From positions 31,325-95,324 of the IMG/VR virus record IMGVR_UViG_3300027573_000023: 64,000 nt of DNA; one strand, 5' to 3'. The stretch comes from a virus. How positions within the stretch are numbered: the stretch's first letter is position 1; every line of letters starts with the position of its first letter. Below the pieces are notes generated by a model. It saw only the letters and a list, made by a program, of their open reading frames with translations, had not been told where the DNA came from and did no database searches. The position numbers were made by a program, and so were the translations under genes. This document shows positions 1 to 64,000 of the stretch, piece after piece.

Positions 1-2
1 CA

Positions 3-1202
3 TTTGCTTTAAATATAGATGCTTTAGGTAATGTCCTTCAGGTACCTATTCCAAGCACTGATTTAGGATATCTAGGAACTCCTTTTAGTGGAACAATAAC
101 AAGTAGTAGTGGTGATGATACACCAATTCCTATTGCAAGTCAATTTATAGCAGGATTAATGTCTGCTCAACTTTTTAATAAATTGAATTCCTTTGTAGAC
201 ACTAATTATGTACACAGAACAGGAGATGAACCTATTGCTGGTATCAAAACATTCAGTTCTATTCCAGTTGCTCCAGGATATTCTATTACAGGAGGGGGAG
301 CGCCTAACAGAGTGTTACTATCAGATGGTGGTACAGCAAGCTTTGTAGAAGTAACATCAGGTGGACAGACAGAGGTATTCTCATGGAAATATGAAACAAA
401 TCTAGCAGCAACAGATCCTGGAAATGGTAACTTTAGAGGAAACAATGCTGTAGGTAGTGCAATAACACAACTTTATGTGGATGATTTAACATCTGTTGTA
501 ATAGCAGATATATCAGCTATGTTTGCTAAAGTGAAAGGAGATTGGCTTATTCATATCCAACAAACAAATGATGCTACAAGATATATACAGTTTAATACAT
601 CTACAGTATATGTAGACAATATTGGATGGTGGACATTACCTGTTACTTATATACAAGGTAGTGGTTTTCCTTTTACTAATGGACAAGCATGTACTTTTGT
701 TTTTGTTAATCAAAATGCTGGAGCACCTCCTGCCACAACTATATTTTCACTGGTAGACTACAACATACCACCTACACCTGGTCTTAAGAAGTCTTTCAAT
801 ACATTTATTGATACAGTTGATCTTGATGTAGGTGTATATAAATTTGAATGGTTATTTGGAGCAAGAAATCTTAGTGTGGTTCAGTCTGAACTGTCAATTG
901 GTTTCTTAGGCACAGCTGCTGTCACTCCTAATAACATCAAGTTTTCGTGCAACGCACTCAAAGCAAATGATGTTGGTTCTCCAACAGCCTCCACTCAATC
1001 TTTTCAAAAAGGATTATTGAGTAGTGAATATATTATAACAGATAAGAATAATAGAAGCTCTGCAGCTTTTGCAATACAGGGGACTATACGTATCTTTGTA
1101 CCTGGTACACTTACTCCAGCAATATCTAGTGCTGGTTTGAATTCAGGTACAGCCATAATTGAAGATAGACAATTTTTTCAAATAACAAAATTCAATATAT
1201 AA
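3..1202 (+). CDS. Tail fibre / virion structural protein, 5'-truncated by the window edge
   Basis: Frame is open from base 3, upstream of the Met at 159. Contains fibre-type motifs AGLMSxxxFNKL and YVHRTGDEPIAGIKTF; beta-rich C-terminus. Confidence 0.65.
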   Translation, partial: FALNIDALGNVLQVPIPSTDLGYLGTPFSGTITSSSGDDTPIPIASQFIAGLMSAQLFNKLNSFVDTNYVHRTGDEPIAGIKTFSSIPVAPGYSITGGGAPNRVLLSDGGTASFVEVTSGGQTEVFSWKYETNLAATDPGNGNFRGNNAVGSAITQLYVDDLTSVVIADISAMFAKVKGDWLIHIQQTNDATRYIQFNTSTVYVDNIGWWTLPVTYIQGSGFPFTNGQACTFVFVNQNAGAPPATTIFSLVDYNIPPTPGLKKSFNTFIDTVDLDVGVYKFEWLFGARNLSVVQSELSIGFLGTAAVTPNNIKFSCNALKANDVGSPTASTQSFQKGLLSSEYIITDKNNRSSAAFAIQGTIRIFVPGTLTPAISSAGLNSGTAIIEDRQFFQITKFNI

Positions 1203-1951
1203 TGACTGCAAATAAACAAATAGGATGGAGCCAAGAGGCTATCTTGCTCCATGGCGTCTCTAAACAACTAGAGCGTCTCGCTAGCATCATAGGTGCTAGT
1301 GGTGGTGGAGGAGGTACAACAATCCCCACAGACTTGACATATACTGCAAGTGCTACTAATGGTTTACTAACCAGTAGTACAGGAGTTCTTTCTCCTGCTA
1401 CAATTCCTTTGGTAACAGGAAGTTTGGCTGGGTTAATGTCTCCTACAAGTTTCAATAAACTTGCAGCTCTACCAGCAACTGTACCAGTTACTACTGTATA
1501 TACTTTGTCAGCTCTTATGTCAAGTATTGTTACTAATAGGGTGGCAGTACCTGGATGGTCCTTTCCTGTGACTGCAGGCAAGAAATATAAAATAGAGATA
1601 TCTGCACTCTACCAGACTGCTGCAGCTACTACTGGAGGAAGCATAGGTGTTGTTCTAACTTCAGGAACTGGTACAATACAAGGTTATTTGGAAGGAGATG
1701 TGTCTACAGCTGCTGCAGTAGCAACAGGATTGAGAGGAACTATATCAGCTATAAGTAGTAGTAATGGTTTAGCAGGTAGTTCTATATTCACAACAGGTTC
1801 TGCTTCAATTAATACACCTACCTATATGGGTGGTATACTTACTTTTACATGTATTACTTCTGGTCAGTTTGAGGTTCAGTTTGCTACTGAGATAGTATCT
1901 AGTGCTGCTCAACTAAACGCAGGCAGTATAATGATAGTGACAGAATATTAA
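1202..1951 (+). CDS. Fibre-like structural protein with N-terminal KQIGWSQE motif
   Basis: 249 aa, G/S/T/A rich. Shares a TDL..TSS.G...IP.....AGLMS...FNKL segment with the upstream gene. Confidence 0.6.
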   Translation: MTANKQIGWSQEAILLHGVSKQLERLASIIGASGGGGGTTIPTDLTYTASATNGLLTSSTGVLSPATIPLVTGSLAGLMSPTSFNKLAALPATVPVTTVYTLSALMSSIVTNRVAVPGWSFPVTAGKKYKIEISALYQTAAATTGGSIGVVLTSGTGTIQGYLEGDVSTAAAVATGLRGTISAISSSNGLAGSSIFTTGSASINTPTYMGGILTFTCITSGQFEVQFATEIVSSAAQLNAGSIMIVTEY

Positions 1952-1952
1952 T

Positions 1953-1960
1953 TATCTTTG
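1953..1960 (+). promoter_or_regulatory. Bacteroidota-type -7 promoter box (TATCTTTG)
   Basis: Matches TAnnTTTG, intergenic, just upstream of the ORF at 1983. Confidence 0.45.
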
Positions 1961-1982
1961 TATAACTTAACAAATTAGAATC

Positions 1983-2120
1983 ATGCACTATCCAAATAAA
2001 CAGATAGGCTGGAGCCAGGAGTCAATACTACTCCAGCAAATTATAAAGCAATTAGTTAGAATTAATAATCTTGCTGGAGGAGGTGGTACGCCTGCTACTA
2101 CTACTAGTACAACTACATAA
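1983..2120 (+). CDS. 45-aa protein with KQIGWSQE motif and Thr-rich tail (not in ORF track)
   Basis: Translates MHYPNKQIGWSQESILLQQIIKQLVRINNLAGGGGTPATTTSTTT*; paralogous to the N-terminus of 1202..1951. Confidence 0.8.
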   Translation: MHYPNKQIGWSQESILLQQIIKQLVRINNLAGGGGTPATTTSTTT

Positions 2121-2141
2121 GTAATTTAAAACCAACTACAT

Positions 2142-3158
2142 ATGAGAGAATTAGCATTTATAACTGTATGTCCAGATGATCCTTACTATACATGGCAGGT
2201 TCATTTGTGGCTAGAGAGTTTAAGAGAAATTGGGCAATCAGATAAAGCTGTGGCCCTAATATTTACCCCTAATTATAGGGAGCAGAACCCAAAGTGGAAG
2301 CAGGTAGTAGATTTATATCCTGAAGCCACATTCAAATTTTATAAAGATGAAGATGATGTTACCTCTCTTATTGGTATTTATATCCCTGTGTTGCGACCTT
2401 ACACGATGTGGAAGTTCCTAAGAGAGCATCCCCAATACAGTAGTAAAGCAATATTCTATTGTGATAGTGATATATTATTCACAAAAGATTTTAATGTGGA
2501 TAAATACTTAGATGATGATGTGCATTATCTATCAGATACAAATAGTTATATTAATGCTACATATTTTGACAGTAAGGTAAGAGATGTTATCCCTGAAAAG
2601 CTGGAAGAATATAAGGCTAGAGATATTCTCGCTGAACTAACCAGTCTAATAGGAATAGATAGAGCTACTTGTGAAGCAAACAATGATCACTCAGGAGGAG
2701 CACAATACTTATTAAAGAATATGGACAGTGCCTTTTGGTCTAAAGTAATGAATGATTGCATTTTGATACGCACATATCTTCAGAAGATTAATAGAGAATT
2801 TTTCCTGTCTGAGGATGCTGGTTTCCAGAGTTGGTGTGCTGACATGTGGGCTGTTCTATGGAACCTCTGGTTAAGAAACCAGAAGACCATGGTTATACCT
2901 GAATTAAATTTTGCTTGGTCTACTGACCCTATAGATAAACTGGAAACTACTACTATCATGCACAATGCAGGTATAGTATCAGAAACAGGTAATGGTTATC
3001 CTGCCTTCTATAAAGGAAAGTATCATATGGGAGCTAATCCTATGCTTGATACACAGATAGATACAGTATTACAAAACGAAAACTCTCAAAAATATTGCAC
3101 TTGGTTCTATGCAAAAAAATTAAAAGAACTAAACGAGAAGTATAAATTAGTATATTAA
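2142..3158 (+). CDS. GT-A fold glycosyltransferase resembling peptide O-glycosyltransferases (GT95 HPAT / GT96 SERGT-like)
   Basis: DxD motif (YCDSDILF), plus YYTWQ, YIPVLRPY, SWCADMWA and IMHNAG in the order recalled for the HPAT/SERGT motifs. Confidence 0.7.
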   Translation: MRELAFITVCPDDPYYTWQVHLWLESLREIGQSDKAVALIFTPNYREQNPKWKQVVDLYPEATFKFYKDEDDVTSLIGIYIPVLRPYTMWKFLREHPQYSSKAIFYCDSDILFTKDFNVDKYLDDDVHYLSDTNSYINATYFDSKVRDVIPEKLEEYKARDILAELTSLIGIDRATCEANNDHSGGAQYLLKNMDSAFWSKVMNDCILIRTYLQKINREFFLSEDAGFQSWCADMWAVLWNLWLRNQKTMVIPELNFAWSTDPIDKLETTTIMHNAGIVSETGNGYPAFYKGKYHMGANPMLDTQIDTVLQNENSQKYCTWFYAKKLKELNEKYKLVY

Positions 3159-3176
3159 CCCTAAAACAATTTTATT

Positions 3177-3377
3177 ATGTTCAATAATCTTAATAAGAAA
3201 GACTTAAAAGCTTTTGTCAGAATCGATGGTACTGGCAGAGTTGTTGCAGGTAGCTTAATCCTAAGAAAAAATAAGCCCAAAGTAGGTAAATGGAGAGAGA
3301 TTCCAGCACATGAGTGTTGTCCACCACCAACTACTGCTGCTCCTGCAACTACCACAACAACCACTAGCGCAGCTTAA
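3177..3377 (+). CDS. Small basic protein with CC motif and Pro/Thr-rich tail
   Basis: 66 aa ending HECCPPPTTAAPATTTTTTSAA. Confidence 0.75.
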   Translation: MFNNLNKKDLKAFVRIDGTGRVVAGSLILRKNKPKVGKWREIPAHECCPPPTTAAPATTTTTTSAA

Positions 3378-3382
3378 TCATC

Positions 3383-3793
3383 ATGGCACACGAATCTATT
3401 TTTCCACAGTCTATGATGGATAATGCAGAAATGTCCTTGGAAAGTGTGGCAGCTAAGCTGACATATTTTCAAGTACAACTGCAATTTCTACATTGGCAGA
3501 CTCATAGTTTTGCTGAACATCAGGCACTTGGGGGGCTCTATGACTTTGTAGGGAAACTAAAGGATGAGATAGTTGAGAAACTAATGGGCTATGCAAATAG
3601 AAGAGTAGGCAACTTTAGGCTAGAAGCTATTTCTAGTGGAGAAAGTTCATCGACTGTAGTTAATTCACTTGTTACTTTTGCCTATAACTTAATTGAATGG
3701 GCAGGAGAAAATCATTATTGTGACATTGAGAACCTGGCTCAATCTCTTTCTGGAGAGGCAGCTAAAACCAAGTATTTATTGACATTAACGTAA
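3383..3793 (+). CDS. Dps/ferritin-like protein (phage DUF5856 type)
   Basis: LHWQTHSFAEHQALGGLYD...DEIVE ferroxidase-type motif and C-terminal KYLLTL. Confidence 0.8.
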   Translation: MAHESIFPQSMMDNAEMSLESVAAKLTYFQVQLQFLHWQTHSFAEHQALGGLYDFVGKLKDEIVEKLMGYANRRVGNFRLEAISSGESSSTVVNSLVTFAYNLIEWAGENHYCDIENLAQSLSGEAAKTKYLLTLT

Positions 3794-5859
3794 TGGATTC
3801 AAATACAAATGCAAATAACGCTGCTGGCATTTATGCCAGTGGCTTTGCATTTGGTAGAAATCCCACTCTTGCAGTTTGTTGTACGTACCATATATTTAGA
3901 GCATTAGATTATACTTCAACAACTAGTACTACAAAAAAACCTACTACTTCAACAACTAGTACTAGCTCTAGTACCAGTACCAGTACCAGTACTACATTAG
4001 TACCAACTACTACTACAACAACCACTATATTAATAACCACTTCTACAACTACTACAGTACCAACAACTAGTACTACCACTACACCTATACCAACAACAAC
4101 TACAACAACTACTATAGCACCAACTACTACAACCACATCATCATCAACATCTACTACAACTAGTTCATCTACAACTACAACAACTACTACTATAGCACCT
4201 ACAACAACTACAACCACAACTGTACCACCTACTACTACTAGTACTACAACTCCTATACCTACCACCACTACTACTACCACTGTTGCTCCTACTACTACAA
4301 CAACAACTATAGCTCCAACAACAACTACAACAACCACACCTGTACCTACAACAACTACAACTACAACTCCAGAACCTACAACAACTACTACTACTACTCC
4401 TGCGCCTACTACTACAACAACTACAACTGGTTTTCCATTTAATCTTTCTGTAGGTAATGCTTCACCAACTACTACATGTACTTTTACTACGTATCCAAAT
4501 CTAAGATATTCACGTACTGCACTTCCATTGATAAGTGGACAAATAATATATACAAACCCTGCATGTACTACTGTTATGAATGGTGCCGCTAACTATTATA
4601 AAGAACAAATATCTCAAATTGCTTGGAGAGTAGGTAGTGGTGGAGCTCTTTCCCTTCCTAATGATTGTAATACAACAACAACTACAACTACAGCACCACC
4701 TACCACAACAACTACAACTACAGCACCTGTTTCAACTACTACAACTACTACAACACTAATTCTATTTACTTTCTTACCAGAAGATCCTAATCTTACTTAT
4801 TTGGCAAGCAGAATTTATGATCCAATTGCAGACGTAACTTATATTTATGGAAACTTTACAGGATATAAAGATGCTGGAGTAGATAATTTTGATACAGTTC
4901 GTTTAATAAAACTAGATACTGATTTACATGTACCTGGTGGTTTTGATACTGGTACTGGATTTAATAGTGATACTGACTTATTTTCTCAAATATTAATTCA
5001 TCCTGCTGATGGTAAACTAATTGTAACAGGAGCCTTTAGTAGTTATAATGGTAGTGGTATATCAGGAATTGCTAAAATAGATGTAGATGGAACAGTTGAT
5101 GGTCCTTTTAATGCTGGAGGAACAGGATTTGGTGGTTTTCCTGGAAAAATGGATATTGGTTATGATGGTACAATTCTTGTTCCAGGAAGTTTTGGCTCTT
5201 ATAATGGTAATGCTTATCAAAACCTAATAGCAATAGACCCTTCTAGTGGATTACCTACTAGTGCTGTTTTTGGAGTACTTGATGGTGTTACATTTAGTAT
5301 AAGTGCTTCTAGAACTTTTGGAGATACTTATATGATTGTTACAGGATCTTTTGATAGTTATTATAGTAATTTTGGTTATGGTGGAATAAATAAAATAGAT
5401 TATATTACTGGATTTTCAGATAGCTCTTTTAACTCTGGTGGAGATGGTTTTGCTCCTCTTGCTGCTGGTACTCCAAATTTTGTAGTAAGACTTAATGAAG
5501 ACACTGATGGATCAATATATGTAGCAGGAAGTTTCACTACATACAATGGTGTTTCTGAACCTCGTATTATAAAATTAGATTCATTAGGGGCTAAAGTGGC
5601 TGCTGCTGTTTTTGATGCAGGAGGTGGGTTTAATCAAGCAGTGACTAATATTGAAGTTATCTGGGATAATAGACTCTTTATAGAGGGGCAATTTTCCAAT
5701 TATAATGGTACAGCATGCTATGGTTTGGTTATATTAAATTCTGATGGTACAATACTATATGCAGCACCTGTACCTTATTATACTCCTTTTACAGTAGGAG
5801 ACAATGTTTATGGTAGAACAGATGATGAAGGTTTACACATTATATTTACAAAACCATAA
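3793..5859 (+). CDS. Mucin-like Pro/Thr-rich protein with C-terminal delta-60-repeat beta-propeller
   Basis: About 170 aa of PTTTTTT repeats, a small Cys domain, a second Thr tract, then repeats of the type IYVAGSFTTYNG...RIIKL. Confidence 0.8.
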   Translation: MDSNTNANNAAGIYASGFAFGRNPTLAVCCTYHIFRALDYTSTTSTTKKPTTSTTSTSSSTSTSTSTTLVPTTTTTTTILITTSTTTTVPTTSTTTTPIPTTTTTTTIAPTTTTTSSSTSTTTSSSTTTTTTTIAPTTTTTTTVPPTTTSTTTPIPTTTTTTTVAPTTTTTTIAPTTTTTTTPVPTTTTTTTPEPTTTTTTTPAPTTTTTTTGFPFNLSVGNASPTTTCTFTTYPNLRYSRTALPLISGQIIYTNPACTTVMNGAANYYKEQISQIAWRVGSGGALSLPNDCNTTTTTTTAPPTTTTTTTAPVSTTTTTTTLILFTFLPEDPNLTYLASRIYDPIADVTYIYGNFTGYKDAGVDNFDTVRLIKLDTDLHVPGGFDTGTGFNSDTDLFSQILIHPADGKLIVTGAFSSYNGSGISGIAKIDVDGTVDGPFNAGGTGFGGFPGKMDIGYDGTILVPGSFGSYNGNAYQNLIAIDPSSGLPTSAVFGVLDGVTFSISASRTFGDTYMIVTGSFDSYYSNFGYGGINKIDYITGFSDSSFNSGGDGFAPLAAGTPNFVVRLNEDTDGSIYVAGSFTTYNGVSEPRIIKLDSLGAKVAAAVFDAGGGFNQAVTNIEVIWDNRLFIEGQFSNYNGTACYGLVILNSDGTILYAAPVPYYTPFTVGDNVYGRTDDEGLHIIFTKP
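3913..4428 (+). repeat. Degenerate ACN-codon tandem repeats encoding the Thr tract
   Basis: Runs of ACT/ACA/ACC punctuated by CCT/CCA; a second tract lies at about 4672-4755. Confidence 0.9.
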
Positions 5860-6143
5860 TGGAAACAGTTAAGAAATTTTTTCCTGCAGTGCTACCAGAG
5901 AATGAAGCTGTTTACTTTGCTTCACTAAAGGGAGTGATTGAATCTGTTGATGAACTAAGCGCACTGGAAGTAGTGAAGACACCTAAAGCTTTTAACTTTA
6001 GACTCATACCAAGCTTACCTAAATATACTAACATGCTTATAGAAGAACTCATTAAGTTTCATAATATAATTGGTGTTAGATTAGATATGAGTAAGAGTAT
6101 TAAAACTTCTGGCACTATTACTTTCGTAATTACTTTTAATTAA
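5859..6143 (+). CDS. Hypothetical protein
   Basis: 94-aa ORF coupled to the upstream stop (TAATG). Confidence 0.7.
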   Translation: METVKKFFPAVLPENEAVYFASLKGVIESVDELSALEVVKTPKAFNFRLIPSLPKYTNMLIEELIKFHNIIGVRLDMSKSIKTSGTITFVITFN

Positions 6144-6144
6144 T

Positions 6145-6152
6145 TAACTTTG
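6145..6152 (+). promoter_or_regulatory. Bacteroidota-type -7 promoter box (TAACTTTG)
   Basis: Matches TAnnTTTG, intergenic, 30 nt before the ATG at 6182. Confidence 0.5.
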
Positions 6153-6181
6153 TTAATTAAAAACCTTTAAAACCAACAACT

Positions 6182-6499
6182 ATGGCAACGTATGATCCAA
6201 ACAAGACGTACACATGGAGTCCTGAAACAAAGTTTCTGATCTCTGGGCAAGACTTTAGTCTTATGTTACACGCTGTTAGAGGGATTCTCTCTACAAAAGA
6301 AGCGACCAACACAATTTTGTGTTATGAATTGAATAAAAAAATTGAGGCAATGCTAAGCGATGCTGTGACTGAAGGAAAGGTAATAGAAACCCCTCCTATG
6401 GAAGCAATGCAAGGTGGTGTTGAACCACAAGAGGTAACAGAAGCAACAGATTTAAAGTTACCAAAAGAAAAATTTAGAAAACCCACTGTGGTAAAGTAA
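6182..6499 (+). CDS. Hypothetical protein
   Basis: 105-aa ORF following a promoter-like box. Confidence 0.7.
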   Translation: MATYDPNKTYTWSPETKFLISGQDFSLMLHAVRGILSTKEATNTILCYELNKKIEAMLSDAVTEGKVIETPPMEAMQGGVEPQEVTEATDLKLPKEKFRKPTVVK

Positions 6500-6500
6500 A

Positions 6501-6674
6501 ATGAAACAAGTCCCCAAGGCTAAGGGAGGGTGGATAGCCAAAGCTGCAGCCTCTATTAAACGTAGAGGCACTAAAGGAAAGTGTACTCCTATAACCAAAC
6601 CAGGTTGTACAGGACGTGCTAAATCACTCGCCCTTACTTTTAAGAAAATAGCCAGAAAGAGAAAAAAGAAATGA
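6501..6674 (+). CDS. 57-aa Lys/Arg-rich protein (not in ORF track)
   Basis: MKQVPKAKGGWIAKAAASIKRRGTKGKCTPITKPGCTGRAKSLALTFKKIARKRKKK*; fills the gap and overlaps the next gene at ATGA. Confidence 0.75.
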   Translation: MKQVPKAKGGWIAKAAASIKRRGTKGKCTPITKPGCTGRAKSLALTFKKIARKRKKK

Positions 6675-7168
6675 CAAAGAGTACCAACCCTAGAAATGCA
6701 GTTAGAAGAGCTAAACTTAGAGGAGTTACAGTATCTGAACTTATTCTTATCGAGCAAGAAGAACAGATAAAAATAGATCAAGGATTTAAATGGTGTAATT
6801 CTTGTAAAGCCTGGCTTTTAAATTCAGAGTTTGGAAAAGCTCATTCATATTGTAAGCAATGTTGTAGAGATAGAAGTAATGCAAAATATGATCTCTCTAA
6901 ACAAAGAGAAAGAATTTTACAAAAGAACTTTGGTATTACAAGTTTAGAATACAATCTAATGTTGGCTGATCAGAATCACAGTTGTTATATCTGTCACATA
7001 CATGAAGATAAATTAGATAGATCTCTTGCTGTAGATCATGATCACAGCACAGGAAAAGTTAGAGGACTTCTTTGTGGAACTTGTAACAGATTTCTTGGTC
7101 AGATTAATGATGATGTACATACAGCTGAGAGGCTTGTAGAGTACTTAAAACAACATCAAAACCTTTAA
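6671..7168 (+). CDS. Endonuclease VII-family (His-Me finger) nuclease, probably a free-standing homing endonuclease
   Basis: FGIT..EY..ML..Q...CYIC...LAVDHDH.TGKVRGLLC..CN..LG, with N-terminal CxxC pairs. Confidence 0.9.
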   Translation: MTKSTNPRNAVRRAKLRGVTVSELILIEQEEQIKIDQGFKWCNSCKAWLLNSEFGKAHSYCKQCCRDRSNAKYDLSKQRERILQKNFGITSLEYNLMLADQNHSCYICHIHEDKLDRSLAVDHDHSTGKVRGLLCGTCNRFLGQINDDVHTAERLVEYLKQHQNL

Positions 7169-7195
7169 AAAAATTGCTAAAAAAAGAAAAGGAAA

Positions 7196-7441
7196 ATGAA
7201 AAAAGTTGTTAAGAAAGCACAGAATGGTGCTAAGGCTACTAAAGATAGTACAGACTATTTTAATAAAGAAGCAAAGAAGAATTTTCAAAAAGCTTCTGAT
7301 AGATATGGTTCACCAAGTCTTTCTAAGGAAGCCAGTAAATATAGTGACAAAGCTATATCAGCACAAAAATCTTCTTTAAGACAATCTAATAAAGGTAAAC
7401 CAGGCTATGATAAGAATGGTTATCCTATTAAAAAGAAATAA
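7196..7441 (+). CDS. Small Lys-rich protein (MKKxxKAxxG family)
   Basis: Starts MKKVVKKAQNG. Confidence 0.75.
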   Translation: MKKVVKKAQNGAKATKDSTDYFNKEAKKNFQKASDRYGSPSLSKEASKYSDKAISAQKSSLRQSNKGKPGYDKNGYPIKKK

Positions 7442-7477
7442 AACTTTTAAAAAAATTGCACGTAACAGAAAGAAAAA

Positions 7478-7600
7478 ATGAAAGAGAAACCTAAATCAAA
7501 GAAAAAGAATACAGCTCCTGCGAGAGATGTGATTCCTGGGTATAGATTACCCACAATGAATGCTAAAAATGGTAGGAGATTAACCACTAAAAATAAGTAA
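7478..7600 (+). CDS. 40-aa Lys-rich protein (not in ORF track)
   Basis: MKEKPKSKKKNTAPARDVIPGYRLPTMNAKNGRRLTTKNK*; contains AKNG. Confidence 0.6.
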   Translation: MKEKPKSKKKNTAPARDVIPGYRLPTMNAKNGRRLTTKNK

Positions 7601-7602
7601 TC

Positions 7603-7932
7603 ATGAAGAAGATTAAGAAAGCTCAAGCTGGAACTAAAGAAACAGCAGCAGAACATGATGCTAAGGCAGCTGCATTCTGGAAAGGAGTTGGTAAAAAAGT
7701 GGGTGATACTAAATTAAAAGATGTTCCAGGAAAAACTGTGAAAGTTGTTAAAAATGTAGGTAGTAAATTAATAAATTCAGGTAAATTGGGAGAAGCAGCT
7801 GAAACTACAGCCAATCTTGTTACTGCAGGATACTATGGAAAAGCAAAAAGAGCTATGGGAATTAAAAAGAGTGGAGGTAAAATGTCCTATAAAGCTGGTG
7901 GTAAAATGAAAAAATGTAAAGGAGGTTGTTGA
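7603..7932 (+). CDS. Small Lys-rich protein (MKKIKKAQAG...KKSGGK)
   Basis: Repeated KxGG motifs at the C-terminus. Confidence 0.75.
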   Translation: MKKIKKAQAGTKETAAEHDAKAAAFWKGVGKKVGDTKLKDVPGKTVKVVKNVGSKLINSGKLGEAAETTANLVTAGYYGKAKRAMGIKKSGGKMSYKAGGKMKKCKGGC

Positions 7933-7936
7933 TATC

Positions 7937-8026
7937 ATGAAAGAGCTACTCACATTGCTATTCTTTCTTGTTGTAGCAGGTGCAGCATTGTATTTTTTTA
8001 ACCATAAAAACGATGATGAGAAATGA
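7937..8026 (+). CDS. 29-aa single-TM peptide
   Basis: MKELLTLLFFLVVAGAALYFFNHKNDDEK*; ATGA overlap with the next gene. Confidence 0.5.
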   Translation: MKELLTLLFFLVVAGAALYFFNHKNDDEK

Positions 8027-8361
8027 AAAAGATTAAGAAAGCCAAAAATGGTGATAAAGTTGTAAGAAAAACAGTTGTTGATAAAACTGCTGCAAGAAAA
8101 CCTAATGCCCCTCTAGTCTTGAAGAGAGAGAATGAAGCAGATCTTACAGTACAAAGAAATGCAGCCAGAACTCATGACTATCACAGACAGTTAGATGTTG
8201 CTGCAGCAATGAAGTATCCTAAAGATGCAGACATGATGATGAAAGCTGCCAGAACTGATGATAGTTTAGCTACTGATGCTAAAAGAAAAGCTAGAGCACT
8301 TAAAGTTAAACCTAGATTTCCACAAAAAAAATCAGGTGGTAAAGTTAATAAAAAGAAATAA
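8023..8361 (+). CDS. Small Lys-rich protein (MKKIKKAKNG...KKSGGK)
   Basis: Same terminal motifs as 7603..7932. Confidence 0.75.
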   Translation: MKKIKKAKNGDKVVRKTVVDKTAARKPNAPLVLKRENEADLTVQRNAARTHDYHRQLDVAAAMKYPKDADMMMKAARTDDSLATDAKRKARALKVKPRFPQKKSGGKVNKKK

Positions 8362-8498
8362 TGCAATCAGGTAAACCTAAAAAAGCTCCTAAAGTTTCCA
8401 AGTATGACTTGGATAAGAACTATATGAAGGAGCATGATAAAAATGTAAAGAAAAAAAATCCTATGTCTCCTATGAGTAAGAAGAGACTATCAAAATAA
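8361..8498 (+). CDS. 45-aa Lys-rich protein
   Basis: MQSGKPKKAPKVSK...KKRLSK*; TAATG coupling; last gene before the terminator. Confidence 0.6.
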   Translation: MQSGKPKKAPKVSKYDLDKNYMKEHDKNVKKKNPMSPMSKKRLSK

Positions 8499-8540
8499 AT
8501 TCTGTGTTTCGTGTTTTTCATGCTTTGAGTGTTTAAGAAG

Positions 8541-8569
8541 AAAAAGCCAGCTTAATTGCTGGCTTTTTT
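8541..8569. terminator. Bidirectional intrinsic terminator between convergent modules
   Basis: AAAAAGCCAGC-TTAATT-GCTGGCTTTTTT. Confidence 0.9.
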
Positions 8570-8571
8570 GA

Positions 8572-9258
8572 TTATAGTTCATCTTTTACTTGCTTATAAT
8601 AATCAGTTACAAAATGTGGATGTAATACTATGTCTCCTTTAGTATCATCAAGTATCTTATCTGCTGTCTCTAAAATTTTTTCATTTGTTTGTGTACCAAG
8701 CCCTGAGACATGGAATGTACCCATTCCCCATCTATATATCATGGTATAATGTATAGGTGTTGTATATATCTTGGAGTTATGACCAAAAGTAATATCACTA
8801 TCCTCTCCTGAGGACGTGTTAGGAAAAGTAATTCTATCCAAGTATTGTTTTGTATAAACATTCCCATTGTTAACACTGCCTGCTATACCATCATATTTAT
8901 TGTTAGTAAACATATACATACCCTGACTCCTGTAAATATCAAACCCTGGATGATTCAGTATATCCCCTTTGGTCTGTCTGAGGGCATAAGGCATCAGTAA
9001 ATCATCATCATCTAACCTATAGATATAATCATTTTTACATTGCTTATATCCCCACTCAAGCTTGGCTGATATAGAAGGAAACCTGGTCTTGTGATTTATA
9101 ATGACTACCTGTGGGTGATCATAGATATAATCCACCTCAGGATTATCATTGATAACAACCATTTCACAATCTGTAAGATCGTCCTGAGATAGGAAGGATT
9201 GTATTGCTTCTTCAAGGAGGTGATGTCTTTTGTAAGTTAATGTTAATACACTAATCAT
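8572..9258 (-). CDS. Glycosyltransferase family 2
   Basis: ISVLTLTYKR..LLEEAIQSFLSQ..EMVVIND..YIYRLDDDD; start placed at MISV (9258). Confidence 0.88.
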   Translation of the reverse strand: MISVLTLTYKRHHLLEEAIQSFLSQDDLTDCEMVVINDNPEVDYIYDHPQVVIINHKTRFPSISAKLEWGYKQCKNDYIYRLDDDDLLMPYALRQTKGDILNHPGFDIYRSQGMYMFTNNKYDGIAGSVNNGNVYTKQYLDRITFPNTSSGEDSDITFGHNSKIYTTPIHYTMIYRWGMGTFHVSGLGTQTNEKILETADKILDDTKGDIVLHPHFVTDYYKQVKDEL

Positions 9259-9898
9259 AATTTCCATTTTTTAGTTTCTTATTCCAAGTAGATCCAGGTT
9301 CCCAAGATGCTAAGGTATCATGTTTAAAACAATCGTTTTCCATATCTTTCCAATTAACTACTTGTAAATTAATATCATTTAATTCTTCTCTAAGTGCATC
9401 AACTGTTGATGTATTAGGATGAAGTCCAAGATATTTACAGATCACTTCACTCCACCAATTTGGACCAATCCATTGACCCTCATGAATTATATTATCAATC
9501 ATATTTCCTAAAAGGAAATGGTCTTTCTTAAAACCAAATATACCATTTGATAGTGCAGTCATTTTATAAGCATCACTATAAATAATGAAACCATCATGGT
9601 GTTCGTGTGCTATAACATCTGAATGAAATCCATTTATCATTTTAAAGTCAGCATCTAAATAGATTCCTCCAAATTTATAAACTACATACATTCGTAACAA
9701 ATCTGCCTTGATTGCTGGCTCTTTATAACTATCATATATTCTTTTAAGATTTTCTGGTAGCTCAGGTAGGTTATCATCAGTCCATAGATAGTAATTGAAA
9801 TCTTTATGATGTTCCTTTATCTCATCCATATAATTTTTTATATGCTTTGGTATTCTAGTATCACTTACCCAAATCTGATGTATGTTTTTTTCTATCAT
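9251..9898 (-). CDS. GT32/OCH1-like DxD glycosyltransferase
   Basis: IEKNIHQIW...YYLWTD...KADLLRMYVVYKFGGIYLDAD. Confidence 0.88.
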   Translation of the reverse strand: MIEKNIHQIWVSDTRIPKHIKNYMDEIKEHHKDFNYYLWTDDNLPELPENLKRIYDSYKEPAIKADLLRMYVVYKFGGIYLDADFKMINGFHSDVIAHEHHDGFIIYSDAYKMTALSNGIFGFKKDHFLLGNMIDNIIHEGQWIGPNWWSEVICKYLGLHPNTSTVDALREELNDINLQVVNWKDMENDCFKHDTLASWEPGSTWNKKLKNGNYD

Positions 9899-10520
9899 TT
9901 ACTTTATATATAAAATGTAGATTAGTTTTAATTACATCCTCAGTATACTCAGATATAACTTCGTTATCTATATACTTATCAATTACATTTCGTATGTTAC
10001 CATAGTTATAATCATCAAAAACAACAACTCCATCTTTTGTAAGTAGTTCTTGTGTAAAAGTAAAATCATTTTCAACAGTTGTAGTATCATGACCTCCATC
10101 AATATGAATCAAATCAAATGTATGTAATTCATTAGAAGCTACGTACTGTCTTAATGTTAGATTACTATCACCATATATCTCTGTTATCTTTGTATTTGGA
10201 TATGCATTTTTAATATACTCTATACATGGTTTAGTATATGCATGACCATTCAAATCAAAAATCAAATACTCTGCTTCAGGATTAGTGCTGACCATAAGTA
10301 ATAAACTATGGCCAGCATTAACTCCTATTTCACATATTTTTGATTTGTTTTCAGACAGTTTTAGTAGATTGTATATCTTACTTTCGTTTATAACATCTGT
10401 AAAGTTATCAGATGATACATCGCATATCAAATTACCTTCTACTCTTTCTCCAATTCTATCTAATATGTCAGCTATATTAGATATGTGGACTTTAACTTCT
10501 TGTTTTATTAAATCAATCAT
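9861..10520 (-). CDS. Class I SAM-dependent methyltransferase (Methyltransf_24-like)
   Basis: EIGVNAGHS, FDLIHIDGGH, VVVFDDY. Confidence 0.85.
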   Translation of the reverse strand: MIDLIKQEVKVHISNIADILDRIGERVEGNLICDVSSDNFTDVINESKIYNLLKLSENKSKICEIGVNAGHSLLLMVSTNPEAEYLIFDLNGHAYTKPCIEYIKNAYPNTKITEIYGDSNLTLRQYVASNELHTFDLIHIDGGHDTTTVENDFTFTQELLTKDGVVVFDDYNYGNIRNVIDKYIDNEVISEYTEDVIKTNLHFIYKVNDRKKHTSDLGK

Positions 10521-10521
10521 A

Positions 10522-10812
10522 TTACCATATGTGTGCTATGTCATCAATACTTATTAGAATGACATCTTTATCCTCTGATAAAGGAATCTTCATTACTCTG
10601 CTAACTGAACCAGGGTCAATCATAACCTCATCTCCCTCGCTCAGTTCATCAGTTACACCACTACCTACAGCATAGACTACTAGTCTGCCATATTTTCTCA
10701 TCCTTTCTTTCTCTTTGAAAGCTTTAGTCTCTTCATCCAGGATGATAGAACTGTTTTCTTCCTCAGGGAGCTCGAGATATACTCTACGCCCCAGCAGTTT
10801 CTTGAACTCCAT
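10522..10812 (-). CDS. groES: GroES-like co-chaperonin
   Basis: KLLGRRVYL...SSIIL...VYAVGSGV...LSEGDEVM...LISIDDI. Confidence 0.7.
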   Translation of the reverse strand: MEFKKLLGRRVYLELPEEENSSIILDEETKAFKEKERMRKYGRLVVYAVGSGVTDELSEGDEVMIDPGSVSRVMKIPLSEDKDVILISIDDIAHIW

Positions 10813-11164
10813 CTTTTACAGGTATTGAATTATGTGCTACTAATGGTTCATCTACTGAAGCGCATCTATAGAAACGCTCTCCATCTTCCTTAGACAGGTA
10901 GATTTCTGATTGATACGTATCTCTCTTACGTGTTACTCCAGATACCTTATTGTTTCTGGGGTTAATGTTAGGAGTTTCCTGTGTTCTCTCGTGTATGTCA
11001 TTCAACAACACTAATACTGAGCCATCAGCCATCTCAACGCTTCTGATTACAGCATTTAAATTGAAACTATCTCTCTTGTATGAGTAGATAGGTTCTTCAT
11101 TTGGTCGAGAGGGAGCCCCATTGGCTACAACCTCACGTCTCGTGTAGAAAAATTGTGTTCTCAT
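10784..11164 (-). CDS. Hypothetical protein
   Basis: 126-aa ORF in operon. Confidence 0.65.
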   Translation of the reverse strand: MRTQFFYTRREVVANGAPSRPNEEPIYSYKRDSFNLNAVIRSVEMADGSVLVLLNDIHERTQETPNINPRNNKVSGVTRKRDTYQSEIYLSKEDGERFYRCASVDEPLVAHNSIPVKDGVQETAGA

Positions 11165-11175
11165 TGGTTTTTGTT

Positions 11176-11400
11176 TTAAGCTTTTATAAAATCTAAGTAA
11201 TATTCTTGTCCAACTTCAAAATGGTCTTCTCTGATAGTTGACATTTCAATAACTCCTCCTGGAGTTGCAGCAAAGAATTCTTTATTTTCTTCACTACCAT
11301 TTGTTACAACATTGAATTTTGCTGAATATAGTATAGGATGTCCTCCCCAACCAACTCTTTTAGCTACTTCTATACATTGGAATTTTGCTCTTGTACTCAT
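11176..11400 (-). CDS. Small phage hypothetical protein
   Basis: RAKFQC...SEENKEFFAATPGG...FEVGQEYYLDF, a pattern recalled from other phage proteins. Confidence 0.7.
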   Translation of the reverse strand: MSTRAKFQCIEVAKRVGWGGHPILYSAKFNVVTNGSEENKEFFAATPGGVIEMSTIREDHFEVGQEYYLDFIKA

Positions 11401-11418
11401 TTTTAAATAATTTAATTG

Positions 11419-12093
11419 TTAATATTCTAGTTTATAAATACTTGTTATTTTTTTACCAGCTCTATTACTTTTTAGCCTTGTAATAGTTGGTAAAGACAAA
11501 GGAGAAATTGTAGATAGTTCCATTAAAGAATTGCTCTCCCAAGATTCATTAGTTAACAAATTAACTAACTTACATTTAATTCTAATTGGAGATATTTTTC
11601 CTAGATTTATCTGTCTTAATTTCTCTTTTGTTACTTCTGATAATACTTTACCAGTATGTGCCTCACTTAATCTTTTTTTAAAAGCTTCTGAACGTTTTTT
11701 CCCTGTTGTTGCTAGAATTCTTTTCTCAATAGTTTCTTTAGAATGTTTTCTACCTAATTGAGAGTTTCTCATTTTAGTTCTAGTTTCTTCTGAAAAATTA
11801 ATTCCACTAAGACCATCTCCCCCTAGAGTACAGTTTAAACCTTTAGTATAACTATTATTTTCTTTTATATGGTATTTTTCTAATATATCTAAGTTATCAT
11901 CAAAAACAAGGATTGTTTCTATTGTTTCAAATACATGATTTTGCCAACCATACTTTAATAAAGAGGCATATAATCTTGTCTGATTTTTACAGTTTAAGTA
12001 TTTATATTTACTCATTCTTGTTTCCAGATCAATTGTCTTCCCAATATAAACTTTACCACTTGGGTTTGTTATTTTATAGATATATCCTACCAT
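11419..12093 (-). CDS. GIY-YIG homing endonuclease with NUMOD3-like repeats
   Basis: GYIYKITNPSGKVYIGKT; SEETRTKM and HSKETIEK repeats; start placed at MVGY (12093). Confidence 0.9.
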   Translation of the reverse strand: MVGYIYKITNPSGKVYIGKTIDLETRMSKYKYLNCKNQTRLYASLLKYGWQNHVFETIETILVFDDNLDILEKYHIKENNSYTKGLNCTLGGDGLSGINFSEETRTKMRNSQLGRKHSKETIEKRILATTGKKRSEAFKKRLSEAHTGKVLSEVTKEKLRQINLGKISPIRIKCKLVNLLTNESWESNSLMELSTISPLSLPTITRLKSNRAGKKITSIYKLEY

Positions 12094-12097
12094 AATA

Positions 12098-12745
12098 TTA
12101 ATTATACTCCAGATCCAGAATTTTTCCAACGAGATCACTTCTGTGATTCTCTTTAAGTTTAATCCACTCTATACCATCTAGCTTTTTACTTAGCTCAATA
12201 GCATAGCTAAGCCCATTATAAGACTCTTTGATATCTTTTTGTTCGTTATCACCATTGATGATAATCTTACCTGTCTTACCAAGTCTTGTTAAAAGGGACA
12301 ACATCTCATGTTTAGTGAGGTTTTGTGCTTCTTCTATAACAAGAACATCATTGATAGTTTTCCCCCTAACAAATTGTACTGGAAAGGCTTTGATCTGTTG
12401 TGTCTTAATGTAGTCCAAGATTCTAGTCTTGTCATAACACATCATCAAATTTTCTTGGAAGGCTTCCAAGTATGGATCGAATTTTTCTTTAAGGTCTCCA
12501 GGTAGGAAACCTAAGGAATTACCAACTTCAACTGCAGCCCTTGTCACATAGACAAGTTCACATTGTTTGGTCATCAAGAACTCAAGTGCAGTATTAGCAC
12601 ATACTAATGATTTACCTGAACCTGCTCTCCCTGTGACTACAACAACCTGATTATCGATTATCAGTTGCTTCGCTTCTTTCTGTTCCTCATTAAGAGTAAC
12701 ATTAAAATGAATATCATTTTTTCTGGTTCTGTTTGCATCTTTCAT
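12098..12745 (-). CDS. phoH: PhoH-family ATPase
   Basis: GRAGSGKS, LGFLPG, FVRGKT, EEAQN, GDNEQ, NHRS. Confidence 0.93.
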   Translation of the reverse strand: MKDANRTRKNDIHFNVTLNEEQKEAKQLIIDNQVVVVTGRAGSGKSLVCANTALEFLMTKQCELVYVTRAAVEVGNSLGFLPGDLKEKFDPYLEAFQENLMMCYDKTRILDYIKTQQIKAFPVQFVRGKTINDVLVIEEAQNLTKHEMLSLLTRLGKTGKIIINGDNEQKDIKESYNGLSYAIELSKKLDGIEWIKLKENHRSDLVGKILDLEYN

Positions 12746-13146
12746 GACACGTTGAATTTAGTTAATACAAAGTTAATCCTTTCTTGGTACTTTTCATTAA
12801 CAAATCCCCTTGTTTTTTTATCATGACACTCTAGACATACCAGTAGAATGTTTTCTGGTTCCCACGTTAAGTGTGGATACTTATTCTTCTCTAGCAGATG
12901 ATCAAACATATATGTAAGAGGTTCTTGGCCTAAAGTCTTATTACATATCTCACATACATGTGGTTTCTTCTTCCATATAGACATAAAGAATTCGTTTCTC
13001 CTTTGTGCACTATTCTGTTTCCTAATCCCATCCCTAACTGGCTGCCTTAGGACTTTCTTACTAAAGGGAGTACGAGGGCTGTGCGACTGACACAACCCTT
13101 TACTCCACACAGGGTTGTTACACCCTGTTTTACTACATGTTTTCAT
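12742..13146 (-). CDS. HNH/NinG-like Zn-binding nuclease
   Basis: CEIC...FDHLLEK..YP.L....ENILLVCLECH. Confidence 0.7.
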   Translation of the reverse strand: MKTCSKTGCNNPVWSKGLCQSHSPRTPFSKKVLRQPVRDGIRKQNSAQRRNEFFMSIWKKKPHVCEICNKTLGQEPLTYMFDHLLEKNKYPHLTWEPENILLVCLECHDKKTRGFVNEKYQERINFVLTKFNVS

Positions 13147-13688
13147 AACAGATGACTACCTTGAAAATCTCCTCCTGTATGGTTAGCACCCTTTCTATTA
13201 AAGATTGCTCCTACAGTAGTAAATTCAACTACTTCAACCCATTCAGTAACTGGACGAGGAAGTATAACTAACTGTCCAATCCTATCACCAACATTATAGA
13301 GAGCTGTAGTATCAACATCATCCACATCTTCTTTACCAAAACAGATAAAATCATATGTCTCTGATATGTTACCATCAGACAGATCATTTGGAATAGAGGC
13401 AAAATATCCAGCAGGCTTGAACCTAAGAATGATTTCATCTTTATCATTAGGATTGACAATTCCTATAGAGCTTGCCAACAACAAATCCTTCTTATAGTTA
13501 TTACTCCTTGGAAATATCAAACCAACAAATCCCTCAGGGACTTCAATAGCTATTCCTGTTCCATACACAACATTACCTGCCTCATCAAACACCTTAGATA
13601 TGGCAACAAGGTCCATACCTACATCACCTGGCTTCATATACTGAGGAATATGAGCTTCAGGTACCAACTTCTTGATTTTTGCTTTCAT
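13143..13688 (-). CDS. dut: Trimeric dUTPase homologue with degenerate catalytic motifs
   Basis: GMDL, TGIAIEVPEG, PRS and GDRIGQL are present; motif III reads GIVNPNDKDE and motif V is degenerate. Confidence 0.8.
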   Translation of the reverse strand: MKAKIKKLVPEAHIPQYMKPGDVGMDLVAISKVFDEAGNVVYGTGIAIEVPEGFVGLIFPRSNNYKKDLLLASSIGIVNPNDKDEIILRFKPAGYFASIPNDLSDGNISETYDFICFGKEDVDDVDTTALYNVGDRIGQLVILPRPVTEWVEVVEFTTVGAIFNRKGANHTGGDFQGSHLL

Positions 13689-14700
13689 CTTCTACTAAAT
13701 TTTTATTTCTCAATTTGTCAACAATGGCTTGTTTTACCTCATTGTAGAAACCCTCTTCAGACAGTAAGTCTATAAAATCGTCTAGGGAATGTTTAACCTC
13801 ATTAAAAGTAAAGGTACTGCCATATTTTCTTCCTAACTCAAGATCGTTGAGTAGGTCCATTATCTCTCCTCCCTTGTCTATCCCTAAACCATAAATTATG
13901 GTAAAAGAGCATAATTTGAATGGAGGGCCCATTTTGTTCTTTATTACCTTAATTTTGGTAATATTCCCAATGGTCTCATCCCCATCTTTAGCAAGAGTCT
14001 TAGATACTTCAATTCTTACATCAGTGTAGAATTTAAGAGCATGCCCACCCTGTGTCACAGTGGGATTTCCAAACATTACACCAATTTTCTCTCTAAATTG
14101 AGAGATTACAATCATACACACGTTATTGTCAGCACATGCAGTTTTTAGTTTTGGATAAGCGTTATTATTCAATACCGCCTTCTTACCAATAGCACTATCA
14201 CCTACATCACCATCTACCACCTTTTTAGGCATTAGCGATGAGTCGCTGTCAATGATAATTAGGTCAATTTCTCCAGTTTTGATGAGTTCCAGAGCTATCT
14301 GGAAGCCTTCTTCACCATTACTAGGCTGAGCTACAAGCATTTTGCTTATATCCACACCAAGGGCTTCAAAATAGATTTTATCAACAGCATGTTCGCCATC
14401 AATATAAGCTACTGTTCCTCCTTGTTTTTGACATTCTGCAGCTGCATGGGCACATATGGTAGATTTACCTGTGCCTTCCCACCCCATTAATTCGTAGACT
14501 TTTCCCCTAACAAATCCTCCTGTGCCTAAAGCTATGTGGTCAAAGCCTATGGATCCTGTACTGAATACATCATAGTCTCCCATGATGCCATCATCTAATG
14601 TTAATACAGTTCCTTTTCCATAGGCTTTATCCAGCTTTTCTATGGCTTCCTCTAACTTGCTTTTTCCAGTACTAACTGGTTGCTTCTTTGGTCCTGCCAT
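13657..14700 (-). CDS. recA: RecA recombinase
   Basis: GWEGTGKST, IDGEHA, QPSNGEE, SQFREKIGVMFGNP, GGHALKFY, KNKMGPPF. Confidence 0.95.
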   Translation of the reverse strand: MAGPKKQPVSTGKSKLEEAIEKLDKAYGKGTVLTLDDGIMGDYDVFSTGSIGFDHIALGTGGFVRGKVYELMGWEGTGKSTICAHAAAECQKQGGTVAYIDGEHAVDKIYFEALGVDISKMLVAQPSNGEEGFQIALELIKTGEIDLIIIDSDSSLMPKKVVDGDVGDSAIGKKAVLNNNAYPKLKTACADNNVCMIVISQFREKIGVMFGNPTVTQGGHALKFYTDVRIEVSKTLAKDGDETIGNITKIKVIKNKMGPPFKLCSFTIIYGLGIDKGGEIMDLLNDLELGRKYGSTFTFNEVKHSLDDFIDLLSEEGFYNEVKQAIVDKLRNKNLVEDESKNQEVGT

Positions 14701-14927
14701 TTCATTTGTTTTTCAATTGTTTTCTCATCTTCAAAGATGTATCTATACTTCAGAGTTTTATACTCGTCTTCTATAAAATGATCAGCTTTCAGAGCTCTAA
14801 AGAACTTGAAAGTATCTGTAGTTTCTACAGCCAGAATGAAGTGAGTTTCACAATAACCACATACTACTCCTTGATAGCTTTCATGTACTATCAGAGTATC
14901 CTTAAACGTCTGGAACAGCTTTTCCAT
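14652..14927 (-). CDS. Hypothetical protein
   Basis: 91-aa ORF in operon. Confidence 0.55.
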   Translation of the reverse strand: MEKLFQTFKDTLIVHESYQGVVCGYCETHFILAVETTDTFKFFRALKADHFIEDEYKTLKYRYIFEDEKTIEKQMKWQDQRSNQLVLEKAS

Positions 14928-15120
14928 GATGTAGTTCTTTTAAGTCCTTTTCTGCTTTCTCCCACCAATCTTTCTCATATCCATATTCATTCCTACATTC
15001 ATCATTTTTGCAGGATAAGTGCTTTATAAAATACATTGCACTTGTCATTTCACAGAACTTAATAGTCTCTTCTGTACCAAACTGGCCTTTCAGCCTATCC
15101 AAAATTTCTTGGTTATACAT
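14902..15120 (-). CDS. Hypothetical protein
   Basis: 72-aa ORF in operon. Confidence 0.55.
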   Translation of the reverse strand: MYNQEILDRLKGQFGTEETIKFCEMTSAMYFIKHLSCKNDECRNEYGYEKDWWEKAEKDLKELHHGKAVPDV

Positions 15121-15667
15121 ACTGTTTTAATTTAACACTGGTTAATACTTCTCTTTCTACATCATAGGCTTCCCAGACTTCTTGATCTGGACCTAATACA
15201 AGACCTATTTTATCTTCCCAATAGTTAATTAGGTCTTTGGTTTTGTTAAAAACTCTATATTGCAAAGACACCTCGTCTGTTACAACCCCACTACGCATAA
15301 TCTTTGTTGTTTTAGGAAACTCTCCTTGAAATTTCTTAGAAGTTTTTGAATATCTGCCTTGTTTTACCAAGTCAAAATCATCTATGAATCTCTTATCAAG
15401 TTTATATACAACAACAACGAAACCTTTCCCATAATCATAGTCATCTACGATATTGGTAGTTCTTTCATATTCTTCGTTCAAGAAAGCCCTGAAAGTATGT
15501 AAATTATCAGGCTTGAACAGTAAATACACTGAATTCAGATAAGGAACATCTTGATCCTCATCATATTCATACGCATTAATAAACCCATTCTCAGTAAGTT
15601 TCTCCTTTGAAATCTTCAGTGTGGGGAGCATAAATACTGTAGAAATGGTTTTTTTAAGTGGTTCCAT
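15113..15667 (-). CDS. Hypothetical protein
   Basis: Start placed at MEPL (15667) to minimise overlap. Confidence 0.65.
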   Translation of the reverse strand: MEPLKKTISTVFMLPTLKISKEKLTENGFINAYEYDEDQDVPYLNSVYLLFKPDNLHTFRAFLNEEYERTTNIVDDYDYGKGFVVVVYKLDKRFIDDFDLVKQGRYSKTSKKFQGEFPKTTKIMRSGVVTDEVSLQYRVFNKTKDLINYWEDKIGLVLGPDQEVWEAYDVEREVLTSVKLKQYV

Positions 15668-16724
15668 TAGATTTAATGTTAACGAATCCTTTGGATTCAT
15701 AATTCTTTTTGCTAATAGACCATATGTCATTTTCCTGGGCCCATTTCAGCTCCTCAATCAGTTCTTTCACTCCAGGATACTGTCTGTCTCCTTTTGTGAA
15801 GCCTCGATAAGCATCATACATGTCCTTATACTCTAATGTATAAATGAGTGGACTGTAATAATTAATGCTGTCACATACAATAAACTGAGGATACTCAACA
15901 TGATACTTGTACCAAGGACTGGTTTTCTGTTCAACCAGCCACTCTATGGCTTTAAAATACAAAAGTGCTTGGATATAGGCTCTTCTATATAAGTAGTACT
16001 CATTATAGAAGTTCTCTACAGACCAAACACATTTTAAATCATATATCATTATCCTTTTCTCGTTGTGATCAACAATAACTTTGTCAAGCATTGATTTGAA
16101 CTTATGTCCATCAACAATATAGTCATCTACTACGAATTGATTAGATACAGTATATCTACTGCTGGTCACCATATTAATGATGTCCTTAGTAAATTCATTT
16201 GTCTGTAACTCTTCAACAATTTTTTCAGCATTGGTCACATCCTGAGTTGTTATTACAGTAAGATTTCTGGAGCGTACCTCTCTGATCTCTCTGTAGTAAA
16301 TCTCAGCATCACTGCCAATAAACTTATTCAATACTGTTTCTTCAGCAAGTTTGAACCCTGAAGCTATATAAGCCTCATGTGCAAGATCTTTAAATTCTCT
16401 GGTTACTACACCAAATCCATCTGTTGCTTCAGTAGTGACTTTATACAGAGCTTCGACGAATTCTAACATTAGTCCTGTAGGCACTGATGCTGTTGAGGAC
16501 ATATAGAATCTGTTGTCGAACTCTTCTGGCTGTAGCAATAATGTTTCTACAAGCCTACCCATGTTGGCAGCAAGATTTTCTTTCTCTTCTACCTTTTCAC
16601 GTAACACGTACTTTTTGTAGTACTTTCTTCTATCTAAGCTAAAATCCTTTAGCGAAGAAGAGCTATCTGTTTCGATAGCTCTATATTTACGTTCTTCTGC
16701 TGTTTTGTTTACTCCCTTAATCAT
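15654..16724 (-). CDS. PD-(D/E)XK exonuclease (ExoVIII/DUF3799-like)
   Basis: SSSSLKDF, G.LVETLLL, KSMLD...IYDLK, Y.QA..Y. Confidence 0.75.
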   Translation of the reverse strand: MIKGVNKTAEERKYRAIETDSSSSLKDFSLDRRKYYKKYVLREKVEEKENLAANMGRLVETLLLQPEEFDNRFYMSSTASVPTGLMLEFVEALYKVTTEATDGFGVVTREFKDLAHEAYIASGFKLAEETVLNKFIGSDAEIYYREIREVRSRNLTVITTQDVTNAEKIVEELQTNEFTKDIINMVTSSRYTVSNQFVVDDYIVDGHKFKSMLDKVIVDHNEKRIMIYDLKCVWSVENFYNEYYLYRRAYIQALLYFKAIEWLVEQKTSPWYKYHVEYPQFIVCDSINYYSPLIYTLEYKDMYDAYRGFTKGDRQYPGVKELIEELKWAQENDIWSISKKNYESKGFVNIKSNGTT

Positions 16725-16965
16725 GTTCTACTAAATTAGGTATCCATTTATAAGCGTTTAAATGATAGCTTTTGCCATCTTCAAAATTACTTTTATACTC
16801 TTTAGAAGTATAAACTAGTTTGTCTACTAGATCTTTTGGGGTAAGGGTCATAACTCCTCCCTCGTACACGACATTAATGTCCTCCATATTTTTAATAGCT
16901 TTCTTTACATCATAGTCTTTTAAAAATATGTTGCCCTTATGGCTGCTGGTTACTTTTCTTCTCAT
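16717..16965 (-). CDS. Hypothetical protein
   Basis: 82-aa ORF. Confidence 0.6.
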   Translation of the reverse strand: MRRKVTSSHKGNIFLKDYDVKKAIKNMEDINVVYEGGVMTLTPKDLVDKLVYTSKEYKSNFEDGKSYHLNAYKWIPNLVEHD

Positions 16966-17359
16966 TTTTTGTGTTTTTATTATCGATTAAACTTTTTGCA
17001 TCGTGGCAAGTTTTACATAGCACCTGGAAATTATCAACCTCACAAAACAATCCCTCTATAAAACTAGGCAAATCTGCAGCACATGTCAGGCTGCCTACAG
17101 GAACTATATGGTCCACAGCTATTTCAGTAGCTTTAAACCAGTTCTTGCAGTGATTGCATTGGTACTCATATTTTTGTCTTGTATTAGTTCCCACATATTT
17201 ACGTTTAGCACGATCTCTACATAGGGTTATTGGTCTCCAGGCTAAGCTCCTCTTTCTGAGTGTGTTTCTGATGAACTGCCAGAAGACAGCCTCACTCATT
17301 GTACCTGCATTTCTATTTTTAATTACTTTACTCACTCTCTTTGTTACTGTTCTTTTCAT
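16937..17359 (-). CDS. HNH endonuclease
   Basis: CNHC...VDHIVP...DNFQVLCKTCH. Confidence 0.85.
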   Translation of the reverse strand: MKRTVTKRVSKVIKNRNAGTMSEAVFWQFIRNTLRKRSLAWRPITLCRDRAKRKYVGTNTRQKYEYQCNHCKNWFKATEIAVDHIVPVGSLTCAADLPSFIEGLFCEVDNFQVLCKTCHDAKSLIDNKNTKNEKKSNQQP

Positions 17360-17419
17360 AATTAAAAATTTAAAGAAAGGGGATTTAAAGTTACGAAAAC
17401 CTAACCCCCTTTCAAAGGA

Positions 17420-18790
17420 TTATTGAACTAAACTTACTCTCTTACTGATAGTTTTTTTCATTTCGTTTAATGAAAGAACTATACTGTTAATCTCTGCAGT
17501 AGAGATGGAAGGAAGATTGTAAGAATACTTTTTAGACTCAGTTGTGAACCCTTCCTTAGCTCTGTCAGCTAATTCTTCTAGTTCTCTGATAGCGTAGTCC
17601 TCATCCAACTCAAGAGTATCAAAGTCCACATCGTGCAGAATTTTGGTAGCTTCTTCAGTTGGTACAGTCATTATTGGAAGATACTCATAGCATCTACCTT
17701 TGTGAGTACCAATACCCACAACTTTCATTGGATTAATCAAGATGAGGACTGATGTGTCACCACATCCTACATAATGAATCTGATCTGCTGTGAAATGCAA
17801 TCCTGCATGAGCACAGTCAGCTGTACTCCAGTTACATTTCTCCATAGGCATGTTCACTACCTGTCCTACTCTGATATCAAAGGTACCAGTATGAGCATCT
17901 GTGAATCTATTCTCTGCCATATTTGGTAGGTCAAGATACAAATCCACTAAATCTCCAACAATAATACTGTTAGTAGGAGTTTCTTTAAGTTCTAAACAAT
18001 ATTCTCCACCTTTCTGTACAACTCTGTAGGCGCTAGGATTCTTTTTCCACACAGCTTTTACCTTGTTATAAGCATTGCTTACAAACTGTACAAGCTCATT
18101 GTCTTTCCCAGCAGGCAGAGTTACCACATTTCTAAGTGCAACAAAGAAACCTTGCTTAGTAATTCTGAAACTGTTGTCAGTCAAGAAGTTATACAACTGT
18201 GCTGCTACTTCAGCTCTTGGATTCAAACAACACCACATAAAGAAATTCTTTAGTGATTGATACTCTTCATCTGCTTCTAAAGCATCTTCAATATCATCAA
18301 GAGGTGCATTTTTGTATTTCCCAACCACTTCAGTGAATTTCCCAACTAGTAGTTGGGGAATACTTCTGCTTGTTCCTGTAAGATAAAGAGAACCATCTTT
18401 TAATTCAAAGTCTCTAAGCTGACCAAGCATTTTAAAACCATCAGCTATTGCTGTTAGCCTTACTGCTTCTTTCTCTTGAGCATATCTCTCTGCAGCAACT
18501 TCTCTGTCACCAATAACTGCAAAAATTTCATCTCTGGTTTTAGCTACTTTAACTCTCTCATAATGCTCTTCTGTTGCAACAGCTTTATTAACAACAGATC
18601 CATCTCTAAGCACTACTGTCAAACTATCATTTACAAGCTTGATAGTAAGATAGGGGGGTTCATTTGATACTGGCTGATTGTCATCATCAGCCAGTTTCTC
18701 AATCATTTTGTCAATTCGAGTATCTAATACTCTGTCTACAGCAGTTTCCATTTTCTGCTTGAACCAATTTAAACTAAAAAACTTTTCCAT
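17420..18790 (-). CDS. rIIB: rIIB-like protein
   Basis: QLYNFL...ITKQGFFVA...TDAHTG...GQVV.M...C.AGLH...NP..V...KGRC.EY; follows rIIA. Confidence 0.85.
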   Translation of the reverse strand: MEKFFSLNWFKQKMETAVDRVLDTRIDKMIEKLADDDNQPVSNEPPYLTIKLVNDSLTVVLRDGSVVNKAVATEEHYERVKVAKTRDEIFAVIGDREVAAERYAQEKEAVRLTAIADGFKMLGQLRDFELKDGSLYLTGTSRSIPQLLVGKFTEVVGKYKNAPLDDIEDALEADEEYQSLKNFFMWCCLNPRAEVAAQLYNFLTDNSFRITKQGFFVALRNVVTLPAGKDNELVQFVSNAYNKVKAVWKKNPSAYRVVQKGGEYCLELKETPTNSIIVGDLVDLYLDLPNMAENRFTDAHTGTFDIRVGQVVNMPMEKCNWSTADCAHAGLHFTADQIHYVGCGDTSVLILINPMKVVGIGTHKGRCYEYLPIMTVPTEEATKILHDVDFDTLELDEDYAIRELEELADRAKEGFTTESKKYSYNLPSISTAEINSIVLSLNEMKKTISKRVSLVQ

Positions 18791-18793
18791 TTT

Positions 18794-21124
18794 TTAAGGG
18801 TTTTGTGTTAATTCTTCTATTGTTTCGTCAGTTATCTGGTCCAAGATGTCTGTGTCTTGGTTAAGGACCAGGTGGTAGTTAGTGTAATCAATTCTAATTC
18901 TATGATACTTAAACAAATCAACCAGCACATTAACATAGCGTTCATGACCTGGTTGAGCTGAATAAGAAGGTAGTACATCCATAGAAGTTTCTATGAAAGG
19001 AAATGTCTCCAACAGTTCTTTAATCTGTTGATACTCAGTATAAATTGTTTCATCAAATAAGTTATGCTGATTAGCAATAACTAACATAGATTCATAGATT
19101 CTCTCATCAGCATGTCCATTATAATTAGTTTTGTTATAAGCTAATAACTCATCTAATTGTTTGTGTAATCTTTTACTAACTGTTTTAAGTAAATACACTT
19201 TAGAAAATGTATAAGGATATTTATCTATGAGCTTATGAATCAAATAGGCTGTAATTAGCCTTTTAAAAGGCTTGTTTTTCCCTTCCATAAATTTTTCAAT
19301 AGTAATAAAATTGTGAATATCCAATGTTTGTGCTACTTTGTATTCTCTTTCAGAGAGTACAAGATACTCAATCTTCTGTTTACTGGAAATTGCAAACAAA
19401 CCATCAAATGTTGCTTCACTGTCCTGTTTTCCATACACAAGAAGCTTTTTGTGTGAAGATATATCTGCCACATTAAGAACTTTAGGTGTCAGCTTAGAGT
19501 TCTTGCCATGAACATATCTCTGCAAATCATCAGTTACTCTACAGTTGATTTCTCCCTGAAGTTTTACTCGTTTAGTTCCTCCAACAGCTGTAGATACTCT
19601 TTTTCTCTTTCTTGCATCTAACCAAGATTGAGCAATTGGTGTACTGTCAACATCTTTGAAGTCTTTAGTAAGCTCTTCTACAATTCTCTGGAATTCCTGA
19701 ATACGATCTCTCCAAGTGTTTCTTGGATAAAGATGTAAATTTAGCATAGACATATAATTGTCATAAGAATGACTTTTATCTTTGTTTTTAAGATGAAACT
19801 CTCTGTTTTTCTTAACAAATCTGATGTTCTCATAACTATTGAGCGGCAATAGAGATTTAATAAAGGATTTTTTGTTTCCTGTAAATGTCTCATCATAAAC
19901 CCAAATTTTCTGTGGATCCTTAGCATTACTGTAATTCAACTGTTTGTCATAATAACCAACAGTCTGTCTGAATTGTCCTCTTGTATAATTAATATTAGTG
20001 GTATATTCATAGAACAGATAGTCTTTGTTTCTATACAATATAGAAAAGTCAGTTAATGTATAATCCTTATACTCAGGTTTATTAAACTTTTTGTTAGTAT
20101 AGACAGAAAGCTTACTGGCATCAATAGTTGTATTACCAATGATAACATTTCTGTTAGAATAACCATAGTAATTAAAGATTTCATGAATGTCCTTACAATC
20201 AATACTATTCTCATTATACTTATCAAAGAAATAATCAGACACTTTAGTGATTTTATCCAAGATAGTTTTCTTAGCCTGAGCTGTATATATCAATTGCTCT
20301 CTGTTAGGAGTTGGAAATAATCCATCACTCAAACCAAATCTTAAACCAATAGGGATATTGATATTGTTAATACCAAGTTTAGCAAAATCCATTGGGTAAT
20401 ATACATTATCCAAACAGATATGCATAAACTGATCAGTATTCATTTCTGACAATTGAAAATCTTCTCCTCTATGGATAATAAACTCATTTGTCACAATATT
20501 ATTCTGAACATTGACATCAAAATACACACTCTCGAAATATGCTAACTGATTTCTGATTTTCTCTAAGAAAGTATGTCTATCATTAATCTTCACTGGTACA
20601 ATAATCTTCACCCCATTTCTTTCCTCTGTGGATGTTTCGTAAAGCAGGTCAATAGTATTCACATCCTCTCCTTCATACATCATATATTTACGCTCTATCC
20701 CATCTTTTCTACATACAAAGAAGAAAGTACTGCAGTAGGCCAATGGGGACTTGAATCCAAGCCCCATCATGCCTATTTCTGTATTACTTTCTCTTTTGGT
20801 AGATTTACCATACTTACTGATAATGTTTTCCACATCGTCAGCATCCAAACCAGTTCCAAAATCTTCTACAGAGAATTCATAGTTGTTCTCCTTATTGATT
20901 TTAAGGGAGACAATAATGGCATCTGTTACCCCAGCTCTTCTATGGCTGTCAAGAGCGTTGCTCGCACACTCTCTGACAGTAGAGCCTATAGGATCTGAAT
21001 AAAGATTCTTACTTAACATCTGCATCAATACCTGTGCAGAATCTAAGTCTAGTGACATTCCAATACTCTCCTTCGCTTGCCCTACCTCTAATACCTTAGA
21101 CTGGGCTTGTTTTTCTTGAATCAT
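18794..21124 (-). CDS. rIIA: rIIA-like protein (GHKL/Hsp90-like ATPase N-terminus)
   Basis: LYSDPIGSTVRECASNALDSH, DFGTGL, STKR..N.EIGMMGLGFKSP. Confidence 0.9.
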   Translation of the reverse strand: MIQEKQAQSKVLEVGQAKESIGMSLDLDSAQVLMQMLSKNLYSDPIGSTVRECASNALDSHRRAGVTDAIIVSLKINKENNYEFSVEDFGTGLDADDVENIISKYGKSTKRESNTEIGMMGLGFKSPLAYCSTFFFVCRKDGIERKYMMYEGEDVNTIDLLYETSTEERNGVKIIVPVKINDRHTFLEKIRNQLAYFESVYFDVNVQNNIVTNEFIIHRGEDFQLSEMNTDQFMHICLDNVYYPMDFAKLGINNINIPIGLRFGLSDGLFPTPNREQLIYTAQAKKTILDKITKVSDYFFDKYNENSIDCKDIHEIFNYYGYSNRNVIIGNTTIDASKLSVYTNKKFNKPEYKDYTLTDFSILYRNKDYLFYEYTTNINYTRGQFRQTVGYYDKQLNYSNAKDPQKIWVYDETFTGNKKSFIKSLLPLNSYENIRFVKKNREFHLKNKDKSHSYDNYMSMLNLHLYPRNTWRDRIQEFQRIVEELTKDFKDVDSTPIAQSWLDARKRKRVSTAVGGTKRVKLQGEINCRVTDDLQRYVHGKNSKLTPKVLNVADISSHKKLLVYGKQDSEATFDGLFAISSKQKIEYLVLSEREYKVAQTLDIHNFITIEKFMEGKNKPFKRLITAYLIHKLIDKYPYTFSKVYLLKTVSKRLHKQLDELLAYNKTNYNGHADERIYESMLVIANQHNLFDETIYTEYQQIKELLETFPFIETSMDVLPSYSAQPGHERYVNVLVDLFKYHRIRIDYTNYHLVLNQDTDILDQITDETIEELTQNP

Positions 21125-21506
21125 AACTTAATTCTTTTAAAAATTTCATATCTTTTAATATTCTTTCAGCTACTAAATAATTCTGTAAATCCTCTCCAGT
21201 GAATACATCATCTGGACACGTAATCTTAAGAACACGATTAGCATGATTGCTTCTAACATAGGCTTTACTAATGTGATCAAGGGTAAACCCTTTTCTGTCT
21301 TTAGGAAAAGTTGAACCACCAGGTTGGGTAGTTCTTATACTATAAGTTTTAAAATCCCAAAGAATATTACGAGGACTAACAAATTGAATAGTTCCAGATT
21401 TACCATTTCCACTATACCATCCAAACGCCAATCCCCAACTGTTTCCTAAGCATATGAAGTCTCCTATTTGTAGGGTTCCTCCATATTTTATTGTACTCGT
21501 TATCAT
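21096..21506 (-). CDS. Hypothetical protein, paralogue of the adjacent gene
   Basis: GG.L..GDF.....FGWY...G..G.IQ shared with 21503..21895. Confidence 0.7.
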   Translation of the reverse strand: MITSTIKYGGTLQIGDFICLGNSWGLAFGWYSGNGKSGTIQFVSPRNILWDFKTYSIRTTQPGGSTFPKDRKGFTLDHISKAYVRSNHANRVLKITCPDDVFTGEDLQNYLVAERILKDMKFLKELSYDSRKTSPV

Positions 21507-21895
21507 TTTGCTGGAAAATTTATGTCATTTAATACCTTTTTACTGGAAAGATACAATAACTCTTGCTCTGTACCCTTTAAGAATTCCTCAGGATTAGGAA
21601 CTTTGAAAGCTCTGTTGGTATCACCACTGTAACTTACTATAAAATCTTTTCTAAAATTTCTGAACTGTAAACCTTTTCCAAATTGCTTATCCCAATAAGG
21701 ACTTGCAGTTTTACCTTTCAGATATTCATTATACTGTTCCTTTACCCTTTCAGGTTCATTAATTGATAAGTATTGCAAAGAACCATACTGTCCTTGCTGT
21801 ACATACCAACCAAATACAATACAGTGGTTGTAGGCTACACCTACAAAATCACCAGGAGCTAAATCTCCTCCAATGTTTAGTGTTACTGTTTTCAT
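21503..21895 (-). CDS. Hypothetical protein, paralogue of the adjacent gene
   Basis: Same motif; start placed by alignment (alternative start 21934). Confidence 0.7.
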   Translation of the reverse strand: MKTVTLNIGGDLAPGDFVGVAYNHCIVFGWYVQQGQYGSLQYLSINEPERVKEQYNEYLKGKTASPYWDKQFGKGLQFRNFRKDFIVSYSGDTNRAFKVPNPEEFLKGTEQELLYLSSKKVLNDINFPAK

Positions 21896-21987
21896 TTTGT
21901 TGATTTTTTCATTCATTAATACTTGTTTTTGCATATAATGATTGTTATTTCAATCATTTTAGCTGTTTTTGCATATAATAACAGACA

Positions 21988-22719
21988 TTAGAAGGGTGCA
22001 TCTATATGCAACCACGAGACTGTTTCTTCGTCTTTATCCAAAATATGTCTGTTCAACCATTCAAAACAGCCTTCTGTATCCCATTGGCCACCAGTGTAAG
22101 CAGCACTTGCAGGATGTTTGGCAGTGAATGTTGGGTTAGTAAGACATACTAAAGGCTCAAGGTGTCCTGCTTCTTTTCCTAAGAAAAGTACAGGCACTCC
22201 TGTTGGTCCAATGACCTCTTTAAGCAGGAATGTGGTGAATGGATGCCAAATAGCCATATGACTACCTGCTTTATCCTTTTCGACAGTGAGTGCTGTGTTT
22301 AGTAACATTACTCCCTGTTGGCTCAAATAACTTAAATCATCAATGTCTATATAATTTAAGTTTAATCCATTGAATAGCTCTCTCTCAATTCCTCCATAGA
22401 ATTTCAAAAGAGTAGGTTGTGCTTTACCTGTAATTCTACAGTCCATTGCTACTCCTGAAGCAACTGGTGCTCCATTAACAAATTTAAAATATGGGTCCTG
22501 ACATACTATAACACACTTGAGTTCTCTGAAATCTGTTTCAGCAAATGCTCTATATGTGTTCATTGATGCAGGAGCTACCTTCTTACCTGCTTGAGTCTGT
22601 CCTCTGAGATAGGCATATATAGGATCAAATCCCCCTTCATCAAAGAAGGGTTTAATCTTATCTGCCCAAGTCCCAAATAGGGGCTCAAACTTTTTCCATT
22701 CAAGTTTTGTCTTGCTCAT
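21988..22719 (-). CDS. ung: Uracil-DNA glycosylase, family 1
   Basis: CQDPY, QGVMLLN.ALTV, SH..W, HPAS. Confidence 0.88.
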   Translation of the reverse strand: MSKTKLEWKKFEPLFGTWADKIKPFFDEGGFDPIYAYLRGQTQAGKKVAPASMNTYRAFAETDFRELKCVIVCQDPYFKFVNGAPVASGVAMDCRITGKAQPTLLKFYGGIERELFNGLNLNYIDIDDLSYLSQQGVMLLNTALTVEKDKAGSHMAIWHPFTTFLLKEVIGPTGVPVLFLGKEAGHLEPLVCLTNPTFTAKHPASAAYTGGQWDTEGCFEWLNRHILDKDEETVSWLHIDAPF

Positions 22720-22882
22720 CTTTTAATAATGATTCTAAATCTAAAACGACTGTCTTATAGACATTCTTTTTAGCAATTAATCTTGTTTTACCTATCTCAG
22801 TATTGCTTACTAATATCATTTCACTAAGACTTTTGATTCTTCTTTTATAGGCTGCTATGAGATCTTCTATATCTTCTTTCAT
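22700..22882 (-). CDS. Hypothetical protein
   Basis: 60-aa coupled ORF. Confidence 0.55.
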   Translation of the reverse strand: MKEDIEDLIAAYKRRIKSLSEMILVSNTEIGKTRLIAKKNVYKTVVLDLESLLKDEQDKT

Positions 22883-23889
22883 AATAGTCCTTTTTCTTTA
22901 AAAATTCTTTCTAATGTAGTCATGCCTTTCTGTCTTGCCAGTTCTGCCCAATCCTTAATATCATCCTTAAGATACTCTCTTGGGACATTGATATAATCAA
23001 ATCCAAGCAGGGATGTAATCTGTTGAGAACTGGTTACTCCTGCAATATCACTATCAAAGGATAGAATTTGTCTATTAGAATTCTCTCTTAAAAATTCAAC
23101 ATTCTCTTTTGTGAAACATCCAATACTCTCGCTCTGAATTGCACAGGTGCTTTGTATGAGCTTTTTTACCACCATATAGTCTTTCTTACTCTTATTGATA
23201 AAAACGAAGCTATTAGGGTTTAAATTTAGTTTTCCCTCTATAGTGGAAAAAGGAACATTACTTGGTGTCCATTTTCTTCTTCTGTCTTTAACATGTGGTC
23301 TGTAGATTTTCCAATGTCCATCATAATAATAGCCAAATCTTAAATCACTATCATTTAATTGGAATAACTGTTTATTCATAAACACTTTCTTTACAGAGAA
23401 AACATTGTTCTCTCTCAAGTCATCTATGTTCTGATGAAATTCATTCCAATAAGCTAATTCTTCTTTAGTGAATGGTCTTGTTATTACCTGGATATGTGAG
23501 TATCTCTTCCCAAGTTCTTCTGGCTGTTCATATTCACTTTTGATGAATTTATAAGCAGCTGTGTTCGTTTGATCCCCTGACAGCCCCAATCCAAAATCTT
23601 TATCAATTCTTTTTAACACTTCATTGATATCCTTAAGTCCCTCTATCATTTTTACGAAAGTGAAACAGTCTCCTCTTCTGAGATTGTCTGCAAAATCTAC
23701 AAATAATAGGTTGCCAGATCTATTTCCTATCATAAATGAAGGATGTGTATCTGTTCTAAAAGGTGAATGAAATGCTTGATTGACTTTCCAGTTCTTTTCA
23801 GGACAATAGAACCTGAATATATCGTATGGTGTAAGTCTTTGGAATATGGTTTCAGGAGTAAGTTCTATTTTTTTAGCTCCTCCTATCAT
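22879..23889 (-). CDS. DNA primase (crAss-type, TOPRIM)
   Basis: SPFRTDTHPSF, DF...GDCF.FV, KSKKD, FDSD.AG, KDWAE. Confidence 0.8.
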   Translation of the reverse strand: MIGGAKKIELTPETIFQRLTPYDIFRFYCPEKNWKVNQAFHSPFRTDTHPSFMIGNRSGNLLFVDFADNLRRGDCFTFVKMIEGLKDINEVLKRIDKDFGLGLSGDQTNTAAYKFIKSEYEQPEELGKRYSHIQVITRPFTKEELAYWNEFHQNIDDLRENNVFSVKKVFMNKQLFQLNDSDLRFGYYYDGHWKIYRPHVKDRRRKWTPSNVPFSTIEGKLNLNPNSFVFINKSKKDYMVVKKLIQSTCAIQSESIGCFTKENVEFLRENSNRQILSFDSDIAGVTSSQQITSLLGFDYINVPREYLKDDIKDWAELARQKGMTTLERIFKEKGLL

Positions 23890-23900
23890 TATAGAAAAAT

Positions 23901-23928
23901 AAAAAGCCCCTGTTTTACGAGGGGCTTT
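23901..23928 (-). terminator. Intrinsic terminator
   Basis: AAAGCCCCT-loop-AGGGGCTTT with an adjacent A tract. Confidence 0.75.
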
Positions 23929-23934
23929 GATTAT

Positions 23935-24810
23935 TTAATAATCAGATCCCCCATCAGTTAAAGGAGCATCTGTAGCCACTGGATTGTCTGCTGGATCATA
24001 CTCTTTCAAATCTTTGAATTTGTAATAATCTTTACAGCCATACTCTCCAATCACTTTTAACACAAATCTTTCATAAGGTTTTAAATCTTTTGAAGGTTTG
24101 GTTTTCAAAGCTTCTTGTACTTCTTCGTTATCAAAGTCGATAACTCTGAAATGTTTGAATGTATAAACAGGGAAAAATCCTCTGTTAAACACTCCTTGGT
24201 ACTCTTTGGACTCTCCTTCCACATCTTTTACGATGATAGTAGATAAACATCCAACTTCGCCTGCCCATTCTCCATTCACTTGCTCTCTAAGCTCTTTCAC
24301 ATCACCTTTCATCAGTTTTTTCCAATTCAAAGCTAATGTGGTTTCTGCTTCACGATAGTCAAGCTTGTTTAACCAGGCTCTCATGAATTCAAACAAATCT
24401 TCCTCTCCTGAGTAAGCTGTTCTATAATCACGTTTCACGAACCAATCAGGCAAATCGCTTTCGTTTTCTGCCCAAGCACAATTACCAATACTATTGATAT
24501 ATTGTGTTTTGGTTTCATCTTTGTTCAATCTAACCTTATCTTCTAAGAAGAAGGTCACCTTCACTGGTTTGTCTTTTTCACCATCTGCATTTTTCTTTAC
24601 ATTCTGTAGCCAGAAGTCAACACGTAAGATTGTGTTTCCTTCTCTTTCACCTAAATACTCAGCAGCTTTGCTGTCTTCTTTTAACTCCATCCCAAGAATC
24701 TCTCTGTATTCTTTTTCTGTTGGATTAACAACTAACACTGTAGCTGCAAATAGGCCTACTTTTTTTACAAACTCGCCTGATTCTCTTTTTTTACCTCCAA
24801 TTGAACTCAT
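23935..24810 (-). CDS. Putative single-stranded DNA-binding protein
   Basis: Replication-cluster position, beta-rich, acidic tail ending in an aromatic residue (GGSDY), followed by a terminator. Confidence 0.55.
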   Translation of the reverse strand: MSSIGGKKRESGEFVKKVGLFAATVLVVNPTEKEYREILGMELKEDSKAAEYLGEREGNTILRVDFWLQNVKKNADGEKDKPVKVTFFLEDKVRLNKDETKTQYINSIGNCAWAENESDLPDWFVKRDYRTAYSGEEDLFEFMRAWLNKLDYREAETTLALNWKKLMKGDVKELREQVNGEWAGEVGCLSTIIVKDVEGESKEYQGVFNRGFFPVYTFKHFRVIDFDNEEVQEALKTKPSKDLKPYERFVLKVIGEYGCKDYYKFKDLKEYDPADNPVATDAPLTDGGSDY

Positions 24811-24828
24811 TTTTTCCTAATTTTTAAA

Positions 24829-25665
24829 TTATTTGTAAATATCATCCCAAAAGGTAGTCGTATTACCATCTGGATCTTGGTCTGAAATTAAGACACGACC
24901 TTTTAATTGTGGAGCTCTGCTACCAGCAACGATGCTATCATTCAATACATCAAAATTGAGGTATCTCTTTTTCTCATCAGCAACCAGTTTAGCCAAAGCT
25001 GTAACTTTTGAAGCAAAGATTCGCTTCAATTGCCCTGTTAATGCTATTTCACTGCCTATCACATCCTCTTTTCCATTATCCTTAATGTACTTATCAGTAA
25101 TGTGAGCAGCATAGATTCTATAGGGACTTATCTGTCTGAAGAAATCAATCTGTTGCATGAACCACATTCTGGTGTGGTAATAACCACCTCCATCAGGTAA
25201 GCTTAGCACACTCTTGAATTCTGGATCTGTAGGTTCATACTTCTTACCTGTTTCTGTACCTCCTGCTCTATTGAATTTTTTACCAACTATGGTATTCATA
25301 TACGCAAGAGTGCCTCCCAATTCAGATAAATCATCTAAATCAGAAAGTCCATCGATAATAAGGAATTCGTATTTACCTTTTTGCTCAAGCAGAGCATTTC
25401 TAAACTTGATATAGTTTAGGAAACTCTCATAGCGAGAGGTCTGGTCATTTGTGTACGTTGATAGTTTTCTGGCAGGTATGTACTCATAGCCTCCCTTTTC
25501 TAAATCTAGTACAATTGCATTTTTTTGTGTAGTCAGTGATCCTAAAATTGTTCCTTTGCCCATCTTTGGAATACTGACGATCACAAGGTCTTTTGGCGAG
25601 CTTTGTGTTACAGGTGTGATGTCCTCTGGTAATTCTATTCCTTCTTTTGTTTTTGTGTTTTCCAT
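24829..25665 (-). CDS. AAA_24/Sak4-like P-loop NTPase
   Basis: SIPKMGKGT, LDLEKG, LIIDGLS, AAH. Confidence 0.75.
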   Translation of the reverse strand: MENTKTKEGIELPEDITPVTQSSPKDLVIVSIPKMGKGTILGSLTTQKNAIVLDLEKGGYEYIPARKLSTYTNDQTSRYESFLNYIKFRNALLEQKGKYEFLIIDGLSDLDDLSELGGTLAYMNTIVGKKFNRAGGTETGKKYEPTDPEFKSVLSLPDGGGYYHTRMWFMQQIDFFRQISPYRIYAAHITDKYIKDNGKEDVIGSEIALTGQLKRIFASKVTALAKLVADEKKRYLNFDVLNDSIVAGSRAPQLKGRVLISDQDPDGNTTTFWDDIYK

Positions 25666-25742
25666 TTTTACTTATTATTATTTGCTACTAATTTACACAT
25701 GTCTTCAGTTAATGGGTCAAAAGTTGAGGTTCTCATTGTAAA

Positions 25743-26057
25743 TTATAGAAAGTTTTTTCTAAACTCTTTTACAGTTGTTATATTAACTTCCTCTCCATCT
25801 TTTAAAGCTTCCCAAGCCTTTCTTGTCATAATGAGATCTGCTGTGTGGTCATTACCAATTCCTATATTAATACTTACAGTATCTACAAAGAATTCTGTTT
25901 TAAATCCAGCTTTGTTTACTGCAACACAAGCTTTAGGACTGATTTTAATCTCTTTACCTAAATTATCAAACTTAAGTATAATTTGATCATAAGTTCTTGT
26001 TGCAGTTGGAGAATCCTGGTTAACCATTTTTACTCCAATTTCTTCACCTTTTTTCAT
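25743..26057 (-). CDS. Hypothetical protein
   Basis: 104-aa ORF downstream of a promoter. Confidence 0.6.
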   Translation of the reverse strand: MKKGEEIGVKMVNQDSPTATRTYDQIILKFDNLGKEIKISPKACVAVNKAGFKTEFFVDTVSINIGIGNDHTADLIMTRKAWEALKDGEEVNITTVKEFRKNFL

Positions 26058-26087
26058 AATTTTGTTCTATTTTTATAATTATAGAAA

Positions 26088-26119
26088 CAAATATACAAAA
26101 ATTGATTTAAACTTACAAA
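26088..26119 (-). promoter_or_regulatory. Bacteroidota sigma-A promoter TTTG-N20-TATATTTG
   Basis: Both -33 and -7 boxes at canonical spacing in an intergenic gap. Confidence 0.7.
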
Positions 26120-26170
26120 TTTTAACTTGTTTTTATCATTTGGTTTCTAACGTAGTTAATTATTTTTGGA

Positions 26171-27271
26171 CTATAAAGATACATCTTTTTCTCGATTCAA
26201 CCAAACAATTCTCTCACCATTTATGTTCGCAAGTGCTGATTTTAGCCACTCTAGCTGAAATTTCTTATTAGTTGTAAAGATATGAATATCAGAGTGATCA
26301 GTGTCTAATAACAGGCTTCTTCCTAACATTTGTTCAAGATTTTCACTGTTAGAATTAATTGAAGTGATTAGAATGTTATCCAGGTTTGGATATGTTACAC
26401 CTGCAGATCCCTTCTTAATTAAACAAAGTTGATTAATTTCTCCTTTGATAAAAGACTGCAGTACACTGTCATCTTTACTCTTGCTGTTGAACATTGGAAT
26501 TTTGAATTTCTTTCCAGTTTCTTCATTCTCTGTAAAGATTATGAATCTCTTGTTAGGATTACTTATTATCCAACTTACAACAGTAGAGATCAAAGAACCA
26601 TTAGAGTTTATGAATCTCATTCTGGCTAAAGCAGCCAACATCTTCTTGTTTCCATGTAATCTTTCTACATTTTTGTTGAGACGCATCAATTCTCCCACAT
26701 CTGTATTCCACCATCTTCTAAGCTTACCACCAAATTGTCTTCTTGTCACTGGATCTAACGTGTATTCATGCACGTATACTGTGTAATCACTAATAAGACC
26801 ATCTTCAATCGCTTGCTCTGTTGTATAGTTTACAATCATTGGTAAACTCGTATGGATCCTGAGATCTGCAAGAGTTGTTTTATTATATGTACCAGATGCG
26901 AATATCACATGTTCATAATCCTTAGCCATTTGTCCAGCTATAGGTAGTTTGTGCTCTTCAGGAATAAGATGAGCCTCATCAAAGACAACATAATCCCAAT
27001 CTCCATCCTTAACCTTTTCCATACTAACAAAAGTACAATAGGTAATTTGCATAGGACACCCAATCTTAATACATTCATCTTCCCAAGAGTTCTTTATATC
27101 AATATTTGGATAAAGTACCAATACTTTTGGGTTGTCTATTTTTGAATGTGCCTTTATAGCAGTAATCAGTATTCTAGTCTTCCCAGATCTAACACTTGAT
27201 AACACTATTCCTCTAAAATCTGCATTAACTATCTCATAGAGGATTCTTCTCTGTATTTGGTCTTTTGTCAT
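26171..27271 (-). CDS. Superfamily 2 (DEAH) helicase
   Basis: VRSGKT, FDEAH, SGT, AGV, QMLGR. Confidence 0.88.
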   Translation of the reverse strand: MTKDQIQRRILYEIVNADFRGIVLSSVRSGKTRILITAIKAHSKIDNPKVLVLYPNIDIKNSWEDECIKIGCPMQITYCTFVSMEKVKDGDWDYVVFDEAHLIPEEHKLPIAGQMAKDYEHVIFASGTYNKTTLADLRIHTSLPMIVNYTTEQAIEDGLISDYTVYVHEYTLDPVTRRQFGGKLRRWWNTDVGELMRLNKNVERLHGNKKMLAALARMRFINSNGSLISTVVSWIISNPNKRFIIFTENEETGKKFKIPMFNSKSKDDSVLQSFIKGEINQLCLIKKGSAGVTYPNLDNILITSINSNSENLEQMLGRSLLLDTDHSDIHIFTTNKKFQLEWLKSALANINGERIVWLNREKDVSL

Positions 27272-28329
27272 CTTATAAAAAATGATTTATCAATCACAGA
27301 AGCATAATCTGTATCTGTAATATCCTTTTTCTTAGGAAGCTCCTTGAACATCCCAATTTCACCATGAAATGCCAATCCTATTCTAATATCATCACTACCA
27401 TAACTATTTTTTATTATCCTTAAGCTCCTAAAGAACTTGGATCCTGTGCTATCCACAAGCTTGGCAGTATCATATCCAGATGGGTCTGGCACCTTATATC
27501 TCACTGGGTCAAAGAGTGCCATAACTACATCAGCATCATTCTGCGTTTGTGAGCTATCAGCAAAATCTTCCAGTTGAGGTTCAACATCTCCATTCTTAAT
27601 TCTATTAATATTGGAGATGTCTCTATTAAATTGACTCACAACCACTGGGCTAAACCCATAGAAATCCCTGGCATATCTAAGCTCATCAGACATCTTGTCT
27701 ATACGATCTTTTTTATTTGGAAAATCCTTGGTTGCTTTCAACAAACCAATATGGTCAACAACAATCAGAGTGATAGTATTCTCATCATCAGGTACATACC
27801 TTTTGTTGTACTGATCAATCTGTTCTATGTGACCATTCTCTAAAGCATATTCTTTGATATCCTTGGCAATACCTATTGGGTTTTCTGAACCATCAATAAT
27901 AGTAACAATCTCTTCTACTTGTTTGATATAATCTTCATAAGAAAGGAACAATTCATATTCCTCAGGACTCATTCTATCGTTCCAGCCCAAAAGCTTTGCT
28001 ACAGGTATACTATATCCTGTGTCAAGAAATATCTTTCTTGCCACCCATTTAGCTAACTTGTACGTTCTGCTTCTTTCCATTGAACGATAAATGATTTTGA
28101 GTTTTATGTTTGATTTACCTTTCTGTGAAATATACCAATCAACAGGGTTGAGTATGAATGCATCATCCACAAAGGAAGTCTTTCCTGAACCAGTCAGACC
28201 TCCAATGAGATAATACATGCTTTTTCTTATTCCTATATAATGATTGAGTCTGTTGAAACCCATTGGTATCCCACCATTTCTACCTTCTATGCCTTTTATT
28301 ACTTCAGTCTTTAAGTCTTGAAAACTCAT
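27268..28329 (-). CDS. DnaB-like replicative helicase
   Basis: GLTGSGKT, SME, VDHIGL, SQFNR, DFADS...DADVV. Confidence 0.9.
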   Translation of the reverse strand: MSFQDLKTEVIKGIEGRNGGIPMGFNRLNHYIGIRKSMYYLIGGLTGSGKTSFVDDAFILNPVDWYISQKGKSNIKLKIIYRSMERSRTYKLAKWVARKIFLDTGYSIPVAKLLGWNDRMSPEEYELFLSYEDYIKQVEEIVTIIDGSENPIGIAKDIKEYALENGHIEQIDQYNKRYVPDDENTITLIVVDHIGLLKATKDFPNKKDRIDKMSDELRYARDFYGFSPVVVSQFNRDISNINRIKNGDVEPQLEDFADSSQTQNDADVVMALFDPVRYKVPDPSGYDTAKLVDSTGSKFFRSLRIIKNSYGSDDIRIGLAFHGEIGMFKELPKKKDITDTDYASVIDKSFFIR

Positions 28330-28946
28330 ATATCTGTTCCCCCTCCTGATGCACTGCTTGTATAAGGTACACCTTTTTCTATCATATCTATGAAAGGCAC
28401 ATAATGCCCATCATTTATGAATGTATAACTGTTCTGAAGATATGTGAGCTCATTGGATTTCTTCCTTAAAGAAGATTCCTTTTTAAGAGTCACAACATAG
28501 TTTAATGCGTCAATCAATTGTCTTGCAGTATATACTCCTTCATTTAGAATAGCATTGAATTTCAATTTACACTTTTCTTTTTGAACTCGCATTCCCCTGC
28601 TTCCTGTAAAGACTCTTCCTTTATACTCAAAGTGGTCTGTACCTGGGAAAGATTCCCACCATTCATCAAAGTCTTTAGTGGAAAGTTTCTTTCTCACCAT
28701 AGGAACAGCAATCTTGCTTGCCATGAACTCTAACAACTCATTCCCGGGAATTGTTATCTTGTTCTCATCAGTAAGCAAACCTTTTCTAACCAAGCTCTGA
28801 TGCATAGCGTCAAGCTTCATGTTGTCTGTAATAAAGAGGTTTATATCGTGGCCCTCTTTAACAAGCATCAGTAGGAATACATGGTCAAGGTTGTAACCTT
28901 TTTTTACCAATTCCAGAAAATGCTCTTTTGTTAGTTTTATTTGCAT
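28326..28946 (-). CDS. Putative replication initiator/loader-like protein
   Basis: wHTH-like N-terminus and FDEWWESFP motif; directly upstream of the helicase. Confidence 0.45.
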   Translation of the reverse strand: MQIKLTKEHFLELVKKGYNLDHVFLLMLVKEGHDINLFITDNMKLDAMHQSLVRKGLLTDENKITIPGNELLEFMASKIAVPMVRKKLSTKDFDEWWESFPGTDHFEYKGRVFTGSRGMRVQKEKCKLKFNAILNEGVYTARQLIDALNYVVTLKKESSLRKKSNELTYLQNSYTFINDGHYVPFIDMIEKGVPYTSSASGGGTDI

Positions 28947-29674
28947 TTTTTTTAGTTTTAACTATTATTTTAGCTGGCTGTCTTTCCTCTTCATAACGAG
29001 GGTCTAACATACTCATAAGATGTCTGTCTGATTCCAGCTCCCAATCAAATAGATCTACAAAGTTAATCGAATATTTGTCCATAATTATCCTTTTATTCTT
29101 AATCCAAATGACAAATTAAACCATTCAAAAGTATGTTCAGCTTTTTTAGTATTGCATTTGAATACTTTTTTTATTAATTTAATAGTATACTTCTTGAACT
29201 CAAGATGTTGAGCAAGTGTCATAGTATTATTAAAATACCATTCTTCGTCGTCCAATGTATCTAGCATTGTCTTACCTACCATTTCTAACTCCTTCTCTAT
29301 TAAGTGACGAGTTATAGTTTCTCTATTGATCTTAACTGGTTCCATATATATCCAATTTGTTTATACCAGGGTTTACTTACTTGAATCATCTTTTGAATGA
29401 ATAGTTTTCTTTGTTTCCATTCTCCTCTAGGCCACCAATACATTGAGTCTTCCTCATCACCTAAATAATCCTTATCTGCAATGAATTCAATATGTCTCCA
29501 TTGTGTAGGTTTGTTTTTAGATAGGTGTTTTCTCAAGGCTAATTCTTCCTTAAAAGTTATGATATCATCATCATACATCTCTTGAAATAAATGACAGAAA
29601 CCATAATATTTCCCATCAGGAACATCTTGTATATATTCATATACAATTTTGTAAAGTTCAGTTAATTTTCTCAT
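28885..29674 (-). CDS. Three small hypothetical proteins (28885..29082, 29085..29345, 29312..29674)
   Basis: Tightly packed ORFs on the coding strand. Confidence 0.55.
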
Positions 29675-29678
29675 AGCG

Positions 29679-31682
29679 TTATTTAGCTTCTCCCCAACTG
29701 TTTCCTATGTTGGCATCAGCTTTAATTGTTAAGTTAGTTAAATAGTGATTTCCTGCTTGTAGCATTGCTACTTCTACTGCATTTCTAGCTTGTTCTTCAA
29801 AACCTTCTATAACTTCAACGACTAATTCATCATGAACAGAATTACAAATTTTTACTATCCATTGAAGTTCGTTATCAACAATCCATTCAAATAATAGTGC
29901 TCCTGCCAACTTAATTTGGTGGGCGCCCCTAGTTTGAACTGGATTGTTGAGGCAGAGTCTGAGGTATTCTGAGCGCAGTTTGAAGTACTTAGAGACGAAT
30001 TTCTTCTTTTCCTTGTAAAGTTCAACGCTTGCTGGAAATTGTAACTCATATTTGTTACCCTTCTCTTTCTCCTCCTGTAGTTTTTTATAATCATTTTTGC
30101 CAATTTTATACTTAGTCCACTCATCCCTTGTGATTGCATCTGTTTTTGCTTTAGCGTCTAAAAATTCATCATAATAAGGAAGCTTAAGCCTCCAACCATC
30201 AACTGACTCAATATAGCCAACTTTAATAGCTTTGTTCAGTACTTTTTCTCCCCAGGTATACATACCTGCATGTAAATTCTTGAAAGCATCTTCAATTTCT
30301 TGTGCTCTCTTCATAGGAATACCCTCTTTCTGGTGTATGGTAAAAGCATTACCTCCATATTGGAAGGCAAATCTTGGTGATTTAGCAGCCTGTCTTTTAT
30401 CCTTATACTCTTTCTTGATGGTTTCATCATCAAAATTTTCAAGTTCAGGAAATAACACTCTTGCAAAAGCACAATGCAAATCACTGTCTTCTGTAACAGC
30501 CAGAGTCATAGCTTCATCTCCTGATAAATCAGCAGCAATAACAGTTTCCTGTCCACTATAATCACAAACTATCATTACGTGGCCTGGGTTGGCCACAAAG
30601 CAATCTCTTGTTTCATGGTCCTTAGGAAAATTTAGAAAATTTATGTGTCCCTGTCTGGTAGATAGTCTTGCTGTATCAACCATTGGGTTGAAATTGGTAT
30701 AAATACGCTCATCTTCAATCTTCTGATATACACCATCTCCAAATGTAGTGACACGATGTGTAGCATTTTGATATTTAAGCCACATTTCTACAAATTCATG
30801 TTTTGATTTGCTTATAACATCAGCATTAATACTGTCCTTATCATACTTATCCTTGGTAGGAATACCAAAAGCATTGAATACTTTCAGCATTTGCTTTGGA
30901 GAAGTAACCTCAACAGTAATTCTCTTGATATCATCAAACATATCATACTGTCTATTGGCAAATTGTGGAAGATTATCATAAATATAGTCCTCAATTGTTC
31001 TTTTCCATTCAAAAGAATCAATTATATCCTGATTCATTTTGGCTTTCCAATGTTTGCTTGAGATAGGAAGACCACACTGCTCCATGTAGGCCAACGCTTT
31101 CACATATCTGCAATGTAGCATATAGGTAGCAGTCTGACCATTCTCTCTGATTTTCTGATACATAGCCTCTTCTAATTCAAGAAGTCTGTCTACATCATTG
31201 AATGAATAATCTATTGTGCTCTGTTGTGAAAGTTTTACTATATGAATATTCTTTTGCTCTGTCTTATCGTAAACAACTCCAAGCTCTCTAAACATTACAG
31301 CACCAAAATCATGTCTGATTGCAAGTTCTCCATTATACAGTATTTTACTTGCAAGCATTGTATCTCTTACCTCTACAGGCCAGAAATCATACTTATAAAA
31401 GAAACCTAAATCAAATTGAATATTGTGTCCTACTAAGACTTTACCTTGTATATATGGTATAAGATCTTCAAAATAATAATTGTTATCATACATTACTATG
31501 ATATAGTTATTCTCTCCTGTTCCTATTTGCACACAAAATATTTCATTGTGTCTTGCTGTCAATCCTGTAGTTTCAGTATCTATTGCAATCTTGTTTGGAA
31601 GTATCATATCCTCAAGATTGCAATAGTTGTACTCTCCTATTTTATCAAAGAACTCAGGATGTTTTGTTATTATATAATTCAT
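29679..31682 (-). CDS. polA: DNA polymerase family A with 3'-5' exonuclease
   Basis: DTETTG, HN..FD, TARLS, DYSGQE, R..AK...F...YG, NNPVQ, VHDE. Confidence 0.95.
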   Translation of the reverse strand: MNYIITKHPEFFDKIGEYNYCNLEDMILPNKIAIDTETTGLTARHNEIFCVQIGTGENNYIIVMYDNNYYFEDLIPYIQGKVLVGHNIQFDLGFFYKYDFWPVEVRDTMLASKILYNGELAIRHDFGAVMFRELGVVYDKTEQKNIHIVKLSQQSTIDYSFNDVDRLLELEEAMYQKIRENGQTATYMLHCRYVKALAYMEQCGLPISSKHWKAKMNQDIIDSFEWKRTIEDYIYDNLPQFANRQYDMFDDIKRITVEVTSPKQMLKVFNAFGIPTKDKYDKDSINADVISKSKHEFVEMWLKYQNATHRVTTFGDGVYQKIEDERIYTNFNPMVDTARLSTRQGHINFLNFPKDHETRDCFVANPGHVMIVCDYSGQETVIAADLSGDEAMTLAVTEDSDLHCAFARVLFPELENFDDETIKKEYKDKRQAAKSPRFAFQYGGNAFTIHQKEGIPMKRAQEIEDAFKNLHAGMYTWGEKVLNKAIKVGYIESVDGWRLKLPYYDEFLDAKAKTDAITRDEWTKYKIGKNDYKKLQEEKEKGNKYELQFPASVELYKEKKKFVSKYFKLRSEYLRLCLNNPVQTRGAHQIKLAGALLFEWIVDNELQWIVKICNSVHDELVVEVIEGFEEQARNAVEVAMLQAGNHYLTNLTIKADANIGNSWGEAK

Positions 31683-32122
31683 TCTTCATCTTCTAGTGTT
31701 TCACTATCCTCAGACAGGAAGGAAAGGATTACCTTGCCTTCAAATAAAATGACATCTCCTGTATCATCACATTCAACATCCATAAATCCATCATCCTTGT
31801 TTAGAATATGAGTAATGTCATCATCTGTTATAGGACGTAATTCTGTATCTTCGTTCCCATCATGGAACCAACCAATTTCTTTAGGATCAGCTAAAGTATC
31901 ATCTTCCTCTGAGGAGAGAATATGCACATTTACTGGAGCACCATAGAGTGACATAAACATATCCATATCATCAGGCACCTGACCTAAAGTAAAGAACAAC
32001 CACTCAGGCTCAATAGTACCAACAGTGATTTGAGTTAAGAAATGCATGCCCACCATTAATCTGGCAGGCACATAACTATTAAATACAAATTCTCCTTCTA
32101 CTAAATATCTTTCATCTTCCAT
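31679..32122 (-). CDS. Acidic hypothetical protein
   Basis: 147-aa coupled ORF. Confidence 0.65.
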   Translation of the reverse strand: MEDERYLVEGEFVFNSYVPARLMVGMHFLTQITVGTIEPEWLFFTLGQVPDDMDMFMSLYGAPVNVHILSSEEDDTLADPKEIGWFHDGNEDTELRPITDDDITHILNKDDGFMDVECDDTGDVILFEGKVILSFLSEDSETLEDEE

Positions 32123-32360
32123 CTTTTCTAAAGAAGTCTAATTTACTTATGTCAGGAAAACTGCTTACACTGTTATCAACCACGACAGTTCTAAACTTAA
32201 ACTGATGGTTATACTTTCTTTTAATCTCTGCAGCACGTCTTTTGAAAGTCGTAACAGGTTTAGGATCATAAATATAGCGATCATTTATCGCTTCCTCAGT
32301 TTCAGGCAAGGTACCACCTAATGCCTTAAACCATCTAAAAAATTGTTTAACTCTGTCCAT
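32112..32360 (-). CDS. Hypothetical protein
   Basis: Start placed at MDRV (32360), downstream of a TAACTTTA promoter-like box. Confidence 0.5.
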   Translation of the reverse strand: MDRVKQFFRWFKALGGTLPETEEAINDRYIYDPKPVTTFKRRAAEIKRKYNHQFKFRTVVVDNSVSSFPDISKLDFFRKDGR

Positions 32361-32385
32361 TATCTTGTGTTTTATATACATAAAG

Positions 32386-32559
32386 TTACGAATTTTTGCT
32401 CTTTTTATCAGGCCAATGGTATTCACATTTCTCCTCTTTCTTATCATAAGGAGGTTCTGCAAAGTAACTTTGTCTGAACTGACTTGGAGTTGCTATATAT
32501 CTATAGCAGGTCTCCTTTAGGGGACAATCTGTCCCACTACACATAGTAATATCTGGCAT
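32386..32559 (-). CDS. 57-aa Cys-rich protein (not in ORF track)
   Basis: MPDITMCSGTDCPLKETCYRY...CEYHW; probable metal-binding peptide. Confidence 0.7.
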   Translation of the reverse strand: MPDITMCSGTDCPLKETCYRYIATPSQFRQSYFAEPPYDKKEEKCEYHWPDKKSKNS

Positions 32560-32582
32560 AATTGATTGTTTTTAATTGTTTG

Positions 32583-32659
32583 TAGGGGTAGAAGGACTCG
32601 AACCTCCAATAGAAACCTTTACAGGATGACGTACCACATCGCCATTATACTTTACCCCT
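32583..32659 (-). tRNA. Atypical tRNA-like gene, GTA (Tyr) anticodon, broken anticodon stem
   Basis: 7-bp acceptor AGGGGTA/TACCCCT, D stem and GGAGG-TTCGAGT-CCTTC T arm present; only 3 of 5 anticodon-stem pairs; short variable loop. Confidence 0.6.
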
Positions 32660-32667
32660 TACCAGAA

Positions 32668-33852
32668 TTAACCTTTATTTTTAAGACTTAAGGATAAGTC
32701 CATTTGTGCTTTTGCAGTCATAAGCTGCATGAAATCTATTCCTGCATTATTACCAGATCCTCCTCCTGATTGGAATTGTGGAACTAAACTACCACCATAA
32801 TTACTAAATGCATCTGCCCAATACTTTTGTACTGTCATATATGCTTGCAATTTCTGATCTAATGCACCATCTGCTTCCATTACTAATCTTTTTTTAGTAG
32901 CAATACCTTGACCTTCAAGAATATCTTTTTGTTTTCTTAAATCAGCTGTTTTCACATCTAATTCTGCTACTTTATTACGAGATTCAGCTTCAGTTACAAG
33001 CTTAGCTTTGATAACCTCTTGTTCCCACTTAGCTTTAGCAGCAGCAGCCTCTCCCTGTTTCATGGTAGTGATAGCATCTTGAATAGCTTTTTGAGCATTT
33101 GCCTTAGAAGTTTGTACTGCCATTACCAATTTTTGCTGATCAGAAATTTGTCTTGTAACAGCATCTGAGAAAACAATCTCATTAATTGTGAAATTAGATA
33201 ATGTAACACCATAAACAGCAACATCTGAAGCTTTTATGATTTGAGGTTTACCATCTTTGAGTACAATCTCTGATAATCTTGAGTTTGCATCTGACAAGGT
33301 ATCTTTAGTCTTAACAGCTCTTGTTCTGTAGATACCATTATTCGCCTGGTCTTCTGTATATGTCAATAAAAGAGTTTTCTTTTCAGAAACAGCTTCTTTT
33401 GATGACATTAGTGGACCTGACATGTAAATAGCTTTAGTTACAGCCTGTTTGATAAGCTTAAGCTCAATAGACTCTTGTGTACCATAGTCACTATGCAATT
33501 TTAGCACTTGTTCTTTGTTTGTAGGCATATACCATCTAACAGAACCAGACACTGTGCCTGTACCAAAATCATTAAATCCAATATTGATAGCACCTTTGCC
33601 ACCTTCATCCTCTTTATTAGAGAACCATAATTGGTTACTTCTTTGGTACTTGGTTACTGTACCACCACCCTGCCAGGCCCACCCTGGTGTACTGGTAACT
33701 GACATTGCTCCTGAAACAGGACTTTGTATTACTGCAATCTCTCCTGCAGCAATATCTTCAAAACAATTTGCGGCCAAAATAATACTCAATAGGACTCCCC
33801 CTATAATAAGGCCAAACTTCTTAATAGTTGCGATAATGTTTGTAACTTCCAT
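32668..33852 (-). CDS. SPFH/band-7 membrane protein
   Basis: N-terminal TM, SPFH-like core, AEA-rich coiled coil. Confidence 0.8.
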   Translation of the reverse strand: MEVTNIIATIKKFGLIIGGVLLSIILAANCFEDIAAGEIAVIQSPVSGAMSVTSTPGWAWQGGGTVTKYQRSNQLWFSNKEDEGGKGAINIGFNDFGTGTVSGSVRWYMPTNKEQVLKLHSDYGTQESIELKLIKQAVTKAIYMSGPLMSSKEAVSEKKTLLLTYTEDQANNGIYRTRAVKTKDTLSDANSRLSEIVLKDGKPQIIKASDVAVYGVTLSNFTINEIVFSDAVTRQISDQQKLVMAVQTSKANAQKAIQDAITTMKQGEAAAAKAKWEQEVIKAKLVTEAESRNKVAELDVKTADLRKQKDILEGQGIATKKRLVMEADGALDQKLQAYMTVQKYWADAFSNYGGSLVPQFQSGGGSGNNAGIDFMQLMTAKAQMDLSLSLKNKG

Positions 33853-33858
33853 GCTTAC

Positions 33859-34089
33859 TTAATTTAAAGTGTTATTAATATTATTAATTTGTTCCTTTGT
33901 TTTTTGAGTTTCATCTAAGATGTCTTTTTTCTTCTGAGCTACTTCTTCAGCCTGTTTAGCCAGCTCATCGAGAGCTGTAGCTTTGGCTATTTCTTTTTTA
34001 GCTGTGCGAATATTAAACATTTCGATTAACTTAATTATACCATAAACAACAATGGCTGCAATTGCTGCAATCTCTAAAATTCTCAACAT
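33859..34089 (-). CDS. Small TM plus coiled-coil protein
   Basis: Start placed at MLRI (34089); directly upstream of SPFH. Confidence 0.6.
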   Translation of the reverse strand: MLRILEIAAIAAIVVYGIIKLIEMFNIRTAKKEIAKATALDELAKQAEEVAQKKKDILDETQKTKEQINNINNTLN

Positions 34090-34111
34090 AATGTAAAAAA
34101 TTAAAGCCCTC

Positions 34112-34366
34112 CTAAGAAGGAGGGCCTTGGTTAAAATCTTCAGTATTAATCTTGTCAAAGCACATATCCCTGATGTCATCTAATTGGTCAAGAGAGAATA
34201 AATCATTAATATCTGTGTCTTCCACATATATTGCTTGAATTCTAAACTCAGCACCACACCCTGGATAGCCACTACCATCAGGATAGTACATCACTGCAGG
34301 TTCTTCAGGAGAATAATCTCCCACAACACGCAATTCTATGCCACGATAAGTAATGTGAACAGTCAT
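34112..34366 (-). CDS. Hypothetical protein
   Basis: 84 aa, followed by a hairpin at about 34103-34125. Confidence 0.65.
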   Translation of the reverse strand: MTVHITYRGIELRVVGDYSPEEPAVMYYPDGSGYPGCGAEFRIQAIYVEDTDINDLFSLDQLDDIRDMCFDKINTEDFNQGPPS

Positions 34367-34368
34367 AA

Positions 34369-34665
34369 CTAGAATCTTTCAGCTAATACTTTCTCAGCAT
34401 AAGCTAAACCTCCTTCCAAATCATCCACATACTGAGCAGCTCTCATCTCTTCTTCCACACAATATGGATTGGCTCGTTGAGAGTCACTCAATTTTTGTTT
34501 AGCTTCTGCTAACTCAAAGCGAGTCGTAGCTATGGTCACTTCTAACTTTGATTTGGCTTTTTGAACGTCTAAGTCCAGTTGCTCTGATTTCATCTGATCG
34601 TCTGACTGTGAGATTAGATCTTTGTACTTTAATACTTCCTGTGTTGGATTCTCTTGTTTTTTCAT
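34369..34665 (-). CDS. Coiled-coil hypothetical protein
   Basis: 98 aa, helical. Confidence 0.7.
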   Translation of the reverse strand: MKKQENPTQEVLKYKDLISQSDDQMKSEQLDLDVQKAKSKLEVTIATTRFELAEAKQKLSDSQRANPYCVEEEMRAAQYVDDLEGGLAYAEKVLAERF

Positions 34666-35992
34666 CTTGATTTAAATTTGTAATGTTAATAAATTGATTT
34701 TTGAAATTTGTATGCGTAAGAACGTGTTTATTAAATTGACTTGTGGTTATCTCTGTATAACCTTCTAATTTGAAAAGTTCTGTGTGAGGAATTGCTTTAG
34801 CTGGAGGCCAATGGAAATATCCACCATCAGGTGAAGTACACCAAGTTTCTCTATATTCTCTCCATGCATAACTATTATTATGCATAAAAGCATTAACCAT
34901 TCTGTAGTTATCATCTGTGGTTTTTATACACCATTTTTCAGGAAACACATCTTCTTCTTTGAGCACATGTTTTTTAAATTGCTCAAATGTAATTTCTTTA
35001 TAACCTGGTTCATCTGGTTTTCCATATGTACCATAACAACGTATAGAATGTTGAGGATAAAGTAAGCAATTACCAATATAAGGTTCCCAACTAGGTACAT
35101 ATCCAATATATTCATCCTTTTTGGATTTAAGAAAGTCACTAAGAATATCTCTATTTTCCTTGGTTGTCATTATATACCAATTATCAGGAAGTCGATAACA
35201 TTCATCTGGAGTTAAAGGTCTTTGCTTCAAATGTTCAGGAACTACTGGTACATGTTCTCTTCCACCAGGAAGAAAAGGTTCCAATTGACTGATATGATAT
35301 TCTGGTTGAGAACTACTTTCTAGTACTCCCCAATAAGAGATTGGTCCCCAAGCTACTCCTTTATGTCTGGATCCTACACCAGCTTCACTCCTACTTAGTG
35401 ATCTATTCTTTAAATATGTAATCAAAGCATCGTTAGGCTGCCAACATACTCCTTTAGTGGGAAATACAAAGAGTTGTTTGTGAGCAAGTTTATCCAAATC
35501 TGCTTTAAAAGGTTTCCAACCAACAGGCATAAGCTCAACATCTCCACCAATTACTCTATTGTTAACACCAGTTAGATTTAAAGTATGAGCATGTTCAACC
35601 TCATGACAAACACTACCTTTAGTAGGATTTTCTAAAATCTTTAAATAGTCTCCTACTTTATAGCATCTAGTATTTCCTCCTAAATTATGTCTGAGTACTT
35701 TAATATATCTACCAACTAAACCTGTTATACTATAAGTAATAATCTTTGCCCAATTGTTTTTACTGCGATCATATATCATTCCTGACCAAGTCTGACCTTT
35801 AGCATCTCTGAAGTTTGAGTTATGATTATGTTTAAATGTTACATCACCCATAGTATTCACAGTTATTTCAACACCTTCAGGAATAATTACTTCTGGACAC
35901 GCATCTTCTTTTACTAAATGAGCAGGCTTAATAACAGTAACATTAAGATAGCCTCTATCTATGGCTTCTTGTATAAGTTCTTCATTAGACAT
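34514..35992 (-). CDS. Modular hypothetical protein with an internally duplicated domain
   Basis: Two copies of P..W.I.TT..N...GY.EIT..QF.KHVL. Confidence 0.7.
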   Translation of the reverse strand: MSNEELIQEAIDRGYLNVTVIKPAHLVKEDACPEVIIPEGVEITVNTMGDVTFKHNHNSNFRDAKGQTWSGMIYDRSKNNWAKIITYSITGLVGRYIKVLRHNLGGNTRCYKVGDYLKILENPTKGSVCHEVEHAHTLNLTGVNNRVIGGDVELMPVGWKPFKADLDKLAHKQLFVFPTKGVCWQPNDALITYLKNRSLSRSEAGVGSRHKGVAWGPISYWGVLESSSQPEYHISQLEPFLPGGREHVPVVPEHLKQRPLTPDECYRLPDNWYIMTTKENRDILSDFLKSKKDEYIGYVPSWEPYIGNCLLYPQHSIRCYGTYGKPDEPGYKEITFEQFKKHVLKEEDVFPEKWCIKTTDDNYRMVNAFMHNNSYAWREYRETWCTSPDGGYFHWPPAKAIPHTELFKLEGYTEITTSQFNKHVLTHTNFKNQFINITNLNQDEKTRESNTGSIKVQRSNLTVRRSDEIRATGLRRSKSQIKVRSDHSYDSL

Positions 35993-35997
35993 GATTC

Positions 35998-36553
35998 CTA
36001 GAATTTATTGGTACCAACAAGCTTATATCCAACAACTTTATTGTTTTCAGTAACCTCTTCAACCTTTGCCCATGGGACAAATGTTAATGCTTCTGTTACA
36101 TTAAAAGTACTACCCATACCTTCACTACATGTGTGTACCCTAATTACGACTCCTGTACCCTCAATTTCCATTGCTTGGGTGATGGTTCCAACACCATCTG
36201 AGGAATCTCCTTTACTTTCTATGTTTTTCCAAATACTATCCATTTTGTAATAAATTAATAATTATCCATCTTAAACCTGCACTATGCCAATTATTGCCCT
36301 TTCTTACAAGGATTCTATTGGCCTTAGGAAAGTAATCAATAACACCCCACTTTTCAGTTTGAGTATCTATGACTACTTTAGATCCATTAAAAGGCACAAC
36401 TATACAGCCTTTACGCTCAAGTTGTCCTTGTATATCAAGTTCGTGAAATTTCTCAAACCTGGTTTCTCTTAAAGATTTATTATAAAGACTCATAGCTCTA
36501 AAATCATTTTCCTCCTGTGAGGCCTGTTTTTTTAATTCTTCACTTTTTTTCAT
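35998..36553 (-). CDS. Two hypothetical proteins (35998..36243, 36236..36553)
   Basis: Coupled ORFs. Confidence 0.6.
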
Positions 36554-36866
36554 TGAGTATATCTTTAAATTTCTTAAGAAGTTCTTCTGCTCCCTGATGA
36601 TTAGAAATAGTAGCAGTTTGTCTGATCATTGCTGCCATTAGACCCACTATAGGATTTTCTTCCATCATACGTTTTATCATCGTAGCAATGTGAACTGCAG
36701 TAAGATAAGTACGTTCATCTGATGTAAAATTGTTTCCCACATGATCAAAGAGCGCTCGCCCTTCGTCATGTTCGCCTTTTAGAATGAATAGCATAGTTTC
36801 ACTCATTTTCTCTGACAGAGCATCTGTGTCTACAGAGTCATAACCTTTTTTGTTTTCTTCTGACAT
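36540..36866 (-). CDS. Hypothetical protein
   Basis: Start placed at MSEE (36866) because the longer start overlaps the tRNA. Confidence 0.65.
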   Translation of the reverse strand: MSEENKKGYDSVDTDALSEKMSETMLFILKGEHDEGRALFDHVGNNFTSDERTYLTAVHIATMIKRMMEENPIVGLMAAMIRQTATISNHQGAEELLKKFKDILNEKK

Positions 36867-36892
36867 GATATTTAATTTATTAATTAATACTG

Positions 36893-36966
36893 TGGGGATA
36901 ACAGGAATCGAACCTATGATCTCTTGAGTATCAGTCAAGTGCTCTAACCAACTGAGCTATATCCCC
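36893..36966 (-). tRNA. tRNA-Ile(GAT)
   Basis: Full cloverleaf: GGGGATA acceptor, TAGCTCAGTTGGTTAGAGC D arm, CTTGA-CTGATAC-TCAAG anticodon arm, GGTTCGATTCC T arm; CCA not encoded. Confidence 0.95.
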
Positions 36967-36970
36967 TAAT

Positions 36971-36998
36971 AAAAAAGAGGCAATTTCTTGCCTCTTTT
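36971..36998 (-). terminator. Intrinsic terminator
   Basis: AAAAGAGGCAA-loop-TTGCCTCTTTT. Confidence 0.75.
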
Positions 36999-37090
36999 AT
37001 AATCTCTGATTTATGTAATAGCGCAGAGAACAAGCTGCGTGTTATGTCTTTTAATTTCTACCATTACAAAGGCTCAGTCTTTAAACCTGT

Positions 37091-37699
37091 TTAGAACTGC
37101 CAGCCTACTCTGAATACAGGGCTGATGCTGTGTCCTAATTCAAGGCGTGTAACATTATCACCCCAATCAGGATTAGTGTTTGTTAGAGCTGCTCCCCATC
37201 CTAATTCTGCACCAAGGTACACTTTAGGGATGATATAATAGTCAGCTCCTGTAAACACACTGGCACCAAGACCAAACTTTTTATTCTGCCCTTCATAATC
37301 ATCATTGCTGGTTACATAACCAGCGTTGGCCTCATAGCCCCAGTACGTTGATAAACGTTCAGCTCCTGCTCTGTGGTGTTCTACACCAACTAAAACACCA
37401 ATAGCGAACTCTGTATCAACACCTGACACACCTGAATCCAACATTGAAAGATGGGCACCCCATCTACATGCTTTCTTCTCTGAATGGAATTGTCTTATCC
37501 TTACCCCTACTGTTCCCAGATTACTGTTAACATCAGAGAGGGTAAAAATACCACCTCCTGATAAATCAGGCGTCAAATTGGCCTCAAAAATGGTTGTGCC
37601 TTTAATAGGCTTCGTGAACGTTCCAGCATCAGTACTGATCTGAGCACTAACTGTAGTTAATGCAATTAGTGCAAGAGCACTTAAAATAATTTTTTTCAT
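37091..37699 (-). CDS. Outer-membrane beta-barrel protein (Bacteroidota type)
   Basis: Sec signal peptide ending VSA|Q, alternating beta strands, C-terminal BAM signal FRVGWQF. Confidence 0.85.
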   Translation of the reverse strand: MKKIILSALALIALTTVSAQISTDAGTFTKPIKGTTIFEANLTPDLSGGGIFTLSDVNSNLGTVGVRIRQFHSEKKACRWGAHLSMLDSGVSGVDTEFAIGVLVGVEHHRAGAERLSTYWGYEANAGYVTSNDDYEGQNKKFGLGASVFTGADYYIIPKVYLGAELGWGAALTNTNPDWGDNVTRLELGHSISPVFRVGWQF

Positions 37700-37757
37700 T
37701 TTAAAAAATTTAAGTTAGTAAAAATTTTTCCCTCTTGTGAGGGCACTCAATCAATTG

Positions 37758-37832
37758 TGGAAAGAGTGGGACTTGAACCCACATTCTTGATAACTGTACT
37801 GCTAACTGTCCTAACCATTAGACGATCTCCCC
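37758..37832 (-). tRNA. tRNA-like gene with corrupted anticodon arm
   Basis: Acceptor GGGGAGA/TCTTTCC, D arm GTCTAATGGTTAGGAC and T arm GTGGG-TTCAAGT-CCCAC present; no canonical 5+7+5 anticodon arm. Confidence 0.6.
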
Positions 37833-37862
37833 TACCAACCCATAGTATCAATTAAACAAACA

Positions 37863-38351
37863 TCACTCTCCCTTGTTCGATGCAGGGTCTGACATCTCAC
37901 TTGGAATTTCTTCAAATGGAACAGTATCTGTACCATCACTTTTTTCTTTATAGCCATAGTGTTTAGCTATCATATCCAATACTGCTAAACCAAAATCATC
38001 CATTGGAGTAGCCATAATAGGATACATTTCTTTATAGAAAGTATCATCATCAAACCACATCCATGTTTTGAAATGAATTATGCTTCTTGCTGCTCGTGCA
38101 CCATCTTGTGCTATCGCTTGCTTATAAGCATAAGGCAAGTAATCAAGAATTTGTGCTTTAACATCCAATTGTCCCCACTTCTCATCCTCAGGACATGTTC
38201 CATCTTCTACTGACTTAACATAGTCAGGTGTTAGAAAAGGTTTAGCATTTTCAAAAGTCATTAGACTTATCAAGTCTAACTTTTGTACTCCCAAATCGTC
38301 TTCAGATTCTGTATCATGGAATCTGGCAATAATCTCCTCTTGTGTTCTCAT
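37863..38351 (-). CDS. Hypothetical protein
   Basis: 162-aa ORF. Confidence 0.7.
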   Translation of the reverse strand: MRTQEEIIARFHDTESEDDLGVQKLDLISLMTFENAKPFLTPDYVKSVEDGTCPEDEKWGQLDVKAQILDYLPYAYKQAIAQDGARAARSIIHFKTWMWFDDDTFYKEMYPIMATPMDDFGLAVLDMIAKHYGYKEKSDGTDTVPFEEIPSEMSDPASNKGE

Positions 38352-38684
38352 TTTTTAATATGTTTATTTTTGGTTTTAACATGCTCTTCTTCATCGTCAT
38401 CAAAACTATGATAAAGGATGTTTAAGGCTACAAATATAATCATTATGATTAGAAATATTGCTAAACCTATGCCACAAGTTTCACCTTGCAATAATAATTT
38501 AACAGTCAGCATCGCTCTTCTTTATGTTTAATCCCAAGAATGCAATAAGCATGTGAGGGGTTGTTAAACCCCCTACATCTTACTTCTACAAGTAATCTTT
38601 TTGCCATAATATTTCTTAATGTGTTTGTTGAATATTCCAGCAAGCCTTTTTTAAATCTTTGTCTGGCCATTGTGTTGTTGGTAT

Positions 38685-38930
38685 TTAAATTAATCTAGTA
38701 ATAGCACTCTCTTCCATGGTTAGGATTTTAAGAATAGCTCTTTCCTGTTCTGGTGATACATGTAAAATATGAGAAAGAATCTCAATCTTATCATGTGTAA
38801 GTTCTGTTACGCCTTTAGCGAAAGCGTGAATCCTGTCAAACTGATTGTGCACTTGGTGTAGTTCACAAGGGTCTAAAGGATTCTCTTCATCCTTAACCCA
38901 TCTTCCATTTCTGATAACTGCTTTACTCAT
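38685..38930 (-). CDS. Hypothetical protein
   Basis: 81-aa ORF. Confidence 0.6.
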   Translation of the reverse strand: MSKAVIRNGRWVKDEENPLDPCELHQVHNQFDRIHAFAKGVTELTHDKIEILSHILHVSPEQERAILKILTMEESAITRLI

Positions 38931-38982
38931 AATTAATTAATTTTAGTTAGAAAAAGCCCTCCTAATTAAAAGAGGGCGTTAA

Positions 38983-40548
38983 TTATTCTGCAATAGTGTC
39001 CTTTCCACTAGTGGAATAGGTGTAAATTTGGTCATGACCAGTAACTTCCACTTGTTTACCACCAGTAGCAATGCATAAATCTTTGAGTTCATCACTCATT
39101 TGCATTAAACTGATGGCATTCACTTTATATGGAAATTCATCATAACCAACTTCATCTTGACCATCATTAATGATTAAGATTTCTGGTAGCTCCTTAGACA
39201 GATCAACATCAAGATTGTGTAATTTTCCACTCTTAATACTTGCTGCAACGTGCTCTACAACTCTGCCAATGTTTGTAAAGCTACCTGAAGGATAATTGGA
39301 ATGTTGAGTCCAAAATCTCTCAACATCCTTAGCATCTTTAACATGGATGAATTTAAGACTACTTGTATTAGAAACAAAGAAACTGAAGAACACTTCAGCC
39401 TCTCCTCTTATAACATACTTAAATCTATCCATTAATAAAGCATTTACCCAAATCTGCTTATCTGTTTCATTCATACTACCTGATTGGTCACATAAGATAA
39501 TAATCTTTTGTTTCTTTTCACTGGTCTGAACTGGTACATTGATAAGCAAATCTTTGGTAAGGAACTTTCTTCTGAACGTAGGAAGCATTCTCTGCACAGT
39601 GTCAATCATTCTTAATTGATCATAACTACGCATGATTTTCTTTCTATGTATATCAGAATTAGCAACTTCTTGCTCTCCAATACCCTTCTCAACTTTAAAT
39701 TGAGACCCTAAATCACCAATGATAGATATTTTATCTAAGATTGCTAATTTGTGGTCCTTATTAAATCTACACATATCAACTTGAGTATTTAAATCTGGAT
39801 CAGCATAATCACATCTCCTGAACTCAATTCTTCTTGATTTCTCTCTACCAGACTTCTTCTGTCTGTTGTTATAAGAGTCAACATCCCTAACCTTATGATT
39901 GAAAGCAATTGCTTGCTCTAAAGGAGTGAATCCTGGTATGAAAGTTTCATATACGTTTTCAAACATAGCTACTTTCTTATCCCATTCTTCTGTACCTCCA
40001 CCATAATCATTTCTATCCTTGAATTTCTCTGCAATATAGTCCTTGTCATCAATCATTTTGAAATAACAAACCCTTGCAAGCTCCTTAATCCTTTTGATGT
40101 CCTCAGAGGCCCAATAATTAGTTTTAGCAGCAATCTGTTCCTTAGTGGGAGTTAGATAGTTTTCAGGCTCCTTAACAAACAGATTATCATTACTGTCATC
40201 ATCAGCATAAACATATGATGTATAGCTCCAATTAGACCATCTGGTAGACTCCCAAGCATAAGCTGGTTTCTTTTGAACAACACTAAGTGTTTCTCCATAA
40301 TAGTCTTCCTCATCAGCATCCCAACCATATCTCTTGTTTCTTCTCTCCTTCTTTCTCTCACTTTTAGTTTTTCTGTAATCAGAATACAATGTACCCTGAT
40401 CCAGATTACCTCTATTAAGAGTAGTTTTCTCAGATTCATATCTCCAAGTGTTGGGACCTGTCTGTACAGCAACAACACCTCTACTTACAGGTGCTGTTAT
40501 TGCCCTTGGTGAAAACCAAGGGTTACGTTTAGGTTGCCAGCCAGCCAT
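38983..40548 (-). CDS. vWA (MIDAS) domain protein, ViaA-like partner of the MoxR ATPase
   Basis: IILCDQSGSM, SFTN, IINDGQD. Confidence 0.85.
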   Translation of the reverse strand: MAGWQPKRNPWFSPRAITAPVSRGVVAVQTGPNTWRYESEKTTLNRGNLDQGTLYSDYRKTKSERKKERRNKRYGWDADEEDYYGETLSVVQKKPAYAWESTRWSNWSYTSYVYADDDSNDNLFVKEPENYLTPTKEQIAAKTNYWASEDIKRIKELARVCYFKMIDDKDYIAEKFKDRNDYGGGTEEWDKKVAMFENVYETFIPGFTPLEQAIAFNHKVRDVDSYNNRQKKSGREKSRRIEFRRCDYADPDLNTQVDMCRFNKDHKLAILDKISIIGDLGSQFKVEKGIGEQEVANSDIHRKKIMRSYDQLRMIDTVQRMLPTFRRKFLTKDLLINVPVQTSEKKQKIIILCDQSGSMNETDKQIWVNALLMDRFKYVIRGEAEVFFSFFVSNTSSLKFIHVKDAKDVERFWTQHSNYPSGSFTNIGRVVEHVAASIKSGKLHNLDVDLSKELPEILIINDGQDEVGYDEFPYKVNAISLMQMSDELKDLCIATGGKQVEVTGHDQIYTYSTSGKDTIAE

Positions 40549-41783
40549 TAGTGAAGACTTTTACCTTTGTTAAGTTTTCTCTTCTCAATACTTTTCAACA
40601 CATCAGCTACGTTGGCATCAATCTCAACCTGAGCTGTTTGTCGAGCTGGTTCTGGTGTTCCTCTTTGGTCATAGCCATAACGAGACTTTCTTCTAGGAGC
40701 TTCTTTTTCTTTAGCATACTCAGCATCAATCTCTTCTATTACTTCGCCATTGTCAGCTTTATTAATAGATTCCATAGAATAACGATATCTGCCAGCCATA
40801 TGTTGAATTTCTTCGTTAGTTTTCTTAGTAATAGCAGCATGAACCTGAATTAGGTCATCATTTACAACCATACTTCTAACTTCACTAAATTTATTAGTCA
40901 ATATATTATAATCACTAACAAATACTCTCTTCTCTTCAACAGTTTTGTTAGGATTACCTTTTAAAGTATTAACAAGATCCTCTATCTCTGCACCAATTTG
41001 CTTAAACTTAACAGTAGCCTCAAATTTCTTCAAAGCATCTTTGATTATGCCAGGTTTTCTAGCAAATTCTGCAATGTATAACAATGCATCTGGACCACAT
41101 TCCTCATAGATTTCATAACAATCAAGAGCAATCCTTGGACTAATGATAATACCACTTTTACAATACTCTTGTAATAGGAATGGTATGATTGGATCAACAG
41201 CACCTTCACCAAATCTTCTCTCTAATAATGTATTATAGGAAGCTTCATTGTAGTTATCCCATATTACATTATTCTCAAGAGGAAATCTTTCCATTAATGC
41301 TTTTAAACTAGCGTTTTTAGAAAACTCATCTCTTGTCTTATTAGTACACCCAACAATGAACCTTGTCTTAATTGGAAATACTTGAGTACCATTTCTGAAT
41401 ACGCCTGAGGATAATATATCCTTTAATTGTTCCAAGATGAAATCTGGAGCATCCATCAGCTCCTCGAAAATAACATACTCGTGATTCATAAACGAATTTT
41501 CAACTAAATATTCAATTTTTCCTGTCTCCAGGAGTGGAATGTCTAATCCCCCAAACAATCTGTCTGTGGTCATACCAGTACCCATAGTAATAATATATGG
41601 ATTAATACCTCTTTCATAGAAATACTCTAATGAGTACTCTGATTTACCATGGCCACCTGGACCATACAATACAATATTCTTTTCTGTCTTTAATCCAACT
41701 TCAAGAATACCAAATGTTTTATCCATAAAGACATATTTGTCCAATAAGGATTCTCTAACTTCTTCTTTGTCTGACTGTGTCAT
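40548..41783 (-). CDS. MoxR/RavA-like AAA+ ATPase
   Basis: GPGGHGKS, LFG, IFEEL, CTN, ALMERF; start placed at MTQS (41783), downstream of a hairpin at 41826-41872. Confidence 0.85.
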   Translation of the reverse strand: MTQSDKEEVRESLLDKYVFMDKTFGILEVGLKTEKNIVLYGPGGHGKSEYSLEYFYERGINPYIITMGTGMTTDRLFGGLDIPLLETGKIEYLVENSFMNHEYVIFEELMDAPDFILEQLKDILSSGVFRNGTQVFPIKTRFIVGCTNKTRDEFSKNASLKALMERFPLENNVIWDNYNEASYNTLLERRFGEGAVDPIIPFLLQEYCKSGIIISPRIALDCYEIYEECGPDALLYIAEFARKPGIIKDALKKFEATVKFKQIGAEIEDLVNTLKGNPNKTVEEKRVFVSDYNILTNKFSEVRSMVVNDDLIQVHAAITKKTNEEIQHMAGRYRYSMESINKADNGEVIEEIDAEYAKEKEAPRRKSRYGYDQRGTPEPARQTAQVEIDANVADVLKSIEKRKLNKGKSLH

Positions 41784-41873
41784 CTTTCTAAATTTTGTTT
41801 TTAAATAAATCTGTGTTCCATATATAAAAATGTGGGGGTTTGTGCTCATACAAATTTTCCCCCACATTTTTTG

Positions 41874-42503
41874 TTATTTTCTTCTTCTCAGAAGAGGTCT
41901 TCTTTTTATCCAATATCCAGCAGGACTTGCTCCTAGCTTATCATATTGACTACTCACTTGTTTCAACTTTCTTTCTTCAACAGAAGGAATAGGAGGAATA
42001 GCATATTCTGGTGCTGGTTGATGGTGTCTTGGTATCAACTTAAAATCATTATAAGCTGCTCTGATATCTGTACTTACTATTTCTAATAAACTACACTGAT
42101 CTTCAAGATCACCAAGATATAGAGTTCCATAATGATTGAAACTATCTTCATCTTCAACTTCCAAATCATCAAGAGTTACACACATAGGTGTGGTTTCTTC
42201 TATATCACCATGATCAGAGGCTTCTCTAATAGTATAGATATATACTTCACTAGAACCATTTTCTTCTAAGAAGTTATCAACTATTTTATATAGACCCTTA
42301 TTGGCAGATATAAGACCATCATTTTCAGGATCGAATGTGGCATCTGGTACAATTACCAGAGATTCACATTCTCGTGGTGCTGTTCCCATACCACATTCAA
42401 TTATGAATATACCAGGAATACGACCAAGGTGGGACTTAACATACTCAACGTCAGTCCCACTAGCCAAGGAACTCTTGGCTAGATAGACTTTCTTATTGGA
42501 CAT
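41874..42503 (-). CDS. Hypothetical protein
   Basis: 209-aa ORF. Confidence 0.65.
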   Translation of the reverse strand: MSNKKVYLAKSSLASGTDVEYVKSHLGRIPGIFIIECGMGTAPRECESLVIVPDATFDPENDGLISANKGLYKIVDNFLEENGSSEVYIYTIREASDHGDIEETTPMCVTLDDLEVEDEDSFNHYGTLYLGDLEDQCSLLEIVSTDIRAAYNDFKLIPRHHQPAPEYAIPPIPSVEERKLKQVSSQYDKLGASPAGYWIKRRPLLRRRK

Positions 42504-42505
42504 GA

Positions 42506-42874
42506 CTATGCCTCAGTTGTTTCAGGAGCAATTGAGAAATACTCAAGGGCAATTCCTTCAGCCACAGAGATTTCATCCTCTAACAATTCCAAATCCATTG
42601 TTAAAGAGCACATTTGTTCAACCCAATGAGTTGGATTGAAATTTTTGTCACCAGGACGTAAGCTGTCTCTTGTTTCAACAGATAAATCTGTTAAGTTCAA
42701 GATTGCTTCTTCAATGGTGTCTTTTCTTCTGCGTAATGTACGCAATTTATCTTCCATAGCAGATTTACTTGCTTTGAAGATTAATTTAGCTCTTGTATCA
42801 AGAACTTCTTGTCCTGAAGATGCTAATATTCCTTGAAATTTTGGTGCTCCTTGAGCTGCTGTTCCATTTGACAT
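42506..42874 (-). CDS. Coiled-coil hypothetical protein
   Basis: 122 aa; possible distant paralogue of 34369..34665. Confidence 0.7.
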   Translation of the reverse strand: MSNGTAAQGAPKFQGILASSGQEVLDTRAKLIFKASKSAMEDKLRTLRRRKDTIEEAILNLTDLSVETRDSLRPGDKNFNPTHWVEQMCSLTMDLELLEDEISVAEGIALEYFSIAPETTEA

Positions 42875-43020
42875 GTTTTCTAGTTTTTAGAATTTTTAAA
42901 TAAAAGTAAATTGTTTATCGAGCATTAATAGGGTTTAAGCAGATTTGGCGTTGCTTTAAGGACTTCTAATTTGCATGATCGAGTTGTTTATAATTGATTA
43001 ATATTTGAACCTTGTATATA

Positions 43021-43050
43021 AAAAAAGTCCCTTATTTCTAAGGGACTTTT
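43021..43050 (-). terminator. Intrinsic terminator after the T9SS-cargo gene
   Basis: AAAAGTCCCTTA-loop-TAAGGGACTTTT. Confidence 0.85.
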
Positions 43051-43066
43051 CTTACTATAAAACTTC

Positions 43067-45445
43067 TTATTCTTTGATTATGCGCAGAGTTCTTTGCTCT
43101 GTTGCCTGATTAAGAATGATGTTATACATTCCTGTAGAATAATCTCTTCCAAACAAAGGAGAGTTAAATTCATCAGGCGTAATTGTTCTGGTCTCAACAG
43201 AACGTCCTAGAACATCATAGATGCTCATATTAATAGGATTGATAAGATTAGTACTTCTTACTGAGAAAGTGCTTCCAAATGGATTAGGATACACTGTGAA
43301 TGTAGACGAAGGCGCTACATTCCCTGTAGCATTAACCCCCTTTTGTGAACTTCTTATTGAAGTACAAGTAGATTGTGTTGTATTAGGTGATTTCACAACA
43401 TCACAATGTCTTCCAGCACCATTTTCATTGTTGTATCTGTCTAATAAAGAACCAGCTGCACCACATGTACCATTAGCAAAAGCTGCATTAACTAAAGCTT
43501 GTAAATCAGCTATAGTTGCAACTGAATAATCTAAAGTACCATCACAGATGTTTAGCAATGCTGCTACAGATTGTCTAGCTAAGTTGTTACAATCACCACC
43601 ACCTAAATTCAATGCTTGAAGCAATGTTAAACCAGCAGGAAGTGTTGAACCAGTGAATACAGAATTATATGGTGTACAAGTTGTATAACAATCCCAAGCT
43701 AATGTATGGTTTTTCCAGTATCCTAAAGTACAACCATTAGGTTGTGCACAAGATAAAACAAGAACAGTTTGACTGCAAGAAGCTGATGTGTTATCACACT
43801 CATCTTCAGCTGTCCAAGATTGTGTATGAGATACACTTCCATCAGGGTTATTTACAACTACTAAAGCACCTGGAATTATATCAATATCTCCAGGAGCAGT
43901 ACAATTGTCTGTTGCTGTTGGAGTATCAAATACAACTGCTGCATCACAAGCAACCTCTTTATTAGGTAAACAATTGATAACTGGAGCAGTAGTATCTATT
44001 CTGTATGTAAATACCTGATCACAAGTATCAAATAGACCACACGAATTTTCAACTCTATAAGTACGAGTAAGCGTTAGTGCGCAATCAGTACCAGTAACTA
44101 CATCACTAGATGTATATGGTAAAGTAGGGCAATCTGAATCAACTGTAGGAGCTGTTGGATCAGGAATGGTTGGGTTACAACCCAATGCTCCACCTGGAGC
44201 ACATGTAATAACTGGAGGAACAGCAGCAAGAATTTGAATACGTCTTACAAAAGGAATATCTGAAATACATCTGTCTGCAATTCTACCACTAATAACAATA
44301 GGTCCTTCACATAAAGAAGTTATAACAACAGGATCAAATGTTAATTGTGCAAGACAACCACCAGTATAACCAAATTCTGTTTTGTAAGCAGCAATAATTC
44401 CTAAAAGAGTACCTTCATCCACAATATCACATGCTGCAACTTCTCTGTCAGCAGGTAAAGTAGGCTCAATTACAGGAGGAGGAGTAATTGTATATGTTGC
44501 AGTACAAGATTCCTCTTGTTCACATCTGTCTGTTACTACCCATCTTACTGTAATTGCTCCACCACATAAATCAGGAGCTTGAATTGGTGCTCCAGGAATA
44601 GTATTAACAATTATTGGAGGAAAACCACCTGAAGTAGTAAATGAATCTAACCAATTTTGAAAATGTGCATCAAGAGCAGTTTGATCTGCAAACTGACATG
44701 AAGGGTGTGATAAAGTAAGAGGACAGTTTGTGATAATTGGGTCTGGTGGTACAGGAGCACCATTAATTACAGGAGAAGTAGCAGTACATCCATCACAGTC
44801 TGTAATTCTGATTACATAATTCTGTGGAATTACGCCAGGAAAGCTACCTGTAGTATTTGTTGCTACTACTACTCCACCAGGAGAGGTAACTAAATTATAG
44901 GTGTATTGTCCACAACCACCAGGGAGACTAGGGAATTGAACAATTTGATCTGATGTTCCTAATTTAGTACCAGTTAATCCAGGAGTAATTGATACAGTAG
45001 TGAGATCATTAGGACAATCTACAGGAGTAGCACTACCTTGTATAACTAAAACTTTAGTAAATACTGAAGCAGCACATCCTGTACCTGCTGGATCACCTGG
45101 TAGAGACATTCTAACTTCAGTAGAACCAGATAAAGGTCCTAAAAGTACAGCTACGCTATTAAACAAACCAGAAGAAACAGTAGTAGTAGAAGTTAGGGAA
45201 TTGTTGTTAACAAATCTAGCACCACCAGTACTATCTCCTGTAATAGTCCAAGTTAAGGTTGTACCATTATCTAAAAGAACACTTGCTGTAGTGTAGACAA
45301 TGAGGTTGCCAGGTCCAGCACAGACAAATCTAGGTTCAGCACTTGCATTACACTGTGCAGACAAATCATTCGTGCCCAATAACGTCACGACTAACAGAAA
45401 TAGTAGGGCCAATCTTTGGACACTACAACGTAGAATTTTTTTCAT
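43067..45445 (-). CDS. Secreted Cys-rich HYR/SprB-like repeat protein with type A T9SS sorting domain
   Basis: Signal peptide ending LSA|Q; repeats such as DTTAPVINC...PTATDNC; GCTLGYWKNH domain; C-terminal VYPNPF...IYDVLGR...GMY.I......RIIKE. Confidence 0.9.
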   Translation of the reverse strand: MKKILRCSVQRLALLFLLVVTLLGTNDLSAQCNASAEPRFVCAGPGNLIVYTTASVLLDNGTTLTWTITGDSTGGARFVNNNSLTSTTTVSSGLFNSVAVLLGPLSGSTEVRMSLPGDPAGTGCAASVFTKVLVIQGSATPVDCPNDLTTVSITPGLTGTKLGTSDQIVQFPSLPGGCGQYTYNLVTSPGGVVVATNTTGSFPGVIPQNYVIRITDCDGCTATSPVINGAPVPPDPIITNCPLTLSHPSCQFADQTALDAHFQNWLDSFTTSGGFPPIIVNTIPGAPIQAPDLCGGAITVRWVVTDRCEQEESCTATYTITPPPVIEPTLPADREVAACDIVDEGTLLGIIAAYKTEFGYTGGCLAQLTFDPVVITSLCEGPIVISGRIADRCISDIPFVRRIQILAAVPPVITCAPGGALGCNPTIPDPTAPTVDSDCPTLPYTSSDVVTGTDCALTLTRTYRVENSCGLFDTCDQVFTYRIDTTAPVINCLPNKEVACDAAVVFDTPTATDNCTAPGDIDIIPGALVVVNNPDGSVSHTQSWTAEDECDNTSASCSQTVLVLSCAQPNGCTLGYWKNHTLAWDCYTTCTPYNSVFTGSTLPAGLTLLQALNLGGGDCNNLARQSVAALLNICDGTLDYSVATIADLQALVNAAFANGTCGAAGSLLDRYNNENGAGRHCDVVKSPNTTQSTCTSIRSSQKGVNATGNVAPSSTFTVYPNPFGSTFSVRSTNLINPINMSIYDVLGRSVETRTITPDEFNSPLFGRDYSTGMYNIILNQATEQRTLRIIKE

Positions 45446-45470
45446 TTTTATAAAAATTTAAAAGTTTAGG

Positions 45471-45478
45471 CAAATGTA
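45471..45478 (-). promoter_or_regulatory. Bacteroidota -7 box (TACATTTG) for the T9SS-cargo gene
   Basis: Matches TAnnTTTG, 25 nt upstream of the ATG. Confidence 0.6.
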
Positions 45479-45770
45479 CTTAAAAATTTGTTAATGTGCA
45501 CATTACAATGAAATTTTAACAATGAAAAATCCTTACTTTTTGTGAGGATTCTCTTAGTTTCTACCTCTACCTTTAGTTCCTCTATTCTTCTCATTTCTAC
45601 ATGGAAATTGTCTTACATAGACAGGTGTAATATCCTATTAAACAGGAGATACATAGTGTTCCTTTTGTTAATGAAAACATAGTTAGTTCTAAAGGTAATA
45701 ATTTGGACATGAGTAAATGGAGAGCCTACCTCCAGTCCTTGGCATTCAATTCCAACAAAAAGTGTTGGAT

Positions 45771-46040
45771 TTACTTAATAGGATAAACATATCTTCTGAA
45801 ATAATTAGTATTAGTCCAGTGTTCTACCCCTTTTTTATTCATAATCTTCACACATCTAGGATGTGTATCTACAATTTTGACAGTATCTACTTCAAACCCA
45901 CCACATTCAGTATAACTACGTGTGAATACAAACTCATTCCCTATATATATAGGATCTCTATAAGTAGTAAGCTCCTTCTCTTTAGAAGGAGCACATGCTA
46001 ATACAGTGGCTATTAAGCCTAAAAAAATAAATTTTCCCAT
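45771..46040 (-). CDS. Putative lipoprotein
   Basis: MGKFIFLGLIATVLA|C lipobox. Confidence 0.55.
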   Translation of the reverse strand: MGKFIFLGLIATVLACAPSKEKELTTYRDPIYIGNEFVFTRSYTECGGFEVDTVKIVDTHPRCVKIMNKKGVEHWTNTNYFRRYVYPIK

Positions 46041-46321
46041 AATTAATCTGATTTGTGTTTATTTAATAGTTTCCATTTATCTTCAAGAACTTTATACATA
46101 TCAAGATGAACAGGAGTACATCTGGAATGATAGAATATAGCTCTCATTTCTATTTCGATAGCTCTAATCTCAGTCATATGGCCTCTTATTTCGTCTCTAA
46201 CTAGTACTCTTTTCTTATTTTTAATAATCACTCTTGTCATAGGTGCATTAGTAGTTTTTAGCATGATAGTGTGTGGTTTAATAAAAAGCTCCTCTATATT
46301 TCAAGAGGAGCTTTTAATGGT

Positions 46322-47113
46322 TTAGTTTAATAGATCTTTGTTCTCACCTTCAGCTTTAGATGCTGATTTTGGCATTCTTTTAGCCTTTTTAGACTCTTTC
46401 TCTACATTCTCAACAAATGCCTCAACATTGTTAATAATGTTCTCTTTAATGGTCTCTTCTCCATTTTTAGTAGCATCAAAAATATCAGCTGCTACTTTAG
46501 CTTTACGTGCTTTGATTACAGCCTGCTCAAATTTTTCAAAGCTATCATAGTCATTTGGATCAACACCAAATAGGCTACGTTTACCTTTCATTTCAACAAC
46601 CTGTACATCTACAGCACTATTAGGCATATTCTTAAGGGTGTCCTTAATGGTACGCATCAATACTTTGACATCCTCAGGCATATCATCAGGCATATTGTTT
46701 ATGTCAAGAGTTTGAAACCCTTTTTCAGAAGCAACATGACCAGTAAGTCTGTCCTCAACATCATTATCTCTTTTTCTTGGTTTAAGATTGGCACCATACA
46801 TTTCAGGATACAAATCATTCACTGCTTCATCAGTCATAGATTTAGTATCCATGTCCCCATTAAACATTACTTTGTATGCCTTAGTTACCTGGCCAACTTT
46901 AGATTCAAGCTTAGCCATTATACCCAGAATTCTGTCTGCTTTACATAGCATACATGGTTCTTTCTTTGTGTGACGCTTGTCACCTTGTATCATTACATTA
47001 CATAACTCTTTCTGAGCTATAATGTATTTAGCAATTGTAGCTCTTGCTACCTTCTCCATAGCTGCTTTAGCTACTGTTTCATTTTTTTGACTGTGTTTTT
47101 GAAATAAACTCAT
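46322..47113 (-). CDS. Hypothetical protein
   Basis: 263 aa, followed by a terminator-like hairpin at 46283-46315. Confidence 0.7.
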   Translation of the reverse strand: MSLFQKHSQKNETVAKAAMEKVARATIAKYIIAQKELCNVMIQGDKRHTKKEPCMLCKADRILGIMAKLESKVGQVTKAYKVMFNGDMDTKSMTDEAVNDLYPEMYGANLKPRKRDNDVEDRLTGHVASEKGFQTLDINNMPDDMPEDVKVLMRTIKDTLKNMPNSAVDVQVVEMKGKRSLFGVDPNDYDSFEKFEQAVIKARKAKVAADIFDATKNGEETIKENIINNVEAFVENVEKESKKAKRMPKSASKAEGENKDLLN

Positions 47114-47132
47114 CGTTATTAATTATTAAGGG

Positions 47133-47399
47133 TTATTGAATACTTTCTTTGTCCACTCTACAGTATATGTGTAGAATGTCTTTAACTTCTTCATGCACTT
47201 TCTTAGAGTATGTATACTCTATTCTTGCCTTGGGTACATACCCCACAACAGTTCCTATCTTAGGTATAGTTTCCAATATGTGCATTAAATGTAATTCACC
47301 TATTGTTTTTACTCCTAATACCTTCAATATAACCTTGGTTCTTACTGTAATATCAAGATCTTCTATCTTAACATTATTATTGTCTGTTTTTATATGCAT
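47133..47399 (-). CDS. RNA polymerase alpha-CTD-like small protein
   Basis: IEDLDITVRTKVILKVLGVKTIGEL...IPKIG resembles alpha-CTD IEELxLSVRxxNxLKxxGIxTIGDL...PNxG. Confidence 0.65.
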   Translation of the reverse strand: MHIKTDNNNVKIEDLDITVRTKVILKVLGVKTIGELHLMHILETIPKIGTVVGYVPKARIEYTYSKKVHEEVKDILHIYCRVDKESIQ

Positions 47400-47625
47400 T
47401 GTATAGATATTATTTATCGTTTATAAATATGTAATAGACTAAGCCTATGGTAAACCTAATCACAAGCCCATAGGCAAAATCTATTACTCCTAACTAACCT
47501 TATAAATAAAAAGTATTATGAAAACTTGATATTCTCCTCTAAATTCCAGACCTTTGAGGCACAGTCGAAAGACACTTGAGACTTAATATTACTGCTCTTA
47601 TATATTCCTCAGACAGCACCCCAGA

Positions 47626-48698
47626 TTACTTATTCTGCATCTCACTAATCTTATTAGATAATTCAGCTGCATATTTCTTTCTCTTTAAAGCATACTCCTC
47701 GAATGTTATATTATTATTACAAGGAGTAACCTGTAATAGACAGGCTAGTTTAAATGGACTAAATTTATTGTCTACACTATAGATTTTGGGATATACCTCT
47801 ACTGTTGTCTCCAGGAGTAAATAAGGATTACCAATTGGATCCTCACTTAAATTAGGAACAAAGTCAAATCTACCCACACCTATGCGCATAACTTTCTTAA
47901 ATAGTATGTCTCTTAATCCTTTAGTCATAGTACAACTATTTAATGTAGAATCTTTAAAATCAATGGCCTTAATGACTTTGTTATCTAAATCCAAAATTAT
48001 TTTTGCTTTTGCTTTCATTTATTTTAATGTTTTTAGCTTTATTTCTATTGTACTTTGTCTGAACAAATATTAAATCCTTGACATCAGTCCAAAAATCCTT
48101 TTTAGTAGTTCTGGTCATCAATCTAGCTCTGTCTCCTTTAATCTCAACCAATATGAATCTCATTCTATGGTCAGATTGCCATTTAGTGTGATAATTACAA
48201 CCCACTACTATTTGATTCTCTAAACTCTCCATATTATTTTAATAAATTATCTAATTCATCAAAAATTTCAGAAGCCATAACTCTTAAACTTGCAATTCTT
48301 GTTCTATCCTTTGTAAAATTGGAATATTTTAACTTAAGAATACGTATTTTAGCTGTAAGCTTATCAAGATCTTCCTTACCTTCAAGACTTTTATTATGTG
48401 CCAAATGAAATTCTATCTCATTACGCAATTTAGTCTTAAAGTCTAGTTCATCTTTCAGTCCTTTAATCTCTAATTCAATCTTATTAAAACATTCTTTAAG
48501 CTTTTGACGAGTGTTCTTAATTCCTTTAAATTCCTTACTATTAAAATCAACATCTTTATATTGATTTTTAAGGTGACTCAATGAGTTTTGAAGATCCATT
48601 TTTCTTTTAATTAAAGCACTTCTTTTAGCTTTTATATCTAAAATAAGACCATCAATCATCAATAAATCTTTTTTAGTGGGGTTAAATTCTTTCTCCAT
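47626..48698 (-). CDS. Three hypothetical proteins (47626..48018, 47981..48232, 48234..48698 coiled coil)
   Basis: Packed ORFs on the coding strand. Confidence 0.55.
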
Positions 48699-48778
48699 AC
48701 TATTTATTATTTCTAGTTATAGCAAATAGCCAGGCCCCTACTAAGAGGCCTGCTAGTATACAAATAAAATCTGCCATA

Positions 48779-49153
48779 TTAATAACTGTTATAAATCAGT
48801 TCATCAATATCCTCATCAGTTAATGGTATCTCCATTATATTAGGCACATTACTTTGTAATGATCTAATATGCTTAAATAATGGATGTTTAGTATTAATTC
48901 TTTTATAATTACTACCCATTATCATATGTACTTCTTTACCATCAGAGACTATATCGCCTACACATGTGCTGCGTACACCATATTCTCTGTAATCAGCATT
49001 GAAATCATTCTGCGCCTGATAAAAGCTACGCACTAGATTTTCAGCTCTTACTGAACCAATAAACTCATAGTCTTTATCAAGACTACAGTCTAAATTTAAT
49101 CTTCCATTCTTAGGATGGAAAATATTGTACTGTTTGATTGTTGTTATACTCAT
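48779..49153 (-). CDS. YodL-like domain protein
   Basis: RSTCVGDIV resembles the RSxSVGDVV signature. Confidence 0.5.
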   Translation of the reverse strand: MSITTIKQYNIFHPKNGRLNLDCSLDKDYEFIGSVRAENLVRSFYQAQNDFNADYREYGVRSTCVGDIVSDGKEVHMIMGSNYKRINTKHPLFKHIRSLQSNVPNIMEIPLTDEDIDELIYNSY

Positions 49154-49638
49154 CGTTTTTGTTGTTTGTTTATTCTTAATAGTTCTTCTTCGTATGCTTT
49201 GTGTGCCTCTTCTTCATCCTCAAAATAGCCTAAGTGCTTGCTTCCACCATCAACTGTTATTGTAGCATGCCAACACTCATCTCTAGTATACCAATGTACA
49301 CCAGTATAAACACTGGTATGTGGTATATGTTTTCTATCACAACTCTCTCTTTTAGTGACAATCAAAAGATTATCAGCACTATCTGAACGAGTATTATAAT
49401 CCTTGTATTTAACCACTAAATCACTACTAGGGTCATAACCTAAAAATAGCTGAGCTACTAATGATCTAATGGTATATGGTTTATAGTCACCCTTAATAGA
49501 AAGATTAATACATCTATATCCTTTAATGATAAATGTCTTTAATATTCTACCAGTTTTATGGTTCATAACCTTTCCTGTATTGGACACACTATAATTAGTA
49601 GTACCATATTTTATCCAAACTTCCATTAGTTCAAACAA
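49150..49638 (-). CDS. NUMOD4-HNH-AP2 endonuclease homologue with degenerate HNH
   Basis: YSVSNTGKV (NUMOD4); TSVYTGVHW...W.A.I...HLGYF..EEEAH.AY (AP2). Confidence 0.8.
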   Translation of the reverse strand: MFELMEVWIKYGTTNYSVSNTGKVMNHKTGRILKTFIIKGYRCINLSIKGDYKPYTIRSLVAQLFLGYDPSSDLVVKYKDYNTRSDSADNLLIVTKRESCDRKHIPHTSVYTGVHWYTRDECWHATITVDGGSKHLGYFEDEEEAHKAYEEELLRINKQQKR

Positions 49639-52600
49639 ATTACAGGATAGTTCATATATTGGGCATTAGACATAGCATCGTGTGCTATACATGCTGGTAC
49701 ATCATCTTCATCTCCTTCAAAAATGAGATGAAAATATAAACCACCATCTATTCCTGTTTTAGCCCACCAAAACAGTACTGGTTTAGTTTCTCTTTCCATT
49801 ATTACGTATATTATTAAATAATAAAAAAAGCACATAAAACTTCTCACAAACGTGGTGAGCATAGAAACTGTGCTTTGATTCTATCCCTAGAATATTTTTT
49901 AAACTTTCCCCAAAGTTAAAACTTAGCATACCTACTATGCTGTGCATTTTACACCTAAAACTCGTAGCCCTATTAAATAAACTTAGTATGATTTGTCGAT
50001 AATCGAAGTTTACTACAAGAAAAACTGGTGTTCTCAATGTCTTGAAAGGTTATTGAGTTTTTAACGTACAAACGTGGCACGTATAAGTTAGCAGGGCTGA
50101 TTACACATATAAATCTTAAAAACATATGAAAACAAATTTATACCAGCCCTGCCTAATAGATATTATCTATGGTAAATACCAAAAACCATAGACATTCTCT
50201 ATTATAATATTGTCCAAAGATAAGACATAGCTATAATAACAGCATTAACAATTACTATTGCTCTAAATACTGCACTATTTACCCTTCTTTTATGTATTTT
50301 CTCAGCGTAATTAAGTATTTGATCACGCTTCCAGGCATCCAATTCAGGCATGCCCAATAAATATTTCCTAAACTCATCTCTCATTGTCCTCTATTTTATA
50401 TTTACGATATAAACGTCTGATATATTGAGCTATACAAATAGACAATATAGTACCATATGCTATAAAAATAAGCTTTTGATATTGTTCAAACAACTCAAAT
50501 GTACACTCACCATACTTAATACCCATACCTATCCATGTTACCACAATAGTAAATAGGGTACAAGACAAAAAGATAGCAAAGATGCCCACAAGGGCCTCTA
50601 TTGCTATCCATATCTTCTTCCATATATTCCAATTATCCCTTACCATGAGACTCAAGAATACGTCTACAGTCATCATCTGTAGCTGGTTCAACAATTATAG
50701 TGTCAACTAATGTACACTTGACAACCATCAGTTCACCATCTTCAGGGATATTTTTATCTAACCCATTGAATCTAATAACTACGTTATGTTCTGTATCTAC
50801 AGATTTTGTTTTTTGTACAAAATTACCACTATGTGAACGTTTGTTACATCCAATTAGTAATACAGCCAATGCTGCAATAAGTATTGCTTTCTTCATAATT
50901 AATAATGTTGTTTAGGATTATCACTTCTTTTTTTTCTTCTGATGCCAAATAATAGACAAACTATTAAATTCACCATGGCTACAATATTTAGCCAAAAATA
51001 CATATCATCTGATGTATCTTCCATATAGGCCATACATCCTGATATAAAGGCAAGAACAATGCTGAATATGCACCATATCTCCCAATACTCTCTTCTACTG
51101 TAATTTTTCTTCATCTTCATTATGATTATAATTAATAAACCATACAAAGTTAACAACTCCCCAAAATAAATAGGCCCACGTCACTAAAATTAACACAGCA
51201 GAATTACAACAAAATGAATATGTGTATATAATATTCCAATCATTTATATGTAATATAATCAGATTAAATATCAATACTATTATAAACATCATTAAAAATG
51301 ACCATCTTGGTCTTCTCTTTCTCTCTTCCATTATAAATAAGATTTAAGTTTATCCATTAATCTCTCCAATTTAGTACGTGGTGTACCAAATGTAAACTCT
51401 CTAGTTACACTACTACCTACAACAGGATGAAATCTAAGTGTGCATTTATATCCACATTTAATTAAATCTTTTTTCCTAATTACAAGTATAGCATACATCT
51501 GACCAAATGTTAACCAATGGTAATCCATACCAAGACTGCCTTCCATTTGTATAACACCAATATGCCTAATTGACATATCTATTACAGCATCTCCCCATTT
51601 ATCAATGATAATACTATTGACATGAGCATAAGGATGAGATCCAGGTTGATATTGTGTATGAGCATTATATGGGCTCAAAGGCGCCTTCATAAGCGCCTCA
51701 TAAGCCAATTTAACCTCAATAAACTTATCATTATCTCCTCCAGGTATATCTGGATGACACTGCATAGCCAAACTACGATATGCCCTCTTAATAACCTTCT
51801 TATCTTCTGTCTGAGGAATACCTAAAACCTTATAATATTCAGTCATATACTATATAGATTTATAAGTTACAAATTCTCCTAAATCATGATAATATATATT
51901 ATGAACAAGTTCATAGTTTATATTACCATTAAATGGAACAACTATTCTATCCTCTTGACCTAATAGCCATTCATATATGCTATTAGCATAGCCAACTGTA
52001 ATCTCTGTACAGTCATCTAATATTATTATTATTCTTTTCATTGATTAGATTTATTTCTATAAATGTATATTGTATCTTCACCCTTAATATGTATTAATGG
52101 CTCTATTCTTTCATCAGATATTACTACAGGCGCAGTAGTTTCATAATGATATGCTGTATAACAACCAGCTATTAGCTCTAATATAATAAATATTAGCATT
52201 GCCATAAATAATATAACGTGTATTCTTACATATCCACTCATAATTCTTTCTTTTTACGTCCTTTACCATGGTTAGGTCCATATCCTTTCTTTCTGTATGC
52301 ACTTGGAGCCTGATTAGCCTCCATAAGCTCAGAATAATATTCTCTTAATTCTCTGTCCTTCAATGAATGAATGTGTTCACTCATAGTTATCTCCTTTAAT
52401 AATACTCTGGTCAATGCTATTATTTCTAATGCATAGTTATTAGCAGCAGCTCTAACACCATCTATTCTGATGATGTTAGCTCTGCAATTATTAGCTAATG
52501 TATATATTTCTTCAAGGATGACATCACGTTGTGCGTTATTTAATGCCATATTAATGTTCTTTGTTTTCTTCTATTACACTTAAACCATAGTTTATTGCAC

Positions 52601-54876
52601 CAAATAGTACAATAACTATTAACCAGGCCATAGGCTCAGGCATACTGTCTTTAATAACACTGCCAAACCATATACAAAATGCAAATCCACATAAAAATAG
52701 TATTGCTTTCATATTATTATCTATTAAGCAGGAATGGAACACCCTTTCCTGCTTGATTAAACTTGTCTAATAAATATCTCTGTACACCAAACACATTTAT
52801 TTGTCTGTTAATTCTCTTGTGATCAACATCTAAATCAGTAGATATATAAACACAGAAATTAAATAACCATTCTCCAGCCTTATAGACCATAGAACCTGCA
52901 ACATAAACTAGCACTGCACTAATTATAATTAAATATTTCATCTCTTTAAAGGAATTAAGTTAGTTTTTATTTTATAATACACACCATTATGTGACCAAAC
53001 AGTAGTATACTGTTCATTATCATCTAATTCAGTCTGCATTTCAAACTTAGGACTCTGTGTAATACCCATTAAATCATAATAGGTTGTCTCAACACATTCA
53101 GCTAAATCTATTGTCTCCATCTCTCAAATATATTAAGCTTTAGACACATAGCTAACAATCTAATGGCTATCATAGGTAATAACCAATAACAGAATGTATC
53201 AAATACACCCAGTTTCCAAGATAATAGGGCTATTGCAACAATGCAAAGCCCTATACATACTAATATTAATTTAATAGCAACACTCATTAGTTCATCTTGA
53301 TTTTACATTCCTGTATATTCTCAAAAGTTCTAATTGCTGCACGAGCTATTGCATCAAATACAAATTGATTACCATATTTCTCTACACATATAGACATAAG
53401 CTTATCAGAAAGCTCTATTTCATCTGCTTTATGTACATTAAATATGAAATCTAACATTTCTATATATTCTAATGTTAGTATTGCTCTTGGATTACCTTTA
53501 AATTTCTTTATTAAATCCTCTAATAATAAATTGATACCACTCATAATGATAATTGTTTGATTAAGTTTATAAATAAAAATGTCCTCTTGGGTGATATTAA
53601 CGTGCTAAACCCAGCATATAAAGCACATGTGTGTTGTTCATCATAGACTTCAGACATTGTCCAATGATTACTCTTTCATAAAATTAAACGTAAGCGTTAA
53701 TAAAGGCTCTCTGAATTCTATTAAAATTCTTAGTATTACGCATTTCATCACAAGGATGAATATAAGCATACGCAATATTACTACCTTCCCCATTGTATAT
53801 CAATTTGTCAAAATAATCATCTCCATATAAATCAAGAGTGACATTCATCATATCAATATCTATCTTCTGTACCATCTCTCCTATTCCTGCAGAGATGGTA
53901 TCAAAAGTCATTACAAATTCTTTTCCTTTAAATCTGTTCATAAGTCTACTAAATTATTTAAATCAAGTTCTTGAAAAGATTTATACACCTCCATCATTAC
54001 TATTCTATCATAGTGAACAATGGTATTGCCCAATGGATATATCATTAACAAATCAAATGCTAATTCATCATTAACACTAAATATCGCAATGATATTACCA
54101 TAAACATCAATATGATGGATATATAGTCCATCAACCATTACATATCCACTTCTAACGTACTTGGCCAACATATTCCTTAACATTAAATGTCAATGTAGAA
54201 TGACACACACCAAATAGTCTCTCATCATATCTAACAGTTATTTCAAACCTTCTGATTAGACTAACCCTTACAATGTTGCTAGAAGCAACAAGAAGACCCT
54301 GCTTACTAAAGCGTGGTCTTCTGTTTCTTTTAGTATTCATTATAGTTTTTCAATATTATATACATTATCAGCCTCCATAACCTTATTCATCTTATCTGCA
54401 GCATCAGCATACATATTCTGAGCAGCCATTTCTCTTTTCTTACCTTCACTCACATAAGGCTTCTCAGTATGATATTGTTGCCAATTAGCCAATGACATAC
54501 TATCTCTCTTAATCTCAATATCATCAAGAAGAATAGATAATCTAACAGCATCTTTCTCATCATAACTACATGTTAATGCCTTATAGTTATCCTTATTAAT
54601 ACTGCTCTTAACAATAGCCTTTGGAAAATACTCATAAACAGTTTTATTCTGTTCATAAGTAAACTCAACCTTATCCTCCCATTTATTATAACCTGTAAGA
54701 GTACATAATATATCTTTTCTCCAAATATAATGAGGAACAGAAGGCGCAACGTATAGCCCACATAATATCTCTACTGCTAAAGAAGGATTTGGCGTCGAGT
54801 TAATAATATCTTCCAACAAATCAATATTAACATTAGTTAATGTAACACTCAATAGTTTTCTTTCTATGTTATTCAT
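49626..54876 (-). other. Cluster of about 20 small early/accessory ORFs, many with TM helices, including a putative lipoprotein at 50633..50896
   Basis: Dense, co-oriented 60-180 aa ORFs with overlapping starts and stops. Confidence 0.6.
51331..51846 (-). CDS. DnaJ (J-domain) protein
   Basis: YYKVLGI...IKRAYRSLA...HPD...F.EV..AYE.L. Confidence 0.9.
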   Translation of the reverse strand: MTEYYKVLGIPQTEDKKVIKRAYRSLAMQCHPDIPGGDNDKFIEVKLAYEALMKAPLSPYNAHTQYQPGSHPYAHVNSIIIDKWGDAVIDMSIRHIGVIQMEGSLGMDYHWLTFGQMYAILVIRKKDLIKCGYKCTLRFHPVVGSSVTREFTFGTPRTKLERLMDKLKSYL

Positions 54877-55166
54877 GGTATTTTGCTACACTATAGTAGT
54901 AACTTCACTTGTTTTTGATAGCATTTCTTCAATGATAATGCTATATTTAATTGATTATTTGATTGTTTTTATGCTTTTATTCAGTACTCTTTATTCCCAT
55001 ACACGTATTCGTGTACTATTTATTCTCACTCAAACTCCCTTTTCATTGCATTATTCTCATACGCCTCGCCGTAGAAAGTTTGATTTATTGCATTATTCGC
55101 AATAATTAGCATAATGAGCGTTAGCAACACGCTCATCACACTAATTCAAACAACACAATCAAACAA

Positions 55167-55190
55167 TTCTACCTATATATATAGGTAGAA
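55167..55190. repeat. 24-bp perfect palindrome
   Basis: TTCTACCTATAT-ATATAGGTAGAA. Confidence 0.9.
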
Positions 55191-55275
55191 AATATTATTA
55201 ATAATACAGATGGATGACAAAGCCCACCCTTTGATGCGTACATCCCACCCCTATACACAAAGCCTAAAGGCTTCG

Positions 55276-55683
55276 CTATGCGAAGTCTTCAGGCGTTAAT
55301 GCTTTCGAGTTCTGAATGAACTCGACAGTAAACGCTTTGCGTTTCTGTTTAGTGTAATGAGCCTTGTCAGCTCGAGATATCGAGAGATGACCAAGGAACT
55401 CGTAGCCATCGTCTGTTATGTTTAACATAACAGTATCAAGGTTGTCTGCATCGAGGTCGAGACAGAATGGATCGTCCTCGATGACAGTAAAACCTTTGCC
55501 TTTATAAAGGAAAGTGCGATAGCTCTTTCCTTCATAACGAGAACCCTTTTGGGTTTTCGTTGGGTCGTATGGTTTCGTGCCTGATAAGGCACGAATCATT
55601 AAACAATCATCGATATCTAATTCAAGATAGTTATCGACAGTTTCAGTTTGTTCTGTGGCTGGTTTTTTGTTTTGCTTTGCCAT
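55276..55683 (-). CDS. First gene of the leftward arm; hypothetical and CpG-rich
   Basis: 135-aa ORF with composition unlike the rest of the window. Confidence 0.75.
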   Translation of the reverse strand: MAKQNKKPATEQTETVDNYLELDIDDCLMIRALSGTKPYDPTKTQKGSRYEGKSYRTFLYKGKGFTVIEDDPFCLDLDADNLDTVMLNITDDGYEFLGHLSISRADKAHYTKQKRKAFTVEFIQNSKALTPEDFA

Positions 55684-55837
55684 TGTATTAATTATTTATT
55701 AGTTTATAATTTAGTGGGGCGCATGCCCCACTTTCCCAATCCCAGGTGGGGTGGTGGTTGGAAGTACCCATATCTCTCACTCTCATAAACCAAAAAAAAT
55801 TTCCAAAAAAAAATTTTTTAACCAAGTCAATTATTCC

Positions 55838-55845
55838 TACCTTTG
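55838..55845 (+). promoter_or_regulatory. Bacteroidota -7 box (TACCTTTG) for the head operon
   Basis: Matches TAnnTTTG, 17 nt before the ATG at 55863. Confidence 0.6.
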
Positions 55846-55862
55846 TTATAATCAATTACATT

Positions 55863-56294
55863 ATGGAAACAATGACCATTCAGAAATTAGAAAAGGATTC
55901 CAGCAACAGATTGGAAAAAGCCCAACGCTATTATGCCCTCATTTCAGCCCTGAACAATCTGTTCCTGACAGAAAGAGAAATTCAGCTGATAGCATTCTCA
56001 GCAGTGCGAGGATCAATATCTTTCGCAACTGTCAGAGAGGACTTTTGCACACTCTACAATTCATCATTCCCTACTATTAATAATATAGTGTCCAAACTTA
56101 AACGTTCGCACATATTAATTAAACAAGGAAAGCAGATTGTTGTGAATCCTGCCATTGCTCTTGATTTCTCCAAGCCATTAATTCTCCAGATAACATTAAC
56201 AGTAAACAATGAACAATACCATGGAGAGACCACAGAGCATGCCCCTGAAAGAGTTCTTAGTCAAAAAACTAAGCCTAAAGTTGAACATTCCTGA
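55863..56294 (+). CDS. Winged-HTH (RepL-like) DNA-binding protein
   Basis: LTEREIQL...TINNIVSKLKR..IL.K.....VNP; start placed at METM. Confidence 0.65.
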   Translation: METMTIQKLEKDSSNRLEKAQRYYALISALNNLFLTEREIQLIAFSAVRGSISFATVREDFCTLYNSSFPTINNIVSKLKRSHILIKQGKQIVVNPAIALDFSKPLILQITLTVNNEQYHGETTEHAPERVLSQKTKPKVEHS

Positions 56295-56562
56295 AAGAAC
56301 CATTAATGCTGTGATAACAGATCAGTTCACTACAGCATTTCAGGCCACAACCAATAACAACTCTATTGAGCTGTCAGGATTTGGCAAATTTGTGTTTAAT
56401 CAGAAAAAGGCCCATGCACAAATGGCCAGATATGAGAGTCAGGTGAAATCGTTTACCACTCTTCTCGCTACAGAGGTTACACCAGGGTATAGAGCTGACT
56501 TAAATAGGAAGCTGATTAATGCGCTAAAAAATATTGAATATCTAAAACCAAAATTAATATGA
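56209..56562 (+). CDS. HU/IHF-like DNA-binding protein
   Basis: SIELSGFGKF; typical position before the terminase in crAss-like phages. Confidence 0.8.
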   Translation: MNNTMERPQSMPLKEFLVKKLSLKLNIPERTINAVITDQFTTAFQATTNNNSIELSGFGKFVFNQKKAHAQMARYESQVKSFTTLLATEVTPGYRADLNRKLINALKNIEYLKPKLI

Positions 56563-56861
56563 GCTTAGCAAAGATATACGAGGGCTGGAAAAACCATCTT
56601 CTGCCTTCTTCCTCTCTGAGGAATGTGATAAACCAGGTATCTGAAGAAAGGTTGGCAATATGTAGAGCATGTCCTCTGCATTCAAGTAACAAAGAAGGAT
56701 ATACAACAGTAAGAGTGGACGAACATTGTACAGAATGTGGATGCTCCTTACTTCCTAAAACTAAATGCTTGTCCTGTAGTTGTCCAGTGGACAAGTGGAC
56801 AAGTGAATTAACTTCTGAAGAGGAACAACAAATTAAAAATGAAGAGAATATTCAAGGTTGA
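56559..56861 (+). CDS. Cys-rich Zn-finger protein
   Basis: RLAICRACP...CTECGC....K......CP..KW. Confidence 0.75.
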   Translation: MSLAKIYEGWKNHLLPSSSLRNVINQVSEERLAICRACPLHSSNKEGYTTVRVDEHCTECGCSLLPKTKCLSCSCPVDKWTSELTSEEEQQIKNEENIQG

Positions 56862-57567
56862 GAAATTGGAACTGGAGGTTCTAATAGATCTACTGATTTC
56901 ACTATATGAATCAGGAATAGATTATGTGGATATGTCAAGCGATAATTCAAATCCTGCACAGGATAAACTGATTATACAGACAAAAGACAGCTACATTAAT
57001 CCCAAATGGCAAGAAGGAGATATAAGAGATAATGTATTCATCAAAGGAGAGAGTGATGACGATGATGACGATGATGATGATGAAGACTTTGACAAGCCTT
57101 CTTCCCAAATAGAGATACGAAAACTAACAGATGATGATATAAACGAATTGTTATGAAAAATCCAATATACGCTTTAACCATTAGTAAAGCCATAATAACA
57201 TTAAATAAAGAATTCCCTGGTATACCAATTGGGGAACACATTGCTAATGCTCTACAAGGACTGGACATCTATAATATTATGGATAAGGATTTAGCTGATA
57301 TGCTGACTACCTATATTGATGATATTACATTAGATGATTTTTACAGACATAATGTAGAATCAGATTATCCATCAGATGAGTGATATAACCAGATATGAGT
57401 TGTTGCAAAGTATAGCGTCTAGAAAGGGAGAGATAGAACGCATAGAAACAGCTATATCTGAGTTACTGAAAAAAGTCAAACAATTAAATAAACAAAAGGA
57501 GGAACTCAGGAATCTAAATTTTCTTGATGCAATCCTTATAAACGAACTAGATAATGGCACTGACTAA
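56839..57567 (+). CDS. Three small hypothetical proteins (56839..57156 with a poly-Asp tract, 57153..57383, 57376..57567)
   Basis: Coupled ORFs. Confidence 0.6.
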
Positions 57568-57871
57568 TAAGACATACATCAATACAGAGCTAGATTGGGC
57601 TGAAAGCCAGCTTTCCTCATGGAAAGCATATGTTGATGCTAATCCTCTGCATACTCTTGCAGACAGAATTGAATGGAAACCCACAGCTAAGGGAGGTGCG
57701 ATTCCTATGGTTATTGCTTCCATAGAAGCGCAGGGTAAATTTGTCCAGGAAACTATGAAAAACTATCTGGCCCTACTAGAAGTAGTGGATAAGCTGAGAG
57801 AAAAAGAGGGTGCTAAAAAAGAAGCTAGAGGACAAAGCACTGTTCCTCATAGAATGCAAACCCCAGAATAA
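57554..57871 (+). CDS. Pre-terminase protein, possibly terminase small subunit
   Basis: Helical, 105 aa, coupled to terL; assigned by position only. Confidence 0.45.
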   Translation: MALTNKTYINTELDWAESQLSSWKAYVDANPLHTLADRIEWKPTAKGGAIPMVIASIEAQGKFVQETMKNYLALLEVVDKLREKEGAKKEARGQSTVPHRMQTPE

Positions 57872-58758
57872 TGGAAATTAAATCTACAGAGTTCTTCAAG
57901 AACTTAAAGTCACTTCCCCCACCAGGAACCCAGGAATTTCAGGATCTTATCAAGTGGGAAGAAGAAAAAATTAAAGGTGGAGTCACTATAAATGGCGTGT
58001 ACATTTCTGGTTGGCTCTATTGGCATTTAAATCATTGGTGGATTAGAATTGATGATAAGGATGAGTATGGCAATGATGTCAGAATCACATCCCTGCCAGA
58101 ACTTCGTGATAATGAGTGGATTAGAGCTGAGACGCTTGAGGCCTGCAAAAGGAATAAAGAAGGTTATATGGAGGTGGGTGGAAGACAAGGTGGAAAGTCT
58201 GAAATGGAGGCTTCCTACTTTGGAATGAATGCAACATTATTTGAGAATACCCAAAACGTAATTATATGTGGAAACGACTATGACCTTTCACTACTGAAGG
58301 ATAAGGTAGACTTTGGGATGAAAAATCTCTGGAAAGGCATTGCGATACCACGTTTGGATAAAACCTGGCGCTCCAACCAAATACGTTTAGGATATAAAAA
58401 GCCTGATGGGGAGGATGCGATTTGGAGCTACATTGTTATTCGTAATGCTAAGGATGGTAATGTAACAGAAGTGGCAGCAGGTACCACAGCTAAGTCCTTA
58501 ATAATGGATGAGGTAGGGAAATATCCTTTCGCTGCCACGTTTAAAGCTGGGGAACCAGCAATTAAAGGGTCCAATGGATGGAGAGCTGTACCAATCTTAG
58601 TAGGAACAGGGGGATCATTTGACAGAGGACAAGATGCAGAAAATTTCTTTTATAATCCACGAGCTAATAACTTTCATGCGATACTGGATCCTGTTAGCAT
58701 AGGGAAACTGGTTTATTTCTTTCTGGTGTATATCGTCAGGATTGCAAGAAAGAAATGA
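57871..58758 (+). CDS. terL: Terminase large subunit, N-terminal ATPase part
   Basis: GGRQGGKS Walker A, IMDEVGK Walker B, GTGG. Confidence 0.9.
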   Translation: MEIKSTEFFKNLKSLPPPGTQEFQDLIKWEEEKIKGGVTINGVYISGWLYWHLNHWWIRIDDKDEYGNDVRITSLPELRDNEWIRAETLEACKRNKEGYMEVGGRQGGKSEMEASYFGMNATLFENTQNVIICGNDYDLSLLKDKVDFGMKNLWKGIAIPRLDKTWRSNQIRLGYKKPDGEDAIWSYIVIRNAKDGNVTEVAAGTTAKSLIMDEVGKYPFAATFKAGEPAIKGSNGWRAVPILVGTGGSFDRGQDAENFFYNPRANNFHAILDPVSIGKLVYFFLVYIVRIARKK

Positions 58759-59900
58759 GTTTAGGAGATTGGCTGACTATTAATAGGGGTATGACATTCC
58801 CCAAGAATGCAGACATTCGCAAGATTAAAATCAAGGCAGCAGATATTCCTAAAGCAACAGCTCTTATAGAAAAAGAGAGACTTGCAGCTAAACTAAATCC
58901 AGATAGAACCATTTATCTGAAACAGATAATGTACTATCCTCTGACAGTAGAGGAATGTTTCTTGAATTCAGGAGAGAACATCTTCGATATTGAAGGAGCT
59001 AAGAGACAGAAATCCAGATTACAGGAAGCTGAACACAGTGGTACTCCAGTAATACTTCATGATGATGGAGATGGAGTTAAGCATTCCTTCACAGACAAAC
59101 AACCAATCACTAACTTCCCAGCTAAAAAAGATGACAACAAAGACGCACCTATTATTATATATGAATTTCCTATCGAAGATCCTCCATATGGACTCTATGT
59201 TGCTGGAGTCGATCCATATAGACAAGGGAAAGCTGCGTATAGTAGTTCCCTTGGAGTCGTTTACATCTACAAAAGGATGCACTCCATTAGTGGAGAGAAA
59301 TACCAGGATATGTTTGTGGCAAGTTATTGTGCAAGACCTGACAGAAAGGAGGTCTGGGAAGACCAGGCCAGACTCCTGATTAAGTTCTATAATGCCAGAG
59401 CCCTGTGTGAAAACGATGAAATTTCTTTCATAGATTATATGATAGCCAAAGGTGACAGTCATTACTTGGAACGCCAGCCTATATGGCTTCAGGAAATTGT
59501 ACCTAACACTACAGTTAAAAGAGATTTTGGTATTCATAGGTCAGCTGAGAAAATTAGATTATTTTTGCATGGATGCTTGAAGAAATACACTGAAGAAGTA
59601 CTCATTAGGCCAATTACTGATGAGGATGGTACACAGCCTGAATTGAAAGGAATGACTAAAATATTTGATCCTCTCCTCCTAGATGAGATGATTGCATATG
59701 ATGACGAAGGAAACTTCGATAGAATAATAGCAGCTGAACTAGCTATAGCTCTCGCTATGAAACTCGATCCAATGATGGGAGCCATAGGTGGTGATGGAGA
59801 TGTGAGAATAAGGGCTATGTATGATAAGGACAAACCTAAAAAGAAATTATTCACTGTAACAAAGAACATGTTTACAGCTAACAATAAATTATTCAAGTAA
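58755..59900 (+). CDS. terL: Terminase large subunit, C-terminal nuclease part (frame open from 58698)
   Basis: YP....E.F, YVAGVDPY, CEND, NFDRI.A. Confidence 0.9.
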   Translation: MSLGDWLTINRGMTFPKNADIRKIKIKAADIPKATALIEKERLAAKLNPDRTIYLKQIMYYPLTVEECFLNSGENIFDIEGAKRQKSRLQEAEHSGTPVILHDDGDGVKHSFTDKQPITNFPAKKDDNKDAPIIIYEFPIEDPPYGLYVAGVDPYRQGKAAYSSSLGVVYIYKRMHSISGEKYQDMFVASYCARPDRKEVWEDQARLLIKFYNARALCENDEISFIDYMIAKGDSHYLERQPIWLQEIVPNTTVKRDFGIHRSAEKIRLFLHGCLKKYTEEVLIRPITDEDGTQPELKGMTKIFDPLLLDEMIAYDDEGNFDRIIAAELAIALAMKLDPMMGAIGGDGDVRIRAMYDKDKPKKKLFTVTKNMFTANNKLFK

Positions 59901-59901
59901 A

Positions 59902-62499
59902 ATGGCAATAATCAGATACACCAAGGATGCTACCATCAGGTATGCCTACCTTAATATATTCCCTGATCAGTTCAAAACTGAGAAGGAGAAACAAGATGAG
60001 AGTTGGATCAAGAATACCATGGACTATTTTGCCAACAAAGCTTATGCAGAATATGTTAAGAATCGAGATACATTCGTAGGAAACTATGATTTAATGAAAG
60101 GATTACTCAGAATGGAAGATTTCTACCAGGAACCTGACGTGAAAAGTTTCACAGATTTACTTGAAAGGGATATGGAGTTACCTAAATATGTAAAGAACTA
60201 TTCCATTGTAACCACTCCTATTAATGAACTGGCAGGAGAACTTACTAAAAGACCTGACACATATAGAATAAAAGCCTTCGATGATGACAGTAAGGCAGAA
60301 GAACTACAATACAAAACCCAAATACTAACAGACTACATAATGCAGGAGGCCAGAAAAGGCATTCTTGAAAAAGCTGCTATGGAAGGAATAGAAATTCCTG
60401 ATGAGCAATTGGAAGAAATGACAATGCAGCAAGTACAGGAAGAACTCACAGATTATACCTCCATGGCAGAGAAATGGGCCAATCATATCCTTACGTGCAC
60501 AAAAGCAGATTTCAACTTAAAAGAAAAATCAGAGGATGCATTTCGAGACCTTATGATTTCCAATAGACAGTATTATCACATCTATGAGGATAATAGCAAA
60601 GTGGGATATAACATAGAGGTATCAAATCCAAAGAATACATGGTGGCTTTCTACTCCAGATTTAAAATGGACCAGTGATCCCTCAGGGCGTGCTCATGGTG
60701 CATATGCTGCAGGCACAGTCCAGGTCATGGAGCTATCTGAAATCATAGAAAGTATCCCAGATATCACTAAGGAAGAAATTGATCACCTGCGCTCTTCTCT
60801 CCAGGACTATGGACTCATAAACGTAAGAGAATCCAATTTAGGTAATCCCAATGCTGTTGAAGGCCAGGATAGTATAATGTATGATACATATGATCCCCTC
60901 GTTCTTCAAACCAGAATGTTGATTGAATCAGAAATGAAAGAGAACAATGATGGGCTAAGAGACTTCTTAGGACTAACATCAAACGTCTCTTCTTTTGGTT
61001 ATAAATATGTAGTGGTAAGAGGATACTGGATTGGAAAGAAAAAAATTGGTAAGTTAATATATATGGATGAGATGGATCAGCCACAATCTATATTAGTTGA
61101 TGAGCATTATAAATCTGGTACGCATCCTGCTCAGATTTCTTTAGAATGGGGATGGATCAATGAATGGATGCAGGGAACTAAAGTAGGGCCAGACATCTAT
61201 TTTGTTAAACCTTTCAAACTTTTAAATTATTGTCCTATCATAGGATTGGTACATGAGATTAAAAATACAGAGTCAAGATCCTTAGTGGACATGATGAAAC
61301 CTTTCCAGGTTATATATAATGTATGTATGAACCAACTTTTTGAATTACTAAATAAAGAGGTAGGTAAAGTGCAACTGATGTCATTACGACATATTCCTAT
61401 TCCTAAGGATGGAGATGCACAGGATGCATTAGACATCTGGGAAATGGAAGCGAGAAACAGGGGAGTAGTATTCGTGGATGACAGTCCAGAAAATTTAAAG
61501 GCTCCATCAAGTTTCAATCAATTCACAGCATTAGATCTTACCAGAACACAGGAGATGCAGACCAGGTATAATCTGGCTGTACAGATTAAGAATGAATGCT
61601 GGGAATTAGTGGGAATGTCCAAACAGAGAATGGGTAACGTTACAGCCTCAGAGAGCGCCACAGGAACTAATACAGCAGTTCAACAATCTTATTCGCAGAC
61701 AGAACCTCTGTTCGTAGCACACGAATATACACTAGGTCATTTATATCAGGCCATCATAGATGCTTCTCAATATATAGAATGTTCTAAACCAGAAAGCACA
61801 CTTTCTTATGTTACAGGAGAAGGAGAAGCTGCATTCATACAAGTTAATGGTAATGATTTGAAATTCAGAGACCTTAAAGTGTTTGCTACCAATAGACCTG
61901 AGGATACTCAAATGTTTAATGAGATTCGCCTTTTAGCACAATCTATTATCCAAAATGGTGGTAGTGTGTATGATATTATAGAATTGTACTCTACTAAATC
62001 AATGAGAGCTATGAAGAAAACCTTCAAAGATCTTAGAGATAAACAAGATGCTATGCAACAACAGCAAATGGCTACTCAACAGCAACAAGTTGAACAACAA
62101 GGTCAAATTGCTCAGGCTCAAATGCAGCAGGCTGCTCAGATGAAACAAATGGAGATGGAAAATCAAAACCATCAAAATGAACTTGATCGTATCAACAAAA
62201 AAGAGATTGCACTTTTACAAGCGCTTGGCAGAAACCCAGAAGCCACAGCAGACACAGATAAATCTGGAGTTGCTGATGCATTGGAAATGACTAATTTGGA
62301 GGCTGAAGAAAGAAGAGCTAACAAAGATCATGAGATTCAGATGACTGATATTCAATCTAAAACCAGTCTTGGTTTAAGTAAACTTGATGTTGACAGAGAA
62401 AAGCTACAGGTTGACAGAGAAAACATGGCAAATGATTTGCAGATAGCAAAAATAAATGCCAAGAACAAACCAAGTGGTGGTAACAAACCTAAAAAATAA
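59902..62499 (+). CDS. Portal protein
   Basis: 865 aa directly after terL, with a Gln-rich coiled-coil C-terminus, as in crAss-like portals. Confidence 0.85.
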   Translation: MAIIRYTKDATIRYAYLNIFPDQFKTEKEKQDESWIKNTMDYFANKAYAEYVKNRDTFVGNYDLMKGLLRMEDFYQEPDVKSFTDLLERDMELPKYVKNYSIVTTPINELAGELTKRPDTYRIKAFDDDSKAEELQYKTQILTDYIMQEARKGILEKAAMEGIEIPDEQLEEMTMQQVQEELTDYTSMAEKWANHILTCTKADFNLKEKSEDAFRDLMISNRQYYHIYEDNSKVGYNIEVSNPKNTWWLSTPDLKWTSDPSGRAHGAYAAGTVQVMELSEIIESIPDITKEEIDHLRSSLQDYGLINVRESNLGNPNAVEGQDSIMYDTYDPLVLQTRMLIESEMKENNDGLRDFLGLTSNVSSFGYKYVVVRGYWIGKKKIGKLIYMDEMDQPQSILVDEHYKSGTHPAQISLEWGWINEWMQGTKVGPDIYFVKPFKLLNYCPIIGLVHEIKNTESRSLVDMMKPFQVIYNVCMNQLFELLNKEVGKVQLMSLRHIPIPKDGDAQDALDIWEMEARNRGVVFVDDSPENLKAPSSFNQFTALDLTRTQEMQTRYNLAVQIKNECWELVGMSKQRMGNVTASESATGTNTAVQQSYSQTEPLFVAHEYTLGHLYQAIIDASQYIECSKPESTLSYVTGEGEAAFIQVNGNDLKFRDLKVFATNRPEDTQMFNEIRLLAQSIIQNGGSVYDIIELYSTKSMRAMKKTFKDLRDKQDAMQQQQMATQQQQVEQQGQIAQAQMQQAAQMKQMEMENQNHQNELDRINKKEIALLQALGRNPEATADTDKSGVADALEMTNLEAEERRANKDHEIQMTDIQSKTSLGLSKLDVDREKLQVDRENMANDLQIAKINAKNKPSGGNKPKK

Positions 62500-62631
62500 A
62501 TCAATTTAATTAGAGGTGAAAAATATTAATGCTATATTATCGTAAAAATTACACTAATTTGAACGATTATGCTTTGTTTCTATCAAACCTCTTCATAATT
62601 TTACTTAAGAAACCAATAATAAACTACATAT

Positions 62632-63858
62632 ATGGACCCAATTGAAAACAATAGCCAACCATTTGGTGACTTTGGAATAAAAGACACAATGGAAATGGGA
62701 CTAGGAAATGCTGAGTTATTAAGGGATTTACTAGGACCAGATACTGCAACAGAAAATCCTGATGACATAACTCCTATAATTAAGGATGCTAATGATCCTC
62801 CTCCTGCAGATCCTCCAAAACCAAAAGGTAAAGAGGTAGCTCCACCTAAAGATGGTGAAGCTCCTGAAGTTAAAAATACAATAGGTGATTTCTTAGGCAA
62901 TAATGCTGACGATGAAGAGGACGATTATACTCCACCTCCTACAAGAGACGAGGATATTCCACCAGCATCAAATCAGTTTTCTGCACTATCAAATGATTTA
63001 TTTAAATTAGGTGTCTTCAATAGAGAGGAAGACGAAGAAGACGTTGTTATTAACACTCCTGAAGATTTCTTGCAGAGATTCACTGAAGAGAAAAGAAGAG
63101 GAGCTATTGAAATGGTGAATACATTCATTGGACAGTTTGGAGAAGATTATCAGCAAGCTTTTGATGCCATATATGTGAAAGGGGTAGATCCTAGAGACTA
63201 CTTTACAGTTTATAATGAAGCTGTAAATTACGCAGAAATGGATTTAACTCTAGAGGAAAATCAAGAGGCAGTGATGAAAAGAGCATTAACTGACCAAGGT
63301 TTTGAAAGAGAAGACATAGATACAGAGATTGAAAGATTGAGAAACTATGGAGATCTTGAGGTTGTAGCCACAAGAAACCATAAAGTATTAGTTAAGAAAG
63401 ATGCAATCAAGATGCAGGAAATGGAGCAAAAAGCTCAGTATGAACTTGCACAGAAAGCGAACATCAGAAATCAATACATCACAAACGTTCAAACTGTTAT
63501 ACAAGAAAAACTAAAAGCAAAAGAATTCGATGGTATTCCAGTTAATCCAAAAATAGCTGGCGAAGTACAAGAGTTCTTATTAGTTGACAAGTATAAAACT
63601 GCATCAGGAGAATTGCTAACAGATTTTGACAAAGCGATTTTGGATTTAAAACGTCCTGAGAATCACGCAAACAAAGTTAAAATTGCTTTCCTCTTGAAAT
63701 TATTAGAGAAAGATCCAACTCTTTCTACAATACAAAAAGCAGGTGTAACTAAGAAAACTGATCAATTATTTAGTGAAGTTGCCAGACAAGTAAGCAAGGA
63801 TAAAACCCCTGCAGCAGAAAGGGCAGCCAATGCTAAACCAGGACAATGGTTCTTATAA
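62632..63858 (+). CDS. Acidic scaffold-like protein
   Basis: Acidic, Pro-rich N-terminus and helical C-terminus; lies between portal and MCP. Confidence 0.65.
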   Translation: MDPIENNSQPFGDFGIKDTMEMGLGNAELLRDLLGPDTATENPDDITPIIKDANDPPPADPPKPKGKEVAPPKDGEAPEVKNTIGDFLGNNADDEEDDYTPPPTRDEDIPPASNQFSALSNDLFKLGVFNREEDEEDVVINTPEDFLQRFTEEKRRGAIEMVNTFIGQFGEDYQQAFDAIYVKGVDPRDYFTVYNEAVNYAEMDLTLEENQEAVMKRALTDQGFEREDIDTEIERLRNYGDLEVVATRNHKVLVKKDAIKMQEMEQKAQYELAQKANIRNQYITNVQTVIQEKLKAKEFDGIPVNPKIAGEVQEFLLVDKYKTASGELLTDFDKAILDLKRPENHANKVKIAFLLKLLEKDPTLSTIQKAGVTKKTDQLFSEVARQVSKDKTPAAERAANAKPGQWFL

Positions 63859-63887
63859 CTTAGTAATAACAATAAAAAGACAATAAA

Positions 63888-64000
63888 ATGAGTATTCAAA
63901 CAATCCCAGGATTAGTTGGGTTTACCTACGCCAGGGTGGCGTCAATGGACAAGCGTGCTGTAGGTAAGTTAACAGACTCCAATCACTTGGAATCCTTCCA
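63888..64000 (+). CDS. Major capsid protein, 5' fragment
   Basis: MSIQTIPGL...GKLTDSNHLESF; position and TDxNHL motif fit a crAss-like MCP N-terminus. Confidence 0.65.
   Translation, partial: MSIQTIPGLVGFTYARVASMDKRAVGKLTDSNHLESF

Follow-up and report, generated by a model that had tools for sequence, protein, structure and literature searches.

A glycosyltransferase gene among Thr-tract genes of a Bacteroidota phage: a candidate system for O-glycosylation of virion proteins

Phage-encoded glycosyltransferases (GTs) that decorate the virion are known from mycobacteriophages, where they glycosylate the C-termini of capsid and tail-tube proteins (Freeman et al. 2023, as outlined in PMC12363180 and PMC12619734). 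The systems named in these outlines of Freeman et al. 2023 (Cell Host Microbe 31:1216) are Che8 gp108-110, Corndog gp38 and Myrna (PMC12363180, PMC12619734, PMC10877033). Virion glycosylation is so far known to have been demonstrated in mycobacteriophages only, where it shields the particle from antibodies (PMC12363180, PMC12619734). Methyltransferase genes are reported beside GTs of this kind in related actinobacteriophages, those of Rhodococcus cluster CB.

The GT gene considered here belongs to a large phage of Bacteroidota with a 95-kb, 75%-complete record, of which a 64-kb stretch is the window. Like the mycobacteriophage systems, as far as the outlines above describe them, it would provide a phage-encoded, cytoplasmic GT acting on the phage's own structural proteins, here proposed from the genes; and where the glycans of mycobacteriophages sit, at capsid and tail-tube C-termini, Firmicutes phages with our GT family carry poly-Thr tails as candidate sites. 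The enzymes themselves showed no relationship when the GT was compared with Che8 gp108, gp109 and gp110 (hhalign probabilities 0.06-0.65%), and no Mycobacterium phage was found among 77 tblastn matches of the GT. The capsid and tail C-termini of Che8 are not poly-Thr, whereas the acceptor proposed here is a dedicated, portable poly-Thr tag, borne in the window phage by fibre-like proteins and mini-proteins instead of capsid and tail; hosts also differ, being Bacteroidota and Firmicutes for our GT family and Actinobacteria for the mycobacteriophage systems.

A preliminary description of this DNA had proposed a phage-encoded peptide O-glycosyltransferase among its likely Thr-rich substrates, akin to plant GT95/GT96 enzymes; co-occurrence supports the first part, while the kinship is not established. 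The GT and the three Thr-rich ORFs are all present on the + strand (Table 1), and the observation that the GT lies among Thr-tract ORFs is confirmed. With a Thr-tract ORF defined by at least 6 Thr per 10 residues, the window holds only these three, all around the GT, and the rest of the record adds one further, weak tract (TTTTQTT, within a 2774-aa protein); this clustering is far above chance. The tracts are not pure slippage runs, because ACT and ACA codons are mixed and the 30-nt repeats are degenerate (65-75% matches). Both mini-proteins have the C-terminal tails that had been described, whereas the Thr repeats of the 688-aa protein, correctly placed below a beta-propeller (DUF5122, Pfam E 1.2e-18), are longer than the "about 200 residues" first given: the stalk of (PTTTTTTTxA)n repeats runs for about 285 residues (43-326), and residues 40-330 contain 143 Thr.

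Table 1. Genes of the GT cassette and its neighbourhood (positions in the window)
Feature	Coordinates	Strand	Remarks
Fibre-like protein, C-terminal 399 of 682 aa	3..1202	+	gene start G000 30478, upstream of window
Fibre-like protein, 249 aa	1202..1951	+	N-terminal KQIGWSQE module, then Gly linker
45-aa mini-protein	1983..2120	+	KQIGWSQE module, GGGG linker, Thr tail TPATTTSTTT
GT, 338 aa, soluble, GT-A, phrog_4417, proposed Thr O-glycosyltransferase	2142..3158	+	DSD at 108-110
66-aa mini-protein	3177..3377	+	conserved beta module of ~46 residues, then Thr tail CCPPPTTAAPATTTTTTSAA
DUF5856 / Dps-like protein, 136 aa	3383..3793	+	Pfam E 3.4e-10; phrog_858
688-aa protein	3793..5859	+	~40-residue N-terminal region, Thr/Pro/Ser stalk, DUF5122 beta-propeller
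GT2-family glycosyltransferase	8572..9267	-	PF00535 E 1.5e-11
DXD sugar-binding glycosyltransferase (Gly_transf_sug, GT32-like)	9251..9898	-	PF04488 E 1.3e-12
O-methyltransferase (Methyltransf_24 / Methyltransf_3)	9861..10520	-	candidate sugar methylase

The KQIGWSQE N-module of the 45-aa mini-protein is common to three consecutive genes, the 249-aa fibre-like protein being the second, and the 682-aa fibre-like protein has the docking-like module MGIPNKQIGWSQESNLLWEVSKELQRL at its N-terminus; the part of the latter within the window matches BppL_N weakly (sub-threshold, E 0.0015) in Pfam and nothing in a PDB sequence search. The beta module of the 66-aa protein (consensus LKAFVRxDGxGRxVxGSLxLRxxxPKVGxW..ECC) has 18 invariant residues in 28 sequences, and in its AF2 model forms three strands over residues 11-42 (pLDDT about 90), the tail being unstructured. 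Both mini-ORFs are real genes: their N-terminal modules are conserved in dozens of loci and dN/dS is 0.16 for the 45-aa gene and 0.09 for the 66-aa gene (dS about 1.3), values lowered by the regex selection of sequences. The DUF5856 / Dps-like gene sits inside the cassette, with no evident role in glycosylation.

The GT is, as first described, a DxD enzyme: its AF2 model (pLDDT 97) is a compact globular GT-A fold, a single Rossmann-like alpha/beta/alpha domain in which the DxD follows a beta-strand, with D108 and D110 invariant among 64 sequences and at least 90% conserved among 87 more. Y80, Y136, Q229, F257, H274 and K291 are likewise invariant in the family, QSWCADMW is its own signature, and no hydrophobic run exceeds 6 residues. 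The GT matches phrog_4417, for which we found no publication, and no Pfam family at E <= 0.1. The family, which has no name yet, comprises 2,597 clusters at 90% identity (762 at 50%); its members come from phages of dairy fermentations, from Enterococcus phages, both temperate and lytic, and from Bacteroidota phages that are abundant in the environment.

The closest structural neighbours are retaining enzymes of GT8 type, glycogenin (1zcu) first, with LgtC (1g9r), the Skp1 alpha-galactosyltransferase AgtA (6mw8) and GlyE (5gvv), the last being part of pneumococcal serine-rich-repeat protein glycosylation. Identity to these four is just 8-12%, and the phage GT differs from them by an extra helical insertion (about residues 134-180) and by its signature; Glyco_transf_8 was matched neither by the window GT (E <= 0.1) nor by its 151 relatives. 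The invariant H274 may correspond to the C-terminal His that is the third metal ligand of GT8 enzymes. None of the best matches is a DNA-modifying enzyme; the neighbours act on glycans or LOS and, in several cases, on proteins or protein-linked glycans. The GT8-like fold leaves the acceptor unspecified; two enzymes with equally good matches, LgtC and WbbM, act on LOS and LPS.

The hydroxyproline O-arabinosyltransferases of plants and algae (HPAT, GT95) and the peptidyl-serine alpha-galactosyltransferase (GT96), of which the GT had been said to be reminiscent, put the first sugar directly onto hydroxy-amino acids of low-complexity, Pro/Ser-rich peptides, much as proposed for the phage GT. Their acceptor is Hyp or Ser, whereas ours would be Thr, and those of plants are type-II membrane proteins of the Golgi, in contrast to the soluble phage GT. 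Kinship on the sequence level is unproven: the window GT has no HPAT (PF23452) match at the gathering threshold of 23.9 bits, and HPAT, the sole Pfam family matching more than two relatives, does so only below threshold (3/64, best E 0.012; 0/87 at E <= 0.001). Searches of 5 + 401 Bacteroidota genomes gave no PF23452 protein, and PDB searches with the phage GT returned no GT95 structure. Its ESM-Atlas feature neighbours (score 0.96-0.97) fall in clusters with PF23452 in 10-58% of members, just a lead for GT95 kinship.

Co-occurrence of GT and Thr-rich ORFs, a test put forward in the preliminary description, proved strongly positive in two metagenomic clades and in cultured-phage contrasts. In the 81 loci of the window clade, the density of Thr-tract ORFs is 0.90/kb up to 1.5 kb from the GT and 0.049/kb beyond, an 18-fold enrichment; in 55 loci less than 100 nt separate the end of such an ORF from the GT that follows it, and in 56 less than 100 nt separate the GT from one that starts downstream. 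Among the copies listed, almost all upstream ORFs have the KQIGWSQE module, with the tract beginning near residue 33, and nearly all downstream ones the beta module of the 66-aa protein, the tract being at a fixed position after these two conserved N-modules. In a second clade (about 34% identity), 33 of 70 distinct GTs start no more than 150 nt from the gene of a protein (median 956 aa) that has poly-Thr linkers, against a background in the same loci of only 6.1% of all ORFs with 100 aa or more having such tracts; 22 of its 80 loci have no Thr-tract ORF within the sequence examined. Poly-Thr linkers are common among secreted proteins of Bacteroidota, so the style of the host lineage could explain part of this association, an explanation against which the presence/absence contrasts in Firmicutes phages argue.

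Seven cultured phages are GT-positive (phiFL1A, phiCTP1, CHPC971, iLp84, R3.3, MA9V-3 and, weakly, Planchet), and all seven bear poly-Thr tracts, be it on capsid or tail proteins or on those encoded next to the GT. Javan47, Javan505, Javan311, cIP1, phiJL-1 and SPP1 are GT-negative and have orthologous MTPs (five also the MCP), none of the six with a poly-Thr tail. The MTP/MCP cores align to the last residue, the tail being added only in GT-positive phages, although these presence/absence contrasts represent few independent events, two of them clear. In the Firmicutes siphophages the GT gene follows immediately on that of the MCP or MTP, inside the operon for head-tail morphogenesis, and is present only where MCP/MTP carry poly-Thr tails. 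This is difficult to reconcile with the view that the GT has some acceptor other than protein (host envelope polysaccharide, LPS, teichoic acid or phage DNA), poly-Thr being unglycosylated linkers in a shared variable fibre locus, which we regard as unlikely; the GT is also soluble, without a membrane segment, and its bacterial homologues lie in RiPP clusters (see below), not in polysaccharide loci. As to phage DNA, the record yielded no thymidylate-synthase-type hydroxymethylase (controls worked) and no Tet/JBP, the latter in a search whose control gave no signal.

Because in unrelated phages the family goes together with Thr-tailed proteins of head, tail and fibres, the GT very probably sugar-coats the virion; that it does so by O-glycosylating the poly-Thr tracts of phage proteins, giving glycan-bearing virion parts, we consider probable. 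A cytoplasmic, metal-dependent GT would use a nucleotide sugar to O-glycosylate Thr runs before or during virion assembly, the runs being genetically encoded, portable glycosylation tags, placed in the window phage on the 45-, 66- and 688-aa proteins. The 45-aa mini-protein, with the docking module of two fibres, is a candidate glycan-bearing peg and the 688-aa protein a candidate glycosylated mucin-like fibre, so that the product would be a particle with glycan-bearing pegs and mucin-like fibres, the coat of which may serve shielding, adhesion or stability. The 75%-complete record lacks the genes for the major capsid and tail proteins of the window phage, and we infer incorporation of its Thr-tract proteins only from the location of their genes behind those for fibre-like proteins, together with the shared docking module. 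If the family does glycosylate virions through a simple poly-Thr tag, glycosylated virions would be a widespread feature of phages; this would bear on how phage adsorption, stability and immune recognition are read and equip glyco-engineering with a compact pair of enzyme and tag. The hypothesis is directly testable with cultured phages and a synthetic peptide.

Chromosomal homologues in Bacteroidota lie in RiPP/lanthipeptide clusters with double-glycine-leader precursors whose cores are rich in Ser/Thr/Cys; in one precursor a pinensin-type leader (41 bits, cut-off 24) is combined with a core of 13 consecutive Thr. Genes nearby encode split LanB, a LanC-like protein, HlyD and C39-ABC exporters. 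This setting suggests that the family acts on peptides, and from their gene context, which resembles that of glycosylated RiPPs, these homologues appear to tailor ribosomal peptides. Unlike the GTs of glycocins (SunS/ThuS) they are fusions of 530-830 aa, and to our knowledge all known glycocin GTs are GT2 enzymes, none being of this family. It is possible, at a little under an even chance, that the family is a dedicated poly-Thr peptide O-glycosyltransferase in two settings, tagging and coating phage particles and modifying Bacteroidota RiPPs, with pegs and fibres competing for virion sites. Thousands of Bacteroidota and Firmicutes phages would then coat themselves by way of a short tag that can be moved to tiny docking proteins as well as to those of capsid, tail or fibre. 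Bacteroidota clusters would make glycosylated lanthipeptide-like peptides, which would give natural-product mining a new class of tailoring enzymes, and the window phage would have interchangeable N-terminal docking modules, setting bare glyco-pegs or full fibres at the same sites.

That bacterial homologues appear to tailor exported RiPP peptides, and that the mini-proteins measure just 45-66 aa, could also suggest that the latter are tailored by the GT but are not virion parts, being intracellular or released decoys, assembly regulators competing for fibre docking, or RiPP-like peptides. We find this very improbable: the 45-aa N-module is that of the two fibre-like proteins directly upstream, the N-modules are joined elsewhere, at other loci, to long, fibre-like stalks and C-terminal domains, the cassette has neither a double-glycine leader nor an exporter gene, and in Firmicutes phages it is the major capsid and tail proteins that bear the tags.

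For the glycosylated virion that we favour, the GT would initiate on Thr, and the GT2 and GT32-like enzymes, candidate glycan extenders, together with the O-methyltransferase, a candidate sugar methylase, would probably extend and methylate the glycan. The roles might be reversed, the GT merely extending a glycan started by the GT2 or GT32-like enzyme or by a host enzyme; the window does have these two further GTs, and Skp1 alpha-GalT, GlyE, UGGT and LARGE1, among the closest structures, extend existing glycans. We give this a low probability, as glycogenin, the top structural match, initiates on a protein hydroxyl and no GT family but this one accompanies the poly-Thr tags: in small siphophages such as phiFL1A, iLp84 and phiCTP1 it is the only annotated gene between MCP/MTP and the neighbouring structural genes, and the annotations of its immediate neighbours name no other GT. 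Relatives of the GT are fused to GT2 (4 of 87 representatives), methyltransferase (Methyltransf_24, in P0146 and P0167), GT6, GT7, and GlcNAc-T plus protein O-FucT domains, and the GT2 and methyltransferase activities of these fusion partners are also encoded ~5 kb from the GT in the window.

The gene for the window's DxD glycosyltransferase (GT) lies in a cassette which, behind three giant ORFs, occupies the distal end of the structural genes on the + strand. An N-terminal module (IPNKQIGWSQE..LLW..SK.L.RL) is common to three successive genes, which encode 682-aa and 249-aa fibre-like proteins and the 45-aa protein; in the last of these, the KQIGWSQE module is followed by nothing but GGGG and a Thr tail. 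Downstream of the 45-aa gene come the 338-aa GT gene; the 66-aa gene, whose product carries a Thr tail behind a conserved N-module differing from the KQIGWSQE module; the DUF5856 gene; and finally the 688-aa gene, encoding a Thr/Pro/Ser stalk of ~285 residues and a DUF5122 beta-propeller. All of the ORFs and sequence features named in the preliminary description, which had proposed phage O-glycosylation of Thr-rich proteins by a GT95/GT96-like enzyme, do exist in the window. With a Thr tract defined as at least 6 Thr in 10 residues, no ORF in the window has one except the three that flank the GT, and the rest of the record adds a single weak case. The tract codons are mixed ACT/ACA, in degenerate 30-nt repeats. 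It is possible that the 45-aa and 66-aa mini-proteins have a non-virion role, but this fits less well with the docking module that the 45-aa protein has in common with the fibres.

The arrangement recurs in the window's clade, for which 80 IMG/VR loci with GTs 63-81% identical were compared together with the window (81 loci). Up to 1.5 kb from the GT the density of Thr-tract ORFs is 0.90 per kb, versus 0.049 per kb farther out. At 55 of the 81 loci the gap between the GT and a Thr-tract ORF upstream of it is below 100 nt, and at 56 the same is true of one downstream. The two conserved N-modules recur in almost all of these adjoining ORFs, and the position of the tract is fixed (around residue 33 or 46). 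At some loci the protein terminates right after the tract; elsewhere it carries on past that module and tag into a long Thr stalk (up to ~600 residues) or a Cys-rich C-terminal domain, and so the architecture is an N-module, then a Thr tag, then an optional head. Both N-modules are under purifying selection (dN/dS 0.16 for the 45-aa and 0.09 for the 66-aa family, at dS ~1.3, values biased low by hit selection). In the 66-aa family 18 residues are invariant, among them the ECC immediately ahead of the tag, and the protein is modelled as a confident three-stranded module, for which no fold relatives were recognisable, with an unstructured tail. Tag length varies among close relatives, since the first T7 block, retained by all 27 aligned relatives, has been lost from the window's 66-aa copy (CCPPP-TTAAPATTTTTT, versus CCNPTTTTTTTxAPTTTTTTT in relatives).

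In a second clade, ~34% identical to the window GT, 33 of 70 distinct GTs start within 150 nt past a large poly-Thr-linker protein (median 956 aa); of all the ORFs 100 aa or longer at these loci, just 6.1% have poly-Thr tracts. Searches by tblastn also found the GT in 77 phage records, chiefly from phages of Lactobacillus, Enterococcus, Staphylococcus and Lactococcus. Its location in small siphophages is within the head-tail operon, immediately behind the gene for the major tail protein (MTP) or major capsid protein (MCP); the MTP of phiFL1A terminates in a poly-Thr tail of 20-28 residues, as does its likely MCP. The same pattern is seen in phiCTP1, CHPC971, iLp84 and R3.3, and weakly in Planchet; in Chryseobacterium phage MA9V-3 the tracts are internal, on two proteins encoded just upstream of the GT. 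None of the virion proteins of six GT-negative phages with orthologous MTPs (30-60% identical; Javan47, Javan505, Javan311, cIP1, phiJL-1 and SPP1) has a poly-Thr tail. MAFFT aligns the MTP and MCP cores through to the last residue, beyond which a Thr tail follows in the GT-positive proteins only. These comparisons comprise two independent contrasts: Enterococcus phiFL1A against the streptococcal Javan phages, and Coetzeevirus R3.3 against phiJL-1 and cIP1. The expected co-occurrence of the GT with Thr-rich ORFs in related phages is borne out, then, by linkage in two clades and in cultured phages with GT-negative controls.

We propose, as the probable reading of these gene arrangements, that the phage encodes a system for O-glycosylating poly-Thr tags on proteins of its particle. 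The window GT would put O-glycans on such tags; candidate acceptors are the 45-aa and 66-aa proteins and a carrier fused to PTTTTTTTAAPTTTTTTT. A non-protein acceptor is disfavoured by the place of the GT within the siphophage head-tail operon, by the way in which its presence or absence tracks that of poly-Thr tails, and by the peptide natural-product context of its chromosomal homologues, described below. Against DNA modification in particular, a thymidylate-synthase-type hydroxymethylase was not found on the record, which is an estimated 75% complete; nor was Tet/JBP, a weak result as the control for that search gave no match either.

Distant homologues of the GT (26-32% identical, in fusions of 530-830 aa) are encoded on the chromosomes of Sphingobacterium, Chitinophaga, Longitalea, Mucilaginibacter and Ferruginibacter. 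Most have no neighbouring poly-Thr ORF, but lie inside peptide natural-product clusters, with upstream small ORFs encoding double-glycine leaders and Ser/Thr/Cys-rich cores. One precursor has a lanthipeptide leader of the pinensin family (41.4 bits, against a cut-off of 24), and its core contains 13 Thr in succession; a second precursor matches TIGR04149, a RiPP leader. Neighbouring genes encode a split LanB, a LanC-like protein, HlyD, C39-peptidase ABC exporters (four loci) and a GT11. The clusters are candidates for making glycosylated lanthipeptides with an unannotated tailoring GT, and their RiPP context supports, independently of the phages, the suggestion that the family acts on peptide Ser/Thr. 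We found no description in the literature of this family in RiPP or pinensin-type clusters.

As to the enzyme itself, no Pfam or NCBIfam model matched the window GT, and searches of PDB sequences, by single sequence and by profile, gave chance matches only. It belongs to phrog_4417 (E 1e-55), a large, unannotated family (2,597 clusters at 90% identity, 762 at 50%) with cultured phage members at hand. These include Enterococcus phiFL1A, Lacticaseibacillus iLp84/PLE3 and R3.3, Lactococcus CHPC971/1706, Clostridium phiCTP1 and Chryseobacterium MA9V-3. D108-x-D110, Q229, H274 and K291 are invariant. The order DxD, Q, H would match the metal ligands and active-site Gln of GT8 enzymes (LgtC, glycogenin). 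Given this invariant pattern and the absence of a membrane segment, the window GT is a soluble NDP-sugar transferase, probably a retaining one; its fold alone does not identify the acceptor. Among the relatives are fusions with GT2 (4 cases), methyltransferases, GT6, GT7, and GlcNAc-transferase plus protein O-fucosyltransferase domains, and a GT2, a GT32-like DXD transferase and an O-methyltransferase are encoded in one overlapping minus-strand operon of the window, 5 kb from the GT, which together make a multi-step, perhaps methylated, glycan plausible. That the window GT elongates a glycan instead of initiating one seems to us improbable.

The proposed kinship with GT95/GT96 may be regarded as a lead: the HPAT (GT95) model PF23452 was the sole recurring Pfam match among 151 GT relatives in hmmscan, with three matches, all sub-threshold, and the language-model neighbours of the window GT include clusters annotated in part as HPAT. 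Neither the phage record, nor five Bacteroidota genomes, nor 401 sampled Bacteroidota genomes yielded a match to PF23452. Our literature search found no paper tying the family to poly-Thr tags, nor any on HPAT-like enzymes in phages. Phage-encoded GTs do glycosylate the virions of mycobacteriophages Che8, Corndog and Myrna (Freeman et al. 2023, as cited in PMC12363180 and PMC12619734). Homology of the present family to Che8 gp108-110 was rejected, there being no sequence relationship, and the C-termini of the Che8 capsid and tail proteins are not poly-Thr, unlike those of the tagged proteins of GT-positive phages. The principle of virion glycosylation is therefore known, and the proposed poly-Thr O-glycosylation is a variation on it that differs in its enzyme family and its tag.

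Coordinates of features discussed (window positions unless marked; L-numbers are chromosomal Bacteroidota loci, G000 the whole record)
Feature	Position	Strand	Description
45-aa protein	1983-2120	+	Thr tract
GT, 338 aa	2142-3158	+	DxD glycosyltransferase
66-aa protein	3177-3377	+	Thr tract
DUF5856 protein	3383-3793	+	Dps-like, four-helix type; phrog_858 'starvation-inducible regulator'
688-aa protein	3793-5859	+	Thr tract
Run of small, strongly Lys/Ala-rich basic proteins	6501-8498	+	no family match
Paralogues among these	7196-7441, 7603-7932, 8023-8361	+	N-terminus MKK(I/V)(K/V)KA(Q/K)(N/A)G
Endonuclease VII	6671-7168	+	PF02945, E 4e-24
GIY-YIG/NUMOD3 gene	11419-12138	-	homing-endonuclease-like
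792-aa protein	43067-45445	-	C-terminal T9SS sorting domain (Por_Secre_tail, E 6e-7) and HYR-like domain
Large terminase (TerL), two ORFs	57871-58758, 58755-59900	+	both match phrog_6681
Three giant ORFs in succession	G000 1-30457		4730 aa (5' end open), 2463 aa, 2774 aa; ahead of fibre genes
RiPP/lanthipeptide-like clusters with GT	L182:253-10823; also L183, L184, L187, L188, L191, L192		L182, Sphingobacterium detergens

The record (95,324 bp, of which the window is the right-hand 64 kb) is of a large phage, with terminase and portal genes on the + strand, and genes for replication (DNA polymerase, primase, helicases, UvsX) and rIIA/rIIB on the - strand. The host is very probably a member of the Bacteroidota, because 15 of 15 genomic relatives of the window GT fall in that phylum. 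The T9SS-tailed 792-aa protein, which looks like a product made for export via the host type IX secretion system, likewise points to a Bacteroidota host.

The giant ORFs together take up ~30 kb of the 95-kb record. The two TerL ORFs match the N-terminal and C-terminal parts of their family respectively and overlap, in different frames, at an ATGA stop/start; either TerL is truly split or there is a frameshift, be it programmed or only apparent. The DUF5856 gene, between the 66-aa and 688-aa genes, begins 6 nt past the stop of the former. The genes for the Lys/Ala-rich proteins, which could be DNA-binding or internal virion proteins, separate the fibre/GT cassette from the minus-strand GT operon, and the endonuclease VII and GIY-YIG/NUMOD3 genes border the region that these and the GT2/GT32/methyltransferase operon occupy.

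Follow-up and report, generated by a model that had tools for sequence, protein, structure and literature searches.

Endonuclease genes that lie within the end of a protein-coding gene have been described from fungal mitochondria, where mORF gene hybrids occur in atp6 of Allomyces macrogynus and in atp6, atp9, cox2 and nad3 of Glomus (PMC3630166). In these elements the endonuclease ORF is located in the 3' part of the host gene, behind an in-frame C-terminus of foreign origin. The host's native C-terminus has been shifted downstream and matches the allele of a close relative; the inserted piece is divergent. All these features are also found in the 64,000-nucleotide stretch of viral DNA analysed here (the window; positions 31,325 to 95,324 of IMG/VR record IMGVR_UViG_3300027573_000023), in which a gene for a 57-aa basic protein (g57) has an in-frame C-terminus followed by an endonuclease ORF and by the displaced native C-terminus. 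The locus differs from the mORF elements in several respects. It belongs to a phage genome and encodes an Endo VII-motif enzyme, whereas the mORF elements are organellar and encode LAGLIDADG or GIY-YIG enzymes; the duplicated piece is just 13 codons long; within a tightly coupled operon, the displaced end (leftover) supplies both the stop codon of the nuclease and the start codon of the gene that follows; and there is a stack of two leftovers, separated by a gene that does not encode a nuclease. The element in the window works like the mORF elements and is not a member of that group by descent.

Among phages, the free-standing nucleases SegF, SegG, SegB and MobE of T4 (PMC2988022) are likewise encoded by optional genes beside a conserved gene, with co-conversion of the flanks, and in the nrdA/mobE pair the nuclease start codon overlaps the upstream stop, as it does here. 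However, the T4-type genes are placed between intact genes, whereas the gene in the window lies inside a coding end and has left a footprint. In the review of intronless homing (PMC2988022) the strings 'duplicat' and 'remnant' appear nowhere. F-CphI of cyanophage S-PM2 resembles the present nuclease in being a free-standing phage gene product with a DHHRN motif at its C-terminus; with this motif, F-CphI acts as a homing endonuclease (PMC6083498). F-CphI shields its own genome by means of a group I intron in psbA (collaborative homing), whereas the shield here would be the replaced gene end. T7-like phages such as Erwinia phage FE44 (gene 13.5) and Klebsiella phage KN4-1 have optional 'endonuclease VII' genes, the products of which are about 42% identical to the present protein over about 73% of its length. 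These genes too are wedged as optional ORFs between conserved genes, in their case virion genes; in the cultured T7-like phages with homologous genes, no duplication of the upstream gene end was found on the 3' side. Repeats ahead of many small genes are also familiar from T4-type phages, as promoter-early stem-loops that consist of a promoter and a stem-loop. The copies in the window, unlike these, have neither promoter nor hairpin and number only three in the genome. In the literature searched, the coverage of which was partial, no phage report was found of a nuclease gene that enters a coding end with a replacement end and leaves the old one behind. The locus matches the mitochondrial mORF elements in layout (PMC3630166), intronless homing in its proposed mechanism (PMC2988022) and F-CphI in enzyme class (PMC6083498).

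Organization of the array

The record represents a phage. It encodes a P22-like portal, a DNA polymerase of family A and a protein carrying a type IX secretion sorting domain. This domain forms the C-terminus of a 792-aa protein (window 43070-45445, - strand). The host is probably a member of the Bacteroidota, for which the sorting domain is a hint. The array (Table 1) is a single + strand operon that extends from 5859 to 8498 and has a hairpin at its end; no promoter- or terminator-like site was found at the copies or leftovers within it. The closing 45-aa gene is kept in most of the related loci. The g57 family is large and comes from uncultured phages. Pfam, PHROGs, NCBIfam and the protein atlas gave no function for g57 or the Lys-rich genes. 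Neither a nucleotide search with the 2.8-kb region nor a search with the g57 protein matched any cultured phage, so no cultured relative is available. The gene status of the 40-aa ORF is uncertain because relatives, sought in the related loci, were not found.

Table 1. Features of the array and their positions in the window
Feature	Position	Strand	Relatives or match
A94, 94-aa conserved anchor; opens the module	5859..6143	+	74 IMG/VR relatives, used to anchor loci
B105, 105-aa conserved anchor	6182..6499	+	IMG/VR and metagenome relatives define the clade of the window
g57, 57-aa basic protein, intact working copy	6501..6674	+	376 IMG/VR relatives
Copy 1, working (replacement) 3' end; ATGA gives the nuclease start	6636..6674	+	
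Endo VII-motif (DHHRN-type) nuclease gene, 165 aa	6671..7168	+	PF02945, E 4e-24
Leftover 2, displaced non-coding g57 3' end; nuclease stop and next start	7158..7199	+	
K81, 81-aa Lys-rich gene, cargo foreign to the clade	7196..7441	+	None in clade relatives
Leftover 3, original g57 3' end of the clade; overlaps the K81 stop, starts the 40-aa ORF	7440..7481	+	
40-aa ORF begun by leftover 3, putative gene	7478..7600	+	Relatives not found
Rest of array: Lys-rich 109- and 112-aa genes, 29-aa ORF, closing 45-aa gene	7603..8498	+	
Terminator-like hairpin closing the operon	8540..8569	+	

According to the preliminary description, the last 13 codons of the 57-aa gene recur twice as non-coding copies. 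This was confirmed. The three copies (6636-6674, 7161-7199 and 7443-7481) are each 39 nt long and share one 13-codon frame, the first comprising the final 12 codons and the stop codon of g57. They are identical to each other at 30-31 of 39 positions; among all other 39-mers, on both strands of the window, the highest value is 24-25 of 39. A repeat search of the window grouped them as one three-copy family of 45 nt. A degenerate 17-mer of the motif had three matches in the 95,324-bp virus record, all in this array, and none in a reversed control of the record. Since the motif is confined to the three copies, it is not a generic leader; a generic A-rich leader was ruled out by this count and by the background level of identity. 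Every copy closes with ATGA, the ATG of which opens the nuclease gene, K81 and the 40-aa ORF, respectively, just as had been described. The homology of the leftovers begins one codon before copies 2 and 3, at the Lys codons at 7158 and 7440, and the stop codons of the nuclease (7166-7168) and of K81 (7439-7441) lie wholly or partly within the leftovers. The remark that many of the differences are synonymous also holds: the three pairs of copies differ by 5, 6 and 3 synonymous and by 2, 1 and 3 non-synonymous codon changes. When the same number of substitutions was placed randomly, a simple null model, so few amino acid changes without a stop codon were obtained in at most 0.4% of trials. As judged from these codon comparisons, the copies are shown to have diverged under coding constraint. 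Copy 1 is the working 3' end of g57, and copies 2 and 3 are non-coding leftovers.

In the nuclease the Pfam Endonuclease_7 domain spans residues 82-160 of 165 and stops five residues short of the C-terminus. The protein is annotated by PHROGs as "endonuclease VII". Its CxxC, DHDH, R and CxxC-N elements align with those of T4 Endo VII, and also with Hpy99I, and the DHHRN residues (D40, H41, H43, R54 and N62 in T4 numbering) are present together with the two Cys pairs. Of the relatives with a solved structure, the restriction enzyme Hpy99I ranks first (E 1.5e-6), ahead of T4 Endo VII (2.6e-4). The gene is distributed like a homing gene in being present or absent at one site among close relatives and in belonging to the same cassette in unrelated backgrounds. 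On gene content alone the protein may also be a resolvase, because the phage genome is about 75% complete and just this one Endo VII-type gene was found in it.

Comparison with related loci

Approximately 130 related loci, about 80 from IMG/VR and 52 from metagenomes, were collected with the 94-aa and 105-aa genes as anchors. Small basic ORFs were labelled by motifs, single-linkage clustering having merged all of them into one cluster. The module always has the same order, namely the 94-aa gene, the 105-aa gene, variable small Lys-rich genes (usually including g57) and the closing gene. The preliminary description had proposed that the locus be compared across relatives, and loci with zero, one, two and three copies, with different inserts, were found. 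A single intact g57 without a leftover is present in the one-copy relatives from the clade of the window (L173, L174, L178 and L179). Two-copy loci, with one leftover, are L084, L177, L085, L153 and L165-L167; among the loci compared, the window alone has two leftovers. The variable array is wholly absent from L086 and L092, in which the closing gene directly follows the 94-aa and 105-aa genes (L086:4670-5436); no Lys-rich gene, g57 included, is therefore essential in every member. Gene content varies among relatives, and the motif was not found before unrelated genes. Locus L057 (1834-2200) contains two full-length g57 genes in tandem, 174 nt apart, a genuine duplication of the gene rather than a leftover. 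Among the - strand genes of L086 there is a 218-aa ORF (6851-7507, - strand) whose N-terminus is GIY-YIG-like. Nuclease genes seem to be numerous in the phage genomes of this group.

All close homologues of the nuclease fall into four lineages, represented by the window, L085 (= L091 = L168), L153 (= L164) and L165-L167. In all four the nuclease gene follows g57 through an ATGA-type overlap and is followed immediately by a non-coding copy of the Lys-Thr-Phe-Lys... type, which reaches as far as the next gene's start. The reading frame of the nuclease extends into the leftover and stops there, at a distance that differs by lineage. An occupied and an empty locus, on contigs of one project, could be compared directly. 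Locus L149 is empty, with g57 followed by genes for 203-aa and 236-aa proteins; in the occupied locus L153, g57 is followed by the nuclease gene, the leftover and then the 203-aa and 236-aa genes of the L149 type. To the right, the two loci are 99.8% identical over 1734 nt, beginning exactly at the Lys codon of the leftover (before TFKK). To the left, identity towards the site is 96, 92, 87, 84 and 75%, the body of g57 being 75% identical. The leftover of L153 is identical to the intact end in L149. It follows from the identity on the right and the divergence on the left that the leftover is the recipient's own gene end, and that the working end and the gene body came with the nuclease. This pair is the most direct evidence for the earlier proposal, in which arriving DNA supplies a new 3' end and the old end is shifted downstream. 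Co-conversion of a flank that decays with distance, as in intronless homing, is seen in the same pair (an observational comparison of one pair). A signature of the L153 type has been reported for the Glomus gene hybrids and for atp6 of Allomyces (PMC3630166).

Over 677 nt, the cassettes of L165 and L153, each consisting of the g57 domain, the nuclease gene and the leftover, are 93.6% identical, and the flanks are 72-84% identical. The cassette in the window (6540-7197) is 78% identical to that of L153, and no other DNA can be aligned between these two. The leftovers of L165 and L153 differ, and each resembles the intact alleles of its own background. On the evidence of these alignments, the cassette is shown to move between otherwise unrelated flanks. 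The co-transferred left part is of variable length. In the window the body of g57 is clade-like, with 83-92% nucleotide identity to L173-L179 (first 60 aligned nt) and 63-68% to L153 and L165; in L085 a whole, different g57 paralogue travels with the nuclease.

Copy 3 shares 37 of 39 positions with the intact gene ends in L178 and L179 and 34 of 39 with that in L174; for copy 1 the values with L174, L178 and L179 are 31-32 of 39. Being nearer to the clade alleles than copy 1, copy 3 is therefore the original end of the clade, which agrees with the claim of a displaced old end. As in the mORF elements, the native piece is thus the one nearer to the alleles of relatives, both here and in L153. 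No counterpart of the 81-aa gene was found in the clade relatives; K81-like modules, about 50% identical, are present upstream or downstream of g57 in distant relatives. One history that fits has the 81-aa gene arriving first, with the copy-2 end, and the nuclease later. Alternatively, a single block comprising the nuclease, leftover 2 and the 81-aa gene may have arrived and been rejoined at the broken end of the recipient, which fits a donor in which the nuclease had already homed before the block was transferred. With either history the array, as read from its sequence, is a nested record of at least two events, and the two steps may not both belong to the lineage of the window.

All seven leftovers (two in the window and one each in L153, L165, L085, L084 and L177) begin at the same Lys codon. 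In L084 the leftover is preceded by an HNH gene and a 49-aa g57-type allele; in L177 it is preceded by a g57 allele together with an MPFKS-type gene, the reading frame of which continues into the leftover. The MPFKS-type small gene (L177:5612-5770) is of a kind common near g57 in marine phage contigs; owing to the in-frame fusion, its last 13 residues are a recycled gene end. The fixed right boundary and variable content to the left fit a site-specific break, by whichever nuclease, that would be followed by one-sided repair with the right end protected. Illegitimate repair of this one-sided type is known from intron homing in T4 (PMC2988022). No Endo VII gene adjoins leftover 3 or the leftovers of L084 and L177. 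These three leftovers require that the nuclease worked in trans, has since been lost or was moved further upstream, or else that some other process uses the same site. Within about 20 nt of the junction, the working alleles linked to a nuclease rank among those that differ most from the family consensus (ranks 2, 2 and 11 of 104), which weakly fits self-protection, i.e., a nuclease that would have replaced its own target.

Duplication of the 3' end was found in 11 of 44 distinct pairs of a nuclease-type ORF and its adjacent upstream gene in the related loci, each duplication scoring above every control position. At least five target genes are affected, and the nucleases are of the Endo VII, NUMOD3 and HNH_3/NUMOD4/I-TevI-like types. 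Where intact alleles exist, the leftover matches the common allele and the working end is the divergent one. This layout at several genes and with several nucleases suggests a general way into coding ends without harm to the host gene. In L112 (7376-8060), L157 (2166-2850) and L097 (2042-2470) a NUMOD3-type ORF follows a conserved 67-aa gene and is itself followed by the leftover of that gene (VKPNITFKRYG type). The leftover in L112 and L157 matches intact alleles in nuclease-free loci (L160:7807-8010; L142), and the working end is divergent. At five further loci (L125:3242-3757, L147:985-1587, L085:628-1497, L095:2186-2650 and L130:8059-8502) the tail of a nuclease ORF of the HNH_3/NUMOD4, NUMOD3 or Endo VII type, or the DNA just after it, repeats the last codons of the upstream gene; at some of these the repeat is in frame, so that the leftover is the nuclease's own tail. 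Where g57 is followed by an HNH-type 207-aa gene (L107, L111, L130, L137 and L152), no leftover was seen. The Lys-rich proteins are shuffled modules that start with IKKAQ.G and end near K.GG (window 7196-8361; L142:8964-9614; L160:7997-8416). One and the same module stands alone as an ORF in the window; in L160 it makes up the N-terminal half of a 139-aa protein, and in L142 it lies inside a 216-aa protein.

Proposed mechanism and alternative explanations

The 165-aa Endo VII-motif gene is most probably a homing endonuclease gene of the free-standing type that occupies the 3' end of g57 at the Ala/Lys-Thr-Phe boundary. The mobile unit would carry a substitute g57 end, often with much or all of g57, ahead of the nuclease ORF; because the substitute end is supplied by the unit, g57 would stay intact and would be coupled translationally to the nuclease through ATGA. 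The nuclease would cut nuclease-free g57 alleles near the Ala/Lys-Thr-Phe boundary, a site predicted from the junctions, and the break would be repaired from the donor with long co-conversion to the left and almost none to the right. The last 13 codons of the recipient would end up beyond the nuclease gene as non-coding sequence, the leftover. It would still give the next gene its A-rich leader and ATG, and could act as a short right-hand homology arm in later homing. Where homology on the right is poor, repair may continue into neighbouring genes of the donor and rejoin the broken end, with a new leftover as the result. The outcome in the window would be g57, the nuclease, leftover 2, the foreign 81-aa gene and leftover 3. 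A wider reading, put forward tentatively and rather doubtful at present, is that homing endonucleases are gene-delivery engines, in which one-sided repair at g57 and at least four other genes drags in neighbours, stacks leftovers and builds the Lys-rich array. Through such one-sided repair, neighbours of the donor gene would have been dragged in, namely the 81-aa gene here, the MPFKS-type gene in L177 and the HNH gene with the 49-aa allele in L084.

A rival reading is that modules were exchanged independently of the nuclease, the conserved g57 end serving as a short linker at which related phages recombine, the nuclease being just one of the swapped genes, and crossovers in A-rich DNA, unequal or at microhomologies, being the source of the leftovers. 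Mosaicism in the region is high, with shuffled Lys-rich modules, the inserts are varied, and three of the leftovers (leftover 3 and those of L084 and L177) have no adjoining Endo VII gene. Such exchange is nevertheless unlikely, since it leaves unexplained why a leftover accompanies every copy of this nuclease, why all leftovers start at a single codon, why unrelated nucleases at other genes show the same layout in 11 of 44 pairs, and why identity breaks so sharply on one side only in L153 and L149. Local tandem duplication followed by drift, or replication slippage in A-rich sequence, would import no foreign DNA. It could account for three direct repeats within 850 nt of A-rich DNA, and true whole-gene duplication does occur in L057; but copy 3 is closer to alleles of other genomes (37 of 39) than to copies 1 and 2 (30-31 of 39), the differences are mainly synonymous, and the intervening DNA does not belong to the clade, all of which make this origin very improbable.

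A-rich leaders matter in Bacteroidota, to which the host probably belongs. Each copy supplies the next gene with an ATG and an A-rich leader, and the copies might thus be kept as functional expression cassettes, either as leaders lacking a Shine-Dalgarno sequence with a start codon or as promoters. There are only three of them in 95 kb, however, all in this array and none with a promoter- or terminator-like site, and the leftovers retain the frame, the stop codon and the allele identity of a coding gene end. A role as leader accounts for the tolerance of leftovers but not for their origin, for which it is a most implausible explanation. A homing endonuclease gene in the 3' end of g57 is the preferred reading.

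Biological significance

Free-standing homing endonucleases are thought to shape the mosaicism of phages, but since homing leaves no scar, what they did in the past can usually not be seen. At this locus a 39-nt footprint marks the junction to the codon and separates resident from imported DNA, and footprints that can be stacked give the order of events. The locus also offers a predicted target of about 40 bp for an Endo VII-motif nuclease, with natural alleles predicted to be cut and uncut. The entry of a nuclease gene into coding ends without harm to the host gene parallels the situation in fungal mitochondria. If homing endonucleases do act as gene-delivery engines, the leftovers would be a readable, ordered log of past invasions.

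Follow-up and report, generated by a model that had tools for sequence, protein, structure and literature searches.

The locus described here raises the question of whether a phage can place a protein of its own on the surface of an infected bacterium by way of the host type IX secretion system (T9SS). In Bacteroidota, T9SS is responsible for the surface coat, for adhesins and for the machinery of gliding. The locus lies in a stretch of 64,000 nucleotides (here called the window; positions 31,325 to 95,324 of record IMGVR_UViG_3300027573_000023). Its ORF, P0001 (43067..45445, minus strand; 792 aa, ATG start), is a putative phage-encoded T9SS cargo gene on the basis of the reading frame and of profile matches. 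The sequence evidence supports a phage-borne gene with the full layout of a Sec and T9SS type A cargo.

The record is a 95-kb viral contig, listed in its source as an IMG/VR virus record, and encodes RIIA/RIIB, DNA polymerase, primase, helicase, UvsX, terminase (TerL) and portal. Phage genes of the window are found on both sides of the 792-aa ORF, which a preliminary description of this DNA had placed among phage genes. Hallmark genes flank it on either side, and the same gene is present on independent related phage contigs. Most of the immediate neighbours gave no PHROGs or Pfam match. Synteny with the window was found in L001, L002, L006-L008, L013, L014 and L017-L019. The identical protein is encoded on three contigs (JGI, Logan and ENA) of up to 127 kb, and homologues occur on about 14 related phage contigs, from many samples, with common neighbouring genes. 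Against 50,697 GenBank phage records, megablast of 22 kb gave no match and tblastn of P0001 gave no detectable homologue, cultured or deposited. Chimeric assembly with host DNA, which the preliminary description had named as fatal to its proposal, or host contamination could also have put such a gene here, and the GC and AT skews of the gene (-0.03 to -0.05) do depart from those of the flanks (about -0.2). Its GC content, in contrast, equals that of the flanks, and no close bacterial copy was found, the best being about 33-37% identical. The three contigs with the identical protein, and the many independent contigs that place homologues between the same phage genes, also speak against a chimera. 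Chimerism is very unlikely, and this explanation is already largely refuted.

By tblastn, the portal has matches in crAss-like phages that cover 95% of the query at 21-26% identity (up to 192 bits), and its top match among cultured phages is a Leptolyngbya (cyanobacterial) phage (253 bits, 79% of the query). Since this top match is cyanobacterial, at 28% identity, the phylogeny of the phage does not fix a Bacteroidota host. Three giant ORFs (2463-4720 aa) are present. The phage may represent an uncultured, crAss-like lineage of about 125 kb. Its host is probably one of the Bacteroidota, a member of the Flavobacteriaceae or a relative; a T9SS-bearing host is suggested by the Q-rule, the TAnnTTTG promoter box and the Flavobacteriaceae relatives of the gene (see below).

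A Sec/SPI signal peptide, residues 1-30 (45356..45445, minus strand), was read by eye from the sequence. Its n, h and c regions are MKKILRCSVQR, LALLFLLVVTLLG and TNDLSA, with cleavage predicted after LSA and before Gln31, in agreement with the Sec signal first assigned to the 792-aa protein. The site is A-Q or G-Q in all homologues, and Gln stands at +1 in every one. A Q-rule for cleavage by signal peptidase I is described for Bacteroidota (PMC5837995). The signal is followed by a beta-rich N-terminal region, residues 31-230 (44756..45355, minus strand), delimited by model and comparison, of which residues 31-130 are poorly modelled. The first ~700 nt of the gene are 93% identical in DNA to L001, against 35-82% protein identity of the neighbouring genes between phages. 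No named cellular counterpart was found for residues ~31-125, and all matches that begin at residue 1-38 are on metagenome contigs of at most 39 kb. The protein contains 37 cysteines (4.7%, where the genome averages 0.89%), and 36 of them belong to the mature form. No enzyme domain was detected in P0001.

Residues 231-565 (43751..44755, minus strand) consist of Ig-like, HYR_4C-like Cys-paired repeats, according to profiles, alignment and model, and make up the variable, domain-shuffled part of the protein. In P0001 itself the repeats score below threshold, with 24.8 bits for HYR_4C (PF23237; gathering score 27) and 16.5 bits for HYR (PF02494; gathering score 21.7); the close homologue P0021 exceeds the HYR_4C threshold with 43.5 bits. 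Neither the SprB repeat (PF13573) nor a type B C-terminal domain (TIGR04131) was found in P0001 at E<=1. Of the original label 'HYR/SprB-like', the Cys-paired, HYR_4C-like part is retained and the SprB part is withdrawn. A Foldseek search against viral models returned generic Ig-like repeat proteins only (TM <=0.21). A phmmer search of the whole library gave 344 matches at E<=1e-30; within the best 150 of these, the giant proteins align through many repeated stretches. The four giant repeat proteins checked by scan or precomputed Pfam (P0005, P0006, P0050 and P0074) all carry HYR/HYR_4C. Separately, atlas feature matches to SprB clusters stayed below 0.9 and are leads only.

A helical, Cys-rich module follows at residues 566-685 (43391..43750, minus strand; alignment and model). 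The GYWKNH domain of the preliminary description was located here, with the motif GCTLGYWKNH at residues 571-580. The unnamed module, which is defined here, is without any Pfam family and merits a family description of its own. In Bacteroidota it always stands immediately N-terminal to the C-terminal sorting domain (CTD). In the other four phyla sampled it lies no more than a few residues from the C-terminus, the exceptions being two second copies and two near-terminal cases. In P0001 a Ser/Thr-rich disordered linker, residues 686-715 (43301..43390, minus strand; model and composition), precedes the CTD.

The T9SS type A CTD occupies residues 716-792 (43070..43300, minus strand) and was assigned from profiles and fold. 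The TIGR04183 profile, proposed at the outset as the check on this assignment, scored 35.9 bits (cut-off 23) over residues 718-792, at the extreme C-terminus, and PF18962 scored 30.1 bits (cut-off 27). The pLDDT of the CTD model is only about 66-86. The model aligns with 8glk_D over 75 of 75 residues (Z 8.9, rmsd 2.1 Å) and with 8glj_D at Z 8.3 and 31% identity, and it also superposes on the CTDs of RgpB, mirolase and PorZ; the hit lists of PDB fold searches with the C-terminal model were filled with CTD matches. The CTD of FspA aligns with that of P0001 from end to end. Solved CTDs are seven-stranded Ig-like beta-sandwiches with a conserved Gly in the beta3-beta4 loop and a C-terminal motif (PMC11285876), and the P0001 model has the same seven-stranded fold. 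Gly747 and a P-N-P motif are invariant across homologues. Gly747 is equated with the beta3-beta4-loop Gly from its position in the DVLGR segment, which lies between strands three and four of the model, and not by alignment with RgpB. A basic, hydrophobic C-terminal tail (RIIKE in P0001) is kept in the homologues. CTDs are sometimes species-specific (PMC11285876), so export would depend on a matching host.

A quick tree unites the phage copies in one clade (SH-aLRT 100), which is nested in Bacteroidota, among surface proteins of the same architecture from Flavobacteriaceae and Hymenobacteraceae. Such nesting suggests that the gene was captured from a host once, long ago. Members of the phage clade share 37-83% identity with each other, and all full-length copies possess signal peptide, module and CTD, the copy in L004 being split across two frames. 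Proteins from Flavobacterium sp. ZB4R12 (WP_417936734.1) and F. buctense (L021) have HYR-like repeats, the GCTLGYWKNH module, a linker and a type A CTD, like P0001, but are chromosomal and stand apart from the phage clade. Identity between P0001 and a cellular relative of this layout is 37% over 359 residues. In Flavobacterium, cellular proteins of this architecture are common. The idea of a phage-only family, considered when a strict scan with the phage-type pattern gave no relative, was rejected: with a less strict alignment, at least 422 bacterial loci came to light, and the Flavobacterium protein of matching layout also counters it.

The gene appears to be an expression unit of its own. 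A TAnnTTTG box (TACATTTG; 45471..45478, minus strand), a candidate -7 promoter box of the Bacteroidota type, was identified from sequence and homologous cassettes 33 nt before the ATG. A single match of this kind is not significant, as the window contains 91 of them where 83 are expected and so shows no enrichment; support for the box comes from its positional conservation. It occurs 30 to 35 nt upstream in five of ten homologous cassettes (window, L002, L006, L012 and L013), and the other five lack it. An intrinsic terminator with a 12-bp stem, GAAA loop and T-run (43020..43050, minus strand) was recognised as a hairpin that begins 17 nt past the stop codon; the 93 nt of downstream sequence in which it lies have a folding energy of -25.1 kcal/mol, and comparable hairpins follow the stop codon in eight of the nine homologous cassettes with a readable 3' flank. 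A scan for consensus sigma-70 promoters and terminators found no more promoter-like sites than in shuffled sequence and missed this terminator. Upstream of the promoter, a weak hairpin (45528..45550, minus strand) may terminate an upstream small gene; it forms 9 pairs on the plus strand, and the minus-strand form contains a single A.C mismatch and is followed by a TTTTCATT tail. In related phages the gene is found in both orientations, at no fewer than three sites and in one or two copies. It sits in a variable island, and its sequence is mosaic. Related phages mostly carry it in the replication arm, and the paralogues of L017, L018 and L019 adjoin homologues of the plus-strand genes of the other arm. 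With orientation and site varying while box and terminator are mostly kept, the self-contained unit of the preliminary description is upheld.

We consider it likely that P0001 is a phage accessory ('moron-like') gene with a repeat protein of the host cell surface as its ancestor, and that the Sec and T9SS pathways of the host export its product, which remodels the surface of the infected cell. For the host, the timing of expression, the dependence on T9SS and the biological role, we infer the following course. Host RNA polymerase would transcribe the gene from its own TAnnTTTG promoter, Sec would export the product, and signal peptidase I would cut before Gln31. In the periplasm the protein would fold and form as many as 18 disulfides, and its type A CTD would be recognised by the T9SS translocon of the host. 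It would then be released, or lose its CTD and be fixed to the outer surface; in the fixed form the GYWKNH module would lie nearest the cell, with the Ig-like rod pointing outward. Infected cells thus probably display a phage-made, adhesin-like surface protein. As no enzyme domain is present, the product most likely acts by binding. Its role may lie in receptor masking, phage exclusion or sticking to particles or cells, and the sequence evidence favours none of masking, adhesion or another function. Adhesin display, altered aggregation or motility, and superinfection exclusion, as put forward in the preliminary description, are candidate effects.

A different use of the same export signals would be a T9SS decoy, made in quantity, that blocks the translocon or the PorV shuttle, the exported product itself being functionless. 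Such a decoy would stop secretion, gliding and the display of receptors for other phages. Flavobacterium escapes phages by mutations in gliding and T9SS genes (10.1101/2020.10.02.323337; PMC9804748), so a shutdown of T9SS could exclude competitors. It would also fit that the CTD is the most conserved part of the protein after the GYWKNH module. A decoy, however, does not need a disulfide-rich passenger of 690 residues, recombining repeats or an N-terminal segment that is 93% identical in DNA between diverged phages, and cellular proteins of the same layout are ordinary cargo. The jamming of T9SS suggested in the preliminary description found no backing, as nothing in the sequence favours it over ordinary secretion, and we regard the decoy as unlikely.

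The neutral passenger, a host gene acquired by chance and useless to the phage, is quite unlikely. Cellular homologues of the same architecture do exist and the gene does occupy a variable island, but the single deep clade and the domains kept across about 14 contigs from many samples indicate long retention under selection. Highly doubtful, too, is a virion component, with the protein serving as an Ig-like fibre or decoration of the particle and its CTD-like beta-sandwich being one more Ig-like domain. Phage particles often contain Ig-like repeat proteins, the best viral fold matches of the model are of that kind, and the L017, L018 and L019 paralogues have the neighbours noted above. A structural protein of the particle is nevertheless at odds with a cleavable Q-rule signal peptide and 36 cysteines in the mature protein, with a CTD that exceeds curated cut-offs and resembles translocon-bound CTDs, and with a gene that is equipped with a promoter and terminator of its own and belongs, in most relatives, to the replication arm.

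Remodelling of the infected-cell surface, the preferred role, has an analogy in phage T5. Some phage-encoded surface proteins, among them the T5 lipoprotein Llp, block the receptor that the phage itself uses. Llp resembles P0001 as a phage-made protein directed to the host outer membrane in infection; it has no homology to P0001 and is exported by lipoprotein sorting. A more specific version of surface remodelling, which is possible but tentative, is that the ~125-kb crAss-like lineage domesticated a host surface-protein family, giving a phage-specific, T9SS-exported clade in an insulated, freely recombining cassette whose phage-specific N-terminal tip spreads between phages that have otherwise diverged. 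That the product serves as an arms-race determinant, namely a receptor mask or superinfection-exclusion factor shown via the host T9SS, is part of this version and equally tentative. If true, domestication would be the first example of conserved, family-level T9SS use by a virus. With a phage-made cargo for T9SS, the virus would rewrite the surface of its host in the course of infection, which could influence superinfection, particle attachment and the host range of phages, and also the turnover of carbon in soils and waters. The locus is a compact, testable example, with one gene, its own promoter, clear export tags and natural domain-swapped variants, and the cellular relatives of the gene fall in a genetically tractable genus (Flavobacterium).

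Phage-encoded T9SS cargo has been reported before from metagenomes (PMC7468147, PMC6949934), and this gene is a further case. Cryophage, a 76-kb Bacteroidetes phage from cryoconite, carries T9SS-CTD cargo genes (Bellas et al. 2020, PMC7468147). Like P0001, these have a type A sorting domain and are highly variable between variants, and use of the host T9SS was proposed for them on metagenomic evidence only. In Cryophage the cargo is made up of an endoglucanase, a GH39 protein and a PA14 protein, whereas P0001 combines Ig-like repeats with the GYWKNH module. The phage of P0001, at about 125 kb and putatively crAss-like, differs from Cryophage (MT820023) as judged from the published description of the latter. 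Gut phage 'cluster 2' contigs of Bacteroidetes phages likewise encode T9SS sorting-domain proteins, unexplained and beside BACON-repeat genes (de Jonge et al. 2019, PMC6949934). Those proteins lie upstream of the head module, whereas P0001 is HYR-like with a GYWKNH module and is located in the replication arm in the window and most relatives. The CTDs of NucA, FspA and RemA of F. johnsoniae (8glk, 8glj and 8gl6, with the SprA translocon) show the same fold and sequence pattern as that of P0001; the three proteins are host-encoded, and their passenger domains are unrelated to that of the phage protein.

The cargo gene is an open reading frame of 792 codons on the minus strand (43067-45445, ATG start), and its product, P0001, has the layout of a type A cargo of a type IX secretion system (T9SS). 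The N-terminus is a classical signal peptide, consisting of MKKILRCSVQR, a Leu/Val-rich core and TNDLSA/Q. In the AlphaFold models, residues 31-130 are beta-rich and poorly modelled, and residues 131-565 form Ig-like domains predicted with confidence. A helical module with the invariant GCTLGYWKNH at its start spans residues ~582-674, a disordered Ser/Thr-rich linker residues 675-714, and a beta-sandwich, the C-terminal domain (CTD), residues 716-792. The TIGR04183 check of the type A CTD, proposed in the preliminary description, gave 35.9 bits (curated cut-off 23), and PF18962 gave 30.1 bits (curated cut-off 27). The CTD model superposes on that of NucA (8glk_D; Z 8.9, rmsd 2.1 Å, 75 of 75 residues aligned) and on that of FspA (8glj_D; Z 8.3, 31% identity), both of them substrate CTDs solved bound to the Flavobacterium johnsoniae SprA translocon. 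The FspA CTD also aligns end to end in sequence, and the CTDs of RgpB, mirolase and PorZ likewise superpose. Cysteine makes up 4.7% of P0001 (37 residues, 36 in the mature part) versus 0.89% of the whole phage proteome, a richness that fits an oxidising extracytoplasmic destination. The repeats had been described as HYR/SprB-like. HYR is borne out in part: the HYR_4C and HYR profiles both remain below threshold in P0001, but HYR_4C is clear in its close homologue P0021. The SprB part is not upheld, as a profile search detected no SprB repeat in P0001. A whole-library search with P0001 returned 344 proteins at E ≤ 1e-30; among the best 150 are giant proteins in which many repeated stretches align to P0001, and those that were domain-scanned contain HYR/HYR_4C domains.

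The GYWKNH module has no Pfam model. A strict pattern scan of 185,579 species genomes gave no hit; looser alignment recovered at least 422 bacterial loci with the module. The top bacterial matches are all from Flavobacterium; next come other Flavobacteriaceae, Hymenobacteraceae and Chitinophagaceae. WP_417936734.1 of Flavobacterium sp. ZB4R12 has HYR-like repeats, module and CTD in common with P0001, at 37% identity over 359 residues. Among Bacteroidota, 73-125 residues invariably separate the module from the end of the reading frame, with a CTD confirmed in the four proteins scanned, and the stalks ahead of it vary (SprB repeats, SdrD_B, SpaA or HYR). Of 20 loci from Planctomycetota, Gemmatimonadota, Chloroflexota and Actinomycetota, 17 have their best-scoring copy within four residues of the C-terminus and three have tails of 15-78 residues; two second copies are followed by 51-59 residues. 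In a protein atlas, surface proteins from several phyla end in this fold (TM about 0.74). The module may be cell-proximal or anchoring.

The locus belongs to a phage. The window covers bases 31325-95324 of its parent IMG/VR virus record, which measures 95,324 bp and has a CheckV completeness estimate of 75%. The minus-strand arm around the cargo gene encodes RIIA, RIIB, DNA polymerase, helicases, primase, exonuclease and a UvsX-like recombinase, and terminase and portal are encoded at the plus-strand end, so that the gene does lie among phage genes as first described. Among deposited phages, the portal has relatives in crAss-like phages of Bacteroides, Flavobacterium, Cellulophaga and Azobacteroides, none of them above 28% identity; the top bit score for the portal (59902-62499, plus strand) was obtained with Leptolyngbya phage Lbo-JY46 (125 kb, cyanobacterial host, 28% identity). 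The size of the Lbo-JY46 genome matches the ~125-127 kb contigs of the cargo-bearing phage group. Chimeric assembly with host DNA, raised earlier as a possible refutation, is excluded for practical purposes: the identical protein is encoded by three contigs drawn from as many data sources. The longest of these measures 127 kb, which agrees with the completeness estimate. The GC content of the cargo gene equals that of its flanks. Within 42001-46000, GC skew is -0.03 to -0.05 at the cargo gene and AT skew reaches +0.07, versus about -0.2 and -0.1 elsewhere in the arm, consistent with an odd amino-acid composition or with the cassette having been inverted recently.

Scanning viral and metagenome contigs by pattern yielded about 14 distinct cargo homologues. 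Every one of their loci of 12 kb or more contains homologues of other genes of the window phage as well, of which L003/L010 and L004 have one or two and no more. In the window and L002 the gene is co-oriented with the replication arm, after the homologues of 46322-47113 and 45771-46040. L006 (83% identical protein) has the same region with the gene inverted, and in L013 and L014 it likewise opposes its neighbours. In L001, L007 and L008 it stands between homologues of 37863-38351 and 37091-37699, which adjoin in the window. L017, L018 and L019 (a 125.8-kb contig) carry two tandem paralogues beside homologues of the window plus-strand genes at 2142-6499, the first paralogue being without GYWKNH module or CTD; in L019 the paralogues occupy 1931-4489 and 4563-6443, and the upstream one (852 aa) has a signal peptide and repeats. 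The DNA of the window and of L006 is similar from 17 nt before the ATG up to 16 nt before the stop. In eight of the nine cassettes with a readable 3' flank, the stop is followed by a strong hairpin and a T-run, and TAnnTTTG lies 30-35 nt before the ATG in five of ten, inside a recognisably similar leader. A single such box means little, since the window holds 91 where 83 are expected; the promoter reading is supported by conservation of its position across proteins only 37% identical. The self-contained expression unit originally proposed thus recurs at varying positions and orientations. Directly downstream lie a MoxR-like AAA+ ATPase (PF20030, PF07728) and a weak VWA/CoxE-like protein (38983-41867, minus strand, and 41874-42874); the pair is absent from L001, L006 and L007 and is therefore part of the same variable island.

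Compared with L001, the first ~700 nt of the cargo gene are 93% identical and the last ~690 nt 78%, while the middle is barely alignable because the Ig-like repeat sets differ; between the two phages, the proteins of neighbouring genes share 30-82% identity. By these alignments the gene is a mosaic, and together with its placements this is evidence for an insulated, mobile cassette that moves, inverts and recombines. A quick maximum-likelihood tree of the module (130 columns only, midpoint root) unites the 14 phage sequences in a single clade (SH-aLRT 100) with a long stem. This clade is nested within Bacteroidota, beside Flavobacteriaceae, with weak support for the placement. Proteins whose match includes the first ~125 residues of P0001 are all from metagenome contigs no longer than 39 kb, and named bacterial proteins align from about residue 123-182 onward. 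From these two patterns, the simplest history is one old capture of a host surface protein, then diversification within phages.

P0001 has every sequence signal required for Sec export and T9SS targeting, all of them conserved, and its gene is a self-contained unit carried by a phage; to this extent the initial interpretation stands. A T9SS-bearing host would export the protein, which would be released or, once the CTD is removed, attached to the surface, with the GYWKNH module proximal and the Ig-like rod distal. As P0001 is without a catalytic domain, it should act by binding. Remodelling of the infected-cell surface (receptor masking, exclusion of other phages, or adhesion) is the role favoured here, as a conjecture, because Flavobacterium phages rely on gliding and on surface structures linked to T9SS (10.1101/2020.10.02.323337; PMC9804748), the gene is placed between early small genes and replication genes, and its recombining, swept segments resemble an arms-race locus. 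The jamming of T9SS by a decoy, also suggested at the outset, would leave the large, conserved passenger unexplained and is unlikely. That the gene is a neutral passenger is quite improbable, given that the phage clade is deep and that every signal is retained in those of its full-length copies that were examined, one of them (L004) split across two frames. Ig-like repeats are common in virions, but a virion protein is at odds with the signal peptide, cysteines and CTD, and this role is very doubtful. The homologue in the viral contig L004 consists of two overlapping frames (10001-11674 and 11629-12615) and is a frameshift or pseudogene.

The idea of phage-encoded T9SS cargo is not new. A 2019 study of gut phage contigs noted genes with T9SS sorting domains (PMC6949934), and in 2020 such genes of the 76-kb 'Cryophage' were explicitly put forward as T9SS cargo encoded by a phage (PMC7468147). 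Proteins obeying the Q-rule are encoded by Porphyromonas phages (PMC10367356). The Cryophage genes form variable islands, and their products are glycoside hydrolases and a PA14 protein (PMC7468147), whereas the window cargo is of a different, non-enzymatic family. New here are this cargo family itself, its conservation in a lineage of large, putatively crAss-like phages, the evidence for the cassette, the family's probable derivation from a cellular Flavobacteriaceae-type family, and the GYWKNH module as described above. CTDs can be compatible in a species-specific way (PMC11285876), and this would bind the cassette to particular hosts.

Two further features of the phage were observed. An HNH endonuclease gene (49150-49638, minus strand) lies amid small early genes. 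The large terminase subunit occupies two plus-strand frames with a 4-nt overlap, 57871-58758 and 58755-59900, corresponding to positions 86-358 and 412-727 of phrog_6681; this could reflect a frameshift, a split gene or a sequencing error.
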